Part shown: in pieces, positions 1 through 64,000 of the stretch | Layout: the number at the start of each line of letters is the position of its first letter | How positions within the stretch are numbered: position 1 is the stretch's first letter | Assembly: GCA_014323935.1 (NCBI GenBank) | Contig: JACOND010000005.1 | Span: 17,428 to 81,427 of the forward strand | Direction of reading: 5' to 3' | Length of the DNA stretch: 64,000 nt | DNA from: Bdellovibrionales bacterium | GTDB taxonomy: Bacteria; Bdellovibrionota; Bdellovibrionia; Bdellovibrionales; UBA1609 | Notes under the pieces: generated by a model | Database searches by the model: none | What the model saw: the letters and a program-made list of their open reading frames with translations, nothing else | What the model was told of the DNA's origin: nothing | Position numbers and translations under genes: made by a program

Positions 1-255
1 ATGTCTAATGATAAAGTCAAGGCTCTAATTACAGTACTCCGGCAGACTTAGATGACAATGATCTGATAGATAGAGCTGTATTTAAATATATTCTCTTGTT
101 ATGTTCAAAAGTCTCTAACTTAAACTGAATGTATCTTCTTATTTTCTCTCTTATCAATTTTCTTATAAGTATGTGGGAGATGTCTCTAAGAGCATATCCC
201 TCACAGTTTTAAGGTGGTTATACTAAAAAGAGTCTTTAAGATTAATTTTATAGAT

Positions 256-1173
256 TTAATGAGATTTTATTAAAGGATTAAATAAACTGTAAAGAATATC
301 TGTTAGATTATTAATAAAAATATAAATAAGAGTGATTAAGAGAATCAGAGCTTGAATTAAGGGATAGTCTCGACTCAAAATAGCTTGATAGAGAAGGCTT
401 CCTATTCCTGGGCGATCAAAAATAGTTTCCACAATAAGAGTTCCTGTTAATAAGGCTCCCATTTGTAAACCTAAAATAGTGAGTATGGGACTCATAGCAT
501 TTTTTAAAACATGTTTAAAATAGATTTGAAAAGGAGATAATCCTTTACTTTGAGCTGTTCTGACATAATTCATCGAAAGTACTTCTAAAAGGCTCGTACG
601 GCTGATTTTCATTAAAATAGCACCAAGGGGGAGGGCTAAACTTAAAGAGGGTAAAATAAGGTAAGAGAAAGAACCGGCACCACTGACAGGAAACCAAGAG
701 AGTTGAGTTGAAAAAAGCCAAATTAAAAAAGGTGCAGAAACAAAAACAGGAATAGAAATAAAAATCAAAGGGAAAAAATTAAAAATATTTTCAAGACGTT
801 TTAAATAAGGATAAGCAGATAAAAGAGCTAAAGGTATTCCCCATAAAATAGCTAAAATAATAGAAAATATGCTTAGAAAAAAAGTATAAGGAAATTCTGA
901 GATGATTAAATGAATCACTGATTCTCCTGTGTGAATCGATTGTCCTAAATTTAAAGTTAAAAAATTTTTTAGAAACTGAAAGTATTGCTCTGTAAAACTC
1001 TTATCTAAACCCATTTCTTGTCTGAGTAAGTTTTTATCTTCTAAACTTGCTCCATCCTTTAAAATGAAATCAACAGGATCTCCAGGAATTAAAAAGATTA
1101 AAAAAAATGTAAAACTTAAAAGAGCTAATACAGTCAAACCGGCGAGCAAAGTTTTTTTAAAAAATAGAAACAT
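256..1173 (-). CDS. ABC transporter permease, DppB/OppB (oligopeptide/dipeptide) family
   Basis: 305-aa ORF. N-terminal LIPGDPVDF motif, multiple TM segments and the conserved loop YVRTAQSKGLS are typical of Opp/Dpp permease subunits. No partner oppC/D/F/A genes are visible next to it. Confidence 0.85.
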   Translation of the reverse strand: MFLFFKKTLLAGLTVLALLSFTFFLIFLIPGDPVDFILKDGASLEDKNLLRQEMGLDKSFTEQYFQFLKNFLTLNLGQSIHTGESVIHLIISEFPYTFFLSIFSIILAILWGIPLALLSAYPYLKRLENIFNFFPLIFISIPVFVSAPFLIWLFSTQLSWFPVSGAGSFSYLILPSLSLALPLGAILMKISRTSLLEVLSMNYVRTAQSKGLSPFQIYFKHVLKNAMSPILTILGLQMGALLTGTLIVETIFDRPGIGSLLYQAILSRDYPLIQALILLITLIYIFINNLTDILYSLFNPLIKSH

Positions 1174-1247
1174 ACATAAACTATTTAAAAAAGAATAATT
1201 AACTAAGGTTTACAGCTTCAAAAAAACATAACTCATAAAATCAAATA

Positions 1248-3674
1248 CTAAATTTTTTTAATAATATCTAACGGATTTGTGGAAGCTTTTTTTTTATGCC
1301 AAATTTTATCTAAATTTTTAAAAATTTTGTCAGCAGATTCTAAAGCTGTCATTAAAACTTGTTCTACATGTTCTACAGGAACAAAATTGATTTCTTTTAA
1401 AACTTGTTTAGGAAGCTCTTTTAAGTCTTTTTCATTATCTTTTGGAAAAACAACAGTTTTTATGCGAACTCTGTGTGCAGCTAAGACCTTTTCTTTTAGT
1501 CCACCAATAGCTAAGACACGGCCCCTTAGAGTTATTTCTCCGGTCATAGCGACTGTGTTTCGAACAGGAATTTTTAAGATAGCAGAAACCAAACTTGTGA
1601 TGATGGCAACTCCAGCAGAAGGTCCATCTTTAGGAATAGCTCCTTCAGGGACATGAATGTGAAAATCATGAGTTTTAAAATATTTTTTGTCTAAACCAAA
1701 AGAGGTAGATAAAGATCGAACAAAGCTTAAAGACGCAGAACAAGACTCTTTCATCACATCCCCTAACTGTCCCGTGAGGTAATACTTTCCTATACCAGGA
1801 AACACAAGAGTCTCTACAGCTAAGGTGTCTCCTCCTGTTTCTGTCCAAGCTAAGCCATTTGTCAATCCTAATAGGTTTGTTTTTTCTAATTCAGTGAAAC
1901 GGAATTTTCTAGGACCTAACATTTTTTCTAAGCCTTTTTTAGAATCTAATTTTAAAATTTTGTTTTTAAATTCTTTTTGACTTTCTTTTTCTATAACAAT
2001 TTGTTTGGCAAGTTTTCTAAAAATACTGGCTAAAGTCCTTTCTAACTGTCTCACTCCTGCTTCTTTTGTATAGTAAAGGATTATTTCTTTAAATACAGAA
2101 TCTGTAATATTGATGGAGTAGTCTTTTAATCCATGTCTTTCTTTTTGACGAAGGAATAAGTGTTTTTTAGCAATGTGCATTTTTTCTTGTTCGATATAGC
2201 CTTCAATAGGAATAAGCTCCATGCGATCTAAAAGAGGACCTTTTAAAGTATGGGTTGAATTGGCCGTACATATAAATAGGATTGAGGATAAATCATAATC
2301 TAACTCAATGTAATGATCTTGAAAGGTGTGATTTTGTTCAGGGTCTAAAATTTCTAAGAGTGCTGAAGAAGGATCACCTCTAAAATTTCCTAATCCCATT
2401 TTATCTACTTCATCTAGAAGTAAAACAGGATTTCCTTTTTTAACTTTTTTTAAAGCTTGAATGATTTTACCAGGCATAGAACCTATGTAAGTTTTACGAT
2501 GTCCTCTTAACTCTGCTTCATCTTGAACTCCCCCTAAGGAAATGCGAGCAAAAGGACGGTTGAGAGATGTCGCTATAGATTGTGCTAAGGATGTTTTTCC
2601 AACTCCAGGAGGACCGACAAAGCAAATTACAGGACTACGACTAGATTGACTTAAATGACGAACGGCTAAATATTCTATAATTCGTTCCTTTACTTTTTTT
2701 AATCCCCAATGATCACGGTCTAAAATCTCTTGAGCTTCTTTTAAGTTGTTTTTTTCTTTTGAAAAATCTTGCCAAGGTAAGTCTAAAAGCCAATCAATAT
2801 AGTTTCGAGTCACTGTAGATTCAGCACTCATAGGAGACATCATCTTGAGTTTTTGTAACTCTTTTTTAAATCTCTGTTCAACTTCTTTGTTCCACTTTTT
2901 TTTAGCTCCGTGTTTTTCTAAATTTTTAACTTCTGTATGAAAATCATCTTTTTCACCTAACTCTCTTTGAATCGCTTGGAGTTGTTCATTTAAATAGTAT
3001 TCTTTTTGGGTTTTTTCCATTTGTTCTTTGACCCGAGTACGAATTTTTCTTTCAACTTTGAGAATTTGAATCTCCCTTGTAATCAACTTAAGAATGTTTT
3101 TCAGTCGATCTACAGTATCTATTGTTTCTAAAATTTTTTGTTTGTCTTCAAATCTTAAATTTAAGTGAGAGGCAATCACATCAGCAAGTTCTCCACATTC
3201 ATTAATTGCAGATATTTTAGCTATGATTTCAGAAGGAATATGTTTATTGACTTTTACATAGTTTTCAACAGAAGAATAAACTGTTCTTAAAATAGCTTCT
3301 GTTTCTGTTCCTTCTGAAGTACTTTCTTTAATAATTTCTACATCAACCATTAAACATGGGTCTACACTGACATATTTTTTAATTAAAACTCGTTGTTTCC
3401 CTTCTATAATTGTTTTAACGGTTCCATCAGGAAGTCTTAAATGTTGCACAATAGAGCCTAAAGTTCCAATTTGATAAATTTGTTCTGGACTAGGATCATC
3501 GATTTTCGTTTCTTTTTGTGAAGCTAGAATAATATCTGTTTTGTTTGAAATCGTTTTTTCTAAAGCATTAATACTTTTTTCTCGTCCTATAAAAATAGGC
3601 ATCATCATATAGGGAAAAACTACAATATCTCGTAGTGGTAAAAGAGGTAAATTTAACGGTTTAGAAGAAGACAT
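1248..3674 (-). CDS. lon: ATP-dependent Lon protease
   Basis: Track ORF runs to 3710, but the likely start is MSSSKPLNLPLLPLRD at 3674. LON N-domain, AAA+ Walker A GPPGVGKTS, Walker B LLLDEVDK, and protease catalytic Ser motif PKDGPSAGVAI. Confidence 0.95.
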   Translation of the reverse strand: MSSSKPLNLPLLPLRDIVVFPYMMMPIFIGREKSINALEKTISNKTDIILASQKETKIDDPSPEQIYQIGTLGSIVQHLRLPDGTVKTIIEGKQRVLIKKYVSVDPCLMVDVEIIKESTSEGTETEAILRTVYSSVENYVKVNKHIPSEIIAKISAINECGELADVIASHLNLRFEDKQKILETIDTVDRLKNILKLITREIQILKVERKIRTRVKEQMEKTQKEYYLNEQLQAIQRELGEKDDFHTEVKNLEKHGAKKKWNKEVEQRFKKELQKLKMMSPMSAESTVTRNYIDWLLDLPWQDFSKEKNNLKEAQEILDRDHWGLKKVKERIIEYLAVRHLSQSSRSPVICFVGPPGVGKTSLAQSIATSLNRPFARISLGGVQDEAELRGHRKTYIGSMPGKIIQALKKVKKGNPVLLLDEVDKMGLGNFRGDPSSALLEILDPEQNHTFQDHYIELDYDLSSILFICTANSTHTLKGPLLDRMELIPIEGYIEQEKMHIAKKHLFLRQKERHGLKDYSINITDSVFKEIILYYTKEAGVRQLERTLASIFRKLAKQIVIEKESQKEFKNKILKLDSKKGLEKMLGPRKFRFTELEKTNLLGLTNGLAWTETGGDTLAVETLVFPGIGKYYLTGQLGDVMKESCSASLSFVRSLSTSFGLDKKYFKTHDFHIHVPEGAIPKDGPSAGVAIITSLVSAILKIPVRNTVAMTGEITLRGRVLAIGGLKEKVLAAHRVRIKTVVFPKDNEKDLKELPKQVLKEINFVPVEHVEQVLMTALESADKIFKNLDKIWHKKKASTNPLDIIKKI

Positions 3675-3995
3675 GTAAAAGAAGTTAAATGATTTTACAA
3701 AAAAGGTCAAAACGAAAAAAAAGAAATTTCTTTTTGAAGAGAATTGATATATTTGAAAAAAGCTAATACGTTATATTTAATTCTTTTGTTCATGAAAAGT
3801 TTATTAAGTTGTAAGAAAAAACTTTCTATTTTTTAAATCTTAATTTGGGAGAGATTTCTTAAAAAAAAAATTCTTAGAAATTCTTAGAAATTCTTAATTT
3901 CAAAGAATCTAAAAATAAAAAATAAAAATTTTTACTTTAAAAATTCATTAAGAATTGTTATAATAACTAATATTAAAAAATTAGAAACAGGAGAA

Positions 3996-4265
3996 ATGAT
4001 GAAAACAGGATTTATTTTATTAATGACTTTATTTATGAGTTTAGTCCATGCTGAATTCGATTGTATCAAACCAGATTTTATTGATTATCCTTTAGATGAT
4101 TATCAAGTTCTATTATTAGATAATGATGAGATTCAATTAATAGAGGAGTTTCATATTTGTCTCTTAGAGAAAAAAAACGATGAAGAAAAGAGTGACTCTA
4201 ATAGTATTGAATGGATGAATATAAAACTTGAGGGTCTATTATTCAAGCATCTACGTTTTTTTTAA
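3996..4265 (+). CDS. small hypothetical secreted protein
   Basis: 89-aa ORF preceded by an AGGAGA Shine-Dalgarno. N-terminal signal-peptide-like MMKTGFILLMTLFMSLVHA. No recognisable domain. Confidence 0.4.
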   Translation: MMKTGFILLMTLFMSLVHAEFDCIKPDFIDYPLDDYQVLLLDNDEIQLIEEFHICLLEKKNDEEKSDSNSIEWMNIKLEGLLFKHLRFF

Positions 4266-4318
4266 TCTATGTTAGTAACTTTTTGTAGTTTAGGAAAAAA
4301 CATAATATAAAAAAAGAA

Positions 4319-5317
4319 ATGTCAAAAATCAGTTATAAAAAAGCAGGAGTTGACATAAGAAAAGCTGATAAACTTGTTCGTTGGATTAAGACTAACAATT
4401 CAGGTTCTGTATCAAGCTTAGGTTCAGATTATGCGAGTTTACATGCTCTGGATTTTTCTTCATATAAACAACCTGTTTTAGCAAGCTCTACAGATGGTGT
4501 GGGAACGAAAATAGAGTTAGCAAAATATTTTTCTTCTTGGGAAGGAATAGGGCAAGATCTTTTAGCAATGTGTTTAAATGATTTGATTTGTGTGGGAGCT
4601 AAACCTCTTTTCTTTTTAGATTATTATGCTTGTGGTCAATTACATTTATCTCAGGCAAAAGCTTTTTTAAAGGGTTTGAAAAAGGCTTGTGATAAAGCAA
4701 ATTGTTCCTTGGTAGGAGGAGAAACAGCAGAGCTTCCCGGTTTCTATAAGGATTCTAATATAGACTTAGCTGGTTTTTGTGTAGGAATTGTTGAAAAGTC
4801 AAAAATTTTAAAGGCGAGTCTTGTTAGAAAGGGAGATGATATTGTAGCTTTTAAAAGTTCTGGTTTTCATAGTAATGGTTATTCTTTACTTAGAAAACTT
4901 TATAAAAGTGATTCGGATTTAAAAAAGAATAAAAAGATACTTCTGGAACCTACTCGTTTGTATAGTTTTTTAGTTCCTGTTTTGAATCAGATTAAAAATT
5001 TAAGAGCTATGGCTCATATCACAGGTTCTGGTTTAGATAATCTTTCTCGTATTTTACCAAATCATTTAACAGCAGAACTTAAGGCTTGGTCGATTCCTTC
5101 TTGTTTTTTAGATGTTAAAAAAAGATCCGCTTTATCTTGGAAGGAAATGTTAAAGATTTTTAATTGTGGTTTAGGCTTAGTCTTGATTCTAAAAGATAAA
5201 AAAGTTTTATATGATTTATTTCCTCAAAAAGATATCATCAGTTTAGGGAAGGTAAGAGCTTCTTCTCAAAGGAAGGCTTGGAATCTTAATTTTAAAGATC
5301 TGAATTCTTTGAATTGA
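4319..5317 (+). CDS. purM: phosphoribosylformylglycinamidine cyclo-ligase (AIR synthetase)
   Basis: 332 aa. N-terminal SYKKAGVDI, the DGVGTK block and GGETAELPG block are characteristic of PurM. Confidence 0.9.
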   Translation: MSKISYKKAGVDIRKADKLVRWIKTNNSGSVSSLGSDYASLHALDFSSYKQPVLASSTDGVGTKIELAKYFSSWEGIGQDLLAMCLNDLICVGAKPLFFLDYYACGQLHLSQAKAFLKGLKKACDKANCSLVGGETAELPGFYKDSNIDLAGFCVGIVEKSKILKASLVRKGDDIVAFKSSGFHSNGYSLLRKLYKSDSDLKKNKKILLEPTRLYSFLVPVLNQIKNLRAMAHITGSGLDNLSRILPNHLTAELKAWSIPSCFLDVKKRSALSWKEMLKIFNCGLGLVLILKDKKVLYDLFPQKDIISLGKVRASSQRKAWNLNFKDLNSLN

Positions 5318-5345
5318 TTTTTTTAGGATTTAAAAAGAAAGACAT

Positions 5346-7214
5346 TTAGCTCGTTTTCTTAAGGAAAGAAAAAAAACTGGTTTTTTTAGTTTTCTGCTCT
5401 TCTTTTCGTTTTTGCTTTACTTTAAGCAGTTCTTTTTTAGCTTGAGGAAAATCACTTTGAATCAAAATAGTTTTTTTAAAAAAATCTTCTGCTTTTTCAT
5501 ACTTTTTACATTTTAAATAGAAAAGTCCTACGACAAACCAATACAAATAAGAGGCTCTTAAATGAAGAGGAACTTTATTAATTTCTTTATTCATTTTTAT
5601 CAAAGCTGTTTTTTTATCTTTACCTAAAGAATCTAAGAAATTCCCTTTTAATTGAGCCCAGAATAAATAAAGTTGAATGTTTTTAGGAGTTTGTTTATGA
5701 TCTTTAATTTGTGATAGAATTTGAAAAGATTGTTCATATTTTTCTTCTTCAATCAAATCAATTCCTTTTTTATACTGATCCATGATTTCTATTAAATTTT
5801 GATTGGTATAGTTTTTGTTTTTTAATAGGTTTTGATAAATTGAGGTCAATTTTTCTTGGATATGGTCTAATTTTTTTTTTGTTTCAGATGTAATTTCTTT
5901 ACTTTGAGTGTAATGAAAAATTTGAGAACTCATTTCTTTGTATTTTTGTTTGATTTCTTTTTTTGAAACAACAGCTATATTTCCTGTTAATAGGGAGGCA
6001 AGCTCCTGGTTTGATTTTGATGAGATTTCATCTATAAATAGGAGCATGGTTTCATTATTTGTTTCAGATTCTTTTAGAAAGAAAGATTTTGTTAATAAAC
6101 CAAAATAGATGAAAGGAATTATTTCTTCTTGATGTTTTTTCGTGAGCTGTGAGAGAGTTTGATGATTCTCACAGGATTTAAAAAAAGTGTTATATTGATT
6201 TAAAAAATTTCTTTGATTGAGGGAAAAAGTATTTAACTGAGTCAACTTATTAATTTGATAGGATTTAAATTTTGAATAGAAATATTTCCAAAAATCATCT
6301 TTTATTTCTGTTTGAACACTGTCAGCTAACCAATCTATAAATTCTGGTTTATTGAAATCAAATTCTATTTTGTCGTAATTTTCTGAGTTTTTTGAAAGGA
6401 TTTTTAATTTAAAGGACGGATGAGACATAAACTCTGAGAGTCGAATTTTAACTTGTTCTTTTAAAATAAAATCCAACATATGAGGGCTTAAAAGTTTTTT
6501 TTCTAAAAGCCTTTCACCTATTTTTTTATTATCTGTTTTATCCTTTAAAACAGATTGGATATCTTCTGTAAGAGATAAGCCATGTTCAATTAAAAGGGTT
6601 CCTAAAAAGGAGCTATTACTTCTTGAAACAACTTGAATTATTTTTCCTTTATAAAAATGAATGTAATTTTCTTGAGAGTTGATCTCTAAGACAATATCTC
6701 CTGTGAATGATTTTAAATGAGCTAAAAAGATGAGAGGGATGAGTAAATGAGATTCAAAGTTGTCAGATTCAGGGAAATAAAAGTTTAAAGGATTTTGAGG
6801 GATGCCTTTTTCTAAAAAGAAAGACCAAGGATTTGGTTTTGTTGTTTTTGAAGAAGACGTGTGAGGAGATGTAAATTTTAATATTTTTTTTTCATCAAAT
6901 GGTTTTTTGAAAAACCCATAGTTTTTTTTAGCAATCTCAGGAATGTTTTTTAAAATAGTATTTTCATTAAAAAAACCACTGATTATAGCTACTTTTGATT
7001 TTACATTTTTCTCTAATAAAGTATTAATAACTTCAACTCCTTTGACATCTGTTAAAAGAATATCTAAAACGATCAATTGAAAATTGTTATTTATAACAAG
7101 AGAGGAAACAGAACTCCAAGAAGAATTGATTTGAACCGACCATCCTTGTTCTGAAAGTAGTTTTTTAAGAGATTCGGCTAGAGAAAGATTATCTTCTAAA
7201 ATAAGTGCTTTCAT
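5346..7214 (-). CDS. response regulator: CheY-like receiver + DUF4388-like segment + TPR-like C-terminus
   Basis: REC domain has an acidic pair (LEDN), phospho-acceptor context IVLDILLTD and KP in FFKKPF. The middle block GDIVLEINSQENYIHFYKGKIIQVV resembles DUF4388. The C-terminus has TPR-like helical repeats (YEKAEDFFKKTILIQSDFPQAKK). No DNA-binding output domain. Confidence 0.7.
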   Translation of the reverse strand: MKALILEDNLSLAESLKKLLSEQGWSVQINSSWSSVSSLVINNNFQLIVLDILLTDVKGVEVINTLLEKNVKSKVAIISGFFNENTILKNIPEIAKKNYGFFKKPFDEKKILKFTSPHTSSSKTTKPNPWSFFLEKGIPQNPLNFYFPESDNFESHLLIPLIFLAHLKSFTGDIVLEINSQENYIHFYKGKIIQVVSRSNSSFLGTLLIEHGLSLTEDIQSVLKDKTDNKKIGERLLEKKLLSPHMLDFILKEQVKIRLSEFMSHPSFKLKILSKNSENYDKIEFDFNKPEFIDWLADSVQTEIKDDFWKYFYSKFKSYQINKLTQLNTFSLNQRNFLNQYNTFFKSCENHQTLSQLTKKHQEEIIPFIYFGLLTKSFFLKESETNNETMLLFIDEISSKSNQELASLLTGNIAVVSKKEIKQKYKEMSSQIFHYTQSKEITSETKKKLDHIQEKLTSIYQNLLKNKNYTNQNLIEIMDQYKKGIDLIEEEKYEQSFQILSQIKDHKQTPKNIQLYLFWAQLKGNFLDSLGKDKKTALIKMNKEINKVPLHLRASYLYWFVVGLFYLKCKKYEKAEDFFKKTILIQSDFPQAKKELLKVKQKRKEEQKTKKTSFFSFLKKTS

Positions 7215-7281
7215 ACAGATTTCTAATCGGTTTTTTAAATTGAAAACTTAAATCTGTTTTTTTAAGAGATGAACTCATCTT

Positions 7282-8097
7282 TTAAATTTCAAGACCGTTA
7301 TTAGACCAGTTCAAACAAAAAGAATGTCCTGATTGAAAAGGATATCCTTGAAAATCATCTGAGAAATCATGTTTTTTTCCATAGGCTATAAAGGCCAAGC
7401 CCTTCCAAGCCGGTCTAGATTTATAAAAATTTTGAATCTGTAGTTTTAACTCTTGTTCTCGGTATTGATAAATCCAATAAGAATTGAGATTGTTTATATC
7501 TGTAAAATTATTTCCTAACTTAGCTAAAACAAGATCAAAACTTTGTTTTTCAATAACTTTATAGAGTCTACGAATTTCCTTTAAAAAATAAAGAGTTAAA
7601 CTAGCTCCCATCGTCCAAAGATAATCTTTTTGTAGTTGATTTAGGTGTTCGTAAAAAGCAGGAAATCCTGATTGAAACAGTTTTAAAGCTAAATTTTTTC
7701 TTTCTGTTACAAAAAATTTAGAACCATCTAACTTAGTAAAAGAATCAGAACTGTTAGAAACATAATTTTCATTGTAAGTATCATCTGTAATATGTTCATC
7801 AAAGACAGCAAGAGCTTGATAAGAGCGATTGTAATCTATGAGGGTGTGTAACAGTTGAAATTGAGATTTTACCACAGTTTCAAAGACTTCTGTTGAAATA
7901 TTATCTGCTTTAGGAGGGGAATGGTACATAGGAAAGTGAACGATAGAGTATCCTGGATCAAAGACACAAGTTCTGAAATTTTGATTTGTTAAACTTAAAG
8001 GTCTTGAAGAAATTTGTTGTTTGTATCCCGGATTTATTCCTTGAGAACAGGCCAGTAATATCCATGGGATTAAAAAGAGAAAAAGTTTTTTATACAC
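7282..8097 (-). CDS. hypothetical lipoprotein, co-directional and 9 nt downstream of rodA
   Basis: 271 aa. Canonical lipobox LLAC|S after a hydrophobic N-terminus. No recognisable domain. Confidence 0.55.
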   Translation of the reverse strand: MYKKLFLFLIPWILLACSQGINPGYKQQISSRPLSLTNQNFRTCVFDPGYSIVHFPMYHSPPKADNISTEVFETVVKSQFQLLHTLIDYNRSYQALAVFDEHITDDTYNENYVSNSSDSFTKLDGSKFFVTERKNLALKLFQSGFPAFYEHLNQLQKDYLWTMGASLTLYFLKEIRRLYKVIEKQSFDLVLAKLGNNFTDINNLNSYWIYQYREQELKLQIQNFYKSRPAWKGLAFIAYGKKHDFSDDFQGYPFQSGHSFCLNWSNNGLEI

Positions 8098-8106
8098 TTT
8101 TTTATA

Positions 8107-9204
8107 TTAAAATAAATTTTTATCTTTGTAAATACTTGTAGCTATTCCTAGAAAAGTCATAGTTGTGATAAGATTGGATCCTCCGTAAGATAATAGAGGA
8201 AGAGGTATTCCAACGACAGGAAAAAGACCCATAACCATAGATATGTTTAAAACGACATGCCACATCAAAAAGGAACCTATAGCTAGACAAAAGTAGCAAC
8301 TCAGCCGGTCTCTTGTTGAACGTGCTAAATTAAAAATAAAAACAATCATTAAAAAATAAACAGATAAGACAAAGGAGCTTCCTAAAAAACCATATTCTTC
8401 ACTTAAAACACTAAAGATAAAATCGGTGTGTCTTTCTGGAAGAAATTGTAGTTTATTTTGAGTTCCTTTTTTAAAACCTTTGCCAAAAATTTGCCCGCTT
8501 CCTATGGCAATTTTTGATTGAATCACATTATATCCTGTTCCTTGGGGGTCTTTTCCTGGTTTTATAAAACTAAGAACTCGTGATTTTTGATAGGGCTTTA
8601 AAATAAAACTCCATATCAAAGGCGTACTTGTTATAAAAAGAGCAGAAAAAATGAAAAGAGTTTTTCTCTCTACACCTTGGAATAAAATCAAGCTAGCAAT
8701 TATAATTAATGTGATTCCAGCTGTTCCTAAATCCGGTTGTAAAAAGACTAAAAAAAGAGGAGGAATTAGGGTGAAAAAAAAAGGTAAGAGGTTCATAAAA
8801 TCAAAAGGTTTTCTAAGAGGGCGTTGAGAGATTTTATGGGCTGTTAATAAAACTAAAATAATTTTTAGAGTTTCAGAAGGTTGATAATAAAAGAATCCTA
8901 AGTTTAACCATCGTTTGGCAGAATCAACTTCTTTTCCAAGAATAAAAATGAGACTAAGACATATCATGTGGAATAAAAAAAGAGGCCAGAGTGTTTTTAC
9001 GATAAAGGTAATTTTTATATAGGAGATAATAAAGAAAATGATCCAAGAGATTAGAATCCATAGGAGTTGTTGTTTAAAAAGGAAAGGTTTTTCAAAAGAA
9101 GTACTATAAATAGAAAGCCAGCCTATTCCTTGTAAAATTAAGATATAAGATAGGAAAAATGGATTAAAACTCTTTAATTTTTCATACACAAAGGATATTT
9201 TCAT
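8107..9204 (-). CDS. rodA: SEDS-family peptidoglycan glycosyltransferase RodA
   Basis: 365 aa polytopic membrane protein. FtsW/RodA/SpoVE blocks (PERHTDFIFSVLSEEYGF, LPLLSYGGS). Its start overlaps the PBP2 stop by 1 nt. Confidence 0.85.
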   Translation of the reverse strand: MKISFVYEKLKSFNPFFLSYILILQGIGWLSIYSTSFEKPFLFKQQLLWILISWIIFFIISYIKITFIVKTLWPLFLFHMICLSLIFILGKEVDSAKRWLNLGFFYYQPSETLKIILVLLTAHKISQRPLRKPFDFMNLLPFFFTLIPPLFLVFLQPDLGTAGITLIIIASLILFQGVERKTLFIFSALFITSTPLIWSFILKPYQKSRVLSFIKPGKDPQGTGYNVIQSKIAIGSGQIFGKGFKKGTQNKLQFLPERHTDFIFSVLSEEYGFLGSSFVLSVYFLMIVFIFNLARSTRDRLSCYFCLAIGSFLMWHVVLNISMVMGLFPVVGIPLPLLSYGGSNLITTMTFLGIATSIYKDKNLF

Positions 9205-11042
9205 TAATCTCCTTGTTTAAAATAATACTCGATAATATCTCTTGCGACGCTAGCAGAACCTTTAGAGCCAGAACAGGAATGGTTTGTAAAAACAGCAACT
9301 ATAATTTCAGGTTTGTGACTTGGAGCAAAACCAATAAACCAGCCATGATGTCTTTTTTCTAAAGGCATTTCAAGACAATTCTTATATAGTTCTTTAGACT
9401 TTAAGGAAACAACTTGAACAGTTCCGGTTTTACCTGAAAATTCAACAAAAGGAAGCTGATACCACCGGGCCGTTCCTTTAGCCCCTTGAACAACATTATA
9501 AAGTGCTTTTTTAACTGTGATAAAATGTTTTCTATCGATTCGATCACTTATGCTATCTAAAATAACAGGGACATTCATATGTTGTCCTTGTTTTTTAACT
9601 AGGAAAGGTTTTACTAAAATCCCTTCAGTTGCAATAGCATTGTAGGCAACAGCTAATTGTAGGAGAGTTGTTAATAAAGAGCCTTGACCAATAGAGACGT
9701 TAATAGTATCTCCTAGGTTCCAAATTTGATTTTTTTTTCTTTGAGGTAAATAGCCTGAGGCTTCCTTTGTTAATTCAATTCCTGTTTTTTGTCCTAGTCT
9801 AAAAAGTTTTGAATAATAACTCATTTTATCTATTCCCAGTTGATCTCCTATCTGATAAAAAAAAGTGTTTGAAGATCTTTCAAGAGCTGTTAGGACATTA
9901 ATTTTTCCATAACCAAGAGGATTGTGGTCATGAAAGATTGAGCTTCCTAAACGGAAAGTCGAGGGACTGTGGATTAAAGTTTCTTCTGAAATAAGACCTT
10001 CTTGAAGAGCGGCTAGAGCCATAAAAGGTTTAAAAACAGAGCCAGGGGGATAATGCTCTTGATAGACTTTATTTATAAAAACTTTAGAATCTTTAGAAGA
10101 TAAATTTTTCCATACCTGTTCGGAAAGACCTAAGCTGAATTTATTGGGATTGAAGCTAGGATCACTGAGTAAAGCTAGAATTTCCCCATTTGTTTTCATG
10201 ATAAGAACAGCTCCTGTTCTAGGATAAAGCTCATCCTTTCTTTTTAAAGCTTTTAAAGCGATTTCTTGTAAATCCTTATCTAAAGTTAAAGATATGTTTT
10301 CTCCTTGAATCGGGGATATTTTTAAAAAATCAAAATAAGAAGAGTCTGTGACTAAAAGGTGGTTTTGAGCATTCACTTCTATCAGAGAAAATCCATTTTG
10401 ACCTTTGAGGTATTTATCATAGATTTTTTCTAAGCCACTTTTTCCAACAATATCAGATAAGTAAACTTGTCTGTTTTGTTTTTGAATTTTTTTGACTTCC
10501 TTTTTAGAAATAGATCCAATAAATCCTAAAAGTTGAGCTCCATTTTCTTTTAAGGGATAATATCTTTTTTCCTTTTCTTCTACTTGAATTTCAGGGTAAA
10601 TCCACTGCAATTGTTTTAGGTGATGTATTTCTGTAAGAGTTAAATTTTCCTTTAAAACAACAGGGTGGAAAAAGTTGAATCTTTTTTGACTTTTATCAAT
10701 AATCTCTCTCAGGTCAGGAAGAGGTTTTTGAATGATTTTTGATATTTTTTCTAAAACTTGTGTAAGAGAAGGAGTGTGTGTATTGATAATGAGTTGAAAT
10801 ACTTTTGTATTTCCTGCAAAAAGTTTGCCCTTTCTATCTAAAATGAGTCCTCTCGGTGCTATAAGAACCTTTTTTTTAAAGCGGTTGTTATCCGAGAAAT
10901 GTTTAAAATTTTCTCCTTGATAGATTTGAAGATACATCAATCTTAAAAGTAAAATCAAAAACAAAAAGCCAGTTAAACTTATTAAAAATAAGAATCTATG
11001 AGTATGAGATTTTATTTCAAATTCTTGTTTTTGATCAATCAT
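9204..11042 (-). CDS. mrdA: penicillin-binding protein 2 (elongasome transpeptidase)
   Basis: 612 aa with an N-terminal TM anchor. Transpeptidase motifs SxxK (SVFKP), SxN (SSN) and KTG (KTGT). Lies in mreC-mreD-mrdA-rodA order. Confidence 0.9.
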   Translation of the reverse strand: MIDQKQEFEIKSHTHRFLFLISLTGFLFLILLLRLMYLQIYQGENFKHFSDNNRFKKKVLIAPRGLILDRKGKLFAGNTKVFQLIINTHTPSLTQVLEKISKIIQKPLPDLREIIDKSQKRFNFFHPVVLKENLTLTEIHHLKQLQWIYPEIQVEEKEKRYYPLKENGAQLLGFIGSISKKEVKKIQKQNRQVYLSDIVGKSGLEKIYDKYLKGQNGFSLIEVNAQNHLLVTDSSYFDFLKISPIQGENISLTLDKDLQEIALKALKRKDELYPRTGAVLIMKTNGEILALLSDPSFNPNKFSLGLSEQVWKNLSSKDSKVFINKVYQEHYPPGSVFKPFMALAALQEGLISEETLIHSPSTFRLGSSIFHDHNPLGYGKINVLTALERSSNTFFYQIGDQLGIDKMSYYSKLFRLGQKTGIELTKEASGYLPQRKKNQIWNLGDTINVSIGQGSLLTTLLQLAVAYNAIATEGILVKPFLVKKQGQHMNVPVILDSISDRIDRKHFITVKKALYNVVQGAKGTARWYQLPFVEFSGKTGTVQVVSLKSKELYKNCLEMPLEKRHHGWFIGFAPSHKPEIIVAVFTNHSCSGSKGSASVARDIIEYYFKQGD

Positions 11043-11559
11043 GGTTTAAAATCTCCTCGGATTTAGGAAAGTATCTTTTTAATAAAGGAAGTTGTAACAC
11101 AGATAAAATACCTGTTATAAGAGATTTAGAAAAGTAAAAAACGATATGATTCCAAAAAGATAATTTCTCTAGAAAAAAACTTTTTTCTATGAGGAAGTAA
11201 AAAGAAAAGCTAAAAATATAGCTTAAGATAAAAAAAATTAAAGTTGAATGAAATAAAAAGATTTTTTTTAAAAACATTAATGTTATAAAACCAGAGATAT
11301 AAATCAAGAAAAGATTAGGAAAAGAATTAGATAAAAATGCACTTGAGAGTAAGGAAATAAAAATTAATAAGAACAGAGCTGAAGAAAAACTTTTATATAA
11401 AAAAAAATAAAAAAGAGCTGGCCACAAAAAATTAGGAATACAAAAGGAGGGTAAAAATAAAGGTAAAAAAGAATTTTGCAAAGAAACAAGAAGGATGAGT
11501 AGGACAATAAATATAATCCAAGAAAAAATATTTTTCTTATAATTTAATTTATTTTCCAT
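11035..11559 (-). CDS. mreD: rod shape-determining protein MreD (by position and topology)
   Basis: 174-aa very hydrophobic multi-TM ORF lying between mreC and mrdA and overlapping both. The sequence itself is low-complexity. Confidence 0.6.
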   Translation of the reverse strand: MENKLNYKKNIFSWIIFIVLLILLVSLQNSFLPLFLPSFCIPNFLWPALFYFFLYKSFSSALFLLIFISLLSSAFLSNSFPNLFLIYISGFITLMFLKKIFLFHSTLIFFILSYIFSFSFYFLIEKSFFLEKLSFWNHIVFYFSKSLITGILSVLQLPLLKRYFPKSEEILNHD

Positions 11560-12415
11560 CTAAGATTTCTTGCTCATTGTAATTTAAAGGAGATTTAAAG
11601 GGTTTTAATATGATAAAAACCTCTTCTAAAGAATCAAAATTGACAAAGGGTTGAATGTAAATTTCAGGATAAGATTTGTTTTCAATCGGGGAGGCGTTTT
11701 TTATTTCTCCTACTAAGAATCCCGGAGGAAATTGATTAGAGGATTCTGTAATTAAAACATCTCCTTCTTTAAAGTTATTTAAAGCTTGATTAGAATGTAA
11801 ATTTTTGTCCCAAAGGTTCCATTTTAACTGATTCAAAGAATTTACAGCTAAACCCACTTGCCGGCTCCTTCTGTTCCGGACAGGAAGAGAAAAAAGAGAG
11901 TGTTGTAAAGTTATTATTTGTGAGGAATTAGGACTTGTTTGTAAAACTAGGCCAACCACCCCTTTAGGATGTAACACACCCATAAATTTTTTGACTCCAT
12001 GGTCAGATCCTTTATTAATAAGGAGTAAGTTTTTTCTTGCTAAAAGATCATAGCTGGTGATTTGAGCGGCTAGCAATTTTAAATTCGTTTTTGTTGAAAA
12101 ATTTAGGATTTGTCGAAATCTTTCATTTTCTTCTAAAGTGTCTTTAAAGCTTTGTTGTTGAATTTTTAAAATTGTGTTTTCTTGTTTTAAAAATTCATTT
12201 TCTTTTCTTAAATTTATCAAAAAAAGGTATTTTTGAATCGTTTTTGAAAGATCCGATTGAATTTTCACAAAAAGAGAATGTATTTCAGAAAAAAGGACAT
12301 AACTCTTATGTGTTAAAGGATCTTGATTGGATTTTTTATTAAAAGCATTGAGATTTATAGCTATTAGGATTAATAGAATCAGAAGAAAAATTTTTTTTAA
12401 ATAAAAAATATTCAT
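11549..12415 (-). CDS. mreC: rod shape-determining protein MreC
   Basis: 288 aa. N-terminal TM, a coiled-coil segment (ENEFLKQENTILKIQQQ), then beta-rich domains (GVVGLVLQTSPNSSQIITL, PPGFLVGEI) typical of MreC. Confidence 0.8.
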   Translation of the reverse strand: MNIFYLKKIFLLILLILIAINLNAFNKKSNQDPLTHKSYVLFSEIHSLFVKIQSDLSKTIQKYLFLINLRKENEFLKQENTILKIQQQSFKDTLEENERFRQILNFSTKTNLKLLAAQITSYDLLARKNLLLINKGSDHGVKKFMGVLHPKGVVGLVLQTSPNSSQIITLQHSLFSLPVRNRRSRQVGLAVNSLNQLKWNLWDKNLHSNQALNNFKEGDVLITESSNQFPPGFLVGEIKNASPIENKSYPEIYIQPFVNFDSLEEVFIILKPFKSPLNYNEQEILDGK

Positions 12416-12421
12416 AGACTT

Positions 12422-12458
12422 AATCTAATTTTTTGATAATCTATCAAAAAATTAGATT
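12422..12458. promoter_or_regulatory. perfect 17-3-17 palindrome in the divergent mreC / PpiD-like intergenic region
   Basis: AATCTAATTTTTTGATA-atc-TATCAAAAAATTAGATT. The arms are exact reverse complements. It starts 7 nt upstream of the mreC ATG. Confidence 0.6.
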
Positions 12459-12509
12459 TATTCCAACTGTTTGTTAGAAAGAAAAAAATTATAAGGAAGG
12501 AGATTTTTT

Positions 12510-13508
12510 ATGTTTGAGAAATTAAGAAGACCTGGAAGATCCTATAAAGATGGGGTTTTCAAAAAGTTTTTTTCTTATTTTGTTTTTGGAGCTATTTGTA
12601 TTGTTTTTTTATTTATAGCTCCTATGGGATCTCAATTAACAGGCAATAACGTTGTAGCTAAAGTAGGACCTTATAGAATTAGTTCAAGGGAACTGAGGAA
12701 TATTGAAGAAAATCTCAGACGGCAGTACCAAAACCGCATGGATTCTGATAATTCAGTTTTTCAAAAACAAATCAGAACTCAAGCTCTTCAATATCTTATA
12801 GATAGTTATTTAATTTATATTTTAACTCAAAAAGAAGGTTTCTTTATTACAGATCAAGAACTAAGAGATATGATTCAGAGTTTGCCTGTGTTTCAAGACA
12901 AAGGACGTTTTTTATATTCCCAGTACATAGCTTTTTTAAAAAGTCAAAATCTAAGTCCTCATCGTTTTGAAGAAAGAATTCGTCGATCTCAATTAGGAGA
13001 AGTTATGAGTGATCTTTTTGATAAACTTGCTCCTCCTAATGATTTGGAGTTAGTTAAAAAAGCAGAGAAATATCAATTTAAGATTAATTTTCAATATGTA
13101 GAATTAAAGATAGAGGAAGTTGAAGAAGAAAAACTAAGGGATTTATTAAAACTTCAAGATAAATCAGGAATCAATCGTTTTTTGAGTCAATTAAATATTC
13201 AATGGAAGGAAACAGGAGTTTTTTCTTTATTTTTACCTATAAGACAAGAGATAGCTCAAAATAAAAAAATCAGAGAAGCTTTGATTTCCTATCTTCCTGA
13301 AACAGGAGTTATTCCTTCTTTAATTAGAGATAATAATAAAATTTATATTGTAAATGTGTTATCTTTTTCACAGCAAGAAATAGATTCTGAAGAAGAAAGA
13401 TTAGAGAGGCTTTTTAGTCGTAACTTTAAAAAATCAGGATTGTTGTTTGATTCTTGGTTATCTTTTTACGAGGAAAAGATTAAAATTCAAAAAAAAGATA
13501 CGATTTAA
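12510..13508 (+). CDS. PpiD/SurA-N-terminal-domain-like periplasmic chaperone (no parvulin domain seen)
   Basis: 332 aa. Short cytoplasmic N-terminus, a single TM, then VVAKVGPYRISSRELRN and a helical chaperone-like region as in the PpiD/SurA N-domain. Too short to carry a PPIase domain. Confidence 0.5.
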   Translation: MFEKLRRPGRSYKDGVFKKFFSYFVFGAICIVFLFIAPMGSQLTGNNVVAKVGPYRISSRELRNIEENLRRQYQNRMDSDNSVFQKQIRTQALQYLIDSYLIYILTQKEGFFITDQELRDMIQSLPVFQDKGRFLYSQYIAFLKSQNLSPHRFEERIRRSQLGEVMSDLFDKLAPPNDLELVKKAEKYQFKINFQYVELKIEEVEEEKLRDLLKLQDKSGINRFLSQLNIQWKETGVFSLFLPIRQEIAQNKKIREALISYLPETGVIPSLIRDNNKIYIVNVLSFSQQEIDSEEERLERLFSRNFKKSGLLFDSWLSFYEEKIKIQKKDTI

Positions 13509-13696
13509 ATTGAAAAAGTTCCTTGTTCTAGAATTCTATCTTTGAATTGAGATTTAAATAGCAAAAAAATAACTTTTTCTATTTTTTAGTTTGGTTTTGA
13601 ATTGTTGGGGAAAGCTGACAAAAATTCTTTCTTTATAATGAAATCTTAAAAAAGGGATTTAATTAAAAATATAAAAAAACCGATTGAAGGATTAGT

Positions 13697-14722
13697 ATGT
13701 TTCAATGTTTTCTTATTTTTTTGTCTTTATTGTTTTCTCTCTCTTGTCACCGTTTAGAGATATATAATACAGTTCAACAAAATTTTGAAAGTAGTATGAT
13801 TGAACCAATGAGTAAAAGTGAAAGTGATTACTCTTCTCAAACTCATTTTAAGGAACATTTTGTAAGCCATAAATTAGATATGGTCTTTGTTTTAGATACC
13901 TCTGAAGATGCGAAAGTTTTTTATAAAGAAGATCGCTTAGGGTCTGATTTTTTAAGTTATTTTGAAAAGTATGATTGGAAGTTAGCATGGACTGATATGT
14001 CTGTTGATAGGCCGGCTGTTAAAAAGCAAGAAGAAGATTTTGAATCGGGATGTGATTTTATCTCTGATTTATTTATGACAGCTACGGGTGTTTTTGCGAA
14101 TTCTCCAGGGGTTGCTAGTTTTGGATTTGAAGGTTTAGTCAATTGTTTTGTTAATCTTTTTGATGGTTTTTCTGAAGATAACAACGAATATGCTAACGGT
14201 ACTTTTCTTCCTTTTGAAAATTCAAAACAAGCTCTTTATAAGCTCACCAAAGAGACTCCTAATAACAGTGCTATTTTACATGAAAGCTTACTCTTACCTA
14301 ATAATAAAAAAAATAAATATAAAGCTCCTATTTTAAAGGAAACTCCTTCTTTTCCTTTACTTTCTATGACTTTTTCACTGGCAAATAATTTATATAAAAG
14401 TTCTTCTGAGTTTTTTAGAGAGGATTCTTTAATAGTTTTTGTATTAGTATCTTTTTCAGATACAGAATTTCCTATTCGATCCCAAGTTTTTAAAGAGAGT
14501 GTCATAGAGGCCCTGGGGTCCGATGATAGGTTTAAAATTGTTTTAATTACTTTAACTGAAGAATCTAATATTTTTTGTACTTTTACTCATAACAAAGAGC
14601 CTCCTAAAAACATAGTTCAAATGATGAAGGAGATGAATCAACCTATTTTAGATATTTGCTCTCAGAATTTAGGACAGAAACTTTTTAATGAAATATTTAA
14701 AAATCTTGCTAGTCCTTTTTAG
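13697..14722 (+). CDS. hypothetical secreted protein or lipoprotein, weak vWA-like blocks
   Basis: 341 aa. Signal peptide ending LSLSC. DMVFVLDTSED and LIVFVLVSFSDTEF loosely resemble vWA beta-strand/MIDAS blocks, but the MIDAS is incomplete. Confidence 0.4.
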   Translation: MFQCFLIFLSLLFSLSCHRLEIYNTVQQNFESSMIEPMSKSESDYSSQTHFKEHFVSHKLDMVFVLDTSEDAKVFYKEDRLGSDFLSYFEKYDWKLAWTDMSVDRPAVKKQEEDFESGCDFISDLFMTATGVFANSPGVASFGFEGLVNCFVNLFDGFSEDNNEYANGTFLPFENSKQALYKLTKETPNNSAILHESLLLPNNKKNKYKAPILKETPSFPLLSMTFSLANNLYKSSSEFFREDSLIVFVLVSFSDTEFPIRSQVFKESVIEALGSDDRFKIVLITLTEESNIFCTFTHNKEPPKNIVQMMKEMNQPILDICSQNLGQKLFNEIFKNLASPF

Positions 14723-14740
14723 ATTTTTATTCAAGGAATT

Positions 14741-14769
14741 TTGAAAAAGAAAATCCTCTTTGGTATATA
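14741..14769 (+). promoter_or_regulatory. candidate sigma-70 promoter for trpS
   Basis: TTGAAA (14741-14746), a 17-nt spacer ending in TGG, then TATATA (14764-14769), about 65 nt upstream of the trpS ATG. Confidence 0.4.
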
Positions 14770-14835
14770 AAATTTTAGGGATGTGATTTTTATAAAACAC
14801 TTGAGAAAGTTTTTTGAATCTTTTATAACTTTAGT

Positions 14836-15828
14836 ATGAAAAAAATACTAACAGGTATTAAAGCTACAGGACAGGTTCATTTAGGAAATTACCTAGGGGC
14901 TATAAAGCCTTCTGTGGAGTTATCTAAATCTGATAAAATTTCTTCCTATTTGTTTATAGCAGATAGCCATGCCTTAACCTCTCATGTGAGTTTCTCTCAG
15001 TTGAATCAATCTGTTTATGAAATAGGGGCTACTTGGTTAGCCTGTGGTTTAAATACAGAGAAGGTTTTTTTTTACAGGCAGTCTGATATTCCCGAGTTGT
15101 TTGAATTGTATTGGATTTTATCTTGTATCACTCCTAAAGGTTTAATGAATAGAGCTCATTCGTATAAAGATAGAAAAGAAAAAAATATCAAATTAGGTAA
15201 AAAAGATTTAGATGATAAAATTTATATGGGACTTTATAATTATCCTATTTTGATGTCTGCTGACATATTGCTTTTTTCACCCGATGAAGTGCCTGTAGGA
15301 CAAGATCAAATTCAGCATTTAGAAATGGCTAGAGACATTGCAGGTAAATTCAATCATAGATATAAAACAGATTTATTTGTTCTTCCAAAAGCTTTTTTAA
15401 GAGATAAATCCGTTGTGTTAGGTTTAGATGGACAAAAAATGAGTAAAAGTTATAATAATACGATTCCTCTGTTTTTAGATTCCAATAAACTCTATAAACT
15501 TATTCGTAAAATCAAAACCGATTCTTCTTCCCTTCAAAAAAAAAAAGATACAAATTCTTGTTTGATTTTTCAGATTTATAAAGGTTTTGCAAGTTTAGAA
15601 GAGATTGATACTATGAAAAAACTTTATGCAGAAGGTATTGGTTGGGGAGAGGCGAAAGAGATTTTATTCCATAAACTAGAATCTTATTTTAAAGAGAAAA
15701 AAGAAATTTATAATTTCTATGTATCACAACCTAAACAATTAGATAAACTCTTAAAGCAAGGAGCTGAAAAAGTAAGAGTTGAAGCCTCTTCTTTTTTAAA
15801 AGAGATTAAAAAAGTGCTAGGTTTCTAG
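14836..15828 (+). CDS. trpS: tryptophan--tRNA ligase
   Basis: 330 aa class I aaRS. HIGH-type motif GQVHLGNYLG, KMSKS motif present (GQKMSKSY), and the TrpRS-typical GQDQIQHLE block. Confidence 0.95.
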   Translation: MKKILTGIKATGQVHLGNYLGAIKPSVELSKSDKISSYLFIADSHALTSHVSFSQLNQSVYEIGATWLACGLNTEKVFFYRQSDIPELFELYWILSCITPKGLMNRAHSYKDRKEKNIKLGKKDLDDKIYMGLYNYPILMSADILLFSPDEVPVGQDQIQHLEMARDIAGKFNHRYKTDLFVLPKAFLRDKSVVLGLDGQKMSKSYNNTIPLFLDSNKLYKLIRKIKTDSSSLQKKKDTNSCLIFQIYKGFASLEEIDTMKKLYAEGIGWGEAKEILFHKLESYFKEKKEIYNFYVSQPKQLDKLLKQGAEKVRVEASSFLKEIKKVLGF

Positions 15829-15859
15829 TTTTTTAAGAACAAGGGGAGAGATTTTCTAA

Positions 15860-16483
15860 GTGAAAATAAAAAGTGATATTCCTTTGATTTGTAGAAAATT
15901 ATCTCAAGCGGGTCTTATAGTGGCCTTTGAAGGTAATATCAGTGAGAGAAAAGGAGATAACATTCTTATTACACCTTCTCAAGTCAATAAATCAGACGTT
16001 CAAGCTCGTGACTTGTGTTTAATTAACAAGAAAGGAGAAACGGTTTATAAAAATTCATCTCATCAAGCCTCTTCAGAAAAATTTATGCATTTAGCTATTT
16101 ATGAAGTTCAAAAAAAAGCCTCTGTTATTATTCATGCTCATCCTCCTTCAGCAATAGCCTTAAGTTTAGCTCGTCCAAAATGGAAAGTTTTACCTCCTTA
16201 TCTTCCCGAAGTCTTGGTCACTTTAGGGGAGGTGCCTTTTGTTCCCTATACTTGTCCGGGAACAAAACAACTGGGAAAAGTTATTAAAAATTTTGTGAAA
16301 AAAAGTAAAGCTCTAATTCTCTCACGTCATGGAGCTCTCGTTTGGGCTGAAGACCTTTTGACAGCTTTTTCTTTTATGGAACTCTTAGAAGCTTGTTGTA
16401 AAGTGATAACTTTAGGAGAAGCTATGGGAAAAATTAAACCCTTAACTCAAAAGGAGTTGAGGACATTATCTAAATTGAAATAA
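15860..16483 (+). CDS. class II aldolase/adducin-family protein
   Basis: 207 aa with a GTG start. EGNISER, ITPS and HAHPP blocks are typical of the fuculose-phosphate aldolase/MtnB fold. Confidence 0.75.
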   Translation: MKIKSDIPLICRKLSQAGLIVAFEGNISERKGDNILITPSQVNKSDVQARDLCLINKKGETVYKNSSHQASSEKFMHLAIYEVQKKASVIIHAHPPSAIALSLARPKWKVLPPYLPEVLVTLGEVPFVPYTCPGTKQLGKVIKNFVKKSKALILSRHGALVWAEDLLTAFSFMELLEACCKVITLGEAMGKIKPLTQKELRTLSKLK

Positions 16484-16508
16484 AAAAACTATCAATGAGA
16501 GTTAAAAA

Positions 16509-17336
16509 ATGAATTCCAAATCTAAGCTGTCATCTTTAATCAATTTTGAAAGGGAGCTTCAAAAACATCTTCAAAAAAAATTTTCAAAAGCTCCTAGAAC
16601 AGCTCAAAGAATTTTAAAGAAATCAATATTTTATACTTTTAAAGGGAAATCCAGTCACTTTCGTCCTCGTCTTTGTTTTGCAACAACAAAAATTTTAGGA
16701 CAAAATCCAAAGAAAATTTTACCATGGGCTTTAGCTCTTGAGATGGTTCATACAGGGAGTTTAATTCATGATGATATGCCTTGTATGGATTATGCCAGCT
16801 TTAGAAGAGGGCAACTTTGTAATCATTTGGTTTTTGGTGAGGACGTAGCTTTGCTAGCAGGGACAGCTTTGTTTATAGAAAGTTTTTCTGTTTTAAAATC
16901 CTCTCTCTTTGATAAAAATAGAAAAGACTTTTTAGAGCTTTTAATTTCAACAATTGGGTTTCAAGGTTTAATGAGTGGACAGGTTTTAGATTTAAAAGAG
17001 AGGTCCTCAAGTAAAAAAGAAATTTTAAACACAATGCATTTAAAAACAGGGGTGTTAATCTCTGCTTGTGTCTTAGGGCCTGGTTTTTTATGGGCGGATT
17101 CTTCTCAGCAAAAAGCTCTTGAAAAGTTTTCTAAAAACTTAGGTCTAGCTTATCAGCTGGCAGATGATTATCAAGATGAAAAAAGTGTTCAAAGGAAATG
17201 GCTCTTTGAAAAGGGGATGTTTTTTTTAAAAGAAAGTTCAGAAGCTTTAAATTTTTTCGGGAAAAAATCAAAAGATTTAAAAATATTTATTTCTGAAATT
17301 AAAAGACGTTTTATCTTAAAACCAGAAAATCCTTAA
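16509..17336 (+). CDS. ispA: polyprenyl (farnesyl/geranylgeranyl) diphosphate synthase
   Basis: First Asp-rich motif IHDDMPCMD...RRG and second Asp-rich motif LADDYQD. Confidence 0.8.
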   Translation: MNSKSKLSSLINFERELQKHLQKKFSKAPRTAQRILKKSIFYTFKGKSSHFRPRLCFATTKILGQNPKKILPWALALEMVHTGSLIHDDMPCMDYASFRRGQLCNHLVFGEDVALLAGTALFIESFSVLKSSLFDKNRKDFLELLISTIGFQGLMSGQVLDLKERSSSKKEILNTMHLKTGVLISACVLGPGFLWADSSQQKALEKFSKNLGLAYQLADDYQDEKSVQRKWLFEKGMFFLKESSEALNFFGKKSKDLKIFISEIKRRFILKPENP

Positions 17337-18694
17337 AACGGAGGGCCTTCTTGAGGAGATGAGGGTTCACCAGGGATATGATTCATAAAAGTTCCAAAAT
17401 CAGGTAGCCATTTTAAATGGACTGTGCCAGTAGGCCCATTTCTATGTTTGTTGATAATTACTTCAGCTAGATTGTTTTCTTCTCCCTCGTCTTCAGATTT
17501 ATTATAGTAGCCATCTCTATAAAGCATCATAATTAAATCGGCATCTTGTTCAATGGCACCCGACTCTCTTAAGTCAGATAGAATCGGACGGCGATCTGAT
17601 CGAGACTCTACCCCACGATTTAATTGAGATAAGGTCAAGATGGGAATTTGGAGTTCTTTAGCAAAAGACTTTAATAAACGAGACATTTCTGAGACCTCTC
17701 TTTCTCTGCTTTCTGTTTTTTCTGGCAGTTGCATCAGTTGTAGATAATCTACAACGATTAAGTCTAAGCCATGTTTAGCTTTTAAACGTCTAGATTTCGT
17801 TCGAATTTCATAGGGAGAAAGGGGAGAGGAATCATCGATAAAAAGTGGAATAGAACTTAATTGTCCAGCCGCATTAATGAGATCACTCCATCGTTTTTCT
17901 TGAATTTGACCGCTCATAACTTGTGATAAATTAATATGAGAGAGAGCAGAGAGTAATCTCATCAAAATAGATTCTTTTGACATTTCTAAGGAAAAAAAGG
18001 CGACTGTTTTTTTTTGTAAAGCATTATGAAGAGCAAAATTGAGGCTTAAAGCTGATTTTCCCATAGAGGGGCGGGCTGCTAGTATAATCAACTCTGAATT
18101 TTGAAAACCTGAAGTGATGTGATCGAGTTCAGGGAAAGAAGAAGATAATCCTGTGATAGAAATTTTTTTATGAAATAAATCTTCTAGTTTTTTTATTCCA
18201 GATTCTACTAAGTTATGAACAGGAGTTAATTCAGAACTTATATTACGATTGTTTAATTTAAAAATTTCAGATTCTAAATAGTCCATTAAATGTTCTATTT
18301 TTTTATAATCTTCTTTATAGGCTTTTTCTATAAAATCTTCTGACTTTTTTATTATTTTTCTTAAGGTGGATTTTTCAAGAGTGATTTTTGCATAAGCTTT
18401 AATATTAGCTTTCGAGGCTAATTTATGAATCAAATCACTTAAATAACCCGTTCCCCCTACTTGTTCTAACTCCTTGTTGTTTTTAAGAGAATTGGCAACA
18501 GTTATAGGGTCAGAGCTTTGACCTTTTTTATAAAGCTCTTTGATATGTGAAAAAATGGTTTTGTGAGCTGGTTGAAAAAAATCTTCTGGTTTTAAATAAT
18601 CTGCAATCTCATCCCAGTCCTCCTCTTCACCCATAAGGAGAATTCCAAGAAGAGCTCGCTCTGATTCTAAATTTGAAGGTAAAACGTCTCTCAT
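17333..18694 (-). CDS. dnaB: replicative DNA helicase DnaB
   Basis: 453 aa. N-terminal domain (LESERALLG), Walker A ARPSMGKSAL and RecA-like C-terminal blocks (SQLNR, DADLIMMLYRD). Confidence 0.95.
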   Translation of the reverse strand: MRDVLPSNLESERALLGILLMGEEEDWDEIADYLKPEDFFQPAHKTIFSHIKELYKKGQSSDPITVANSLKNNKELEQVGGTGYLSDLIHKLASKANIKAYAKITLEKSTLRKIIKKSEDFIEKAYKEDYKKIEHLMDYLESEIFKLNNRNISSELTPVHNLVESGIKKLEDLFHKKISITGLSSSFPELDHITSGFQNSELIILAARPSMGKSALSLNFALHNALQKKTVAFFSLEMSKESILMRLLSALSHINLSQVMSGQIQEKRWSDLINAAGQLSSIPLFIDDSSPLSPYEIRTKSRRLKAKHGLDLIVVDYLQLMQLPEKTESREREVSEMSRLLKSFAKELQIPILTLSQLNRGVESRSDRRPILSDLRESGAIEQDADLIMMLYRDGYYNKSEDEGEENNLAEVIINKHRNGPTGTVHLKWLPDFGTFMNHIPGEPSSPQEGPPF

Positions 18695-18703
18695 TAAAAA
18701 CCT

Positions 18704-19261
18704 TTAATTTAAATTTTTTTTAAGAGTATTTCGATTGAGACCTAAAAAATAAGCCGTTTTTATTTTATTATAATTAAAATGTTTTAACGTGGTGTGAATA
18801 ATGGTTTGTTTGATTGGATTTCCTATTTTAAATAGAATATTGTTATTAGGTAATTTATTATAAGACATCTCCAAATAAAGTTTAGCGTGTGAAACTGTTA
18901 AAAGATTTAAAGAAGATATAGAACTTAAAAAGAGTTCACTTAGATAAAAGGTAGAAGAGATATTTTTAGTTAGAAGTTTGTCGATATCTAAATGGTAATA
19001 AAGAATTTTCTTTTTAAGGGTGTTTCGGTTAATGTTTAAGGCATGAGCTGTTTTTAATTGATTGCCTCTATTTTTTTGGAGAATAACTTCAATAAGGGCC
19101 TGTTCTACAGGCTCATAGAAGGTTTTGAGAATTCTTTGACCTAAAGGTTTTTGGTTTAGAAAAAAAAGGAGTTTTTTTTGGACAATATCTTCAAGTTTTA
19201 CTGCATTTAGATTGATAATAATGGAATGTTTGGCTTGACTGATAGGAGGTTGTAAGTCCAT
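18704..19261 (-). CDS. protein with two tandem Fis/NtrC-type (HTH_8) DNA-binding domains
   Basis: Likely start is MDLQPP at 19261. First HTH: VEQALIEVILQKNRGNQLKTAHALNINRNTLKKKI. Second HTH: IKQTIIHTTLKHFNYNKIKTAYFLGLNRNTLKKNL. Ends 9 nt upstream of dnaB. Confidence 0.6.
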   Translation of the reverse strand: MDLQPPISQAKHSIIINLNAVKLEDIVQKKLLFFLNQKPLGQRILKTFYEPVEQALIEVILQKNRGNQLKTAHALNINRNTLKKKILYYHLDIDKLLTKNISSTFYLSELFLSSISSLNLLTVSHAKLYLEMSYNKLPNNNILFKIGNPIKQTIIHTTLKHFNYNKIKTAYFLGLNRNTLKKNLN

Positions 19262-19357
19262 ATAATAATTAATAATATTTAATGCTAAAAAAAGCAATTT
19301 AAAAAAAAATAAAAAAACAGACTTTTTCTTTATTAAAAATTTATTTATAATTAAACT

Positions 19358-21808
19358 ATGTCTTGGAGTAAGAAAATAAAAGAAAAAACTAAAAAAAATA
19401 GGTTAAAAGCTTTTTTTATATTAGCTTTTTTAATTTTTTTAAGTTTAAGTCTTTATAGCTATCATCCGCAAGATACTTCTTTAAATTCTGTAGGTTTTTC
19501 TTTAAAAGTAAGTAATTATTGTGGTTTTGTAGGGGCTACTTTAGCCGATTTTATATATCAGTTTTTTGGTTTTCTTGGGGCATGGTTAATTGTTTTAACG
19601 ACTTTAGGGGTGGTTTGTAAACTTTTTCTACAACCTTTAAGTGAGAATTATCTCAGTCATTTTATAGTTTTTATAGTTTTTTTATTTTCCTTTGTAAGTT
19701 TAGCTGCACTCCATTTTCCCTTAGTGAGTTTTTACAATCAGGAAATTAGTTTAGCTGGATTTTTTGGTCTTAAGTTTGTCTCTATTTTTAAACCTTTTTT
19801 TGGAACTATTGGAACGGGAATTATTTTATGGTCTATTTTTATAGTCTTTTTTATTCTTTATGGACAATTTCTTTATCCTTTACTTTTAAGATTTCCTAAA
19901 AAACTTTTAATTTCTCTATTTTTATTTACTAAGCAAAAAGGGAATTCATTAAAATTTTTATTTCGTTTTGGATACAAACATTTTTTTAAACTAGGACTTG
20001 TTAAATTTCTAAAAAAAATAAAAAAACAATTTAAATCGGTTTTTAGATTTTTTAGATTAAAGAAAAATTTCAAGAAAAAAGATAAAAATTTGAATCTAGG
20101 TTTACAAAAAACTGTCTTTGATGAAAAAAAAGAAATTTCATCAAAAGACTCTTTAAATTTAAACTCTCTATCTATAAAAAAATCTGCTTTAGGAGATGAA
20201 TTTTCAATCAAAGAAAATTCTGATTCTGATTTAAAATTAAATCCTTTAAAAGAAAAAAACTCTAAACCTTCTTTTGCTGTTTTAAATAAACCTGATTCCT
20301 TCGATGTTAGGCAGCTTCCTTCTATTAATTTGTTATCAGACCCTCCCTCGGTTTCTAAAAAGATAAGTTCTCAAGAGGTTGAAGAACTTTCTAAAAAACT
20401 TTTAGATAAACTCAAACAGTTTTCTATTGAAGGTCAAATTAAAGCTATTAAAACGGGACCGGCTCTCGTTTTATTTGAGTATAAACCGGAAAATCATGTC
20501 AAAGTAAGTCAAATAAAAAATATGGAAAGTGATTTGAGTTTAGCTTTAAGTAGTGAGTCTGTTCGTATTATTGCTCCTATTCCTGGAAGAGATGTTATAG
20601 GGATTGAAGCTTCTATGCCTTTTAGGGAAATGGTTTATTTAAAAACACTTCTTCAAGAGGAAGATTTTTCAAAAATAACTTTACCCTTAGTTTTAGGTCG
20701 TAGAGCCGATAATAAGGTTGGGATTAAAGATTTAGCTCGTATTCCTCATTTGTTAGTTGCAGGGACAACAGGTTCAGGTAAGTCTATGTTTATTATTAGC
20801 TTTATTTGTTCTTTATTATTTCGTCACACTCCTGATAATTTAAAATTTTTATTGATAGATCCTAAGCAAGTTGATCTATCTAGTTTTAAAGGAATTCCTC
20901 ATTTATTAGCTCCTATTATTCATTCTGTTTCTTCAGCTATTCAATCTTTACACTGGGCTATTCAAGAAATGGAGAAAAGATATCGTTCTTTAGCTGAATT
21001 CAAAGTTCGAGATCATAAATCCTTTAATCAAGTCGTGACAAAACTTTCTCAAAAAGAGAAAGATTTTCATGAACAAAAGAGTCAAGAAATAGAAGATACT
21101 TATTATTTTCAAAAGATTCCTTTAATAACCATTGTTATTGAAGAGTTTGGAGATCTCATGGCAGATCCTACAGCTCGGCGTCCTATTGAAAATGCGGTGG
21201 TTCGTCTCGCTCAAAAAGCAAGAGCTAGTGGTATTCATTTAGTTTTAGCGATGCAAAGTCCTAGAAAGGATGTTGTAACAGGTTTAATAAAAACAAATAT
21301 ACCAGGTCGTATTAGTTTTAAGGTAGCAAGTGGAACGGATTCTAGAATCATATTAGATGATATGGGAGCTGAAAGATTACTTTCTCATGGAGATATGCTG
21401 TTTTTAGAGCCAGGAAGTTTAAAAGCAGCTCGCTATCATGGTCCTTTTATGAGAGATCGAGAAGTGTCTGCAATCGCCTCTTATTGGAGAGATCTTAGTG
21501 AATCTTTTTATGAGGAAAATTTGATGGAAATTTTAAACAAAGGAGAAACTCAACAATCTAGTTTTAAAGGGCATTCTCTTAAAAAAGACTCAATGTATAA
21601 TGAAATTTTAGATTTTGTTAAAACTTGTGACGTTATAAGTGCTTCTCTTTTACAGAGAAAATTTCAAATTGGTTATCCTAGAGCAGGACGTATCATTCAG
21701 GATTTGTTTGATAAGGGAGAGATAGGTCCTCCTAGAGGCAGTAAACCTCGTCTTGTTTTAAATAAAAAAAACAAATCTTCTAGAGAAGTTGAAAATCCTA
21801 GATTTTAA
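19358..21808 (+). CDS. ftsK: DNA translocase FtsK
   Basis: 816 aa. N-terminal TM segments, a Lys-rich linker, Walker A GTTGSGKS, Walker B IVIEEF and a C-terminal gamma wHTH (LLQRKFQIGYPRAGRIIQDL). Confidence 0.95.
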   Translation: MSWSKKIKEKTKKNRLKAFFILAFLIFLSLSLYSYHPQDTSLNSVGFSLKVSNYCGFVGATLADFIYQFFGFLGAWLIVLTTLGVVCKLFLQPLSENYLSHFIVFIVFLFSFVSLAALHFPLVSFYNQEISLAGFFGLKFVSIFKPFFGTIGTGIILWSIFIVFFILYGQFLYPLLLRFPKKLLISLFLFTKQKGNSLKFLFRFGYKHFFKLGLVKFLKKIKKQFKSVFRFFRLKKNFKKKDKNLNLGLQKTVFDEKKEISSKDSLNLNSLSIKKSALGDEFSIKENSDSDLKLNPLKEKNSKPSFAVLNKPDSFDVRQLPSINLLSDPPSVSKKISSQEVEELSKKLLDKLKQFSIEGQIKAIKTGPALVLFEYKPENHVKVSQIKNMESDLSLALSSESVRIIAPIPGRDVIGIEASMPFREMVYLKTLLQEEDFSKITLPLVLGRRADNKVGIKDLARIPHLLVAGTTGSGKSMFIISFICSLLFRHTPDNLKFLLIDPKQVDLSSFKGIPHLLAPIIHSVSSAIQSLHWAIQEMEKRYRSLAEFKVRDHKSFNQVVTKLSQKEKDFHEQKSQEIEDTYYFQKIPLITIVIEEFGDLMADPTARRPIENAVVRLAQKARASGIHLVLAMQSPRKDVVTGLIKTNIPGRISFKVASGTDSRIILDDMGAERLLSHGDMLFLEPGSLKAARYHGPFMRDREVSAIASYWRDLSESFYEENLMEILNKGETQQSSFKGHSLKKDSMYNEILDFVKTCDVISASLLQRKFQIGYPRAGRIIQDLFDKGEIGPPRGSKPRLVLNKKNKSSREVENPRF

Positions 21809-21868
21809 ATAAAAATTAAAACAATTCAAAAATAAAGGGAATTATACATGTTAGTAAACTTAGTAAAA

Positions 21869-21903
21869 CTATAACAGAGGCTTTATAAAAAAAACCATCG
21901 TTT
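21869..21903. repeat. left copy of a perfect 35-bp inverted repeat bracketing the pilin gene
   Basis: CTATAACAGAGGCTTTATAAAAAAAACCATCGTTT. Its exact reverse complement is at 23099-23133. Confidence 0.9.
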
Positions 21904-21935
21904 CAAAAGAATTTTAAGGACTTAAATTTTTTTAA

Positions 21936-21964
21936 TAGAAATTTGTGTATAAATTATGTATAAT
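21936..21964 (+). promoter_or_regulatory. candidate sigma-70 promoter for the pilin gene
   Basis: TAGAAA, a 17-nt spacer, then TATAAT (21959-21964), 24 nt upstream of the ATG. An AAGGAG SD follows. The promoter lies inside the inverted-repeat bracket. Confidence 0.3.
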
Positions 21965-21987
21965 TAGTTAAAAAAGGAGAACTTAAA

Positions 21988-22482
21988 ATGAATCAAGAGT
22001 TAGAAAAATTGAATTCTATGGGTAATAAAGGTTTTTCTCTTATAGAGTTGTTGGTTGTTGTTGCTATTATTGGAGTTTTAGCAGCGGTTGCGATTCCAGC
22101 TTATAACAGATACAAAAACAATGCAAAAACTTCAGCTGTACTAGGTACAATTAACACTATAAACAAAGCTTTTAAATCTTGTATGGCTGTAAAAACTTTT
22201 ACAGATTGTATCCCTTGTTCTGGTTCTAATACTGCGTATAATGCTGGAGATAAGATTATTGATGATACTTTAGAGTTACAAGAAGGAATATCTGTACTGT
22301 GTAGAAAAGGTGTTACAAAAGCTTGTCTTCAGGTTGTTCATAGACCGGCTACGAACGATAAAAAACACAGGGCTTGCATGCTATTTAGTGATACTGGTAG
22401 TGCTGGTGAGGTGGCGATAGATGATACTACTAAACAGGGTAGATGTTCTGGTTCTACTGATAGCAATATACAATGTCAATAG
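21988..22482 (+). CDS. pilA: type IV (T4a-like) major pilin
   Basis: Class III signal: leader MNQELEKLNSMGNKG then FSLIELLVVVAIIGVLAAVAIPAY (prepilin peptidase site G|F, Glu+5). Strong SD upstream. The C-terminal globular part contains 8 Cys. Confidence 0.85.
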   Translation: MNQELEKLNSMGNKGFSLIELLVVVAIIGVLAAVAIPAYNRYKNNAKTSAVLGTINTINKAFKSCMAVKTFTDCIPCSGSNTAYNAGDKIIDDTLELQEGISVLCRKGVTKACLQVVHRPATNDKKHRACMLFSDTGSAGEVAIDDTTKQGRCSGSTDSNIQCQ

Positions 22483-23098
22483 ACACACTTTTTTGACGAA
22501 ACTGAGAAGTCTATGAAGGTACTCCTCTGAGTTTAAGATTTGTATTTTTAAAAAATAACTTTAATTTTTTTTAAATAGAAGAACAGATATGCTATTGATC
22601 TTATTACTTTGAAATTAGTTTACAATGGATAAAATGACCCTAATGAGGCTAGTACCTTGGTATTTCAAAAATACAATCTCATTAAAAAACTAGAGTTTTG
22701 TATTCTTACTTGAAAATTCTAAGCTTATAAAACCTTTTATCTTACTAATTTATCCTTCTAAATTAGTATTTAATATAATTTTTTTCAAATTCTTGTATAC
22801 ATTTGACTTTAACTTGAAGTCCTTAGAAATAAAGAATGACGACATCTTTGCATATCATAAAGCTTCTCTTAAATTTTTATTTATTTAAAGTTTATCTTTT
22901 ATGATTTTTTTACTAAAAAGAGTTAACTTTTGTCTATGGTATCTATTTCACAATTCCCTTTATCTCGTCTAAATTCAAACTTCTTCAAGTATCTATATGA
23001 GGTGATTTTCAATGCCCGCTTTTTGTTTCATTTTTCTATAGTTTTTTTTATAAAAATTTAAATCCCTTAAACTCTGTGTTAAAAATCTTTGAAAATCA

Positions 23099-23133
23099 AA
23101 ACGATGGTTTTTTTTATAAAGCCTCTGTTATAG
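23099..23133. repeat. right copy of the perfect 35-bp inverted repeat
   Basis: AAACGATGGTTTTTTTTATAAAGCCTCTGTTATAG, the reverse complement of 21869-21903 (35/35). Confidence 0.9.
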
Positions 23134-23221
23134 CTTGATTAGGTATTACAGTCACATTTAAATTTCCTAAAATAAATAAAAAGGCTTAAGCTTTTTCAAA
23201 AGCTAACCGATAGTCTTGATA

Positions 23222-23500
23222 ATGAGTGAAAAAAGAAATTGTATGAAGGGGGTTTTTATTTTAGCTTTACTGTTTTTTTCTAATTATGCTTTATCTGATA
23301 AAATTGATAGAAAGCCTTTGAGTTTACAAAACTTAGACAGTCAAGAACACAAAACAGATAAGCAAAAATGCCTACTTAAAAACAAAAAAGAACAACAAAT
23401 CTATACAAACTGTATGTCTAATTATAAACAAAACAAGGAACTTTTTGATAATTTGTATTTATGTTCAAGACCTTCTTCGTTAAACTGTCTATATCTATAA
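23222..23500 (+). CDS. small hypothetical secreted protein
   Basis: Track ORF starts at TTG 23216. An ATG at 23222 or 23243 gives the signal-peptide-like MKGVFILALLFFSNYALS. No domain recognised. Confidence 0.35.
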   Translation: MSEKRNCMKGVFILALLFFSNYALSDKIDRKPLSLQNLDSQEHKTDKQKCLLKNKKEQQIYTNCMSNYKQNKELFDNLYLCSRPSSLNCLYL

Positions 23501-23514
23501 AAAAATGGCTTGAT

Positions 23515-25965
23515 TTATTGACAAGATTCACAAATTTCAGGAGTTTCTAAGTTATTTTCATAAGAGGAATTATGAATCTTTTTTGTATTTTGAGAATCAA
23601 CTGTCACTTTTGCAATGGAAGAGGCAGGACGAGATCTGAGATAATAACTTGTTTTAAGTCCTTTTTTCCAAGCATACATATACATACTAGATAGTTTATT
23701 AATGGTTGGATTTTCTACAAACAAATTGAGAGATTGACTTTGATCTATGTAAGGTCCTCTTGCAATCGCCATATCAATAAGAGTTTTTTGTGAAATTTCC
23801 CAAGATGTTTTATAAAGCTCTTTTATTTTTTGTGGTATCTCTGCTATGTTTTGAATAGAACCTTCTTGAAGCTTAATCTTTTCTTTAATATCTGAAGTCC
23901 AAAGCCTCTCTTTTTTTAAATCTTGAACGAGATACTTATTTATTTGAAGAAATTCTCCAGATAAAGTTTCTCTTTTAAATAAATTAGATATCTGAGGTTC
24001 TATGGATTCATGAACCCCTACAATAGAGGAAATGGTGGCTGTAGGAGCTATGGCAATAATTAAAGAATTTCTCAAGCCTTGTTTTTTAATAAGAGCTTTT
24101 AATTTATCCCAGCGATTTTGATCTTTAGGTGTAAAGTTCCACAAGTCAAATTGAAGATGTCCTTGACTCGCTCTTGTTTCAGAGAATTTTTTATGAGGAC
24201 TGTATTTTTTAGCTAAATCACAAGAAGTAGATAGAGCATGGTAATAAATCTCTTCTTGGATTTTTTTTGTAAGTTTGAAAGCTTCTGGACTTTCAAATGG
24301 AATTTGCATTTTGAAAAAGAGATCTTGTAAGCCCATTAAGCCTAAACCAACCGGTCTCCAAGATTTATTGGATTTTTTTGCATTTCCAATGGGATAGAAA
24401 TTGATATCAATAACTTTATCTAAAAAAGTAATAGCAATACTTACATTATCCGCTAGTTTTTTCCAATTGATATCTTTTGTTTGAGAATCATAGTAATTAG
24501 AAATATTAATAGAACCTAAGTTGCATACAGCTGTTTCCTTTTCAGATGTAACTTCTAAAATTTCTGTGCAAAGATTAGATAAGTGAATGACGTTTTCTGG
24601 TTTAAGGGTTTGTGAGCTTTTTTTATTAGAATGATCTTTGAAATTCATCCAGCCGTTTCCTGTTTCTGCTAAAGTTTTCATCATTTTTGCATAAAGTTTT
24701 CTAGCCATAATAGTCTTTGTGGCTAATCCTTCTTCTTCAGCTTTTTGATATTTTTCCTCAAATTCTTCTCCAAAACTATCTACGAATTCAGGAACATCTT
24801 TGGGATCAAATAAAGACCACAGTTTATCTTCTTCAACTCTTTTCATAAAAAGGTCAGGAACCCAATTGGCAAGATTTAAATTATGAGTTCTTTGCTGTTC
24901 GTCTCCTGTGTTATCTCTAAGTTCTAAAAAGGCTTCGATATCTTGATGCCAAGTATCTAAGTAAATGCATGCAGCCCCTTTTCTCCGCCCCCCCTGGTTG
25001 ACAGCAGCCACAGAGGAATCTAAAGTTTTAAGAAAGGGGATAATTCCGTTTGATTTTCCGTTTGTTCCTTTAATAAGAGAACCACGACTACGAATTCTAG
25101 AAAAAGATAAACCAATACCTCCTGCAAACTTAGATAAAAGAGCGACATCTTTGTATTTATCATAAATAGCAGATAAATCATCTTTAGGAGAATCTAAAAG
25201 ATAACAAGAAGAAAGTTGAGATCTCATCCCTGCCGAATTAAATAAAGTCGGAGAGCTGGGCATATAATCTAAATTGGAAATTAAGTCATAAAAAGTTTTT
25301 GCTTCCTTAAAAGAACTTGATAAACCGCAAGCTACTCTTAGAAAAAAGTATTGAGGGCTTTCAATAACTTGGCGAGTGACAGGGGCTTTTAAAAGATAGC
25401 GATCATAGACTGTTTTAAGTCCAAAATATTCGAATTTTTGAGTTCGAGAATTGTCAATAATAATATTTAAAGCTTCTTTATTTTCTCTAATAAAATCATA
25501 CTTTTCTTTGTTGATGAGACCTGATTTATAACCTGTTTTAACAGAAGCAAAGAAGTTATTAATACCTTGGGTTTCAACCTCTTCGTGTATGTAACGAATA
25601 AGCAAACGAGCCGAAAGTTTAGAATAATCAGGATCATCAGAAATTAAGAAAGAAGCTGTTCTTATGCAAAGTCTGTCAAGTTCTTTTGTACTGGCTCCGT
25701 CGTATAAGCCACTTATAACTTTTGTAGCGACCCTCATGGGATCCACTTCATTTAAGCCAGAAGAGCAAGCTAAAACAACATTGATAATTTTATTAACATT
25801 TACAGGTTCATAACTATTATCTCTTTTCTTAACTCTCATAATTTTAGGACCTGAGAGTTGAGAGTTTTCCTCATTTATTAAGTCTTCTTTAAAAGAAGAA
25901 TTAATAGGAGTTTGATGGAGAGGCTTTGTCGTATTTTGATTTAAAAGGGAGGATGATTTATCCAT
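23515..25965 (-). CDS. nrdA: ribonucleoside-diphosphate reductase, class I alpha subunit
   Basis: 816 aa. ATP-cone (MRVKKRDNSYEPVNVNKI) after a 44-aa N-terminal extension. Catalytic blocks NLCTEI, CNLGSIN and PTATIS. Radical-transfer Tyr pair in KTSYYLR (class I hallmark). C-terminal CESC redox pair. No nrdB in the window. Confidence 0.9.
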   Translation of the reverse strand: MDKSSSLLNQNTTKPLHQTPINSSFKEDLINEENSQLSGPKIMRVKKRDNSYEPVNVNKIINVVLACSSGLNEVDPMRVATKVISGLYDGASTKELDRLCIRTASFLISDDPDYSKLSARLLIRYIHEEVETQGINNFFASVKTGYKSGLINKEKYDFIRENKEALNIIIDNSRTQKFEYFGLKTVYDRYLLKAPVTRQVIESPQYFFLRVACGLSSSFKEAKTFYDLISNLDYMPSSPTLFNSAGMRSQLSSCYLLDSPKDDLSAIYDKYKDVALLSKFAGGIGLSFSRIRSRGSLIKGTNGKSNGIIPFLKTLDSSVAAVNQGGRRKGAACIYLDTWHQDIEAFLELRDNTGDEQQRTHNLNLANWVPDLFMKRVEEDKLWSLFDPKDVPEFVDSFGEEFEEKYQKAEEEGLATKTIMARKLYAKMMKTLAETGNGWMNFKDHSNKKSSQTLKPENVIHLSNLCTEILEVTSEKETAVCNLGSINISNYYDSQTKDINWKKLADNVSIAITFLDKVIDINFYPIGNAKKSNKSWRPVGLGLMGLQDLFFKMQIPFESPEAFKLTKKIQEEIYYHALSTSCDLAKKYSPHKKFSETRASQGHLQFDLWNFTPKDQNRWDKLKALIKKQGLRNSLIIAIAPTATISSIVGVHESIEPQISNLFKRETLSGEFLQINKYLVQDLKKERLWTSDIKEKIKLQEGSIQNIAEIPQKIKELYKTSWEISQKTLIDMAIARGPYIDQSQSLNLFVENPTINKLSSMYMYAWKKGLKTSYYLRSRPASSIAKVTVDSQNTKKIHNSSYENNLETPEICESCQ

Positions 25966-26019
25966 TTAGACCCTTTCATTTGAAAATAAATTACCATACT
26001 TTAGAATCCTCCTTTAATT

Positions 26020-26290
26020 TATGCAAAATGTTGAAAAAGACATTTCTAAAGTATTAAAAAGGATATGACTTGTCAATTGTATAAATTTTATACAAGGTAT
26101 TGAAAAAGATATTTTTTTACCTAAAAGTCTTAAAAGAAAGATATTACTTGTTAATTATATAAATTTTACGCAAGGTATTGAAAAAGATATTTTTTTACCT
26201 AAAGTCTTAAAAAAAGATATGACTTGTCAATTGTATAAATTTATGTAAGGTATTGAAAATTACCTAAAAAAGATATGACTTGTTAATAAC
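26020..26290. repeat. degenerate tandem repeat array, unit about 77 bp, roughly 3.5 copies
   Basis: Units start at 26062, 26140, 26216 and 26272 (partial), with a partial unit before 26062. Unit: GATATGACTTGTCAATTGTATAAATTTTATACAAGGTATTGAAAAAGATATTTTTTTACCTAAAAGTCTTAAAAG. Copy 1 carries the perfect 19-bp palindrome TTGTATAAATTTTATACAA (26077-26095). Confidence 0.85.
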
Positions 26291-26580
26291 TTTGTTAAAA
26301 CTAATGTGGTTGTCATGGGAACAATCTCCTACTAATAAAGGAGTTAGAAAGTAGTAGAATTCATCTATATGGATAAAAGCACATTTCTTCACGAAGCAAA
26401 TAAATATGTTAAAGATGGGTTTACAACTAAATAGTAAAAATTTTTGAGTTTTAATAAAAGTAGAATATAAATGAATTTATTTTTTAAATCAAGAAAATTG
26501 TAATAAAGTCACAATGGAAATTTTAAAATCTTTACATGAAAATATAGCTAGTAAAAGATTAACTTATAAAGAAAAATAAC

Positions 26581-27363
26581 ATGGAAAATTTAAATAACTT
26601 TATTTCAAATTTTTTAGATAATAAATATTGTTTAAAAAACAAGCTGTATAATGGTTATGGTGAAATATTTTTAGGGGATTGTTTTGATCTTTTGAAATAT
26701 ATTCCTGATGGCACAATAGATTTAATAGCAACAGATCCTCCTTATGAAATAAATTTTGAAAATAATGATTGGGACAAAAAACAAATCAATTGGAGTTTCT
26801 TATCGAATGAATTTTTAAGAGTATTGAAACAAAACGGAAATCTTATTTTATTTCAAGGTTGGTCTAATGTTGTGAAGACAATAAACAATTTTAATAAAAA
26901 ATTCATTTTAAAAAATTGGATTATATTCGACAGAATAAAAGGAAGGGGTGCTAAAACCAATTTTGTTTCAACAAGAGAAGATATTTTGTGGTTTATTAAA
27001 AGCGAAAAATATCAATATAATAAAATGCCTTCAAATATAATAAAAAAAACCAGAGGAATGGGAGATAAAAACGGAACAAGATTTAGAGCTTTATCTAATG
27101 TATGGACAGATATATCTCCAATCGTCCCATGGGATTCTGAAAGAGTCAATCACCCAACACAAAAACCAGTGGCATTAATGAATAGAATTGTTAATATATT
27201 TTCAAAAAAAGATGATATTGTTTTAGATTGTTTTGCTGGTTCAGGAACTACAGCTGTATCATGTATAAAAAATAAAAGAAAATTTATTTGTTTTGAAAAA
27301 GATATAAAATATTTTAATTTATCTAAAAAACGAATAAAAAATGTCATTAAAGAGATTTGTTGA
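26581..27363 (+). CDS. beta-class N6-adenine/N4-cytosine DNA methyltransferase (N-4/N-6 methylase domain), apparently orphan
   Basis: 260 aa. Catalytic motif IV ATDPPY precedes the AdoMet motif I DCFAGSGTT (beta-class order), plus HPTQKPVAL. No intact restriction endonuclease gene is adjacent. Confidence 0.85.
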   Translation: MENLNNFISNFLDNKYCLKNKLYNGYGEIFLGDCFDLLKYIPDGTIDLIATDPPYEINFENNDWDKKQINWSFLSNEFLRVLKQNGNLILFQGWSNVVKTINNFNKKFILKNWIIFDRIKGRGAKTNFVSTREDILWFIKSEKYQYNKMPSNIIKKTRGMGDKNGTRFRALSNVWTDISPIVPWDSERVNHPTQKPVALMNRIVNIFSKKDDIVLDCFAGSGTTAVSCIKNKRKFICFEKDIKYFNLSKKRIKNVIKEIC

Positions 27364-27392
27364 ATTTTTAACTAAATTTAAAAAAATAAAAC

Positions 27393-27771
27393 TTGGGACT
27401 TCTGACTGTAAGAAATAACAACATGGATATGACTTCCTGTCTTAAATATTTTGTTAAAGGATTTTTATTCCAAAGGAATGAAGTTAGGGACATTGGGAAA
27501 AAAGTTATCTTGAAAGATGCTCTCATAAAAAATCATAATCTTTCTAAAAGACAGAAAATCATTTTGGAGTATCTTTTAGATAATAACAAATTATGATAAA
27601 ATTCTTACTCAGTTTGAAAAGTCAGATAAAAGTTTAAAAACATCAGCTAAAGTGACAAAAAGGACGCTTCAAAGAGATCTAAAAGATATGATTGGTAAAA
27701 AAATCATAGAGTCGAAAGGTAAAACCAATCAAAAATTTTATCATCTTGTAAAAGAAGGATTGAATTTATGA
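27393..27771 (+). pseudogene. remnant resembling the C-terminal wHTH region of a Fic/DOC-family protein
   Basis: LSKRQKIILEYLLDNNKL, then double stops and a frame change, then VTKRTLQRDLKDMIGKKIIESKGKTNQKFYHLV. This pattern is typical of Fic-family C-termini. No HPFxxGNGR core is present. Confidence 0.35.
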
Positions 27772-27821
27772 TAAAACTTACGACAAAACTTGTGACATTT
27801 TTATAACAAGGAGTTTGATAA

Positions 27822-28230
27822 ATGACGAATAATATTAAAAAAATTGCTTTTGAAAAAGCTATAGAACAGCATCTTTTAAATAAGGGTGGATACATTAGGG
27901 GTATAGGAAACACTTTGATTGCTTCGTGGCATGGATTCTAAAATGCTAAATTCTTTTATAAAAGAAACTCAAAAAAAGAATGGGAAGCTTTATATAAGCT
28001 TCAAAAAGAGAAAACAGAAGAGATTCTAATTGAAGACTTATGTAAGGCTTTAGATTCAAATTATGAAGGCTGTTTAAAATTTCTTCCGTACATGAGCTTT
28101 AAATGTTTTGGAAAGCTCTTTAGAGTGGCTTATTTTGCTCCTGCTAGTGGATTAAATTCCGATACTCAAAAACTCTATTCTTCAAGCAAGCTGACTTTCA
28201 CAAGGCAACTTAAATACAGTAGTAAAAATT
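27822..28230 (+). pseudogene. hsdR: N-terminal fragment of a type I restriction enzyme R subunit (HsdR), frameshifted and truncated
   Basis: MTNNIKKIAFEKAIEQHLLNKGGYI... continues across at least two frames as FIKETQKKEWEALYKL...FGKLFRVAYFAPASGLNSDTQKLYSSSKLTFTRQLKYSSKN. This matches the conserved HsdR N-terminal block (..AYF.P.SGLN....LY..N.L.VTRQ..YS). Helicase domains are absent. Confidence 0.6.
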
Positions 28231-28246
28231 TTTACTTCGGAAGCTC

Positions 28247-28829
28247 ATGATTCAACAGATAGGTTACGCCCAGCCTATCATTCCAGTGCTTTTCTATCAT
28301 GAAAAAGAGTCTTTAAAGTGGAAAAATTATCTTCAAGAGGAAAATTTTAAGTTATTTTTTTCAAAAATTCCTAGAGAATCAAGAGAGAGTATGTTAAACT
28401 ATGAACCAAAGATAATAAATATGCAAAGACCTTAAAATAAGAAAGGCGTCTAAGAAGTTTAAAGGACATGGGCTTATAAAGTTATTAGATGAGATATGGA
28501 GTTTAAAAAAGAACATAAATCTTTTAAAGACAATAGAAACTTATATAGGTTTTGAGGAGATATTGAAAGGTTTAAAGCTAGAAAGACAGTTAAGGATATG
28601 GGAGTATTAAAAGAAGGAGGACTTATGCAAGATGTAAGAGAAGTTATTAAAGAAAAAGGGATTTGGGAAGGAATGCAAAAAGGACGATAAGAAGTGCAAA
28701 AAATTGTTTTAAATATGCTGAAAGAAAGATATTGCTTTTATTTCTAAAATTACAGGTTTTTTTAAAGAAGAAATTAAAGAAGAATTCTTAAAAAGAGCTA
28801 CTAGTATTTTACTTATTGGGTTTAAGTAA
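28247..28829 (+). pseudogene. C-terminal fragment of an Rpn-family (YhgA-like) recombination-promoting nuclease/putative transposase
   Basis: PIIPVLFYHEKESLKW...LNYEPKIINM, followed in other frames by EGMQKG.. and ISKITGFFKEEIKE, typical of Rpn C-terminal halves. The N-terminal PD-(D/E)xK domain is missing and there are multiple stops. Confidence 0.5.
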
Positions 28830-29088
28830 ATATTTGTCTTTAAACTTTATCAAAAGACTTAAAGTGTTCAAAATTTGTCTAGTATAAAGAAAAAACTTCT
28901 TAAATTCCTTAATTATTTTTTATGAAGCTGGAAAAAATTTGATTTTTGTTATAAAAATAAGGGTAAGGAATTAAGTTAAAAAAGTATTTAAAAAGGAATA
29001 TCTTAAGTTTATCAAATTTGCTTTCTATTTTGATGTTTGATAAAGGTTAGTTTTGTGTAAATTAACAAAAAAAAGGATTTTTTTGGTT

Positions 29089-30429
29089 ATGAATATTAAA
29101 AATTGTATCATTGTTTTTAGTTTATTGTGGGTCTCTGTTTCTCATGCTTATCCCTGGATGTTTTTTAGAGAAAGAAATGATTCTGATATTATAAGATTAG
29201 ACAGTCATGCTTCTTATTTTTTTGATAAAGAAGTGTCTTTTTTTTCTGGCTTAGATTTGAATTATCATAATCCTATGTTAGACCTAGATTTAGGTTACAT
29301 TTACTCTCATTTAGAAAACAATCATTATTTTAGATTAAGTGAATTGTCTGTTAATTTTCCTTTACCTTGGAACAAATGGATTATGTCTATAGGTTTTCAA
29401 AATATTTTATGGAGTGAATTGGATCGTTATTGGAATTATGGTTTATGGCAGGCTCGTTTTCTTTTAGATCCTTTGAGAACAGAACAAATGGGAATGCCAG
29501 GGTTGTCTTTTCGGTATAAGACAATAAAGAGTTCTTTTATCCTTTTGTTCTCTTATTTACAATTACCTGATTTTCAAATTTATCCAGAGTTTATTGATAA
29601 CAGGGTGTCTTCAAGAAATCCTTTATTCAAATCTACTCAGGGGGTTAATGTTAATAAATTATCTTCTGAGTTATTTAAGCTTGAGAAATTTTTAAAACCA
29701 GGTTTAGCTTTTCAATTAAAACATTCTATCGATTCGCTTCATCTTAATTTTTCTTATGCTTATAAAGGAATGAATCAACTAAAAAAAGCTTTTCTATTTA
29801 AAGGTTTCAGTCCCTTAAAATCATCTTCAATTTCTCTAGAAGAGTTTAATTATTTTTCTTTATACCATGAATTAAGTTCTTTAGAAGCTGAGTTAGAATT
29901 TTCTCCAACCTTCTCTTTATTTGCTGGGGTCTTTTATGAGGAACCGAAAGATAAAAAAATTCCTAAAGATTGGTGGAGCAGTGATTTTTCTTCTCACCTC
30001 ACTTTTTCTGTTTTAGCTTATTTTAAAGAGCATTGGGATAACAGTCAAAATACTTTATTTACTTTAGGTGGAACTCATATCCAAGAAGAGAAAACTTCTT
30101 TTAATTCAAACGTTTTAACAGATGATTATAAGAAACTTTTCAGCCGAGAGTTTGATTGGAAGTCTGCTATCAGTGCCTCTGTTGAACATGAAAATAAGAA
30201 TTTCTATAAAGGTATTCTTTTTAGATTCAGAACAATTTATGCTTTAGATAACCAGGTGTATCATTTTATGTTTGAAAACTATTTGTATTTTGACGATTAT
30301 ATTCGTTTTTATTTATCAGGAGATTTTGTGAGACGATTTTCTCAAAGAGTTGTTCTTGTAGAGAGTTCTTCTATTAAGAGATATAATGGATTAAGTCGTA
30401 TTTTACTTGGAGTGCAGTGTGTTTTTTAA
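29089..30429 (+). CDS. hypothetical secreted protein, predicted outer-membrane beta-barrel (module copy A, gene 1)
   Basis: Likely start MNIKNC at 29089. Signal peptide ...VSVSHA|YPW. Aromatic-rich alternating segments and a C-terminal aromatic (...LLGVQCVF). Shares the block WS..D.YW..GLW....(D/N)PL......G..G with the 32693 ORF. Confidence 0.5.
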   Translation: MNIKNCIIVFSLLWVSVSHAYPWMFFRERNDSDIIRLDSHASYFFDKEVSFFSGLDLNYHNPMLDLDLGYIYSHLENNHYFRLSELSVNFPLPWNKWIMSIGFQNILWSELDRYWNYGLWQARFLLDPLRTEQMGMPGLSFRYKTIKSSFILLFSYLQLPDFQIYPEFIDNRVSSRNPLFKSTQGVNVNKLSSELFKLEKFLKPGLAFQLKHSIDSLHLNFSYAYKGMNQLKKAFLFKGFSPLKSSSISLEEFNYFSLYHELSSLEAELEFSPTFSLFAGVFYEEPKDKKIPKDWWSSDFSSHLTFSVLAYFKEHWDNSQNTLFTLGGTHIQEEKTSFNSNVLTDDYKKLFSREFDWKSAISASVEHENKNFYKGILFRFRTIYALDNQVYHFMFENYLYFDDYIRFYLSGDFVRRFSQRVVLVESSSIKRYNGLSRILLGVQCVF

Positions 30430-30436
30430 ACTACAA

Positions 30437-32689
30437 ATGAAATTTTTTGTTATCTTTTTAGCTTTTAGTCCTTTAAAACTTTTTGCAGAAAAAGGGGATT
30501 TTAGTTTTCTTAGCCTCATTGGTGAATCAAAGTGTGTGAAATATATAAATCATTACTATCCGCATTTTATAAATGGGAATCTAAATCAAGAAGGACAAGA
30601 TAAATGGTTTCGTTGCCTGTGGAGTTTTTTAGATGCTGTTGTTAATAAAAAAATCTTGATACATGACTCTTCAAGAGATCATTTTACAAGAGAAGAAATT
30701 TTTAACCTCTTTCATAAACTTTTTGAGTATGGAAAAGTCAAATCAAATCGTTTAACAAACCAACTTTTATTTATAAAGAAATTGTTAGTAGGTGGTTCTA
30801 TTGATAAATTGAGAGATCAAGAATTATCTCATTTGTTTCACTTGATTCATGATGAAAATGGTTCAAATGATTATAGATTAGCTTATTTCATTATTCATAA
30901 AGAAATTCCTACTTTAAGAAAACTCTTTAGAGGAGAAATTGTTAGAGAGAAAGCTAGAGATAAAGCTTTAGAGCAATTGAGAAAAACTCTTATTATTTTA
31001 GAAAGAGCGTATAAAAGAGTGCAAGTGAGTTACAGTATTGAAGATATTTCTCAATATCCAAAATATATGGGAATGAAAGATTCAAAACTTCAATCGTTAT
31101 TTTTATATTTACATCATTTATTAAGAGGAAGTGTTTTTCCTAAAAAAGCAATAGAAGGAAAAGATTGGTCTGTTTTTAATCATTTGATTCTTGGTAACTT
31201 TGAGTTATTGTTTTATATTAATAAATACTTTAATAAAAAAAATAATACCATACAAATTACTTATAACTCTTTATCAGTTTTAGAAAAATTTATGGAGCTT
31301 TTATCTTCTAATGAAAATCTCTTTTTAAAAAGAGGTTTTCCTGTTAGAAACCTTGATGGAATCTTGAAGGCTTCTTTCTCTCTAATTAAAAGTTTTGTAA
31401 CAAGTTCCAATCCTTTATTTTCCTTATTTGATGATGAGACAAAAATTAGTTTGATAACACGTGTTTTGACGTGTTTTTCTTTAAATGAAAAAGGTAAGAA
31501 GGAGTGTTCAATTGATTGGATGACAAATGATTCGTCTCTTGTAAAAATTTCTTTTCCGGACTCAGAGTTTTCATTTTTTAAAAATTATATTCAAAGAAAA
31601 GATAAAAAAACGACTTATTTTATATCTTCTAAAAAGATAGAAAAACTGAAAGATTGGACAATTTCTTACAGAATAGACCTTTTTCAGATTTATGACGATT
31701 TTGAAAAATCTGTAGCTATTCAAAGACAATTTGATCATTGGCTAAAGAATTTTTTTGGTTGGAATGAAAAAAAACAAATGATTTTTGGAAACGTTCAAAA
31801 TCTTGCTGATAATAAATTTAAAACAACACATCTTTTAGCTTACCATTCTATTTTATCTCTCCTTTTATCTTATCATGTTCCAAAAGCTTATTTTTTAGGA
31901 AAAACAGATCTTAAACTTCAACAATGGCAATCTCTTCTTTCTGATTTAACTCCTTTATTTTTTACTTTCTTAGATGAGGGAGGATATAATTTATCTTGGA
32001 GGGACATTGCTGGAAACATGTTTTCAATAGCTGATCTTTTTTTAAATTCTTCTGATTTAAGTGATACTTTGAGTTCAAGAGAATTATTGGATCTTGTTAT
32101 TCATCTTGATGCCTCGTTTCAGCAAGCTCAAAAGATATCCTCTCTGATATCTTCGATTTGTAGTTCAAACAATTTTCTCTCTTGCACTGTTAAAACAATT
32201 ATAGATCATCCTGAAGGTCTTGCTCCCTTTCCTCTACTTAAACGTTATATTACGGATTTTCGCAGGAAAAAATATGAAGACAATATGAAAAGGCTGTTAT
32301 TTGGATTACAAAAAAACAAGAATTCTTCCTTACTTTTAACCGAACTGTTCTTTTTACTTCAGGTTATGGAAGTTAACTATTATCAGAGAATAAATACCGA
32401 CTTGATTTTCAATTTAGAAACTCATGAACTTCTTGCTTTTTCTGATCAGTTTAAAGAGAGAGTTTATAAACAAATTCCTTATATTTATAATGAAGATCAA
32501 GGTCTTTCTTACATTATGTATGTTTTTAGGACAGGCTCTTTTCCATTTTTTACGGGATCTGAATTTGAAACGATTCTATTTTCTAATTGGTATCTTAAGA
32601 AGAGACATAAGAAAGATTTTGAAGTGTCTCCTAGTAGATTTCATAATCTTGTCTTTGATTTACATCATTTATATAAAAAATATTGGTAG
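30437..32689 (+). CDS. hypothetical secreted helical protein (module copy A, gene 2)
   Basis: Likely start MKFFVIFLAFSPLKLFA at 30437, 7 nt after the upstream stop. 750 aa, Leu/Phe/Lys-rich. No domain recognised. The C-terminal block aligns with the EF-hand-like region of the 34080 ORF. Confidence 0.5.
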   Translation: MKFFVIFLAFSPLKLFAEKGDFSFLSLIGESKCVKYINHYYPHFINGNLNQEGQDKWFRCLWSFLDAVVNKKILIHDSSRDHFTREEIFNLFHKLFEYGKVKSNRLTNQLLFIKKLLVGGSIDKLRDQELSHLFHLIHDENGSNDYRLAYFIIHKEIPTLRKLFRGEIVREKARDKALEQLRKTLIILERAYKRVQVSYSIEDISQYPKYMGMKDSKLQSLFLYLHHLLRGSVFPKKAIEGKDWSVFNHLILGNFELLFYINKYFNKKNNTIQITYNSLSVLEKFMELLSSNENLFLKRGFPVRNLDGILKASFSLIKSFVTSSNPLFSLFDDETKISLITRVLTCFSLNEKGKKECSIDWMTNDSSLVKISFPDSEFSFFKNYIQRKDKKTTYFISSKKIEKLKDWTISYRIDLFQIYDDFEKSVAIQRQFDHWLKNFFGWNEKKQMIFGNVQNLADNKFKTTHLLAYHSILSLLLSYHVPKAYFLGKTDLKLQQWQSLLSDLTPLFFTFLDEGGYNLSWRDIAGNMFSIADLFLNSSDLSDTLSSRELLDLVIHLDASFQQAQKISSLISSICSSNNFLSCTVKTIIDHPEGLAPFPLLKRYITDFRRKKYEDNMKRLLFGLQKNKNSSLLLTELFFLLQVMEVNYYQRINTDLIFNLETHELLAFSDQFKERVYKQIPYIYNEDQGLSYIMYVFRTGSFPFFTGSEFETILFSNWYLKKRHKKDFEVSPSRFHNLVFDLHHLYKKYW

Positions 32690-32692
32690 TGT

Positions 32693-34090
32693 ATGATTTT
32701 TCAAAAGATTTTAATGAGTTTTATTTTGTTTTCCTTTTATGTTAAGGGAGAGACATCTGATAAGGATGTTAATTTTTTTGAACTAGAATGGGAACACTAT
32801 ACTTCTGAAGGGACTCTTCAAGAGCAATTGAAAAATTATGTTTTTGTTAAAGGAGATTATTCTTTTAATTTTACAAAAAGTGATTTTTCTTTTAGGACTC
32901 AATTGAAATATCAATATAGCTTAGATCATAAAGATTGGTTTCATTTTGATCTTCCAGAAATTTTTCTGTTTTATAAATATGATTTTAAGACATCCTTTAA
33001 ACTCTTAAAATCTATTGAATTTTATTTAGGGAGAAAAGTTAAAAAGTGGAGTCTAGGGGATGATTATTGGGATTTAGGTTTATGGAATTCTCTTATTCTT
33101 TGGAATCCTTTAGAACCTATGGTAAAAGGGAATGTTGGTTCTTTTTTAACTTTTAAATCAGAAAATTGGGAAACTGATTTTTTTCTTGGAGCTTTACATA
33201 TCCCTAACACAAACGCTAACTTCTTTGTAAGAGATAAGACCCCTCGCACCTATTCTCGCTGGGGAACTCTTTTACCTAATAAAGTAGATGAATATAACCT
33301 TTCTATTTACTATGAATTCATTAAACCTTTCTATTTTGATTTTATTAATAAAAAAAGTTTTTTTGTTAATTTTAAAACATGGACTGAAAAATCAGATATT
33401 TTTTGTTGGTTTAAAATTTCTTTTGCAGATAAGCCTACAAATCATCTTTATTATATCATGAATAAAAAACATAGATTAAAAGTTGATTCAAATAAATCTA
33501 AAGAACCTTTGTTTATAGATCAAGTTTTGACAGGAATATTTTCACGGCAAAGAATCTTATCTACAGAATGGGGCATTAATTATAATAAAATTTTATCTAT
33601 GACTGTGAGTTTAGAAAATACAAAAATAAAAGAAGAAAAGGCTTTAGATCAAGAGAATTGGAGTTTTATAAATTCTAGAGAAAGTTTTACTTACTTTTCT
33701 GGAATTTTAAAATATCAGTATTCACCTGAGAGTTTTTTTGAATTAGGTTTTATTCAATCTTGGTTTAATAAATATAGAAATCAAAAAAATACAGTTCAAC
33801 CTGTTTTTGTAAGTCAAAACAAAATTTTAAACGGATTAAGTTTAGCTTTTGAAAAGAGGAGTTCTACTTTGAAAGGTTTGCCTCTTATTTTTAACTTGAA
33901 ATATCAGTATTCTTTTTTGGGTAGAGGAGCTTGGCTTTCTACAAATTTTTTATATTACATGGGAGAGAAATTTTATACAAAGTGGTCAGCTCATATCTTA
34001 GGATCAGGAGTTAAAAATCAAAGTCAATCTTTTTTAAGTATATTTAAACATAATGATTATTTTACTTGGAGTTTTGTTTATGATTTTTAG
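32693..34090 (+). CDS. hypothetical secreted protein, predicted outer-membrane beta-barrel (module copy B, gene 1); paralog of 29089..30429
   Basis: Starts 3 nt after the upstream stop. Signal peptide MIFQKILMSFILFSFYVKG. Ends ...FTWSFVYDF (terminal Phe). Shared motif KKWSLGDDYWDLGLWNSLILWNPLEPMVKGNVG. Confidence 0.5.
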   Translation: MIFQKILMSFILFSFYVKGETSDKDVNFFELEWEHYTSEGTLQEQLKNYVFVKGDYSFNFTKSDFSFRTQLKYQYSLDHKDWFHFDLPEIFLFYKYDFKTSFKLLKSIEFYLGRKVKKWSLGDDYWDLGLWNSLILWNPLEPMVKGNVGSFLTFKSENWETDFFLGALHIPNTNANFFVRDKTPRTYSRWGTLLPNKVDEYNLSIYYEFIKPFYFDFINKKSFFVNFKTWTEKSDIFCWFKISFADKPTNHLYYIMNKKHRLKVDSNKSKEPLFIDQVLTGIFSRQRILSTEWGINYNKILSMTVSLENTKIKEEKALDQENWSFINSRESFTYFSGILKYQYSPESFFELGFIQSWFNKYRNQKNTVQPVFVSQNKILNGLSLAFEKRSSTLKGLPLIFNLKYQYSFLGRGAWLSTNFLYYMGEKFYTKWSAHILGSGVKNQSQSFLSIFKHNDYFTWSFVYDF

Positions 34091-35429
34091 TAGAGTTAGA
34101 AAAAAGATCTTTCTTGGAATTTGTTTCTTGTTCATGAGCTGTGGTTTGAAAATAGGAGAAAAACCTCCTGTTATCCCTGTGTATAAATTTCAAATGAATC
34201 AAAATGATTTATGTTCAAGTTTAGATTATCAAGAAGAACTTATAAAATATTTTTTTAGTTCTACTAAGTTAAATAGTCATAAACTTGGTCAAATATTAGA
34301 GTGTCTATCTGATCAGGTCTCTGCTGTTAAGGATTTATTTCATAATGAATATTTAACAAAAGAAGATATCATTATTATTTTAGAAAATGATTGGATTGAT
34401 TTAGGGAATTTAAAACCTTTTTTAATAAAGGTTTTAAAATCTAGAAGAGATGAGAAAATTCTTTTTTTTAAAAAACATTTTATTCAATTTATTTCTTCAA
34501 ACTCTAAATTAGATTTAAAAGCTAAAGATTTGTGTTTAATTTCTGAGAGAATTCAGAAAAACTCTGAGAATCTTATTTCAGAGCCTAAGAAAAATGAAGC
34601 TCTTATATCAAAATCAGATGTGGATGTTTTTTTAAATTTTTTAAAGGAATTTTATGAACTTCTTTTTTTCATTGAAGATAAATCTAAGTATCTTTTTCGT
34701 TGGTTTTTTTATGAAACTTCCTCTGATAAAGAAGCTTTTTTTGATAATAAAGATAAATTTAGAAACTTTATTTTTTTTCTACAAGATGTTTACTCTGAGA
34801 AATTCTCTAATTATTCTAATTTTTTAAGGAGTCATTCTAAAGCTATGTCTGAAAGATACCCTAGAGGTTATGAAAAATTTCTTGAAGAGATGATACATAT
34901 TACTCAATCCTTTGATTTGTCTTTGGAGGATGAGACTGTTCATGTGCTTGATATTAAATATATGTTTATAGTTATTGAGGCTATGAGATTTTTTTTCCAG
35001 GTTTATGATTTGAATCAAAACTCTATTATAGATTCTCAGGAATTAAAGCCTGTGTCTTGTCTTCTTGAAGGGCTTGTTTTTCTTTTTTTACCAGACCTTT
35101 TAAAAAAGTTAGAATTGGAAGAACCTATAAAGAAGAGAGGTATTGAATTTGCGATTAAAAATAATGTCCTTACCACTCGTGATATCACTCGTTATATGTT
35201 AAATTATCAGAAGATTCCTGATAATGAAATGGACTTGGAGGATATATACAATCTCTTTGTTAATGAAGAAATAAAAAGCCTTTCTGTTAGAGAAGTTTCT
35301 CGTTTGATACTATTATTTTTTAATATAGTAATAGATGAAATTGAATCTCTTGACAGTATTTCTGAATTTAGGAATAAAGAAATGGAAGAAAATAAAAAAA
35401 ATAAAAGTACAGATGAAATTTCAAACTAA
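34080..35429 (+). CDS. hypothetical lipoprotein with EF-hand-like loop (module copy B, gene 2)
   Basis: Likely start MIFSRVRKK at 34080, overlapping the upstream gene by 11 nt. Lipobox-like FLFMSC|G. The loop DLNQNSIIDSQE (35007-35042) fits EF-hand positions 1, 3, 5, 9 and 12. Confidence 0.5.
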   Translation: MIFSRVRKKIFLGICFLFMSCGLKIGEKPPVIPVYKFQMNQNDLCSSLDYQEELIKYFFSSTKLNSHKLGQILECLSDQVSAVKDLFHNEYLTKEDIIIILENDWIDLGNLKPFLIKVLKSRRDEKILFFKKHFIQFISSNSKLDLKAKDLCLISERIQKNSENLISEPKKNEALISKSDVDVFLNFLKEFYELLFFIEDKSKYLFRWFFYETSSDKEAFFDNKDKFRNFIFFLQDVYSEKFSNYSNFLRSHSKAMSERYPRGYEKFLEEMIHITQSFDLSLEDETVHVLDIKYMFIVIEAMRFFFQVYDLNQNSIIDSQELKPVSCLLEGLVFLFLPDLLKKLELEEPIKKRGIEFAIKNNVLTTRDITRYMLNYQKIPDNEMDLEDIYNLFVNEEIKSLSVREVSRLILLFFNIVIDEIESLDSISEFRNKEMEENKKNKSTDEISN

Positions 35430-36537
35430 AGCTATACATAGTTCACAAAGTCCTGATTCTCAAACAGGAGCTGTTGTAACTCCTATTGTTACAAGCACAA
35501 CTTTTAGAATTAAAGAACCAGGAAAACCTGTAGAATATGACTATTCTAGGGTCTCTACTCCTACAAGGAAAACTCTAGAAAACTGTATGGCAGACTTAGA
35601 AAAAGGGTCTTATTGTTTCGCTTTAGCTTCAGGTTGTTCGGCCCTACATATTGTATCTCAGCTTTTAAAACCAGGAGATTTCGTTCTTATGGAAGAAGAT
35701 TCTTATGGAGGGAGTTTAAGACTTTTAGAGCATTTAAAAAAAGTTCAAGGAATTCAAGTAAAACTTATAGATTTTTCTAATTTAGAACAGTTGAAAAAAG
35801 AACTTCATTTTAAAGTTAAAATGATTTTTTTAGAAAGTCCTACAAATCCTCTTCTCAAAATTATTGACATTCCAGCAATTGCAAAGCAGAAAGCTTCAGA
35901 GAGTTTATTGGTTGTTGATAATACTTTTTCGAGTCCTTATTTTCAAAATCCTTTAGATTTAGGAGCTGATATTGTTATTCATTCTGCAACGAAATATATA
36001 GGAGGACATAGTGATTGTTTAGCAGGTCTTTTAATTTCTAATAGATTAGATTTAAAGGAATCCTTTACTTTTTTTAATAAAACGATAGGTTCTGTTTTAT
36101 CCCCTTTTGATTCTTATTTGTTACTTAGAAGCTTAAAAACTTTAGCTTTAAGGATGGAAAGACATCATGAAAATGCTTTAGAGTTAGCTCATTTTCTAGA
36201 AAAGCAAGCTCAAGTCGATCAGGTTTTTTATCCTGGGTTAAAATCTCATAAAGGACATGAAATAGCTAAGAAACAAATGAGAGGCTTTGGAGGAGTTTTA
36301 AGTTTTATTATTAAAGGAAAGCAAAAACAAGCTTTATCTTTTTTAAAACAATTAAAGATTTTTACTTTAGCAGAAAGTTTAGGAGCTGTTGAATCTTTAG
36401 CAGAACATCCTTTAACTATGACTCATGGAGCTTATGGAAGTTCTTCTGTTACAGAGAGCTTGATTCGTCTCAGTGTAGGGCTTGAAGATATTGAAGATCT
36501 TATTCAAGATGTTCAACAGGCTTTTTCCTGTCTTTGA
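35413..36537 (+). CDS. Cys/Met-metabolism PLP-dependent enzyme (cystathionine gamma-lyase/gamma-synthase/beta-lyase family)
   Basis: True start MKFQTKAIH at 35413; the track ORF starts earlier at 35335. PLP-lysine motif SATKYIGGHSD and the C-terminal LIRLSVGLEDIEDLI block. Overlaps the upstream ORF by 17 nt. Confidence 0.85.
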   Translation: MKFQTKAIHSSQSPDSQTGAVVTPIVTSTTFRIKEPGKPVEYDYSRVSTPTRKTLENCMADLEKGSYCFALASGCSALHIVSQLLKPGDFVLMEEDSYGGSLRLLEHLKKVQGIQVKLIDFSNLEQLKKELHFKVKMIFLESPTNPLLKIIDIPAIAKQKASESLLVVDNTFSSPYFQNPLDLGADIVIHSATKYIGGHSDCLAGLLISNRLDLKESFTFFNKTIGSVLSPFDSYLLLRSLKTLALRMERHHENALELAHFLEKQAQVDQVFYPGLKSHKGHEIAKKQMRGFGGVLSFIIKGKQKQALSFLKQLKIFTLAESLGAVESLAEHPLTMTHGAYGSSSVTESLIRLSVGLEDIEDLIQDVQQAFSCL

Positions 36538-36648
36538 TTAGAAAAATCTTGAATTAAAATAGCTTTATCTAGTGCTATTTTAAAGTGAAAGGAGTTGATT
36601 TTAAAATTGTAAAGCTTAACAAGCTATGATAATTTTTATAAATCTTTT

Positions 36649-36724
36649 GGCTCGGTAGCTCAGTCGGTAGAGCAGAAGACTGAAAATCTTTGTGTCGGCG
36701 GTTCAATTCCGTCCCGAGCCACCA
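36649..36724 (+). tRNA. tRNA-Phe (anticodon GAA), CCA encoded
   Basis: GGCTCGG acceptor stem pairs with CCGAGCC. D-arm AGCTCAGTCGGTAGAGC. Anticodon loop CTGAAAA. T-arm GGTTCAATTCC. Close to canonical bacterial tRNA-Phe. Confidence 0.95.
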
Positions 36725-36769
36725 TTTATTTTTAATATTTCTAAACCTTTTTCCGATAATTTTGTAGAT

Positions 36770-38284
36770 ATGTTTACCGAGATTTATAAATTTCCTCTCT
36801 TTAAAAAATTTAGAGCTATTCTTTCTAATTATTTTAATATAGATCTTTTAATTGTTGTTCAAAAAGACAATAAGTTTTTTTACGAAAAATCAAAAAAAGT
36901 AGCTAATCCCGTTGTTAAAATTTTGTTACAATCTTCTGTTTTTAGAAATCATTTTTTTAGTTCTTTTTCTAACCTAAAAAAATCTTTGAAAGAATTTAAA
37001 GAGATTAAAAATACTTTTTGGAAACAAACAGGACTTGATTTATGGGTTATTCCCTTATCTTTTGATAAAAACTCCGTAAATTCTTATAAATTTTATTTAG
37101 TAGCCGTTGGTTTTCCTCCTAAAAATAAGAAGAAACTAAAACAAGCTTTTTCTTACTTAGGTTTATCAGAAAAAGAGTCTCAAAAAAAGATTCAAGATTT
37201 AAATAAGTTAAATCATTTAAATCTCGTTTATATTCAAGAGATGTTAAAAATCTTATCAGAAGAATTTTTCTCATCTGTTAATCCTTTTTCTAAGAAAAAA
37301 GATGGTTTAGAAAAAAAACATCTCCATACTTATGGTTTTATGAGAGGCTGCTCTCCAGCGATGCAGTATGTTTTTAATGTTTTAAAGAAATTAAAAAATT
37401 ATGATGGTTATGTTTTAATAGAAGGGGAAAGAGGTACGGGTAAAAGACTTTTAGCTAAAACGATTCATCAAGAATCTCTAAGAGCTCATAAATCTTTTCA
37501 AGTTCAAAATTTTTCTGTTTTTCATGGAAGTTTTTTAGAATCCACTCTTTTTTTTAATCATTCAGAAGATTCAAAAGCTTTTAGACATAAAAAATCTTTA
37601 GCTCAAAAATTAGAAGGAGGAACTTTATTGTTAAATGAGATAGGTAAAACAAGTTTAGAGTTTCAAAAAAATCTTTTAAGATTTTTAAAATCTTCTCAGC
37701 TCTTTCGACAGGGAGAGTTAAAAAATAAAAAATATAATGTTCGTATTATTAGTACAACCAGTGATGATTTAAGGGAGCTGGTAAAAAAAGGAGAGTTTAT
37801 TGATAGCTTATACTTTGCTATCAGTGCTATGAGTATTAATATCCCTCCGTTAAGATATAGAAAAATGGATATCCCTGTTTTAGTAGATTATTTTATCAAT
37901 CAAAAAAGTCCTCATAAATATATTAAATTTTCAAAAGAAGCCTTTAAACTCTTACATGAATACCCTTGGCCAGGTAATATTTTTGAGCTAGAAGCTGAAG
38001 TTGAAAAAGCTATTTCTTTTATGAAAAAAGATCAAACTTTTTTAACAGAAAAGGATTTATCTCCTCATATCAGGAATTTTTCAGAAAGATTAGATGGGGT
38101 TTATGATAGCTATAAGAACAGTAATTTAAAAGATGTTTTAGATAATGTGGAAAAACAAGTTATATTTGAATGTTTGAGAAGAAACAATTGGAATAAAAGC
38201 CGTGTTGCTAAGATTTTAGGTATCAGTCGAACCTCTCTTATTTTTAAAACAAAAGAATATGGCTTATTTAAGGAAGGTGCTTAG
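36770..38284 (+). CDS. sigma-54 activator (bEBP/NtrC-family AAA+)-like regulator with degenerate catalytic and sigma-54-contact motifs
   Basis: Start moved to the ATG at 36770 because the track ORF begins inside tRNA-Phe. Walker A GERGTGKR. Walker B is LLLNE rather than hhhhDE. The GAFTGA loop is replaced by SKAFRHKK. C-terminal Fis-type HTH NWNKSRVAKILGISRTSL. Confidence 0.75.
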   Translation: MFTEIYKFPLFKKFRAILSNYFNIDLLIVVQKDNKFFYEKSKKVANPVVKILLQSSVFRNHFFSSFSNLKKSLKEFKEIKNTFWKQTGLDLWVIPLSFDKNSVNSYKFYLVAVGFPPKNKKKLKQAFSYLGLSEKESQKKIQDLNKLNHLNLVYIQEMLKILSEEFFSSVNPFSKKKDGLEKKHLHTYGFMRGCSPAMQYVFNVLKKLKNYDGYVLIEGERGTGKRLLAKTIHQESLRAHKSFQVQNFSVFHGSFLESTLFFNHSEDSKAFRHKKSLAQKLEGGTLLLNEIGKTSLEFQKNLLRFLKSSQLFRQGELKNKKYNVRIISTTSDDLRELVKKGEFIDSLYFAISAMSINIPPLRYRKMDIPVLVDYFINQKSPHKYIKFSKEAFKLLHEYPWPGNIFELEAEVEKAISFMKKDQTFLTEKDLSPHIRNFSERLDGVYDSYKNSNLKDVLDNVEKQVIFECLRRNNWNKSRVAKILGISRTSLIFKTKEYGLFKEGA

Positions 38285-38921
38285 ATTTTTTAGCATCTTC
38301 TAAGAATTTTTTAAGTCCTATATCTGTTAAGGGATGTTGAATCAGTTGATTAAAGACCTTAAAAGGAAGAGTGGATATAGGAATTCCAGCTTGAGCTAAA
38401 GTGAAGATATGTTTTGAATGGCGAATGCTGGCTCCTAAAATTTGTGATTTGTATTGATATTCTTTCATCAGTTTATGACATTGAGATGCGATTTCACATC
38501 CCTCATGTCCTATATCATCGAGGCGACCTACAAACACAGAAATGTAAGTGGCTCCTGCTTTTGCAGCCAGTAAGGCTTGATTGGGACTGAAACATAAAGT
38601 GACATTGGTTGCTATGTTTTCAGCATGGAGTTTTTTGACGGCTTTTAGTCCTTCCGCAATAAGAGGAATTTTAACGACAACAGAAGGGTGAATTTTAGCG
38701 AGTTCCTTTGCTTCTTTATATATCTTTTCTGAACTCACAGAAAGCACTTCTGCTGAAACAGGTTTATCTTTTAGTAAATTACAAATCTCTAAAATTAATT
38801 CTTTATGAGAATAATTTGTTTGTGCTACTAAAGAGGGGTTGGTTGTTACGCCATCAATTAAATTCCATTTCTGAGCTTTTTTTATTTCATCGATATGGGC
38901 TGTATCTAAAAAAAAATTCAT
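38268..38921 (-). CDS. tal: transaldolase / fructose-6-phosphate aldolase (short TalC/Fsa type)
   Basis: 217 aa. FFLDTAHIDEIKK, GVTTNPSL and the Schiff-base lysine context VVVKIP. Confidence 0.85.
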   Translation of the reverse strand: MNFFLDTAHIDEIKKAQKWNLIDGVTTNPSLVAQTNYSHKELILEICNLLKDKPVSAEVLSVSSEKIYKEAKELAKIHPSVVVKIPLIAEGLKAVKKLHAENIATNVTLCFSPNQALLAAKAGATYISVFVGRLDDIGHEGCEIASQCHKLMKEYQYKSQILGASIRHSKHIFTLAQAGIPISTLPFKVFNQLIQHPLTDIGLKKFLEDAKKSKHLP

Positions 38922-38976
38922 AGGATTGTTAATAGCTTTTTTTTTAAATTAGGTCAATTATAAAAGAAAACATGTC

Positions 38977-39675
38977 TTAAAAAGGCTTTATTTTATTGTA
39001 TTTTGAATAAAGATCTTTTAAATCATAAAATCCTTTTTTTTTATTGATAATAAAATGTAAGGCTTTTAAAGCTCCTTTAGAAAAGACTTCACGGTTTAAA
39101 GCTTCATGTTCTATTCTTAAAATCTCTTCTTGCATTTTGATTGTGATTCGATGAGTTCCTATTTTTTTATCTTTACGATAACTTTTGATTTTGAGTTTCT
39201 TTTGTAAAAAATTAGGGAGATTGCTTTTAAGTCTTAAAGCTGTTCCACTTGGTTTGTCTTTTTTATCTTTATGGTGAAAATCTTCCAGAAGAATTTGTTT
39301 CACATCAGGGAGGCTTTGTAACCATTGACTAAATAAATAAATCCCTGCACTCATGTTTTCGCTATAAAAGACAGGTATAATTTTAGATGCTTTTTTTAAC
39401 TCTTGTTTTTGTTTTAAATTTAAAGCTGTTGTTCCACTGACAAAAGCTTTTTTGTTTTGAAGAGTCCATTTCAATCCCTCAGAACATAACTCAGGAGCTG
39501 AAAAGTCAATCACTCCTTGAATTTTTTTAGGGTCCCACTTTGAAAAGCAGGATATTTTATGAGCTTTTTCTGTGAGCTTAAAAAAAGGAGAGGGTTTTAT
39601 CAGCTTTTGTAAGCTTTGTCCCATTTTTCCACTGTAACCAATAAGAGCTGTTTTTATTGGAATTTTAGATTTCAT
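38977..39675 (-). CDS. dapB: 4-hydroxy-tetrahydrodipicolinate reductase
   Basis: 232 aa. N-terminal Rossmann ALIGYSGKMGQ and the DapB signature EDFHHKDKKDKPSGTAL (E.HH..K.D.PSGTA). Confidence 0.8.
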   Translation of the reverse strand: MKSKIPIKTALIGYSGKMGQSLQKLIKPSPFFKLTEKAHKISCFSKWDPKKIQGVIDFSAPELCSEGLKWTLQNKKAFVSGTTALNLKQKQELKKASKIIPVFYSENMSAGIYLFSQWLQSLPDVKQILLEDFHHKDKKDKPSGTALRLKSNLPNFLQKKLKIKSYRKDKKIGTHRITIKMQEEILRIEHEALNREVFSKGALKALHFIINKKKGFYDLKDLYSKYNKIKPF

Positions 39676-39801
39676 TATGTAAATAAATATTCAAAAAGGC
39701 TTTAAGAAGCAAGTTTTTTCAATTGTTTTAAAGATTTTCTTGAATAAAGGTTTAAAAAAATAATATATAAAGAAAAATAACAGATAAAAAAAGAGAGTTG
39801 T

Positions 39802-41088
39802 ATGGTTCCTATAAAAAATTTAAGTCAGTTTGAAGGGCAGGAGTTAAGCTTAAAAGCTTGGGTCTTTCAGTTTCGTTCGAGTGGGAAGATTGCTTTTTTA
39901 AATCTAAGAGATGGTACGGGGGAATGTCAGGTGATTTTAAATCAAACGACAACAAAGGGCTTTGAATTCTTTTCTGATATTTCTTTGGAATGTTTAGTAA
40001 AGGTTTGTGGGAGGGTAAAAAAATGGAAGGGGCATTTTGAAATAGAAGCTAGGGAATTAAAAATTTTATCTAGCAGTCACAATTATCCTATTGCTAAAAA
40101 ATCTCATGGAATTGATTTTCTTTTAAATCAAAGACATCTTTGGTTGAGATCAAAAAGACAAAAGGCTCTTTTAAAAATTCGAAGTGAACTCATATACAAA
40201 ATCCATGAATTTTTTCATGAAAAAGATTTTATACAAGTGTCAGCTCCTATTTTAATGCCAACAGCAAGTGAAGGGACTTCGGATTTGTTTTCTGTTGATT
40301 TTTTTGACGAAAAAAAAGTTTTTTTAACTCAAACAGGACAATTACATATGGAAGCTGCAAGTGCTAGCCTGTCTAAAGTGTATTGTTTAGGTCCTACTTT
40401 TAGAGCAGAAAAATCTAGTACCCGTAAACATCTTTTAGAGTTTTGGATGTTAGAGCCGGAGATGGCTTTTTATGATTATAAAAAGGCTATGGATTTGGCA
40501 GAAGAAATAATCATTTTTTTAATTCAAAGTATTTTAAACAGTCATTCTAAAGAGCTGGAATTCTTAGAAAGAGATATAAAGAAATTAGAAAAGTTATCAA
40601 AACCTTTTCCTAGAATTACTTATAAAGAGGCTTGCTCTCTTCTTAAAAAGCAATCAGCTACTTTTGAACCTGGTAAAGACTTAGGGGCTAAAGATGAGAT
40701 GAATTTGAGTCAATTTTTTGATAAACCTCTTTTTATTCACCATTACCCTAAAAATATTAAAGCTTTTTATATGAAGGAGGATTCTGAAGATTCAAGCTTA
40801 TCTTTAAGTTTTGATTTATTAGCAGGAGAAGGGTATGGAGAAGTTGTTGGAGGAAGTCAAAGGGAGGATAATTTAGATCTGTTGTTAAAAAAAATAAAAG
40901 AACATAATTTAGAGAAAAAATATTTTGATTGGTATATAGATTTAAGACGTTATGGGAGCTTTGAACATTCTGGGTTTGGTTTAGGTTTAGAGAGATTGAT
41001 TCGTTGGATTTGTGGTTTAGATCATGTCAGAGAAGCTATTCCTTTTCCAAGGTTATACGGTCGGTCTTTTTTTGAAGATAAAGCTTAG
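39802..41088 (+). CDS. asnS: asparagine--tRNA ligase
   Basis: 428 aa class IIb aaRS. OB-fold N-terminus, motif 2 region GPTFRAEKSSTRKHLLEFWMLEPEMAF (AsnRS-typical) and motif 3 GFGLGLERL. Confidence 0.9.
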   Translation: MVPIKNLSQFEGQELSLKAWVFQFRSSGKIAFLNLRDGTGECQVILNQTTTKGFEFFSDISLECLVKVCGRVKKWKGHFEIEARELKILSSSHNYPIAKKSHGIDFLLNQRHLWLRSKRQKALLKIRSELIYKIHEFFHEKDFIQVSAPILMPTASEGTSDLFSVDFFDEKKVFLTQTGQLHMEAASASLSKVYCLGPTFRAEKSSTRKHLLEFWMLEPEMAFYDYKKAMDLAEEIIIFLIQSILNSHSKELEFLERDIKKLEKLSKPFPRITYKEACSLLKKQSATFEPGKDLGAKDEMNLSQFFDKPLFIHHYPKNIKAFYMKEDSEDSSLSLSFDLLAGEGYGEVVGGSQREDNLDLLLKKIKEHNLEKKYFDWYIDLRRYGSFEHSGFGLGLERLIRWICGLDHVREAIPFPRLYGRSFFEDKA

Positions 41089-41108
41089 GATATCTTAAAA
41101 TAGTATTT

Positions 41109-41372
41109 ATGAAAAAATTAAACACAGTCAGTCTTATTTTATTTAAAGCTTTTTTAAGTTTTTGCTTAGCTTATGTTTTATCTTTTATTGGAAAGGAACT
41201 TATCTCTTATGGTTCTTTTTCTTTTGTTTTCATATTTATTTCTGTTTACTTTGGTTTCTTTTATTTTTTAAAACCTTATAAATTCAAAGGGGTTTTTATG
41301 GTAAGTTTAATTCTAATTGGTATTGCTTTTTTTCTAAGATTTTACGTGATAATGGCGTATTCTACAAATTAG
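41109..41372 (+). CDS. small hypothetical membrane protein
   Basis: 87 aa with three hydrophobic helices. No domain recognised. Confidence 0.4.
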   Translation: MKKLNTVSLILFKAFLSFCLAYVLSFIGKELISYGSFSFVFIFISVYFGFFYFLKPYKFKGVFMVSLILIGIAFFLRFYVIMAYSTN

Positions 41373-41450
41373 CCAGATAAAAAAACTTTACTTAAAATCT
41401 AAACTATATTACAAAACGAGTGAAACGATTTGAGTCTTAGATATTTTTTA

Positions 41451-41540
41451 GGAGAGGTGGCAGAGCGGTTGATTGCACCGGTCTTGAAAACCGGCAGACC
41501 TTTACGGGTCTCGGGGGTTCAAATCCCTCCCTCTCCGCCA
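41451..41540 (+). tRNA. tRNA-Ser (anticodon UGA), long variable arm, CCA encoded
   Basis: Acceptor GGAGAGG/CCTCTCC. Anticodon stem CCGGT/ACCGG with loop CTTGAAA (TGA). Extended variable arm CAGACCTTTACGGGTCTC. T-arm GGTTCAAATCC. Confidence 0.95.
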
Positions 41541-41558
41541 ATTTTAAAATAACTAACT

Positions 41559-42528
41559 ATGAGAAACATAAAGTCCAACTTAAAATTTATTGATTTTTGT
41601 GCTGGAATAGGTGCTGGAAGAATTGGTTTGGAATCTCTAGAGATGAAGTGTGTTGGTTTTTCTGAAATTGATAAAAACTCTGAAAAAACATATAGAGATT
41701 TTTTTGGTTTTGATGAAAATAAATTTTGAAGACTTACCAGATTTTAATCTCATGATTGCAGGTTTTCCATGTCAAACTTTTTCTATCCTTGGAAAGAGAT
41801 AAGGGATGAAAGAGAATCGGGGTCAAATTATTTATGGCTTGATAAAGATAATGAAAGCAGTAAATCTGAAATATTTTAGAGAATGTGAAAGGGCTTTTAA
41901 ATCATGGTGGTGGTTTCTCAATGAAGCTTAATCTTAAAGGAATTGGATAAAGCGGGTTATAAAGTATTTTGGAAATTAACAAACAGTTTATATCATGGCG
42001 TTCCGCAAATGAGGGAGAGAATTTATTTTGTTGGAGTAAGAAAAGATTTAGTAAGAAATGAAAGTGTTTTTCAATTTCCAAAAGAAATTAAAAAACCAGA
42101 TCTGAGTAAATACCTAGTAAATACTGAGGAATTGGAACTGAATGAGAAGAAAACCAGCTATGAGACTTTTTTAAGATATTTAAAAAATAAATATAATAAA
42201 AATAAATTTTCAATAGAAAAATTATTAGAAGAAGATTTTTTAGTCATAGATACACGTCAATCTGATTTGAGGTTATATCGTGACAAGGTTCCTAAGCTAA
42301 GAACAGGAAGACATGGGATTTTGTATGTAAGAGATGGAAAATTTAGAAAACTATCTGGCGATGAGGCTTTATCTTTGCAAGGATTTCCTGAAGAATTGAG
42401 AGAAAAAGTAAAAGGTAAAATTGTAGACATGTATTTTAGGGAAGGCAGGAAATGCCATGACGGTAAATGTGGTTAGAGCTTTTGGAGAAAGCCTTTTAAA
42501 TTTTATAAAAAAACAAGCTGAAAAGTAA
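41559..42528 (+). pseudogene. dcm: DNA (cytosine-5) methyltransferase gene, multiply frameshifted/nonsense-interrupted
   Basis: All C5-MTase motifs are present but spread over three frames. Motif I DFCAGIGAG, IV GFPCQTFS, VI LENVKGL, VIII GVPQMRERIYFVG, X AGNAMTVNVV. In-frame stops follow DENKF and ILGKR. Starts 18 nt after tRNA-Ser. Confidence 0.8.
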
Positions 42529-42890
42529 AGATTTAGTAAAGTTAAAAACTACTAAAAGTGGTTTTAAAAAGTTAGACTGCAAGTTGTAATCAAATTAAAA
42601 CCTTGAGAATATCTAAAAATTTACAATTAAAACTTGTGAGCTTATTATAAGAGGTAGTTCTTTTGTCTTCAATGATACTGCTACTCTTTTTTGTCTTGAC
42701 CTAAGTTCTAGAAAAAGAATCAAGTGAAAAGAAAAAAATATTTTTTTAGAAAATGAAAAATTTAAATTTCAATCTGAAAAAGGATAGAATATTTAAGTAA
42801 AGATTTTCTTTTAAATTTTTGTAAAACATGTTTTTTCTCTCTAAAGATTTTTATTGAATTACTTTATATAAGGAAGATATAATTTTATTT

Positions 42891-45800
42891 ATGTCTCAAG
42901 AATTTGAAAAAAAGATTTTTGAAATAGGTTCTGAGCTTTTAAAAGAGAGCAAAAATCAAGATCAACTTTTTTTTAAAAAGAATTGGTGGTATCAAAAAAT
43001 TCTTTCTTGGACCATGAAGAATCAAAAATTAAAAACAAGTTTATTTCGTTTTATAGATGTTCTTCCCAACCTTTCTAATGATAAGCAATTTTTATCTCAT
43101 TGGAAAGAGTATTTTAAAGATCAGGATTTGAGTTTTATTACATCTGGTTTAAGTCACTTAGTTCCCTCTCTGATGGTTCAAACTCTTCGTAAACAAATCA
43201 CTCAAGTCGCTCAAATGTTTATTACAGGTTCTAACGTGGAGACAGCTTTAAAGGTCATTTCCCAAAATTGGGAAAAAGGTTTAGCTTTTTCTTTTGATAT
43301 TTTAGAGGAAGAAACTTTATCCGAAAAAGAAGCTGAAATTTATTTTCAAAGCTATCTTTCAGTTATGAATCAGTTGAAAGTTGCTCAAAAAAATTGGTCT
43401 TATAAAAAAACATTACAACAAGACTCTTCAGGAGATATCCCAAAAGTTAATATTTCTGTAAAAATAAGTGCTTTATTTTCTCAGATAAAAGTTTCTGCTT
43501 GGGAGTATTCTAAAATACAAATTAAAAACAGACTTCGTCTTTTATTTCGAAAAGCCGTTCAAGATTTTTCATTCATCAATTTAGATATGGAATATTATCA
43601 TTATAAAGATTTGTATTTAGAAATTTTTAAAGAGCTTTTAATGGAAGAGGAATTTAAGAATTATCCTCATTTTGGAATAGTTGTTCAAGCTTACCTTAAA
43701 GACAGTTTAAAAGACTTACAGGAATTAATTCATTTTTGTAAAATGAGAAAACAAAAGATTACAATTCGTTTGGTTAAAGGAGCTTATTGGGATTCAGAGT
43801 ATCTTTTGGCTAGAAGAGAAAATTGGTTGATTCCTGTCTTCACACAAAAAGTAGAAACAGATATTAATTTTGAAAAGGCTTTAGTTTTACTTTTTAAAGA
43901 ATGTGAGCATGTAAAAATTGCAGTAGGTTCTCATAACATTCGATCAATTGCTTATGCCTTAACTCTTTATGAAAAATATCCTCAAGCTCAAATAGAATTT
44001 CAGCTCCTTTATGGAATGGCAGAAGGTTTAACTGCCTCTTTAAGTCAAAGAGGTTTTTTAACCCGTCTGTATTGCACAGTAGGAGAATTAATACCTGGAA
44101 TGTCTTATTTGGTGAGGCGACTTTTAGAAAACAGTTCGAATCAATCTTTTATTTTAAATTCATTGATGAAAAAAGAATCTCCTGAAAAACTTTTATCAGC
44201 TCCTTGTTTAAAAGAGTCTAGTAAAAGAAGAGTAAAACCAACAGAAAAATTGCAATATGAAGGTTTTGAGAAAGCTTTATCTTTTCAAACTAAGGGTTAT
44301 TTTTCAAATTTTCCGGTTCCTGATTTTAGTAAAAAACAAAACAGAGATTCTTTTAGAAAATCTTTAAAAGAATGGAAGATACAGTTTCCTCTAGAAGTTC
44401 CTATACTTTTAGGTTCTAAACGTCTGAAATCTTCTGAGATTTTCAAAAGAGAAAATCCTAATCAAACAGAACAAATGATCTCAAATACTTTTTTTGCAGA
44501 TAAAGATATTGTTTCAAAAGCTGTTGAAAAATGTCACAATTTTTTTCCTAAATGGAAAACAAGTCCTACCTCTCAAAGGGTGACTTGTTTGCAAAAAGTA
44601 GCTCAAATTATGAAAAAGAATTTTTTTAATTTAGCAAGTCTGCAAGTCTACGAAGTAGGTAAAACATGGGAGGAAGCTTGCGGAGACGTTGCAGAAGCTA
44701 TAGATTTTTGTTCCTATTATGCTTTGTCTTATGAAAGACTTGCTACTCCTCAATTAACTGATGAAGTTTCAGGAGAAGAAAGTTTTTTAAGTTATGAGGC
44801 AATAGGTTGCGTTGCTGTGATAGCTCCTTGGAATTTTCCTTTAGCGATTTTAACTGGTATGACAGTTGCTCCTTTAGTTTGTGGAAATACTGTTTTAATT
44901 AAGCCCGCAGAGCAAAGTTCTTTAACAGCTTATGAATTTGTAAAGATTTTATTAAAGGCAGGTTTTCCTTCTGAAAGTTTTGCTTTTTTACCAGGAAAAG
45001 GAGAAGAGGTTGGAAAAGCTTTAGTAGAGCATCCTAAAATTTCTATTATTTCTTTTACAGGGTCCTTTGAAGTCGGGGAGCAGATCATGAAAAAAGCAGG
45101 TTCTATTTTACAGGGACAGGAAAATATAAAAAGATGTGTTTTAGAAATGGGTGGAAAAAATGCTATTGTTGTCGATAGTTCTGCTGATTTAGATTTAGCA
45201 ATTAAAGGGATTCTTCAATCTTCTTTTGTTTTTCAAGGACAAAAATGCTCAGCTTGTAGTCGTATTGTTATTTTAGAAGATATTTATGATCGTTTTATGA
45301 AAAGATTTATTCCAGCCTTAGAAAGTTTAATTATAGGTTCTTCTGAAAATCCAGAGACAACTTTAGGCTCTGTTGTTGATAGAAAAGCTTATGAAAGAAT
45401 ACAAAATTTTATAAAGCGACAAGAAAAATTTTCTGAAAATAATAACAAATCAAGCTTAAAGCAAAGACTCCTTTATAAAGATATTGATAAGGACTTTATT
45501 AAAAAATCTTATTTTATTTCTCCTGTTTTGTATTTAACTTCAGATAGAGATTCAGAGTTAATGCAAAAAGAGTTATTTGCTCCTATTGTAGCTTGTTTTA
45601 AAGTTAAGACTTTAAAAGAGGCTATTCAGATTGTAAATCACAGTTCTTTTGGTTTAACAGCAGGAATTTATTCTCGTCATCCAAGGCATATTGAAGAATT
45701 TCAGTCTTTTGTTTCTGTAGGAAATCTTTATGTTAATAGAACATGCACGGGAGCTATAGTAAAAAGACATCCCTTTGGTGGTAGAAAAATGTCAGGTTTA

Positions 45801-45908
45801 GGTAGTAAAGCCGGCAGTGTTGATTATTTAAAACAATTTATGCAGGTTAAAGTTGTTACTGAAAACAATGTAAGACGAGGTTTTTCTCCAGAGCTTTTTG
45901 AACAGTAG
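42891..45908 (+). CDS. putA: bifunctional proline dehydrogenase / L-glutamate gamma-semialdehyde (P5C) dehydrogenase
   Basis: 1005 aa. PRODH barrel blocks (VKGAYWD, LYGMAEG, YLVRRLLENSSNQSF) followed by an ALDH domain (LEMGGKNA, catalytic Cys in FQGQKCSACSR). No N-terminal RHH DNA-binding domain. Confidence 0.9.
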   Translation: MSQEFEKKIFEIGSELLKESKNQDQLFFKKNWWYQKILSWTMKNQKLKTSLFRFIDVLPNLSNDKQFLSHWKEYFKDQDLSFITSGLSHLVPSLMVQTLRKQITQVAQMFITGSNVETALKVISQNWEKGLAFSFDILEEETLSEKEAEIYFQSYLSVMNQLKVAQKNWSYKKTLQQDSSGDIPKVNISVKISALFSQIKVSAWEYSKIQIKNRLRLLFRKAVQDFSFINLDMEYYHYKDLYLEIFKELLMEEEFKNYPHFGIVVQAYLKDSLKDLQELIHFCKMRKQKITIRLVKGAYWDSEYLLARRENWLIPVFTQKVETDINFEKALVLLFKECEHVKIAVGSHNIRSIAYALTLYEKYPQAQIEFQLLYGMAEGLTASLSQRGFLTRLYCTVGELIPGMSYLVRRLLENSSNQSFILNSLMKKESPEKLLSAPCLKESSKRRVKPTEKLQYEGFEKALSFQTKGYFSNFPVPDFSKKQNRDSFRKSLKEWKIQFPLEVPILLGSKRLKSSEIFKRENPNQTEQMISNTFFADKDIVSKAVEKCHNFFPKWKTSPTSQRVTCLQKVAQIMKKNFFNLASLQVYEVGKTWEEACGDVAEAIDFCSYYALSYERLATPQLTDEVSGEESFLSYEAIGCVAVIAPWNFPLAILTGMTVAPLVCGNTVLIKPAEQSSLTAYEFVKILLKAGFPSESFAFLPGKGEEVGKALVEHPKISIISFTGSFEVGEQIMKKAGSILQGQENIKRCVLEMGGKNAIVVDSSADLDLAIKGILQSSFVFQGQKCSACSRIVILEDIYDRFMKRFIPALESLIIGSSENPETTLGSVVDRKAYERIQNFIKRQEKFSENNNKSSLKQRLLYKDIDKDFIKKSYFISPVLYLTSDRDSELMQKELFAPIVACFKVKTLKEAIQIVNHSSFGLTAGIYSRHPRHIEEFQSFVSVGNLYVNRTCTGAIVKRHPFGGRKMSGLGSKAGSVDYLKQFMQVKVVTENNVRRGFSPELFEQ

Positions 45909-45921
45909 AATTACAGTTGTT

Positions 45922-46443
45922 TTAAAATTTACAAATTAGGAAATTTTCTTCTTCTCCTGAGTTAATTTTACAGTTAGGAGAAGCTATGTCTCTTTCCCTC
46001 TCTCCTCTCTTTCTTTTTTTTATAACAATCCCTTTATTTTTAGGAGCTTGAAACCAATGTGTAGATTGAGCTAGGCTTTGCTTTTCCTTAACCATTGGAA
46101 ACATATTAGTAAATAAAAATAAAAATACCATAACCATAGCACTTACTTGAACGGATGTTTTAAATAAATCCTTTTTCCAGATTCTCTTTTGTTTTTTCTT
46201 TCTATAATCACTTAAGCTTATAATTTCAGATTCTTTATTTTTTTGAGATGTTGTTTTGGTTTTTTGATTTTCTTGGAAAATACCATTTGAGAAAGTATGG
46301 GATTTTTTATAAGTATCCATATAAATAATTTTAGCGTGTTTGTCATTAGAAACGACTTTCTTTTTTTTAGTTTTTTTAGTTTTTAATTTTTCACGGTATT
46401 CTACCAGTGAAATGAGATTGTTTTTATTGTTATTATCGTTCAT
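45922..46443 (-). CDS. hypothetical Lys-rich single-pass membrane protein
   Basis: 173 aa. Internal duplicated motif ISLVEYREKLK / ISLSDYRKKKQ and one TM (VQVSAMVMVFLFLFTNMF). Confidence 0.4.
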   Translation of the reverse strand: MNDNNNKNNLISLVEYREKLKTKKTKKKKVVSNDKHAKIIYMDTYKKSHTFSNGIFQENQKTKTTSQKNKESEIISLSDYRKKKQKRIWKKDLFKTSVQVSAMVMVFLFLFTNMFPMVKEKQSLAQSTHWFQAPKNKGIVIKKRKRGERERDIASPNCKINSGEEENFLICKF

Positions 46444-46594
46444 GTTTTTTATCTCAAAATCCTTGATAATTAAAATTCAAAAAAGAAAAGCTTTACCTGA
46501 ATTAGAATAATCACTATCTCTATCGGTTATTTTTTTAATTTTTTAAAATTTTTTTGATTTTTCTAAAAAGAAATTTTAAGATAAATTTAAAGTT

Positions 46595-47866
46595 ATGAAT
46601 TTTAAACCTTTTTTATTTCTTTTAGCAGGGTCTATTAGTTTCTTTTCTCTTCAATCTAGGGCAAATGAAGAATCGTCTGAGGTTCAAAAAACTCAAAAGA
46701 AAGAAATACAGGAAGGAAATAAAACTTTAGACCAGGTGAAATTAAATCAAAGTCCAGGTTTAAAGTCAGAAGTTGAAAGAAATTCCAAAGATAAAAAAGC
46801 AAATTCTAATGGAAAAAAAGCTCAGCTATCTAAATCTTCTAATATTGTTCAAGAAAAAATTGAAAATTCTTTAAAAGACTTTTTAGTTATTTTAGAGACT
46901 CAACCTTTTCAGTCTAAGGATTATATAAATACAGTTACTTTTTTAAAAGAATCTTTTTATAACCAAGTTAGTTTTGAGAGCTTAAAGTTATTATACAAAC
47001 TGTATGAAGAGAAAGGAGATATTAATAATCAGCTAAAAATTAGTCGTATTATTGTCATCAATTATCCTAAGATTGCTGAAGGTTTTTATTTGTTAGGAAA
47101 GTCTTATAAAAAATTATCTGAGACAATAGAAGATCCAGAGAAGTTTGAAGCTAATAAAAAACAGATCATTGATAGCTATAGACAAGTTCTTAAGTTAGAC
47201 ACTCAATTTAGTCCTGCTTATGAAGCTCTTTTGAAAGAATTAATGGTAAAGGATGATTATACTCAAAAATTAAAACACACAAGGTCTTCTTTAAACCTTG
47301 TTATAGATAGCTTAAGACATTTGAAGGAAAATAAATACTACATTCCTTTATGTGAGGCTTATTATGATAATAAATTTCTCAGGCAAGCCCGTATCGCTTG
47401 TGTTAAATCTATAAGAAAAAATCCTGAAGATCCGATAAGTCCTCTTATTTTATCTTTTAGTTTATCAAATACAAAAAAAAAGAAAGAAAAAATCTTATTA
47501 GTGGCTAATAAATACATGGATTCTTTTATTGTGCAGTCTAAAGTAGCTTTCTATTTCCTTAGAAGGGGTGATAGAGATTTAGCTATCACTTATTTTCTCA
47601 GAGCTTCTAATCTAGAACCAGAGAATTTAAAATTAAATGAAAGACTTGCATGGCTTCTTTTTAATCAGGACCGGGAAGAGGAAGCTTTAGCTTATTTTTT
47701 TAAAACTTGTTTCATGACGGATACTCAATTTTTATCAGACTTTAAAAGAGCAAAAGAAGCTTTAAAAAATAAAGGGAAATCAGATTTATCTGTTGAATTT
47801 GGTAAGGGAATTCAAGAGTGCTATCGAAAAGTCCAAGAAAAAAAAGAAGATAAAGCTAAAAGATAA
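46595..47866 (+). CDS. secreted TPR-repeat protein
   Basis: 423 aa. Signal peptide (...FFSLQSRA|NE), several TPR-like helix pairs (AEGFYLLGKSYKKL, DRDLAITYFLRASNLEPEN). Confidence 0.6.
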   Translation: MNFKPFLFLLAGSISFFSLQSRANEESSEVQKTQKKEIQEGNKTLDQVKLNQSPGLKSEVERNSKDKKANSNGKKAQLSKSSNIVQEKIENSLKDFLVILETQPFQSKDYINTVTFLKESFYNQVSFESLKLLYKLYEEKGDINNQLKISRIIVINYPKIAEGFYLLGKSYKKLSETIEDPEKFEANKKQIIDSYRQVLKLDTQFSPAYEALLKELMVKDDYTQKLKHTRSSLNLVIDSLRHLKENKYYIPLCEAYYDNKFLRQARIACVKSIRKNPEDPISPLILSFSLSNTKKKKEKILLVANKYMDSFIVQSKVAFYFLRRGDRDLAITYFLRASNLEPENLKLNERLAWLLFNQDREEEALAYFFKTCFMTDTQFLSDFKRAKEALKNKGKSDLSVEFGKGIQECYRKVQEKKEDKAKR

Positions 47867-48349
47867 AATGAGACATTAAATAAAAGAAGTTATTAAGTTG
47901 AAAACTTTATGGTTCCCTAAAAGGATAGATTATATTTTATTCAAGAAAAAAGAAAATTCTTTCTTTTTTAGATTCAATTCCTGTTCCTTATTCTGAAAGC
48001 AATGTAAAAAAATTTAAATATGAAGGTAATAGTATCGTTTATAGGCAGAGAGGTATAAAAAAGGTCCTATAATCGAAAAGAGATATTTCTTTAAGGGGGT
48101 ATTTAACTTATAGGATACTATCTTAAAAAAAGCAAAGTTAAAGTGGTCATAAATTTAAAAATATGGCTTACTTAAAAGCTCAACTTAAAAAGATTGCTTA
48201 GTCTTTTTCTTAGAGTTTCTCTTTAATGAATTATTTTTGATTATTATTTAAAAAGACCTTTAACTATAAAGTGAAAAATTAAGATAACACTTAAACTTGT
48301 GCTTCCTATAAGTATTAATAAAACTTCCTTTTCAATTTTCAAAAAACTA

Positions 48350-48547
48350 TTAAATATAATAATAAAGAAAACCAAAAACACAAAGAAAGTAAAATAATTT
48401 TTTACTAAAATCTTCTTTTAGATTTCTATCACTTCTTAATTTTAAGAGTTTTTCTTGTTCTTTGTTAGTTTTTTTTGCTTCAGTTGTTTCCTCTTTATTA
48501 GATTTTTCTGATTGTTCAATTTTTTTTATGGAATCAAGGTTAGACAT
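48350..48547 (-). CDS. small hypothetical tail-anchored membrane protein (candidate toxin partner of the upstream Panacea-like gene)
   Basis: 65 aa. Charged N-terminal two-thirds and a C-terminal hydrophobic helix LFYFLCVFGFLYYYI. Its ATG overlaps the upstream stop as TAATG. Confidence 0.35.
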   Translation of the reverse strand: MSNLDSIKKIEQSEKSNKEETTEAKKTNKEQEKLLKLRSDRNLKEDFSKKLFYFLCVFGFLYYYI

Positions 48548-48923
48548 TAACTGGCTTTGTTTTTAACTTTACTTATTTTGTCTTTGTAATATTTTTTAAT
48601 ATCTTCATTTTTTATTTGAAAATTTAGAATATCCTTACCTCCTTTTTCATTCCAAGCCTTATACCACGGAGAGCCTTTTTTATGAGTTATTGCAATCAAT
48701 TCCGTTGCTGTTTTATTTCCATAAACTTCAAGGAATTTTTCTATAATATCTTTTTCTTCTTTATTAAAGTCAGATTGGATAATTTCTAAGTTTTCAAAAT
48801 TATCACTTAATTTTTTTATGTTGATTCCAGAATACTTAAATTCATGATATATGCTTGGACAAACGGGTCCAAATTTCTACATACTCATTAGCTAAAGGAT
48901 TATGACTTTTTTTAAATGACATA
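48547..48923 (-). pseudogene. Panacea/DUF4065 (SocA-like antitoxin) domain gene, N-terminally short and frameshifted
   Basis: MSFKKSHNPLANEYVEIW(frame break)GPVCPSIYHEFKYSG...AITHKKGSPWYKAW. This matches the DUF4065 core (..f.AW..GPV...vY..fk..G ... H...sPW). The first frame stops at 48843-48845. Confidence 0.5.
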
Positions 48924-49191
48924 TAACAACATCTCTCCCTAACCAAATTAATTTATTCAGCTTTTATGGTCAAAAATTTTAGACTTATTGTGCTATTTTT
49001 AGATTTTTTTTTAAAAAAATCAAACTTGTGTAAAAAAAGTAAATTTTTATTATTAGGTTAAGAACTTAAGTTTTTTCTAGCTTTTAGGGTATATTCAAAG
49101 ACATGACTTTCTTGATAAAGACTTGAAAGTTTTTCATTTTTTATCTTTTATTTAGTCTTAAGTCAAATAATCATTCCCATAAATTTATATT

Positions 49192-49593
49192 TTAAGCAAC
49201 TTGTTTTCTTTGTTTTTTTAACATTTCTTTTCTTTCTTCTTTGATATTTAATCCATTTTTTTCCATTTTTCTATAAAGAGTTGCTCGACTTATTTTTAAA
49301 GTTTTAGCGACTTCATTGACATTTAATTGTTTTAAATAAAGTATTTTTTTAATATGTTTTTTTGTTATATTTTCTAAGGAAACATCTTCATTTTTTCCTA
49401 TAGGAAGTTGAACAACTTGCTTCGAAACTTCTTCATCTTGAATATATTGGTCTATTTCTTCTAAAGTCGCCCATTCATCTTCTGTATAAGTAGAAAATTC
49501 TAAACGGGCTTGTTTTGCAAAATTTTTAACTAACTCTGTTGTAGTATCATTTTTTTTAGAAGTAACTAAAATAAGTTTTTCTATTTGAGACAT
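49192..49593 (-). CDS. small Fis-type (HTH_8) DNA-binding protein
   Basis: 133 aa. C-terminal ITKKHIKKILYLKQLNVNEVAKTLKISRATLYRKMEKNGL. The N-terminal acidic region has no recognised domain. Confidence 0.55.
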   Translation of the reverse strand: MSQIEKLILVTSKKNDTTTELVKNFAKQARLEFSTYTEDEWATLEEIDQYIQDEEVSKQVVQLPIGKNEDVSLENITKKHIKKILYLKQLNVNEVAKTLKISRATLYRKMEKNGLNIKEERKEMLKKQRKQVA

Positions 49594-49671
49594 ATTTTTT
49601 CCTCTTTTCTTGTTTTGTTTATACTATAAGTATCGGAAGCTTTATAAAAAAATTGAGAAAAAAATTAAGAG

Positions 49672-49709
49672 TAAAAAAAAACTAAGATATTTTTTGGTAA
49701 AATATCTTA
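49672..49709 (-). terminator. candidate intrinsic terminator (minus-strand orientation)
   Basis: Perfect 11-bp stem TAAGATATTTT / AAAATATCTTA with a 5-nt loop (49683-49709), followed on the minus strand by a T-run (49673-49681). A second, imperfect copy at 49793-49819 overlaps the stop codon of the 49817 ORF. Confidence 0.45.
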
Positions 49710-49905
49710 GTTGCCTTAAACTTGAATTGCATTTTACTAATTAATTGAATGGTCATCTTTTCGTGAACTCGGCACACCTTAGCTTAAAAAAATAAGATAT
49801 TTTTTGGTAAAATACTTTAGTTGCCAGACTGAGACTTAAACTTCAATTGCATTTTACTAATTAATTGAATGGCCATCTTTTCGTGAGCTCGGCACATCTT
49901 AAGTT
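49683..49905. repeat. about 110-bp tandem duplication covering the 3' end and terminator of the 49817..50287 ORF
   Basis: Copy A is 49683-49785 and copy B is 49793-49905. They are about 90% identical by eye. Copy B carries a 9-nt insertion (AGACTGAGA) relative to A. Confidence 0.85.
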
Positions 49906-50287
49906 CATCTTTTCTGTAAGACCTTTGACTAGGTGTTAAAGAAGCTGTTTCTAATTCCATTTCATAGTCCATTTTACTAGATCTGATAGACTCTAACTCT
50001 CTTGTTTGTTGTTTAAAGAGCTTATTAATTTTTTGTACAGGAGCAATATCTAACCATGCTTTTTTATTTTTATACCAAACTAATTTTTTCTTAAAACGAG
50101 CTTTATTTTTAGCTAAAGTAAACTCAGGATGCATGGATTCTTCTATATCAAGAATATTTTTCACTTTATTAAGATTAACCATATCTTCTTCCTCCATAAT
50201 AGACTCATACCTTTTTATGTCTATCACTTTAGATAAAGAAGAATTGTAATGATTTTCTTTTAAATTTTTGCCTGTTATATTATTCAT
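49817..50287 (-). CDS. hypothetical basic protein
   Basis: Likely start MNNITGKN at 50287 (track ORF runs to 50347). 156 aa. No domain recognised. Confidence 0.4.
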   Translation of the reverse strand: MNNITGKNLKENHYNSSLSKVIDIKRYESIMEEEDMVNLNKVKNILDIEESMHPEFTLAKNKARFKKKLVWYKNKKAWLDIAPVQKINKLFKQQTRELESIRSSKMDYEMELETASLTPSQRSYRKDELKMCRAHEKMAIQLISKMQLKFKSQSGN

Positions 50288-50504
50288 AAAAATTCCTTTT
50301 TTTAGTTTATCCAAAAAAAAAATATATAAAAAAAACTCAAATGTCAAATTTATTTAGAAAGTAGGTTAAATTTAGAAAATGAGAGTTGGAAGGTCTATTT
50401 TTGTTTTAAAGATAACTTTAGGCTTCCTTTTAATTTATGTCGTTTGACAAAAGTTCATAGAACAATTACTTTTTAATAAGTAAGTTTACTTAAAGGAAAT
50501 TATT

Positions 50505-51836
50505 ATGAATAAATCTGTTTTTCAGACATGGGGAGTTTTTATTGGTTTGATTATTGGCACCCTTATAGGATTGATCTTTAATGTGTTAAAGCCAGATGAG
50601 TCTTTTGAAATGATCGAGCAAAGTCATTGGACTCAAACCATTATAGATAATGTTTTTTATCCTATTGGAAATGTTTTTTTGCAATCTCTTTTCATGATTA
50701 TTGTTCCTCTTGTTTTTAGTTCCTTAATTATAGGAATCGCTGATATGAAAAATCCAGCTTCTATTGGTCGTTTAAGTAAAAAATTAATTATTTTTTACAG
50801 TTGTAGTACTTTGATTGCTATTTTTATTGGACAAGTTTTTATGCAAACCATGAAACCAGGAAGCGGGATTTCTCAAGAAAAAGTGGGAATGGTTGCTATG
50901 AATATGAAAGATAAGATGTCTTCTCTGAAGGAAAAAAGCTCAATAGTAGGAGATTCTTTATGGCCAGGAATCTTAACAAAAATTGTACCTCGTAATATCA
51001 TTGATCAATTTGGGGAAAATAATATGTTAGCCGTGATCTTTGTGTCTTTGTTATTTGGTTTAAGCTTATTGTATCTTCCTTCCTCGAATTCAAAAAAATC
51101 TTTTACAGATTTTATGTCTACTTTATCTGCAATGTCTATTCAAATTATAGGTTGGATTATGAAAACAGTTCCTGTTGCCGTAGGTTGTCTTATAGCTATT
51201 ACTGTTTCAGAATTTGGTTTAGACCTTATTAAAAGTATGGCTTTTTATGTTATTGTTATGACATTAGGTATGTTGACGCATTTTATTTTGACTTACAGTT
51301 GTTTTCTAAAATTTTTAGTTAAAATTCCTGTCAGATCTTTTTATAAAAGAATGTTACCTGTTTTTTCAACAGCTTTAGGAACAAGTTCTAGCAGTGCTAC
51401 TATGCCTGTCACTATGAAGACTTTAGAAAACAGTTTTGGAGTACCTAAAAGAATTGTCAGTTTTTCTATTCCTATAGGAACTGTTGTGAATATGGATGGA
51501 ACTGCCTTGTTTGAAGTGGCAGCCACTCTTTTTATTGCTCAGATTTTTGGAATTCCCTTAGGTCTTTCAAGTTTATTTTTACTTATAGCTATTGTGTTTA
51601 TTACTTCAGTTGGTGTAGCAGGGATTCCAGGAGGGTCTTTACCTATTTTAATGTCCGCTATCGTTGTCTTAGGAATTCCAGCAGAGGGTTTAGCTATTAT
51701 TTTAGGGGTAGATAGACTTTTAGATATGGGACGAACTGTCGTCAATGTAACAGGGGATTCTATTGTTGCCCTTTACTTAGCTTCTAAAGAAAATGTAGAT
51801 ATTAATACTTACTTAAAAGAACATAAAATTAAATAG
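50505..51836 (+). CDS. dicarboxylate/amino acid:cation symporter (DAACS/SLC1, GltP/DctA-like)
   Basis: 443 aa polytopic. Conserved blocks ALGTSSSSATMPVT and NMDGTALFE, and a VDRLLDMGRTVVNVTGD-like C-terminus. Confidence 0.85.
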   Translation: MNKSVFQTWGVFIGLIIGTLIGLIFNVLKPDESFEMIEQSHWTQTIIDNVFYPIGNVFLQSLFMIIVPLVFSSLIIGIADMKNPASIGRLSKKLIIFYSCSTLIAIFIGQVFMQTMKPGSGISQEKVGMVAMNMKDKMSSLKEKSSIVGDSLWPGILTKIVPRNIIDQFGENNMLAVIFVSLLFGLSLLYLPSSNSKKSFTDFMSTLSAMSIQIIGWIMKTVPVAVGCLIAITVSEFGLDLIKSMAFYVIVMTLGMLTHFILTYSCFLKFLVKIPVRSFYKRMLPVFSTALGTSSSSATMPVTMKTLENSFGVPKRIVSFSIPIGTVVNMDGTALFEVAATLFIAQIFGIPLGLSSLFLLIAIVFITSVGVAGIPGGSLPILMSAIVVLGIPAEGLAIILGVDRLLDMGRTVVNVTGDSIVALYLASKENVDINTYLKEHKIK

Positions 51837-51994
51837 TTATCATTTTTTAGAAAAACTGTGTTATAAAAAGTGCTTTTTTTTTATCTTTAATTCTTTTTTA
51901 TAAACCTTATCCTGTCTTAGCTGATTCTTTAAAACAGGATAGAATTTTATCTAAACCTCTTCCTCCTTTAAAATTTTCTCATAACATAGATGAT

Positions 51995-54793
51995 TTGAAT
52001 ATTTTAAAAAAAGATTCCAATTATTATATTCAAAATTTAGCTCCTCATTTAAATCTGGTTGTCAGTGAGGAATTTGTAGACATTTCCCCTTATTTTTTTT
52101 ATTACATTAAACTCATTAACTCTGAATACAATTCTCTTTTTAAAGAGAATCCTTTTAAAAAGAATTCTTACCTCAGGACAAATACAATTTATTTTTCTTC
52201 TCCTCGTTATCAACTCTCTAGGGCTCATGTTTTTTTAGACGTTAGACCTTTTGTTCATATTTATCCCTCAAGAGAAGCTTTTTTTATGGATGTATGGTCT
52301 TTATTTGATTGGACTCAAAATTCTCTTATTCATGAATTAAATCATGTCTATCAACTTACCCAAATTAAAAAATGGGAGAATTTCTTTTGGCCTCTTTTAA
52401 GTGTATTTCTAGCTCATAGTGAATGGAGTACTTTTTTCAGATCTTTAAATTATAAAAATAAATTTTTGCCCTCTTGGATTTTAGAAGGAGATGCTGTTTT
52501 TTCAGAATCTTTATATGGTACAGGAGGAAGGTTGTGGAGCGGTGTAGCTAGAGCTTTTGTCTTTGCACAAATTAAAGAAGATCAAATTCCTTTAAAAAGA
52601 CTTTTAAAGCTTTATAAAGATCCTTTTTCTAGTTTAGAAAAATATCTTCATGGAGCTTTCTTTTTTACTTATCTTTATTCTAAATATGATTTAAAAACCA
52701 TAAAAAACTTTTTTTATGAAAGTAGTCTTTATTTACCTTTAGACTATTATGGGTTAAATTCCTCTCTTAAAAGAGCTTTTGGTTTAGATTTAAAAACTTT
52801 ATTTCAAAATTACAAAAAATATTATCTGGAAAAAGCTAAAAAGCAAAAATCTTCTTCTCAGCCTCTTTTATTTAGAAGTAAGCTCTTTGCACCTCTAAAT
52901 AGTGATAAAGAGGATTTGTTCTTTTTAATATCTGATGCTAAAAGTCCCTCTGAATTGATAATATGGAATAAAAGAGAAAATACTTTTAAAAAAAGCAAAG
53001 TTCATCTTCCTATAGGGAAAGTCTTTAAAAAGAAGGGAAAATATATTTCTCCTGGCTATATGAGACTAAATAGCTCTTCTGTTGAATTCACTTTATCTGA
53101 GGAAGATTTTAAACCTATTTTAAAATACAATTCTAAATATGTTATGGACTTTTATGGAGATAAAGCTCTTTTTTTAGATATGCAAAGCAGTCATTTACAA
53201 AATGCCCTTTATTTTGGAGATAGTTTTTATGATTCGATTCATTCTTCAGCTTTAGTCGATTCAAAAGGCTCTGTTTATTACTTTAAGCAGGATAAAGACA
53301 AAAGGGTGCTTTATAAAAATAAAAAACCTTTAGTAGAATTGAAAACTTATTTTGCTTACCTTGTAGAAGTTAATCCTAAGGCGGTTTATTTTATTAGTTC
53401 TACTGATTATGGTTCCAGTTTATTTGTTTATAAAAAAGATGAAGGAATTTATAGATTGAGTGAATCCGATCGAATTGTATCAGCTCGTCAAGTTGAGAAA
53501 GATAAATTTTTAGTCATAGAAATAGGAACAGATCATTATGAATATAAAATGATCTCCAGCTCGAAAATTTCCAAGAAACCTACTTTTTATAATGATTTAT
53601 TTAAAAAAAAACCTTTATTTCAAGATTCTTTTCATGAGATTTCACTCAGCTCTAAAAAACTAAATTCTTACCATTCTTTTTCTAATCTTTTGTTAAAACA
53701 AATGTTTTTACAATTTTTTCCTTATTTTTCTGGATCTATTAAATTTGAGGATCCTTTGAAGTTTAATGATTTATCTTTGAATACTTTGTTATCAAAATCT
53801 ATAAAGCGTTTTAAAGCTTTATATTCTTATAAAAAATACCGGCCGGAATTTGATTTTTCTTTAAACTATGATAAAGAGCCTTTGCAATTAAAAAAAGGTA
53901 ATAACCGTTTTGATTTTTTTCATGATTTAGGTCTTTTAAGAGATGAAGACATCTACATAACAGAGGAAATTTCAGAACCTAGGAGTCAGGATTCTTTTTT
54001 AGGAGAGAATTTTAAAGTAAAACGTATCTTAAAAAGAAAAAGACCTTTTGTAGCCTACGAAAGAATCTCTTTATCCTTAGGATTGAACTACCCTGTTTTT
54101 GAGTCTGTGGAATCGTCTCTCTTTTTTTCTTCTATTTTTAAATTAGGGCAAGGACGTTTTTTAAAGAATTCTTGGTTTAAATATATTCAAAATAGAGGAG
54201 AGATAAGTTATAGATTTAAAAGGAAATATCCCTATGCTTACTTTTACAATAAGAGGAGGAATTTAAAAGCAAATTATAAGCTTTTTTTTATAAAAAATCA
54301 GTTTTTTTTAAATGCTTCTTTCAAAGCTGGTTTTGTTGAAGAGTTAGGCAGAGAGTTTTTTCTCAATCTTCAAACAGAAGCTTCATGGGGACTTTTAAAC
54401 TTTAGTTCTTTTCCTCTTCAGTTTAAAAATCAGGAGTTTCATAATTTTTTAGTCTCTGAATCTAATAGTTTATATGAATTAAATTTAAATTTTCTAAAAG
54501 TATATAATCGATTCTATTATCCTTTAAAGATACCTCTTGGATTGATTCGTTTTGCTCCTTTAGCAGGAATGTCTTTTTTAGTTTCTGAAAATCATAGAGA
54601 CTCTTTTCCAAGGAATTTTTATCTCATTCCTTTTATAGGATGGGAGGGAGAATTTTTTCTGTTTTCTGATAAAAATTCTTTCAAAGCGGGATTATCTCTT
54701 CAAAAAATAATAGAAGCTAAACAAGGATTTTTATCTGATTTTTCGAAAAATGATAATTTTCAGTTTTCTACTTGGATTTCATTGAATTTATAA
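51995..54793 (+). CDS. large hypothetical protein: peptidase MA (HExxH)-like N-terminal domain + beta-rich C-terminal region
   Basis: 932 aa from a TTG start. HELNHVYQ followed about 45 aa later by WILEGDAVFSES, a Peptidase_MA_2-like arrangement. The C-terminal third is rich in alternating aromatic strands. The start codon is uncertain (see findings). Confidence 0.55.
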   Translation: MNILKKDSNYYIQNLAPHLNLVVSEEFVDISPYFFYYIKLINSEYNSLFKENPFKKNSYLRTNTIYFSSPRYQLSRAHVFLDVRPFVHIYPSREAFFMDVWSLFDWTQNSLIHELNHVYQLTQIKKWENFFWPLLSVFLAHSEWSTFFRSLNYKNKFLPSWILEGDAVFSESLYGTGGRLWSGVARAFVFAQIKEDQIPLKRLLKLYKDPFSSLEKYLHGAFFFTYLYSKYDLKTIKNFFYESSLYLPLDYYGLNSSLKRAFGLDLKTLFQNYKKYYLEKAKKQKSSSQPLLFRSKLFAPLNSDKEDLFFLISDAKSPSELIIWNKRENTFKKSKVHLPIGKVFKKKGKYISPGYMRLNSSSVEFTLSEEDFKPILKYNSKYVMDFYGDKALFLDMQSSHLQNALYFGDSFYDSIHSSALVDSKGSVYYFKQDKDKRVLYKNKKPLVELKTYFAYLVEVNPKAVYFISSTDYGSSLFVYKKDEGIYRLSESDRIVSARQVEKDKFLVIEIGTDHYEYKMISSSKISKKPTFYNDLFKKKPLFQDSFHEISLSSKKLNSYHSFSNLLLKQMFLQFFPYFSGSIKFEDPLKFNDLSLNTLLSKSIKRFKALYSYKKYRPEFDFSLNYDKEPLQLKKGNNRFDFFHDLGLLRDEDIYITEEISEPRSQDSFLGENFKVKRILKRKRPFVAYERISLSLGLNYPVFESVESSLFFSSIFKLGQGRFLKNSWFKYIQNRGEISYRFKRKYPYAYFYNKRRNLKANYKLFFIKNQFFLNASFKAGFVEELGREFFLNLQTEASWGLLNFSSFPLQFKNQEFHNFLVSESNSLYELNLNFLKVYNRFYYPLKIPLGLIRFAPLAGMSFLVSENHRDSFPRNFYLIPFIGWEGEFFLFSDKNSFKAGLSLQKIIEAKQGFLSDFSKNDNFQFSTWISLNL

Positions 54794-54818
54794 TAATATT
54801 TGAAATAAAAAAGCTTTA

Positions 54819-55505
54819 TTAGAAATGATTTTTTAACTTAGAAATCTGTTTTTCGACTTCTTTTAATTCTTTTTTAAACTTTTCTCTAAATTTTTTAGAG
54901 CGATTATTTTTTATGGCTTCTTGTAAGATTTCTTTTGCCATAAGCAGTTTACCTATTTTTTTAGAGCTTTTAGCTGCTAAAGAATAAAGCCAAAAAGGAC
55001 CTCCTAAATCAGCTGTTTTAAGTAAAAGAGGAATCGCTTTTTCATGGTTTTCAAGTTCTATGAGATAGTGGTAAGAGGCATTAAAATGAAGTCTCCAGTT
55101 ATTAGGGAAATTGATAAGTGCTTTATCATAGATTTTTTTAGCACCTAATTTATCTCCCATGATAATACTCATGATGGGAGTAACTAACTCATAAGGAGCT
55201 AAAAAACGAGGAGATAATTCTGTAATAGCCTCTGTCATTTTGTAGGACCAACCTTCTTTGCATTCATATTTTTTTTCCCCATCATAAATAGGAAGACCTT
55301 TTTGAGAACTACAGAAGTCCACATTTTGTAATAATCTCATCCATAAAATATCTGCATAGATTTCTTGGAATCCTAATGAAAAGTGTTTTATGTTTTTTGA
55401 AGGAGCAAAGTAGAAAAGGGGTTTATCTTTTTTTTGAAAAGATTTTTGAAAAAACAATAAATTAACTCCAAAAAATAGAAAGGATAAGATTAAAAATTTT
55501 GACAT
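54819..55505 (-). CDS. TPR-like repeat protein with N-terminal signal/anchor
   Basis: 228 aa. Hydrophobic N-terminus and TPR-like pairs (AKKIYDKALINFPNNWRLHFNASYHYL, EKAIPLLLKTADLG). Confidence 0.5.
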   Translation of the reverse strand: MSKFLILSFLFFGVNLLFFQKSFQKKDKPLFYFAPSKNIKHFSLGFQEIYADILWMRLLQNVDFCSSQKGLPIYDGEKKYECKEGWSYKMTEAITELSPRFLAPYELVTPIMSIIMGDKLGAKKIYDKALINFPNNWRLHFNASYHYLIELENHEKAIPLLLKTADLGGPFWLYSLAAKSSKKIGKLLMAKEILQEAIKNNRSKKFREKFKKELKEVEKQISKLKNHF

Positions 55506-55668
55506 TTCTTAATTAAGATTAAAAGATTTTCTAAAAAAAAAAAAGGTTTTTTAGTGTATAAGCTTCTTTTATGTTAAGTATTAGATTTTTATTTATTGAG
55601 TTGAAAAAAGGTAAATAAAAGCTTGAATTTTTTTACAAAACTTATTTTTTAGATACTCTACCTTTCTA

Positions 55669-58600
55669 ATGAATTTTAAGAACTTTAAAATTTTTACTTT
55701 TCTGTTTTTGATAGTTTTTTCAAATTCTGTTTTCTCTAACGATGGATGTAAGAGTATTTTTGAAGGATCTTTGAGAGAGCTTACAGAAAGAGCAAAAGAT
55801 CAACAACCTCCTGTTCCCTTACCTAAGTTTTTAAATGTTCTTGAGGAATATGAACTTACAAGAAAATGGTTGGGACTACCTGTGGATTTAGGAATTTTTA
55901 AAGAGATTGTTCCCAATGGAGTGACCTTTATTAGTCACTCTTTATATGAGTCGGCCTCGAAAAGTGCAGTTAAGTTTGATGCAAGGGATGGAGGTCACGC
56001 AACTATAATGAGAGCTGAGTATAAAATTAAAGTAGAAGAAAATGAGAAAACTGTGAAAACGAATGTAACTTTCAGTAATTTTGGTTTAAAATTTAATCTA
56101 GGGAAGGAGCAAAAATGGTTGATTGGACCAGAATTTCGAGCGGGTATTTTATTTCTACATGGGGGCGGAACAAAATCTGCAGGAGGTCATGTCGCAGCTC
56201 CTTTAATTAATTATTTTGCGAAATATAATATTCCTGTTATTTCTCCTGATCTTCCATGGCATGGGGAAGGACCTAGAATGTTTATGGATTCTTTTGATGG
56301 AGAAATTGAGGCTATTTTTAAATTTGTTAAAAAGTATGTTCATCCTAAAGTCCCTTTATTTGTTTGGGGGCATAGCTTTGGAGGAACTCTTGCTCATCGT
56401 TTGATGCAGATAGTTAATGAGAACAACAAAGACCGATTTCATAACAATTTAAAAGGATTAATTATTACTTCCCCTGGTATTGATCCTGTTCCAGTAGGAT
56501 CCGGTCAAGAAAAGTTAAATGCTTTTAGAAAATTGAGAGAACAATCAATGAATAATTCTGATGTGTCTCCAATGGATAAAGATATTTTTAATAAAATGAT
56601 ATCGGATGGAAAGGTGAGTCCTATAGGGAATTTTTTTGCATCTCTAATTCTAGCACAGTTAGATGATACTGGTGTTCTAGGACAGTTAGATGATACTCGT
56701 GTTACTGGTAGAAAATATTTACCTGCTTTAATGATTGTTGGAACGGGGGATCCTTTGGTTTATGTAGGTTTAAAAGAGAAGTTCGAGAATTATTTTGATA
56801 ATTTAAAGAATGTAGAGAAACATTATTTAAATGAACTTCCTTTGTTTACTGATGGAAATGAAAAAATTAAGGTAGGACATCTTTTAAGTGATTACACACT
56901 AGAGGGAGAAAAGGAACCTGTGAATTTTAGTTTAGGTAGAAAATTTATAATTCGGGTTTTAGCTGAACTACAATATAAAAAATCAGTTCAAGAAGAAACA
57001 GAAACAAAAGATACATTAATAAATAAAAAAACAAAAGAAATAGAAACTGAATTAAGAGAAGCTAAAGATAATTTTTCTATTTTTGAAATATTAAGACTTT
57101 ATAGTAATGATTTAGCTTTTAGACAATGGGTTGAAACAGAAAGTATAGTTATTGTTACAGCAAATGAGCCTTTAATGAAGTATATAAAGGATTTAGAAAA
57201 TAAAAAGAAAGATATAGAAAGTTTTGTTGTTACATTTCTTCATCCTAAAAGATGGTTATATTCTTGGTTAAAAGATAATAATAGGAAGGAGAGTGTTAGT
57301 GAAGAAGACATGATCTATATGTTACAATTTCAATCTTTTATTTCAGATCCCCCTTTTGTTAAATTTGTAAAAAATTTAAATTACTCTAGAATGATTAATT
57401 CTTTTCTTGAAGAAGGACAGGTTCTAAACAATATTAAACCTTTTCTTAATCAAAATGAAAATAATTTAAAAGATTTTTTAGCTAATTCTCATCTTACAGA
57501 AGAAAAACAAAAGGAATTTCAATCTTTTATTTCAGATTCCTATTTTCTTGAATTTGTACAAAATTCAATTTACTTGAGTAAAATTAATTCTTTTCTTGAA
57601 GAAGGACAGTTTCTAAACAATTTTAAACCTTTTCTTGGTCAAAATGAAAATAATTTAACAGGTTTTTTAGCTAAATATTCTCATCTTACAGAAGAAAAAC
57701 AAAAGGAATTTCAATCTTTTATTTCAGATTCCGATTTTGTTGAACTCGATTTTGATAAATTTGTAAAAGCTTTAAACAAAGTAGAAAATTACTCGAGTGA
57801 GATTAATCATTTTATTGAAAATAATGTTGTGTCTTCTATGGTGGGGAGAAAAAGTGAAAGAAGTTTTCTAAACACATTTAATACTTTTCTTAAACAAAAT
57901 GATTTAACAGGTTTTTTTAATGAATATTTTTATATTACAGAAGAAAAACAAAAGGAATTGCAATCTTTAATAGCAGATCAAACAGAACTTGAAAGAAAAA
58001 TTAATGGTACTTATATTTTTTCTTTTGAAGAAGTATTAGAGTTTAAAGAGAAAAATTTTTTAGAAGAAAAAGCGAAAGAAATTTTTCAAGAAATAAAAAT
58101 AAATGTTCAAAATAGAATTAACCTTCAAAGAAAACTAAAAGAATTAGATGATACTATTTCTCAAAGAAAACAATATATGAATAATAATAATATACAAAAG
58201 ATTTCTCAATATATAAAAAAAGTGAACAATTTTCTTTCAGAATTTCAATCAAATCCTACTCTCTTTAAAAAAGAGTTTAAAAATTTAGAAGAAAAATTTA
58301 ATGAGCTTTATGAGACATGGGGTGAGATGACTGATACACTTGAGGCGGAAATTATACCCCTTCTAGGCAGTGGAAATTTTACTTTAGATAATCTAAATAA
58401 GATTATAAATGAGCATAGGGATATAATTGTTAAATATGAGATTCTTTATAATACTTATGTAGAAATGAGAAAAAAAATAAGACAAGCTGTAATTGATGCT
58501 GTTTTAGAGGGAAAATTAGAAACAACAGAAGAAGAAAAAGAAGCTTTTGAAGCACTTTACAAAAATTTAGGATTATATAAAGTGACAGAATCAGCTTCTC

Positions 58601-58827
58601 TTGAGTTAGCTAAAGATGAAGCAAGTTATCTAAAACTTCAAAAGCAAGAAGCTGAATCAATGCAAAAATATTATAGCTTATCTCCTTTTGAAACTTTGAA
58701 AGATGTGACGATTATCCCGGTAAAAGATCTCTTAAATAGAAAATTTGTAAGTCAAGACACAGGAGAAAATATTTTAAAAGAGTTTGGATTTTTACAGTCT
58801 CGAACTTTACCTCCTCTTCCTGAGTAA
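55669..58827 (+). CDS. secreted alpha/beta-hydrolase (lipase/esterase-like) fused to 63-aa helical repeats and a long coiled-coil C-terminus
   Basis: 1052 aa with a signal peptide (...FSNSVFS|ND). Oxyanion-hole-like LHGGGTKSAGGH, nucleophile elbow GHSFGG, acid candidate GTGDPLV and His candidate KVGHLL. Repeats FQSFISD...LTEEKQKE follow. Confidence 0.65.
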   Translation: MNFKNFKIFTFLFLIVFSNSVFSNDGCKSIFEGSLRELTERAKDQQPPVPLPKFLNVLEEYELTRKWLGLPVDLGIFKEIVPNGVTFISHSLYESASKSAVKFDARDGGHATIMRAEYKIKVEENEKTVKTNVTFSNFGLKFNLGKEQKWLIGPEFRAGILFLHGGGTKSAGGHVAAPLINYFAKYNIPVISPDLPWHGEGPRMFMDSFDGEIEAIFKFVKKYVHPKVPLFVWGHSFGGTLAHRLMQIVNENNKDRFHNNLKGLIITSPGIDPVPVGSGQEKLNAFRKLREQSMNNSDVSPMDKDIFNKMISDGKVSPIGNFFASLILAQLDDTGVLGQLDDTRVTGRKYLPALMIVGTGDPLVYVGLKEKFENYFDNLKNVEKHYLNELPLFTDGNEKIKVGHLLSDYTLEGEKEPVNFSLGRKFIIRVLAELQYKKSVQEETETKDTLINKKTKEIETELREAKDNFSIFEILRLYSNDLAFRQWVETESIVIVTANEPLMKYIKDLENKKKDIESFVVTFLHPKRWLYSWLKDNNRKESVSEEDMIYMLQFQSFISDPPFVKFVKNLNYSRMINSFLEEGQVLNNIKPFLNQNENNLKDFLANSHLTEEKQKEFQSFISDSYFLEFVQNSIYLSKINSFLEEGQFLNNFKPFLGQNENNLTGFLAKYSHLTEEKQKEFQSFISDSDFVELDFDKFVKALNKVENYSSEINHFIENNVVSSMVGRKSERSFLNTFNTFLKQNDLTGFFNEYFYITEEKQKELQSLIADQTELERKINGTYIFSFEEVLEFKEKNFLEEKAKEIFQEIKINVQNRINLQRKLKELDDTISQRKQYMNNNNIQKISQYIKKVNNFLSEFQSNPTLFKKEFKNLEEKFNELYETWGEMTDTLEAEIIPLLGSGNFTLDNLNKIINEHRDIIVKYEILYNTYVEMRKKIRQAVIDAVLEGKLETTEEEKEAFEALYKNLGLYKVTESASLELAKDEASYLKLQKQEAESMQKYYSLSPFETLKDVTIIPVKDLLNRKFVSQDTGENILKEFGFLQSRTLPPLPE
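57328..57990 (+). repeat. intragenic tandem repeats (periods 189, 192 and 249 nt)
   Basis: TTTCAATCTTTTATTTCAGAT recurs at 57328, 57517 and 57709, with a diverged copy at 57958. It encodes FQSFISD(P/S)xF..F(V)..........INSFLEEGQ.LNN.KPFL.QNENNL..FLA..SHLTEEKQKE. Confidence 0.85.
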
Positions 58828-58901
58828 AAAAAACATTCTTTTTGTTATAAGATATAGTTAAACTCATTGAAAATTAAAGTTTCTTATATTAAAAGTAAAA
58901 T

Positions 58902-59993
58902 ATGAAAAAACGTGTTTTAGTTGCTATGAGTGGAGGAGTTGATAGTTCTGTCTCCGCAGCTCTTTTAAAGGATGAAGGATATGATGTGGTTGGAGCTATT
59001 TTACAGGTTTGGGATTATTCTCAAACGCAAAATAAAGAAGGATATGGAACCTGTTGTTCTCACATAGATGTTCAAGATGCTCGCTTTGTCGCTAGGGTTT
59101 TAGATATTCCTTTTTATGTTTTAGATGTTGAAAAGACTTTTGAGGAAAAAGTAATAACTCCATTTGTAGATAATTATCTTCAAGGAAAAACCCCTATTCC
59201 CTGTGTGAATTGTAATACTTTTCTTAAATTTCATTATCTTATAAAAAAAATGAAGGAGCTAGAATGTGATTTTTTAGCAACCGGTCATTATGCTGAGATT
59301 AAAAAATTACAAAAGGGAAAGTATGGTCTTTTTACAAGTTCTAATACTTTGAAAGATCAAACTTATTTTTTATTCACTTTAAAGCCTGAGCTTTTACCTC
59401 GGCTTTTATTTCCTGTTGGAAATATGAGAAAAGAAGATGTTCGTAAAATTGCTTTTAAAAAAGCTCTTCCTGTTTTTCAAAAAAAGGATTCAACAGGGAT
59501 TTGTTTTGTTGGAAAAGGGAGTTATACTCATTTTATTAAAGATTACATGAAAAAAAATCAAATCCAAGAATCAAAAAAGGGAGTCTTTAAAAAATTTCCA
59601 ACAGGGGAAATTTTAGGGGAACACTTTGGTGTTTATAATTTTACAATTGGACAAAGGAAAGGTTTAGGAATTTCTTCAAATAAAGCTCTTTTTGTTGTGA
59701 AAATTGATTTAGAGACTCGAGACGTTTGGTTAGGAGATAAAAAACAGCTTTACTCTCGTTCAGCAGAGATAGGGGATGTGAACTGTTTAGATGAAATTCG
59801 AAATGGAGAAAAAATTCATGTCAAAATTCGTTTTCAAGATAAAGCCTCTCTTGCTTACATTTATAAAAAATCTCAATCTTATTTTTTAAAGTTTGTTGAG
59901 CCTAAAAAAGCTGTCACACCAGGACAATCTGCTGTTTTTTATAGAGATAAACAAATTTTAGGTGGAGGATTTATTAAAAAGATATGTTATTAA
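58902..59993 (+). CDS. mnmA: tRNA 2-thiouridine(34) synthase MnmA
   Basis: 363 aa. PP-loop VAMSGGVDSSV, catalytic Cys contexts (CVNCN, TGICFVG) and the C-terminal PGQSAVFY block. Confidence 0.95.
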   Translation: MKKRVLVAMSGGVDSSVSAALLKDEGYDVVGAILQVWDYSQTQNKEGYGTCCSHIDVQDARFVARVLDIPFYVLDVEKTFEEKVITPFVDNYLQGKTPIPCVNCNTFLKFHYLIKKMKELECDFLATGHYAEIKKLQKGKYGLFTSSNTLKDQTYFLFTLKPELLPRLLFPVGNMRKEDVRKIAFKKALPVFQKKDSTGICFVGKGSYTHFIKDYMKKNQIQESKKGVFKKFPTGEILGEHFGVYNFTIGQRKGLGISSNKALFVVKIDLETRDVWLGDKKQLYSRSAEIGDVNCLDEIRNGEKIHVKIRFQDKASLAYIYKKSQSYFLKFVEPKKAVTPGQSAVFYRDKQILGGGFIKKICY

Positions 59994-60026
59994 TGAATGA
60001 TAAAAGCTTTTTAGAAAAATTATCTT

Positions 60027-61295
60027 ATGAATCAAAATAGTATAGAAATACAAACTTTTGGTTGTAAGTTAAATCATTATGATAGTCTTTTGATGCAAAA
60101 GAGTTTAAATCAAGTGGCTTTTCCAAAAAAAGTTACCATTTTAAACAGCTGTGCTGTTACGGCTCGAGTGGGAAAAGAGATTCGAAAAAGAGCTGAGAAA
60201 ATAAAAAAATTAGACTCTGAAAATTTTGTTGTTGTTGTAGGTTGTGGAGCTCAGGTTGAGACCCATTTTTATGAAAGCACTCAAGCTGTAGATATGGTTA
60301 TAGGAAATTCAGATAGAAAAAATTTAAAATCTCTTATTGAAAAATTTTTATCTCAAAAAAAAAATCAGCAAAAAAGTTTTAAATCTAATATTTTTAAAAA
60401 ATCAGAGATTTATAGTGATTTTGTTTTACCTCCTCCTGATAAAACAAGAGCGTATTTAAAAATTCAAGAGGGTTGTGATAGCTTTTGTACTTTCTGTATT
60501 ATTCCCTTTGCTCGTGGAAAAAGTAAAAGTTTACCTTATTCTTTTCTAATAGATTCTATTCATCAGTTAGAGGAAAAAGGAATTCAAGAAGTTGTTTTAA
60601 CGGGAGTTCATATTGGAGATTATAGAGATGGAGATAAAAATTTAGAAGGCTTAATCTTTCATATATTAAAACAGAGTTCTATTCCTCGCATTCGATTAAC
60701 AAGTTTAGAACCTATTGAAATTACACCAAAGCTTTTAGAATGTTATCAAGATGAGAGGATGTGTCCACATTTTCATATCAGTTTACAAAGTACCAACTCT
60801 AAAGTTTTATCCTCTATGAAGAGAAAGTATTCACAAAAAGAAGTCGAACAGGCTTTTAAAAGAATCACTCAATATCTTCCTCATGCTTTTATTGGTATGG
60901 ATATTATCGTAGGTTTTCCAACGGAGACGTCTCAAGATTTTAAAGAGAGCTACCAACTATTAAGAAATCATTCTTGGACAAACATGCATGTGTTTCCTTA
61001 TAGCCCCAGACAAGGAACTTATTCCTATTTTAAGTATCAAGCTTTAGATCAAAAAGAAGTTTCAAGACGGGCTAAATTACTTAGAAAGCTGAGTGAAAAA
61101 CGTTTTTGTGAGAAATTAAAAGAGCAGGTAGGAACAACAAAAAAGGTTCTTTTATTTAACAAGGATAATACCAAAGGCTTAAGTAGGGATTATTGGAAAA
61201 TAAAAATTCCTGCGTCTCAATTTAAAGGAGAAAAACAAGTTAAAATTATAGGAGCTGATTACATTGAATCTAAACTTCTAGCCGATACAATTTAA
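60027..61295 (+). CDS. mtaB: radical-SAM methylthiotransferase, MtaB-like (MiaB/RimO family)
   Basis: 422 aa. N-terminal MTTase Cys triad (FGCKLN, NSCAVT, GCGAQ) and radical [11 protein letters not shown]. Size and N-terminus fit MtaB best. Confidence 0.8.
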
Positions 61296-61304
61296 GTTCC
61301 CTTA

Positions 61305-63374
61305 TTACAAGAAAGGAGCTATCAATAAGGCTACAATAGACATAAGTTTAATGATGATGTTCATAGCAGGACCTGTGGTGTCTTTAAAAGGATCCCCTAC
61401 AGTATCTCCAATCACAGCCGCCCGGTGAGCAGAACTCCCTTTACTTTCTCCTTCAACTTGATTTTGTTCAATGTATTTTTTAGCATTATCCCAAGCTCCT
61501 CCTGAATTTGCCATAAAAAGAGCAAGAGTAACACCTGTTACGAGAGAACCTGCTAAAGCTCCTCCTAAAGTTTCTGCTCCTAAAAAGAAACCAATTGCAA
61601 CAGGAGCTAAGACGGCACAAAGTCCCGGTAATATCATTTCCTTAAGAGCTGCTTTTGTAGAAATATCAATACATTTTTTTGTATCAGGTTCCGCTTGACC
61701 TTCTAGCAAGCCTTTAATCTCTTTAAATTGACGGCGGATTTCTTCAACCATCCGGCCCGCTGCTTTACCAACAGACGTCATAGTTAAGCTCGCACAAAAT
61801 AACACGACCATAGCTCCTAAGAAAAGACCTGTTACAACTTCTGGATTACTCAAGTCCATATTAAAATTTCCCTCATTAACTAAAACCGCTTGTTTGAAAG
61901 CAACAAAAAGAGCAAGAGCTGTTAAAGCTGCAGAACCAATAGCAAAACCTTTCCCAATAGCAGCTGTTGTATTTCCTAGAGAGTCAAGTTCATCTGTAAT
62001 TTTTCTAACTTCAGGACCTAATCCAGACATTTCAGCTATTCCCCCAGCATTATCTGCTACCGGACCATAAGCATCTATACTCATTGTTACACCTACTGTT
62101 GCAAGCATTCCCACAGCAGAAAGAGCAATTCCGTATAAACCACACAAGTGATAAGAACCAAAAATAACAGAAGCTATAAGAAATAAAGGAATAGCACAAG
62201 ACTCTAAACCTAAGGCAACTCCAGAGATAATGTTAGTAGCAGGTCCTGTTTTAGAGGCTTTTGTAATACGAAAGACAGGTTTACCTGCAGTGTAAAATTC
62301 TGTGACCTTTCCAATTAAAATACCTCCGGCTTGACCCATTGTAATTACAAAGAAAAGTTTCATTCCTTCTCCAGATATAAAAATGAAGATTCCTGTAAGG
62401 AGTAAAAAAATAACTCCTGCTGTGAGTTCAGAAGCTGTAAGAGCTAAAGAAGGTTTGAGTTTTTTAAAAACATTCATACAAAAAACTCCTAAAAAACTAG
62501 AAAAAAGCCCTATAATAGAAAGGTAAATAGGAAGAGTTATTAAAAAAGTTCGGGAAGTTGTTTCAAAAATCATTTTCATATCTGCTAGATTCATTGTTAC
62601 AGCTAATGTGATAGAAGCCACCATAGCTCCTACATAGGATTCAAAAATATCAGCTCCCATCCCTGCGACATCTCCTACATTGTCTCCTACATTGTCAGCA
62701 ATAACGCCAGGGTTACGAGGATCATCTTCAGGGATTCCTGCCTCTACTTTACCTACAAGGTCAGAACCTACATCGGCAGCTTTAGTAAAAATCCCTCCTC
62801 CGACCCGAGCAAAAAGAGCTATGGAACTAGCTCCCATTGAAAAACCTGAAATAATAGATAAAAAGAAGTTTTCTACAAGTGATTCAACAAGACTAAAACT
62901 ATCTGTGAAGAAGGAAAGTTGATAAAAAACAAGAAAACCTAAACCTAAGAGTCCAAGGCTTCCTACAGATATGCCCATAACAGCTCCTCCATTAAAGGCT
63001 AATAAAAGAGCTTTTGAAATACCTGTTTGTTTAGCTGCTTGTGCTGTTCTTGAGTTGCAACGAGTTGCTGATTTCATTCCAATAAATCCAGCAAGAGCGG
63101 AGCAAGTTGCACCTAAAATAAAAGCTAAACTTACTTTAAAAGAGAAAGCAAAAAATAAAAGAAGAGCAATTCCCCCTACAAAGATAGCAAGACGATTGTA
63201 TTCCGCTTTGAGGAAAGTCATAGCTCCTATGTGAATGTTTTCAGCAATTTTTTTCATTTTATCAGAACCCGAATCTTGTTTTTTTATGTTGTGATATAGA
63301 AAATAAGCTAAAGCTAAACCTACAACACTTATTAATAATACGGTTCCTAAACCATAAGATATAAGAGCTGACAT
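61305..63374 (-). CDS. hppA: membrane-bound proton/sodium-translocating pyrophosphatase (K+-dependent subtype by motif)
   Basis: 689 aa with about 16 [51 protein letters not shown] carries Ala at the position that distinguishes K+-dependent from K+-independent (Lys) enzymes. Confidence 0.95.
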
Positions 63375-63510
63375 AAATTCTCCTCTATGTTTTTTTGACT
63401 CTTTTATAGAGCTTATTTTATTTTGGCAACAATTTTTTAATTAAAAAGGGGAATTATATGTTTGAGTAGCCAAGTTGTTCTATAATACATTAAAATTATA
63501 AGAGTTTAGC

Positions 63511-63803
63511 ATGAAGAAAAAAGCAAGAATTTTAAGTGGTTATGAGTTTTTAAAGACATTTAATATGTAGTTTAATGTCTCAAGTTTTTAGAAAAAAATC
63601 TTTGGAAAGATGGTGTAAAATGTAGTTATGGTAGTTCAAAGAATGTTTCAAAGAAAAATAAAAAAACAGGCTTTAGAAGATGCCGAGATTGTAGGAAAGA
63701 ATTTAATGTCAGGACAGGCACAATTTTTCAAAGGTCAAAACTCTCTCTTTCAAAATGGCTTTATGCTATTTTTTGCAAGTATTTAAAAGAAAGTCTAAAA
63801 TGA
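63511..63803 (+). mobile_element. IS1595-family (ISXO2-like) transposase N-terminal fragment, disrupted
   Basis: Spread across frames: SGYEFLKTFN ... CLKFLEKNLWKDGVKCSYGSS...FRRCRDCRKEFNVRTGTIFQRSKLSLSKWLYAIF. This is the zinc-ribbon N-terminal module of IS1595 transposases, with one CxxC lost. There are stops and no DDE domain downstream. Confidence 0.55.
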
Positions 63804-64000
63804 AAGTGTTATTCCTTCAATCAATGACTATTATGCCTATATAAGTATTGTTTTGTTAATTGATAAATTTCCTTTTTAAGAAGAATAAAGCTCTTTTTAT
63901 ATAGTTTAATAAATTCTTTTTCTTTGGAAATTATATATTTAAGATGATAACCTTAATTTGTTTTGAAATATAACATTCATGAGTCCTGTCAAAATGATTC

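Follow-up and report, generated by a model that had tools for sequence, protein, structure and literature searches.

The type IV pilin gene pilA in the stretch of DNA analysed here (64 kb, hereafter the window) is bracketed by a 35-bp inverted repeat. We read this repeat as the relic of a second, convergent pilin cassette, which lost its −10 box and coding sequence and whose 35-bp core was gene-converted, and we put the probability of this reading at about one half.

The proposed events start with ~1.7 kb of lineage-specific DNA (~21770–23500), which would have brought in a pilin paralogue and its promoter between the convergent housekeeping genes ftsK and nrdA. An inverted duplication of the pilin cassette would then have produced the inverted repeat, the left arm being the upstream region of the live pilA and the right arm the same region of a second cassette, tail-to-tail with the first. 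Deletion of the −10 box and the whole coding sequence of this second cassette, ~0.6 kb, would have left its upstream region (23042–23133) and its 3′ flank (block Y and R2, 22852–22998) as remnants; these, together with pilA's own 3′ flank, would make up the ORF-free tail behind the gene. A gene-conversion tract between the arms would best account for the perfect 35-bp core within arms of 76–79% identity. pilA would be transcribed from its internal promoter in either orientation, and the repeat would not be an ON/OFF device. We infer the order of events to be duplication, deletion, conversion.

Table 1. Features of the ftsK–nrdA region, with positions counted along the window
Feature	Position	Strand	Remarks
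ftsK	19358–21808	+	Pfam domains; last 12 codons (~21770–21805, NKSSREVENPRF) missing in relatives
R1L, left arm, perfect 35-bp core	21869–21903	+	17-nt motif ATAAAGCCTCTGTTATA on the minus strand at 21870–21886, outer core end
Left-arm inner extension, into the −35 box	21908–21941	+	79% to reversed 23042–23075
Probable pilA promoter, TAGAAA-17-TATAAT	21936–21964	+	Top sigma-70-like match of the region
Shine–Dalgarno, AAGGAG	21974–21979	+	8 nt 5′ of ATG, read from the sequence
pilA, type IV pilin, 164 aa	21988–22482	+	G|FSLIE prepilin motif, conserved C-terminal cysteines
pilA 3′ flank	22483–22851		No homologue found, no ORF >36 aa, RNA structure not significant
R2 copy	22852–22893	+	93% to L003 132–172, left arm of the paralogue's inverted repeat; motif ATAAAGCTTCTCTTAAA at 22857–22873
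Block Y	22883–22998	−	74% to L003 959–1070, DNA just 3′ of the paralogous pilin; reversed relative to pilA
Putative deletion junction	22999–23041		Minus-strand right arm keeps TATAGAAA (−35 box), homology gone before the −10 box, no coding sequence
Right-arm inner extension	23042–23075	−	Followed by 23 nt (23076–23098) in place of 4 nt in the left arm (net +19 nt)
R1R, right arm, perfect 35-bp core	23099–23133	−	17-nt motif on the plus strand at 23116–23132
ORF94, small cysteine-rich protein	23216–23500	+	Signal-peptide-like N-terminus; outside the bracket, within lineage-specific DNA
nrdA	23515–25965	−	Convergent with ftsK; C-terminus and stop codon conserved in relatives

The arms of the inverted repeat

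The repeat is as exact as an earlier note on this DNA had stated: CTATAACAGAGGCTTTATAAAAAAAACCATCGTTT on the plus strand of the left arm recurs on the minus strand of the right arm with 0 mismatches (35/35), and the arms, 1195 nt apart, enclose a short segment. None of 100 shuffles yielded any 35-mer match, which places the repeat beyond chance expectation. A dispersed REP- or MITE-type repeat, a possibility raised in the same note, found no support in the sequences searched. The 35-mer has no further copy in the window with up to three mismatches allowed, in four other contig stretches of the source sample (~55 kb) or in a viral contig collection, and the JGI metagenome collection, in which the source sample is evidently not included, gave one chance match inside a gene of an unrelated organism.

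Outwards the core extends weakly, with 7 of the next 11 bases identical, giving 46-nt arms at 91%. Taken alone, the outer flanks are not significantly similar (their score was reached by 116 of 500 shuffles), and the repeat is therefore sharper on its outside than a decayed duplication predicts. Inwards, beyond the net 19-nt insertion in the right arm, a further 34 nt match at 79% (21908–21941 versus 23042–23075), a similarity of marginal significance (9 of 500 shuffles). The minus strand of the right arm reads as the upstream region of pilA: the core at 35/35, then the 34 nt at 79% up to the −35 box, with the homology stopping short of the −10 box.

At the 76–79% identity of the neighbouring sequence, the probability of a perfect 35-nt run under uniform divergence is ~0.003–0.01. 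The closest paralogue of pilA, at locus L003, has only a loosely similar stretch in the place of the R1 core, and there it takes the opposite orientation relative to the promoter. The improbable run and this loose, inverted counterpart together argue for local homogenisation over a site conserved across paralogues, and gene conversion between arms only ~70–90 nt long is plausible.

A 17-nt motif, ATAAAGCYTCTSTTAWA, is common to both arms, a copy in the tail and the L003 arm. It gave five matches, against 0.73 expected in the window; the three copies at the window locus are all non-coding. The motif was found only at this locus and at L003, being absent from the pilin loci L006, L008 and L010.

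The core could also be a duplicated protein-binding site, occupied on either side of pilA by a regulator or architectural protein, for example a Fis-like HTH_8 protein, and could then activate pilA and ORF94 from upstream or serve in DNA looping. The distance from the end of the core is 85 nt to the pilA ATG and 83 nt to the start of ORF94, which would suit such a role; the core contains a short palindrome, TATAA-N8-TTATA, and HTH_8-only proteins are encoded in the window at 18704–19297 and 49192–49593. The core is, however, oppositely oriented relative to pilA and to ORF94, and its counterpart upstream of the L003 pilin is poorly conserved as well as inverted. Upstream of the other paralogues the motif is missing, although the core promoter block is conserved there. 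ORF94 is itself essentially an orphan whose reality as a gene is uncertain: a search of 1.84 billion representatives returned the protein itself and one match (34% identity, E = 1.4e-4). We regard a binding site as highly unlikely.

The inserted DNA and its pilin gene

Comparison with relatives supported the earlier suggestion that the cassette is an insertion. In the two closest relatives, L011 (FtsK 69% identical, 1.90-Mb contig) and L012 (FtsK 68%), the gene order is the same as in the window: mreC, surA, x, tRNA synthetase, aldolase, polyprenyl synthase, dnaB, HTH_8 and ftsK, facing nrdA and two large unknown genes. Both relatives have an empty site, where ftsK and nrdA nearly abut and the spacer is without pilin, tail or ORF94. 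Their stop codons are 24 and 102 nt apart, respectively, and the 1.7-kb ftsK–nrdA interval is therefore lineage-specific inserted DNA. FtsK ends in ...GSKPRLVLNKKNKSSREVENPRF in the window and in ...GSKPREVLVRK in L011; since the 12 terminal ftsK codons are missing in relatives, the lineage-specific DNA begins at about the ancestral stop codon. The conserved C-terminus and stop codon of nrdA fix its right edge at 23501–23514. A contig scan of GTDB species genomes for relatives returned only an unrelated Fretibacterium pilin.

The product of pilA carries the N-terminus of a type IV prepilin with class III signal peptide, Glu standing at +5 of the cleavage motif and a hydrophobic helix coming next; it reads KGFSLIELLVVVAIIGVLAAVAIPAY, with F16–P37 invariant in 16 homologues, and matches the Pfam family PF07963 (N_methyl) at E = 3.2e-8 (33.2 bits versus a cutoff of 21.2). 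C65, C74 and C113 are invariant in the homologue alignment, and positions 130, 153 and 163 are at least 90% conserved; from this pattern the conserved cysteines of PilA would be expected to form disulphides. The TAGAAA-17-TATAAT element is the probable pilA promoter, with transcription predicted to start near 21971, and the promoter block TTTTATAGAAATTTRTGTATAAT is kept upstream of four of the five aligned paralogues. Candidate promoter, Shine–Dalgarno sequence and the entire pilA ORF all lie between the arms, as the note had described. Inspection by eye gave no convincing match to a sigma-54 promoter or a dif-like site. Over most of the window the cumulative GC skew climbs steadily and never turns back for long; the window is therefore not a replication terminus.

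As a delimited cassette the bracketed segment did not stand up, because the inserted DNA passes both arms, by ~100 nt on the left and by 367 nt, including ORF94, on the right, and no target-site duplication accompanies them. On inspection of the sequence, no direct repeat abuts either the 35-bp core or the 46-nt arm boundaries. An 8-mer, AAAATAAA, that lies close to either end when the arms are defined more loosely, at 130 nt, was not counted as a target-site duplication, because the outer flanks of these arms are not significantly similar.

These boundaries bear directly on a non-autonomous mobile cassette, whose arms would be terminal inverted repeats and which a transposase acting in trans would have moved into the spacer with pilA as cargo. 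The empty site in the relatives and the sharp outer edge of the repeat would fit such an element. So would L003, whose pilin is also repeat-bracketed at a different lineage-specific position: its own inverted repeat spans 126 nt (82%), the pilin is missing from the yajC–secD spacer of the relative L014, and the right arm ends ~30 nt from the point where homology to the relative resumes. Against it, besides the missing target-site duplication and the DNA beyond both arms, the arms at the window and at L003 differ, and their common motif is oppositely directed relative to the cassette ends. No further copy was seen in any of the collections scanned for the 35-mer, and the 64-kb window encodes no transposase domain. 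A known IS, phage or plasmid origin was rejected by blastn, which matched only the conserved pilin N-terminus, on one Acinetobacter plasmid. MITEs and Correia-type repeat-enclosed elements, of 100–600 bp, are multicopy and free of cargo and are flanked by target-site duplications. The window locus shares with them perfect terminal-type inverted repeats and the lack of a transposase, but in the sequences searched shows none of these other features. We consider a mobile cassette unlikely.

The ORF-free tail and the pilin paralogues

The tail between pilA and the right arm (22483–23098) is free of longer ORFs, as had been noted, its longest ORF being 43 aa. That the gap is unusual is correct only in part: the ORF-free stretch of 733 nt (22483–23215) ranks third in the window among gaps between ORFs ≥70 aa, behind gaps of 1689 and 1325 nt.

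The source sample holds at least five related pilins, pilA included. The L003 pilin is 65% identical to PilA in protein and lies beside secDF, in a different contig from this sample (JGI 3300012945 / SAMN04939377); secD of the same organism is also present in SRR10406140. L003 and the window are likely to come from one genome, as they share the sample, a similar composition and the nearest relative. Tail positions 22852–22998 resemble this locus, with block Y matching L003 959–1070 at E = 2e-14. On the minus strand the order at the window is upstream arm, 43 nt, Y, R2, and at L003 it is promoter, pilin, 42 nt, Y, R2. The two orders are collinear; Y and R2 match, in reverse, the DNA directly downstream of the L003 pilin. 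An sRNA explains the tail less well than do the decayed flanks of a second pilin cassette in inverted orientation.

A degraded second pilin within the tail was rejected: tblastn with pilA and a 16-sequence profile HMM (six-frame translation, filters off) detected no pilin coding remnant there. By eye, the cores themselves could plausibly derive from the 5′ end of a pilin coding sequence, the KGFSLIE block; nhmmer rejected this, as a model of five paralogue 5′ ends run over 21800–23300 matched pilA alone. Because no coding trace survives, the deletion of the second pilin is deduced from its flanks only. The pilA 3′ flank (22483–22851) has no Y or R2 counterpart, and the two cassettes are therefore not simple mirror copies.

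A structured RNA in the tail was likewise rejected, with folding z-scores of −0.76 and −0.10; in Rfam no match reached the gathering threshold, and those at E values up to 10 were at chance level. This also touches on an RNA role for the repeat, in which pairing of the arms in ftsK read-through transcripts would offer RNase III a 35-bp duplex to cleave, with pilA in the loop. A perfect 35-bp RNA duplex is an RNase III substrate, and rRNA processing stalks are cut likewise. Such a duplex would suit the enzyme here; no intrinsic terminator is predicted from ftsK to the right arm, and long complementary arms occur in L003 too. However, the main pilA transcript would miss the left arm, because the conserved promoter lies within it. 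The structure of the tail is no stronger than in shuffled controls, and the arms show no compensatory variation between them. We find an RNA element most improbable.

Other pilin loci show related arrangements. L010, in a relative with a 55% identical FtsK, holds an intact convergent pilin pair with an inverted repeat of 162 nt (93%) that takes in the RBS and the initial 147 nt of coding sequence. At L006 two pilin genes stand in tandem with the degraded 5′ fragment of a pilin in between, indicating that turnover is ongoing in this pilin family.

Inversion and comparison with known systems

The earlier note had likened the locus to an invertible switch of the fimS or Piv type, and this reading gained no positive support. 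Its accompanying statement that the window contains no recombinase gene holds for Pfam-detectable domains: across all ORFs ≥70 aa of the 64-kb window there is no integrase, resolvase or transposase domain. An active cassette would need its 1.2-kb segment to be flipped by a recombinase encoded elsewhere, or by RecA acting on the 35-bp identity, with the core as the crossover site that recombination keeps identical. A perfect core inside diverged arms would be expected of such a site, and the enrichment of the 17-nt motif in the arms, the tail copy and the L003 arm fits as well, as does the R1-like stretch in L003 that faces the opposite way relative to its promoter. Pilins are enriched among predicted targets of programmed inversion, and some invertible regions have no recombinase gene nearby (PMC9881135). 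On the other side, inversion would have no obvious regulatory outcome, because the segment encloses promoter, Shine–Dalgarno sequence and the whole gene, and ftsK and nrdA both run towards it. A second pilin segment for exchange is lacking, and the motif is missing from L006, L008 and L010. The segment also has the same orientation in three of three assemblies, all derived from one sample. In one independent assembly (L002) the left arm falls within a scaffold gap, which might have pointed to inversion; the gap was rejected as such a sign, since it spans 21815–22002, beginning 54 nt before the core and ending 100 nt after it. The DNA here is 20% GC and the right arm was assembled contiguously, so the gap is probably a coverage drop and not an assembly branch. 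Altogether, an actively inverting cassette seems unlikely.

Rather more speculatively, and with little expectation that it will prove correct, a recombinase encoded elsewhere might target the 17-nt motif or the 35-bp core, so that entire pilin expression cassettes, gene as well as promoter, are inverted or transposed. If true, this would be a cassette-shuffling system that seeds pilin paralogues into the spacers of housekeeping genes and keeps the arms identical, unlike fimS, Piv and the shufflon, which rearrange parts of genes or promoters.

In the Moraxella system the crossover sites lie inside the coding sequence of the pilin, a fixed promoter is followed by one or the other of two C-terminal segments, and piv is adjacent. 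The window locus is similar in being a type IV pilin locus with inverted repeats ~1–2 kb apart, but its arms consist of non-coding upstream sequence and enclose both the promoter and the entire gene, and it has neither two opposed pilin coding segments nor, within 64 kb, an adjacent piv (DEDD, IS110-family) or other recombinase gene. Inversion of tfpQ/tfpI in Moraxella lacunata and M. bovis by Piv (Piv/MooV, IS110-related) is treated in two papers (PMIDs 11169105 and 9079926) listed in PMC11208160. The convergent pair at L010, with its repeat over the 5′ coding region, is nearer to Moraxella than the window locus is.

In fimS- and Bacteroides-type invertible promoters, the promoter reads outward into a gene outside the segment, inversion turns that gene off, and the recombinase is usually encoded nearby. 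Short inverted repeats around a promoter-bearing segment are common to these and to the window, whereas here the promoter-like block would drive a gene inside the bracket. The R64/IncI shufflon (Rci, sfx sites, PilV tip adhesin) has sfx sites between alternative C-terminal coding segments, with rci adjacent; the window likewise has three copies of a short motif, in both orientations, close to a type IV pilin gene, but lacks alternative C-terminal segments and a recombinase. Neisseria pilE/pilS and the pilA allele islands of Pseudomonas aeruginosa, beside tRNA-Thr, are pilin families with silent or decayed copies. They share with the present loci several diverged pilins, mosaic high-identity flank patches, pseudogene fragments (as at L006) and the strain- or lineage-specific insertion of a pilin cassette. 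They differ in that we saw no sign of promoterless silent cassettes, the pilin copies seen having their own promoter-like block.

As it stands, the locus is a piece of comparative-genomic natural history and no new mechanism; it would gain in importance if reads showed the segment flipping. Bdellovibrio-like predators need type IV pili to attach to prey and to enter it (PMC4237445). Given this need, and at least five diverged major-pilin genes with rearranging flanks, the organism is a candidate for surface or receptor variation. The flanks of its pilin genes appear to be duplicated, inverted, deleted and homogenised. The genomes concerned, which are Bdellovibrionales-like, are small, about 1.9 Mb. 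The locus is also a clear-cut case of insertion, in which a pilin paralogue entered a conserved pair of convergent genes exactly at their stop codons and FtsK gained 12 residues.

The inverted repeat and the DNA that it brackets

pilA, which lies between the convergent genes ftsK and nrdA, had been described in the earlier note as bracketed by a perfect 35-bp inverted repeat. This was confirmed, as CTATAACAGAGGCTTTATAAAAAAAACCATCGTTT recurs as its exact reverse complement. Even when up to three mismatches are tolerated, the 64 kb hold no further copy, and chance alone would yield none. Outwards, the core is prolonged by 11 bases of which 7 match, so that the arms reach 46 nt (91%); beyond these, similarity of the flanks was not significant, the observed score being reached by 116 of 500 shuffles. 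Inwards of the core, after a net insertion of 19 nt in the right arm, another 34 nt match at 79%; here 9 of 500 shuffles scored as high.

At the neighbouring identity of 76–79%, a perfect run of 35 nt has a probability of about 0.003–0.01, so the core needs its own explanation. A stretch upstream of the pilin gene on L003, another contig of the same sample, is only loosely similar to the core and inverted (alignment score 39; shuffles' 95th percentile 31, maximum 43), and a 17-nt motif common to the arms, a tail copy and L003 was absent from the other pilin loci examined. Local homogenisation, that is gene conversion between the arms, therefore fits better than a family-wide conserved site. 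Such conversion would mean at least occasional recombination between the arms, which makes rare inversion of the bracket possible over evolutionary time scales.

The bracket contains the best sigma-70-like promoter match of the region. Its tail, the DNA 3' of pilA, had been singled out as free of ORFs; the longest ORF is indeed 43 aa, and the stretch is long but not unique, ranking third in length among the window's gaps.

Coordinates of the features in the window and at related loci
Feature	Locus	Coordinates	Remarks
HTH_8 proteins	window	18704-19297; 49192-49593
FtsK extension	window	21770-21808	NKSSREVENPRF
Lineage-specific DNA	window	roughly 21770-23500
Core, left and right	window	21869-21903; 23099-23133
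Inner arms	window	21908-21941; 23042-23075
Promoter match	window	21936-21964	TAGAAA-17-TATAAT
Shine-Dalgarno	window		AAGGAG; within bracket
pilA	window	21988-22482	between ftsK and nrdA; within bracket
Tail match to L003 left arm	window	22852-22893	93% identical
Y (tail block)	window	22883-22998	74% to L003 959-1070, reverse orientation
ORF94	window	23216-23500
Second lineage-specific insertion	window	25966-29052
N6/N4 DNA methyltransferase	window	26581-27363
tRNA-Ser(tga), truncated methyltransferase	window	41451-42476
P0002	L003		65% identical; adjoins secDF
R2 arms	L003	102-227; 1037-1158	126 nt, 82%
Tandem pilins	L006/L007		degraded pilin 5' fragment between
Degraded pilin fragment	L006	5369-5489
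P0004	L008		49% identical; near contig end
G runs	L008	8594-8604; 10903-10913	10-11 G
Convergent pilins	L010	6001-6453 (+); 7271-7729 (-)	within 5834-8433
Tandem repeat	L014	9312-9760	62 bp, 7.3 copies, 94% identity

The three assemblies compared all come from one sample. The window is identical to the JGI metagenome contig Ga0164229_100034, and L002, a second assembly of the region, is identical to it save for a scaffold gap of 100 N in place of 21815-22002. This gap, in DNA of 20% GC, opens 54 nt ahead of the core and closes 100 nt past it; the right arm was cleanly assembled. Taking the gap as evidence of two orientations was rejected, and we read it as a coverage drop.

The ftsK–nrdA interval in relatives

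Homologues of the pilin, FtsK and SecD were labelled as Bdellovibrionales or Oligoflexia MAGs, and the relatives' longest contigs reach about 1.85–1.9 Mb. In the two closest relatives by FtsK, L011 (69% identical) and L012 (68%), gene order is exactly as in the window on both sides, and convergent nrdA directly follows ftsK, with stop codons 24 and 102 nt apart. The window's FtsK has 12 C-terminal residues that these relatives lack, apparently a product of the displacement of the ancestral stop by the inserted DNA; NrdA has the same C-terminus as in the relatives. The near abutment of the two genes in the relatives and the lengthening of FtsK indicate that about 1.7 kb is lineage-specific.

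ORF94, essentially an orphan, lies inside this DNA and outside the repeat, so the inserted DNA does not end at the arms. The idea that the cassette is an insertion was thus supported in part, by the empty site in L011 and L012, but not as regards its arms, which no direct repeat abuts. Of the marks of a MITE-like element, target-site duplication and coincidence of arms with insertion ends are missing, as is dispersal in the window, in about 55 kb of other contigs from the sample and in the viral and metagenome collections scanned. No plasmid or phage similarity was found apart from the pilin N-terminus.

Downstream of nrdA, 3 kb from the pilin insertion, the comparison shows a second lineage-specific insertion. 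It holds an orphan N6/N4 DNA methyltransferase, by which no restriction enzyme domain was seen, and about 1.7 kb with short ORFs only; L011 and L012 have two large unknown genes directly after nrdA. Further along the window, about 400 nt past tRNA-Ser(tga), lies a C-5 cytosine methyltransferase truncated to 177 aa (it matches the profile, of 324 positions, at 130-304 only); an element that integrated at the tRNA gene may have left it behind. Two small proteins contain Fis-type HTH_8 domains only. The one directly upstream of ftsK has two HTH_8 stretches and a position conserved in relatives; that these proteins are encoded close to the pilin locus is probably chance.

Pilin loci of the sample and the origin of the tail

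At least five related pilins occur in the sample, on four contigs, and a promoter-like block (TTTTATAGAAATTTRTGTATAAT) is kept upstream of four of five. The pilin of L003, a contig likely to belong to the same genome as the window, is itself bracketed by an inverted repeat, R2. In L014, the closest complete relative, the yajC–secD spacer contains a tandem repeat and no pilin; the corresponding spacer upstream of secD in the window's organism holds the repeat-bracketed P0002, and homology between L014 and L003 resumes about 30 nt past the right R2 arm.

The tail matches the L003 left arm and, through Y, the DNA just downstream of the L003 pilin. Read on the minus strand, the right part of the bracket runs from a pilA-type upstream region (core and inner arm to TATAGAAA) through 43 nt to Y and R2. 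The order on L003 is promoter, pilin, 42 nt, Y and R2, and the two are collinear save for the missing -10 box and coding sequence. No pilin remnant was detectable in the tail, nor any Rfam match; 22483-22851 lacks homologues, and its RNA folds no better than shuffled controls. The collinearity with L003, together with an intact convergent arrangement in the more distant relative L010, argues for a second, convergent pilin cassette of which the repeat and tail are remnants. Lying tail-to-tail with pilA, this cassette would have been shaped by duplication, then deletion, then conversion, an order that we infer. A recombination scar within a pilin gene family that is expanding is the most likely account of the feature.

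The L006 fragment resembles the neighbouring pilins in their N-terminal coding blocks (76–82% identity) and has frame disruptions; it shows directly that the window's organism harbours pilin pseudogene debris. The genome has about 29% GC, and the G runs of L008, of which one lies about 50 nt from the end of the contig, may be homopolymer tracts or artefacts of two-colour sequencing. Since L003 and L008 both end within about 450 nt of a pilin gene, assembly seems to be interrupted by repeats that lie near pilins.

Possible inversion at pilin loci

The bracket had also been likened to an invertible switch, a claim that we found unsupported. In a fimS-type switch the regulated gene is expected outside the segment, whereas pilA lies inside; Piv-type systems and shufflons are expected to have alternative coding segments and an adjacent recombinase, and here there are neither. 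Flipping the bracket would be nearly symmetrical in effect, since ftsK and nrdA both converge on it. No integrase, resolvase or transposase domain was found in ORFs of at least 70 aa in the 64-kb window, and to that extent the reported absence of a recombinase gene holds. Published surveys list pilins among predicted inversion targets and include some invertible regions without a nearby recombinase (PMC9881135); the switch and transposon-like readings are therefore kept as minority rivals to the recombination scar. That the feature marks a trans-acting system of cassette inversion or mobilisation seems to us improbable.

L010 (ENA ERZ25071928 contig_3) has two full-length convergent pilins; in each, the RBS and the first 147 coding nt belong to an inverted repeat of 162 nt (93%). 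The pair adjoins a histidine kinase and a sigma-54 activator, and the first pilin gene is directly preceded by a (TTAT)x26.5 microsatellite. This locus is a better candidate than the window, be it for pilin inversion of the Moraxella kind or for slipped-strand phase variation.

Follow-up and report, generated by a model that had tools for sequence, protein, structure and literature searches.

Four co-directional genes, which together span 29089-35429, form two pairs in the window, i.e., the whole stretch of 64,000 nucleotides analyzed here, in an AT-rich genome (~29% GC). In each pair, a gene for a predicted outer-membrane beta-barrel protein is followed by a gene for a predicted helical, exported partner. 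The features of the locus, with coordinates and strand, are as follows.

28861-28958, forward strand: promoter-like region upstream of gene 1, with conserved boxes that align across relatives
29089-30429, forward strand: gene 1, predicted type I outer-membrane beta-barrel, 446 aa
29404-29502, forward strand: conserved block of gene 1, ILWSELDRYWNYGLWQARFLLDPLRTEQMGMPG, aligned to the gene 3 motif and corresponding to the L3-like loop there
30419-30429, forward strand: junction 1, GTGTTTTTTAA, an 11-nt overlap with the partner start inside the barrel C-V-F-stop
30419-32689, forward strand: gene 2, type I partner, 756 aa from the GTG at 30419 or 750 aa from the ATG at 30437
32048-32086, forward strand: EF-hand-like loop A of gene 2, SSDLSDTLSSREL, residues 538-550 (750-aa numbering)
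32393-32431, forward strand: EF-hand-like loop B of gene 2, NTDLIFNLETHEL, residues 653-665
32693-34090, forward strand: gene 3, predicted type II outer-membrane beta-barrel, 465 aa
33035-33130, forward strand: L3-like loop of gene 3, KVKKWSLGDDYWDLGLWNSLILWNPLEPMVKG, residues 115-146, between strands 5 and 6
34080-34090, forward strand: junction 2, ATGATTTTTAG, an 11-nt overlap with the partner ATG inside the barrel Y-D-F-stop
34080-35429, forward strand: gene 4, type II partner, 449 aa
35007-35045, forward strand: EF-hand loop of gene 4 with the canonical pattern, DLNQNSIIDSQEL, residues 310-322
35413-36537, forward strand: gene for a PLP enzyme of Cys/Met metabolism (PF01053, E 4e-139)

The four-ORF layout given in the preliminary description, including the protein lengths, signal peptides, terminal phenylalanines, the block shared by the two barrels and the EF-hand-like loops, is borne out by the ORFs and their sequences, as are the 3-nt gap between genes 2 and 3, the 11-nt overlap of genes 3 and 4, and the 17-nt overlap of the PLP gene (ATG at 35413) with gene 4. 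The exception is the 7-nt gap between genes 1 and 2, which extends from the end of gene 1 to the ATG at 30437. Gene 2 most likely starts at the GTG at 30419, with the N-terminus MFFKLQMKFF..., because, across 12 genomes, 18 of 19 junctions place an ATG exactly there, 11 nt ahead of where the barrel gene ends; gene callers choose the same GTG. With this start, the gap becomes an 11-nt overlap. Upstream of gene 1, the promoter-like region comprises the box AAAGTGTTCA, starting at 28861, and, at 28928-28958, CTGGAAAAAA-N-TTTTTGTTATAAA, i.e., a -35-like hexamer and a TGn-extended -10-like hexamer. A generic promoter scan is uninformative in such AT-rich DNA; alignment recovers these elements in front of gene 1 in L004, L005, L007, L008 and L009 as well, and we infer that this region is a candidate promoter.

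The 11-nt overlap between barrel and partner genes is common to all 19 junctions examined in 12 genomes. The partner start codon is embedded in the codons for the last Y-x-F of the barrel, as ATGnnTTTTAR at 18 of the 19 junctions, the exception being the gene 1/gene 2 junction of the window with its GTG, and each junction is preceded, 8-11 nt upstream and inside the barrel gene, by a GGAG-like Shine-Dalgarno sequence. This arrangement suggests translational coupling of barrel and partner.

None of the four proteins matches a Pfam or NCBIfam family, in agreement with the earlier failure to assign them by eye, and comparison of 62 barrel homologs with the same collections yields no recurring match. 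Gene 1 (40 homologs, every one unannotated) encodes a signal peptide that ends in SHA, followed by YPW, and a C-terminal beta-signal ..GVQCVF; gene 3 (30 homologs) likewise encodes a signal peptide and ends with the beta-signal ..WSFVYDF. The AF2 model of the gene 3 protein (pLDDT 75, pTM 0.75) is a barrel of 18-20 strands, and a Foldseek search started with this model identifies OmpT, OmpF, OmpC, AlgE and MOMP with E-values of about 1e-8, TM-scores of 0.35-0.52 and 7-12% identity. Thus, the assignment of genes 1 and 3 as barrels is upheld, for gene 3 by the model and its matches and for gene 1 by paralogy. The WS..D.YW..GLW block, described earlier as a distinctive shared feature, is real: it is detected by BLASTP with an E-value of 2e-5 over 56 aa, and hhalign aligns the two families over 408 columns with the probability of 99.2% (E 1.4e-19). 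Judging from these comparisons, the two barrel genes are distant paralogs, with just 16% of the aligned profile columns in common.

In gene 3, the conserved block forms a loop in the same strand position as the constriction loop of porins. Its conservation, 0.75, is the highest of any non-strand segment, compared to 0.68 for the strands, 0.41-0.59 for most other long loops and 0.41-0.46 for the predicted outer loops L6-L8; in porins, the L3 loop is conserved and most other outer loops are variable. In gene 1, W108, D112, W115, G118, W120, R123, D127, G135 and G138 of the block are invariant in 34 sequences. The model of the gene 3 protein is of low confidence at residues 130-146, and the loop is placed in the lumen by analogy only because the L3 segment has a pLDDT below 50. 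The barrels also resemble porins (OmpF/OmpC/OmpT, LamB, Campylobacter MOMP) in the signal peptide, the C-terminal aromatic beta-signal, the antiparallel barrel with short periplasmic turns and the top Foldseek matches of the gene 3 model. They differ in the low identity and the lack of a match to any porin Pfam family, in the number of strands (about 18-20 versus 16), and in that each comes with an obligatory partner gene, probably coupled to it in translation, for which classical porins have no equivalent.

The partner encoded by gene 2 has a signal of the signal-peptidase-I type without a lipobox, and only 43 relatives are found among 1.84 billion representatives. Its AF2 model is confident (pLDDT 86.4, pTM 0.84) and consists of approximately 38 helices and a small beta region, as expected from the earlier description of the partners as helical, but matches no fold in the PDB (best E 0.08, TM at most 0.16). 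Gene 4 encodes a lipobox-like site ..FMSC followed by GLKIGE, as noted earlier, and the lipobox Cys is shared by all partners read of the gene 4 type and of the long lipoprotein type; CGLxIGE is a conserved segment directly at the lipidated Cys. A BLASTP comparison of genes 2 and 4 finds no match, yet profile comparison supports the earlier view that they are related. The hhalign program aligns the gene 2 family with the long lipoprotein partners (E 8.9e-21), and gene 4 matches both of these groups in two collinear blocks, with E-values of 2.3e-6 and 5.5e-4 for the gene 2 family and, for the long lipoprotein partners, over 97 N-terminal columns (probability 93%, E 3.3e-7) and 174 C-terminal columns (E 3e-4). 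By these profile matches, gene 4 belongs to the partner family as a shortened form with a lipobox. Gene 4 contains five invariant cysteines (21, 45, 75, 152 and 327), and the conserved Cys pairs together with the signal peptides point to an oxidizing, exported location of the partners.

The only sequence-level PDB matches of the partners, all weak, are to EF-hand proteins, and profile searches against Pfam and the PDB repeatedly give EF-hand signals at the same site. In gene 4, the loop DLNQNSIIDSQE(L) matches the canonical pattern, as claimed before, and is kept in 9 of 9 orthologs. The number of such patterns expected in shuffled versions of the gene 4 protein is 0.009, and none occurs in 15,951 residues of the other proteins of the window. 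The score against Pfam EF-hand_6 is 14.6 bits, under the 25-bit cutoff, and sub-threshold EF-hand matches fall at this site in 5 of 10 partner orthologs. Judged by the shuffles and the other proteins of the window, the motif is not a composition artefact. In the gene 2 family, which has only 14 invariant residues, the glutamates at the -Z position of the loops, E549 of loop A and E664 of loop B, are among these. The loop A column fits a relaxed EF pattern in 21 of 27 members, and loop B has the consensus DxNxSxxLExxEL, also in 21 of 27, with five members passing PROSITE PS00018 and weak PDB profile matches to parvalbumin, oncomodulin and CaBP at this site. In the window itself, loop B is degenerate, with Ile at position 5, consistent with the preliminary description. 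With EF-hand proteins (calmodulin, parvalbumin, and bacterial EfhP and calsymin), the partners share the helix-flanked 12-residue loop D-x-N-x-[DN]-x-x-[IL]-[DS]-x-x-E; they differ in that all Pfam scores are under the gathering threshold and that the predicted loops are single sites in helical proteins of 420-800 aa rather than compact EF-hand pairs.

Barrel and partner genes lie side by side in each of the 13 other genomes examined, so that the proposed pairing holds beyond the window. Both pairs are found in tandem in six more genomes (L004, L005, L007-L010) and in divergent arrangement in L015; L006 and L011-L014 show one pair each, as does L016, on a short contig. The alternative that unrelated hypothetical ORFs were packed by genome compaction and resemble each other only in composition could draw on the AT-rich genome, the empty BLASTP comparison of the partners and an incidental overlap with the PLP gene. 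It is contradicted by the profile matches among barrels and among partners (E 1e-19 to 1e-21), by the confident structural models, and by the pairing and shared junction, which are kept even where barrels share just 23-27% identity, and is highly improbable. The tandem duplication of a two-gene module proposed earlier is supported: the barrels are paralogous, the partners are paralogous and the junction is identical in both pairs, which argues for duplication as a unit. The duplication appears to be old rather than recent because of the low similarity of the barrels and the divergent arrangement in L015.

The families are confined to small-genome Bdellovibrio-like bacteria. The module adjoins nrdA at every locus with an identified upstream gene, namely in the window, L001, L004-L006, L011 and L013. 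Because it is retained in chromosome-level assemblies down to 1.28-1.78 Mb, it probably has a core envelope function, most likely the uptake of some nutrient. The interpretation that we tentatively favor, with a probability of roughly 40%, is that the locus encodes two outer-membrane channels, in each of which barrel and partner form a 1:1 complex, the partner being an accessory subunit stabilized by Ca2+. Barrel and partner, produced in fixed proportion through translational coupling, would form a stable complex in which the barrel would act as a diffusion channel, the conserved L3-like loop, rich in aromatic residues, would provide a porin-type constriction that sets specificity, and the docked, Ca2+-stabilized partner could serve in substrate binding, gating or scaffolding. 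Placement of the partner on the periplasmic face of the barrel is more parsimonious, since partners of the gene 2 type carry just a plain signal peptide and a lipid anchor would hold those of the gene 4 type in the inner leaflet. The two pairs might share out the job, type I with a diverged barrel and a soluble partner, and type II with a lipid-anchored partner. Weighing against this interpretation, the conserved neighbors across the loci examined include no transporter, TonB or substrate-processing gene that would point to a substrate, and loop B in gene 2 of the window is degenerate. Among outer-membrane systems that combine a barrel with a partner, the module would be a previously undescribed form restricted to this lineage.

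The lack of linked transport or catabolic genes, the fixed place beside nrdA and the retention in very small genomes would also suit a structural module without a specific role in transport, in which a major outer-membrane protein peculiar to the lineage would have a Ca2+-dependent strut in the periplasm to stabilize or tether the outer membrane; Ca2+ is a classic stabilizer of this membrane. Such a structural role is rather unlikely, given that none of the partners contains a peptidoglycan-binding domain (OmpA_C, LysM or SLH), that the conserved aromatic loop suggests a selective pore, and that two specialized paralogous pairs are more easily explained by differing substrates.

Among known systems in which a barrel works with a helical outer-membrane lipoprotein, the alginate exporter AlgE-AlgK is similar in its ~18-strand barrel, and AlgE gives the best TM-scores (0.46-0.49). 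The proteins described here, however, lack the Alginate_exp and TPR domains, the partner contains EF-hand loops and folds in a way that finds no match in the PDB, and, unlike the case of AlgE-AlgK, no polysaccharide synthase or modification gene is found within 8-10 kb at any locus examined. In SusC-SusD and BtuB-BtuG of Bacteroidota, barrel and lipoprotein form a stable complex (PMC7782687, PMC10404256), and the order of the genes, a barrel followed by a large helical lipoprotein, and the tandem paralogous pairs resemble those of the present locus. By this analogy, the partner would be a ligand-capturing lid on the extracellular face of a small, TonB-independent barrel, with CGLxIGE, right after the lipidated Cys, as a possible sorting or docking element. 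This possibility is about as doubtful as the structural one: there is no plug, TonB box, TonB-dependent receptor domain or SusD/RagB fold, the barrel is half the size of the 22-strand SusC, the phylum is different, and most outer loops, L6-L8 in particular, are poorly conserved, which is unexpected for a lid interface. Furthermore, partners of the gene 2 type lack a lipid anchor, and no route to the surface is known for them.

Compared to these two alternatives, export is slightly less unlikely, though still well behind the channel complex. Each barrel would be a dedicated exporter or anchor that shows or releases its own partner at the surface, in a manner like Slam/type 11 or two-partner secretion, with extracellular Ca2+ aiding the folding of partners that interact with host or prey. 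As in the type 11 systems, which occur in host-associated bacteria, each barrel gene adjoins the gene for its own Sec-exported partner, and both lipidated and non-lipidated partners exist (PMC8406197). Of the four genes, gene 4 evolves fastest (mean ortholog identity 31%, compared to 50%, 40% and 44% for genes 1, 2 and 3), and its ortholog in L006 has gained an internal duplication and acidic repeats, which are often seen in surface proteins. EF-hands and disulfides are frequent in extracellular proteins; together with the fast evolution of gene 4, they would fit surface exposure of the partner rather than a periplasmic placement. The lineage also looks host-associated, as we presume from the MAG names. 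Conversely, the barrels contain no DUF560, POTRA or other secretion-related domain and no periplasmic domain, TPR or otherwise, and they possess an L3-like loop as in diffusion porins. The Slam barrel is smaller, with 14 strands; here, a folded 750-aa partner with several conserved Cys pairs would have to pass the lumen of an 18-20-strand barrel. Start-in-stop coupling is not known from type 11 systems, and the tightly conserved junction is more in keeping with a complex of fixed ratio than with an exporter that, like an enzyme, serves many cargo molecules.

The preliminary description also treated the PLP gene as part of the packed run. The tight packing is confirmed but the gene is not conserved beside the module: it is a clade-specific neighbor outside the conserved unit, and its overlap with gene 4 is incidental. 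Its place downstream is taken by MutS in L010 and L006, in the latter with a 219-aa ORF in between, whereas L011 and L013 have DUF885 there.

The four genes at 29089-35429 form two paralogous pairs, each consisting of a barrel gene and a downstream partner gene. The pairs share a barrel fold, a helical partner, export signals, conserved EF-type loops, conserved cysteines and a conserved start-in-stop junction. According to the ORF list and direct translation, the layout is as follows:

29089-30429, gene 1, type I barrel, 446 aa
30437-32689, gene 2, type I partner, 750 aa counted from the ATG
32693-34090, gene 3, type II barrel, 465 aa
34080-35429, gene 4, type II partner, 449 aa
35413 (start), gene for a Cys/Met-metabolism PLP enzyme

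The spacings of 7, 3, -11 and -17 nt reported in the preliminary description were reproduced, and re-translation also recovered the terminal ..GVQCVF and ..SFVYDF, the lipobox-like FMSC and the sequence blocks quoted there. The ORF assigned to gene 2 from ATG 30437 was likewise found, but as the true start GTG 30419 (756 aa) is preferred because it is the start picked by gene callers and restores the family N-terminus MFFK. An exact-sequence look-up (locus tags GDA46_02505/02510) finds the identical sequence in three independent assemblies; the GC content of the window is about 29%.

Genes 1 and 3 encode porin-like barrels that are paralogues of each other. They belong to separate families with 30-40 homologues each, none of which is annotated. 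A BLASTP comparison of the two proteins aligns only a 56-residue WS..D.YW..GLW block (E 2e-5), and hhalign comparison of the family profiles aligns 408 columns with the probability of 99.2% (E 1.4e-19), in agreement with the shared block and the paralogy proposed in the preliminary description. Searches of Pfam-A and NCBIfam with genes 1 and 3 yield zero matches, named porin families (Porin_1/4/5, LamB, OprD, Alginate_exp) included, and no recurring family, even a weak one, was detected by Pfam or NCBIfam in 62 barrel homologues (28- and 34-member alignments). PDB sequence profile searches with the barrels return nothing beyond one weak match of the gene 1 profile (positions 249-347, window ~29830-30130) to the Natterin-like (aerolysin-type) entry 5zu4 (E 3.5e-4), which is probably beta-strand composition noise.

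The AlphaFold2 model of the gene 3 protein (28-sequence alignment; pLDDT 75, pTM 0.75) is all-beta, with 18-20 strands connected on one side by turns of 2-6 residues. A Foldseek search started with this model identifies 235 PDB matches at E <= 0.001, and all of the 50 matches listed belong to barrels of the porin or AlgE type or to their derivatives; the lowest E-values (~1e-8) are those of OmpT, OmpF, OmpC, AlgE and MOMP, with TM scores of 0.35-0.52 and identity of 7-12%. The earlier assignment of gene 3 as an outer-membrane beta-barrel thus stands, and the profile similarity between the two families suggests that gene 1 adopts the same fold. Both proteins have signal peptides that can be read from the sequence, MNIKNCIIVFSLLWVSVSHA followed by YPW and MIFQKILMSFILFSFYVKG followed by ETS. 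Their C-termini, ..GVQCVF and ..WSFVYDF, combine alternating hydrophobic residues with a terminal Phe, as in a beta-signal; across 19 barrel/partner junctions, the barrel ends in Y-x-F in 18 and in F in all. The type II barrel of the more distant locus L015, which was read separately, ends in ..TYAIH, not in Phe.

When alignment conservation scores are mapped onto the modelled topology of gene 3, the 32-residue segment between strands 5 and 6, which bears the aromatic motif common to both barrels, is the most conserved non-strand element (0.75, compared with 0.68 for the strands). The other long loops on the same side are mostly the least conserved parts of the protein (L6-L8 at 0.41-0.46). 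This pattern is porin-like: in classical porins, the L3 constriction loop sits at the matching position. By this analogy, the L3-like loop of gene 3 would lie inside the lumen, in a model where residues 130-146 are of low confidence.

As to the partners, an exhaustive HMMER search of 1.84 billion cluster representatives identifies only 43 relatives of gene 2 at E <= 0.001. Proteins of this family begin with an ordinary signal peptide of the signal-peptidase-I type, after which comes a conserved Cys...Cys pair. The model of gene 2 (27-sequence alignment; pLDDT 86.4, pTM 0.84) consists of ~38 helices and a small beta region at 358-389, as expected from the helical character noted previously. Foldseek finds no meaningful neighbour of this model in the PDB (best E 0.08, TM <= 0.16); the sole type of match, an exportin/HEAT-type solenoid, is too weak for an assignment. 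Neither gene 2 nor its 27-member alignment belongs to a Pfam-A or NCBIfam family, with sub-threshold EF-hand matches alone. For gene 4, a word-indexed search detects four homologues besides the self match, and the mean pairwise identity across six genomes is 31%, compared with 50, 40 and 44% for genes 1, 2 and 3, respectively; gene 4 evolves much faster than the other three. Its Cys21, which directly precedes GLxIGE, is invariant, as are four more cysteines. Compared with the lipobox pattern [LVI][ASTVI][GAS]C closing a signal peptide, the putative lipobox of gene 4 is F-M-S-C; in gene-4-type and long partners, position -1 is mostly S or G (His in four) and position -3 is often other than L, V or I, with the Cys invariant.

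BLASTP detects no match between genes 2 and 4, and the first profile comparison aligned the EF-hand region alone (E 6e-4), around which the preliminary description had also aligned them. Their relationship became apparent only through profiles and a set of longer, putatively lipidated partners from other genomes. The partners in loci L011-L014 and L015 (770-815 aa) possess a gene 4-type, lipobox-like N-terminus, CGLxVGE, and their alignment with the gene 2 family spans 589 columns (probability 99.3%, E 8.9e-21). The similarity of gene 4 to these long putative lipoproteins falls into two collinear blocks, an N-terminal one (97 columns, probability 93%, E 3.3e-7) and a C-terminal one that includes the EF loop (174 columns, E 3e-4); its similarity to the gene 2 family likewise comprises two blocks (E 2.3e-6 and 5.5e-4). 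The best reading of gene 4 is therefore a partner from which ~300 central residues have been lost. In L006 (11376-14171), the partner, a putative lipoprotein of 931 aa, carries two gene 4-like modules, both of which contain a canonical EF loop, together with an acidic insert rich in repeats (..VEPTPSVE[DE][IL]GQS..); here the partner has been duplicated internally, and not the pair as a whole.

The canonical 12-residue EF-hand loop has ligands at positions 1, 3, 5, 9 and 12 and a hydrophobic residue at position 8. The gene 4 loop DLNQNSIIDSQEL (D310-L-N-Q-N-S-I-I-D-S-Q-E321) conforms at all six, as previously claimed, and is kept in nine of nine orthologues; the pattern is expected 0.009 times in shuffles of the gene 4 protein and does not occur in the 15,951 residues of the other window proteins. 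The gene 2 family contains two conserved loops: loop A, which in the window is SSDLSDTLSSREL, and loop B, with the consensus DxNxSxxLExxEL, which passes PROSITE PS00018 in five members. E549 and E664, at loop position 12, are among the 14 invariant residues of the family. Loop B of the window gene 2, NTDLIFNLETHEL, is indeed degenerate, having lost the position-5 ligand (Ile), unlike most family members, where this position is intact.

Pfam EF-hand models match the partner loop sites repeatedly, below threshold. Gene 4 scores 14.6 bits with EF-hand_6, under the gathering cutoff of 25, its orthologues score 12.6-27.3 bits with EF-hand models, and eight of 27 gene 2 relatives weakly match EF-hand_7. 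Apart from the sub-threshold EF-hand_6 match of gene 4, none of the four genes is assigned to a Pfam or NCBIfam family; the preliminary description could place none of them by eye. The gene 2 family profile yields 14 weak PDB matches, all with E 0.013 or weaker, 12 of which align at loop B and are EF-hand proteins or Ca2+-binding proteins close to them (including parvalbumin, oncomodulin and Entamoeba CaBP); with the gene 4 profile, the matches are NOX5 and calmodulin. The partner loops are of the type found in EF-hand proteins but miss the Pfam thresholds, and the gene 2 model has no PDB fold match. The EF-hand-type motif is real and conserved, and represents a putative Ca2+ site.

Examination of loci from other genomes reveals the four-gene order in L004, L005, L007, L008, L009 and L010. 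L006 encodes one type II barrel followed by the 931-aa lipoprotein, L011-L014 each encode one type II barrel with a long lipoprotein partner, L015 contains both pair types in divergent orientation, and L016 has a pair on a short contig. This survey of L004-L016 confirms that the pairing is conserved in related genomes; no further family members were found within the window. In L015 (2314-10169; 34% GC), the type I barrel is broken into two ORFs (338 and 135 aa), through either a frameshift or an assembly error. In the neighbor-joining tree of the barrels, the gene 1 clade is separated from a clade that includes gene 3 and the single-pair barrels; the tandem duplication recognized in the preliminary description is therefore old.

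In all 19 junctions from 12 genomes, the partner start codon falls within the barrel gene, exactly 11 nt from its end. The junction sequence is ATGnnTTTTAR, with GTG (30419) in place of ATG between genes 1 and 2 of the window, so that the codons for Y-x-F-stop of the barrel are read as M-x-F-(K/S/R) of the partner, and the partner start codon lies within the barrel assembly signal. A GGAG-like sequence is present 8-11 nt upstream of the partner start, within conserved barrel W-S or L-G-G codons. Chance co-location of the genes is excluded. The junction common to both pairs independently supports a duplication of the barrel and partner genes together. Judging from its sequence, this classic arrangement for translational coupling favours fixed-ratio production of the two proteins, and hence, we infer, a barrel-partner complex; it would be a clean natural example of coupling held by constraints on both proteins.

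The layout of a barrel followed by a helical lipoprotein recalls SusCD, BtuBG, AlgKE and T11SS, but each of the defining domains of these systems that was tested is absent from the module, which is a new, lineage-restricted variant of outer-membrane barrel-plus-partner systems. The preferred reading, to which we assign a probability of roughly 40%, is that each pair forms a stoichiometric outer-membrane complex in which the barrel would serve as a selective diffusion channel with an L3-like aromatic constriction, and the partner as a Ca2+-stabilised accessory subunit involved in binding, gating or scaffolding. The periplasmic face appears the more likely location of the partner since the type I partner lacks both a lipid anchor and an obvious way of reaching the outside. 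The barrels would then work like porins or AlgE-type channels, yet they fall outside every named family; in contrast to AlgE/AlgK-type export, Alginate_exp and a TPR lipoprotein are absent, and no polysaccharide genes are present in any locus flank. A translocon with its cargo, or a surface-display system, would also couple a barrel to an exported partner but appears unlikely given that no Pfam match to DUF560, the Slam/T11SS barrel domain, was found in the 62 barrel homologues. A more specific version, in which the barrels are a previously unknown dedicated translocon that threads each coupled EF-hand partner to the surface, Ca2+ drives folding outside and the partners contact host or prey, is quite improbable; if true, it would represent a new single-component secretion/display system with a new cargo fold. 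A SusCD-like arrangement, with the partner as a surface lid, is quite unlikely as well: SusC/SusD combines a plug-bearing TonB-dependent receptor with a SusD/RagB-fold lipoprotein, but Plug, TonB_dep_Rec and SusD domains are missing here and the barrels are only ~450 aa long. We found nothing specific in the literature on a system of an EF-hand lipoprotein and a barrel.

The distribution of the module is narrow: all matches come from MAGs labelled Bdellovibrionales, Bdellovibrionaceae or Oligoflexia, several of which, to judge by their names, are presumably associated with sponges and other marine hosts. The module is kept in chromosome-level assemblies of 1.28-1.78 Mb and is therefore likely to be central to feeding or envelope integrity; that it is a purely structural envelope module seems rather improbable. 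If the two-subunit channel inference holds, a whole small-genome, Bdellovibrio-like lineage builds its outer-membrane channels as obligatory two-subunit complexes, with an accessory subunit whose modelled fold is not seen in the PDB and whose predicted Ca2+-type loops are conserved. No general principle is changed; four "hypothetical proteins" become two testable families. The module is a worthwhile target because it persists in very small genomes, its partner has a novel predicted fold and its putative coupling junction is invariant.

Analysis of the flanking regions involves two further features:

26581-27363, orphan N6/N4 DNA methyltransferase, in the spacer between nrdA and gene 1
36649-36724, tRNA-Phe (GAA), between the PLP enzyme and sigma-54 activator genes

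The upstream gene could be identified in seven loci, those of the window, L001, L004-L006, L011 and L013, and is nrdA, the ribonucleotide reductase large-subunit gene, in every one; it is divergent from the module except in L006, where it runs in the same direction as the pair. Downstream, the neighbour differs between genomes, being the PLP enzyme in the subclade of the window, MutS in L010 and L006 (in the latter, after a 219-aa ORF) and DUF885 in L011 and L013; the overlap with the PLP gene is therefore incidental. The MutS and DUF885 neighbours, together with the intervening tRNA-Phe, rule out the PLP enzyme and the sigma-54 activator as parts of the module. The start of the activator in the ORF list, GTG 36692, overlaps the tRNA; the true start is probably near 36770, in agreement with the 504-aa gene call in L001.

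Upstream of gene 1, a promoter-like box, CTGGAAAAAA-N-TTTTTGnTAATAAT (28928-28958), is common to six genomes, which also share a second conserved box, AAAGTGTT[CT]A... (region 28861-28958). An inverted repeat, TGAAAGnTTTTCA, lies between the boxes in L005, L007 and L008, with variants in L009 and L010 and a degenerate form in the window; it may act as an operator. When 12 loci were scanned for the sigma-54 promoter pattern, none occurred at a conserved position 5' of the first barrel gene, promoter and terminator scans of this AT-rich DNA gave signals not above shuffles, and Rfam identified two tRNAs in the window and no riboswitch or other RNA. The nrdA-gene 1 spacer (25966-29088) is ~3.1 kb long in the window, compared with ~0.5-0.65 kb in L004 and L005; besides the methyltransferase, it contains ~1.7 kb of short broken ORFs and looks like a decayed insertion, which is consistent with the mobile/defence patch noted beside the module in the preliminary description. 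Another DNA methylase, of the C5 type (PF00145; 41559-42476, and 18867-19784 in L001), is broken into two short ORFs (56 and 155 aa) directly after tRNA-Ser (41451-41540) and is probably a pseudogene remnant.
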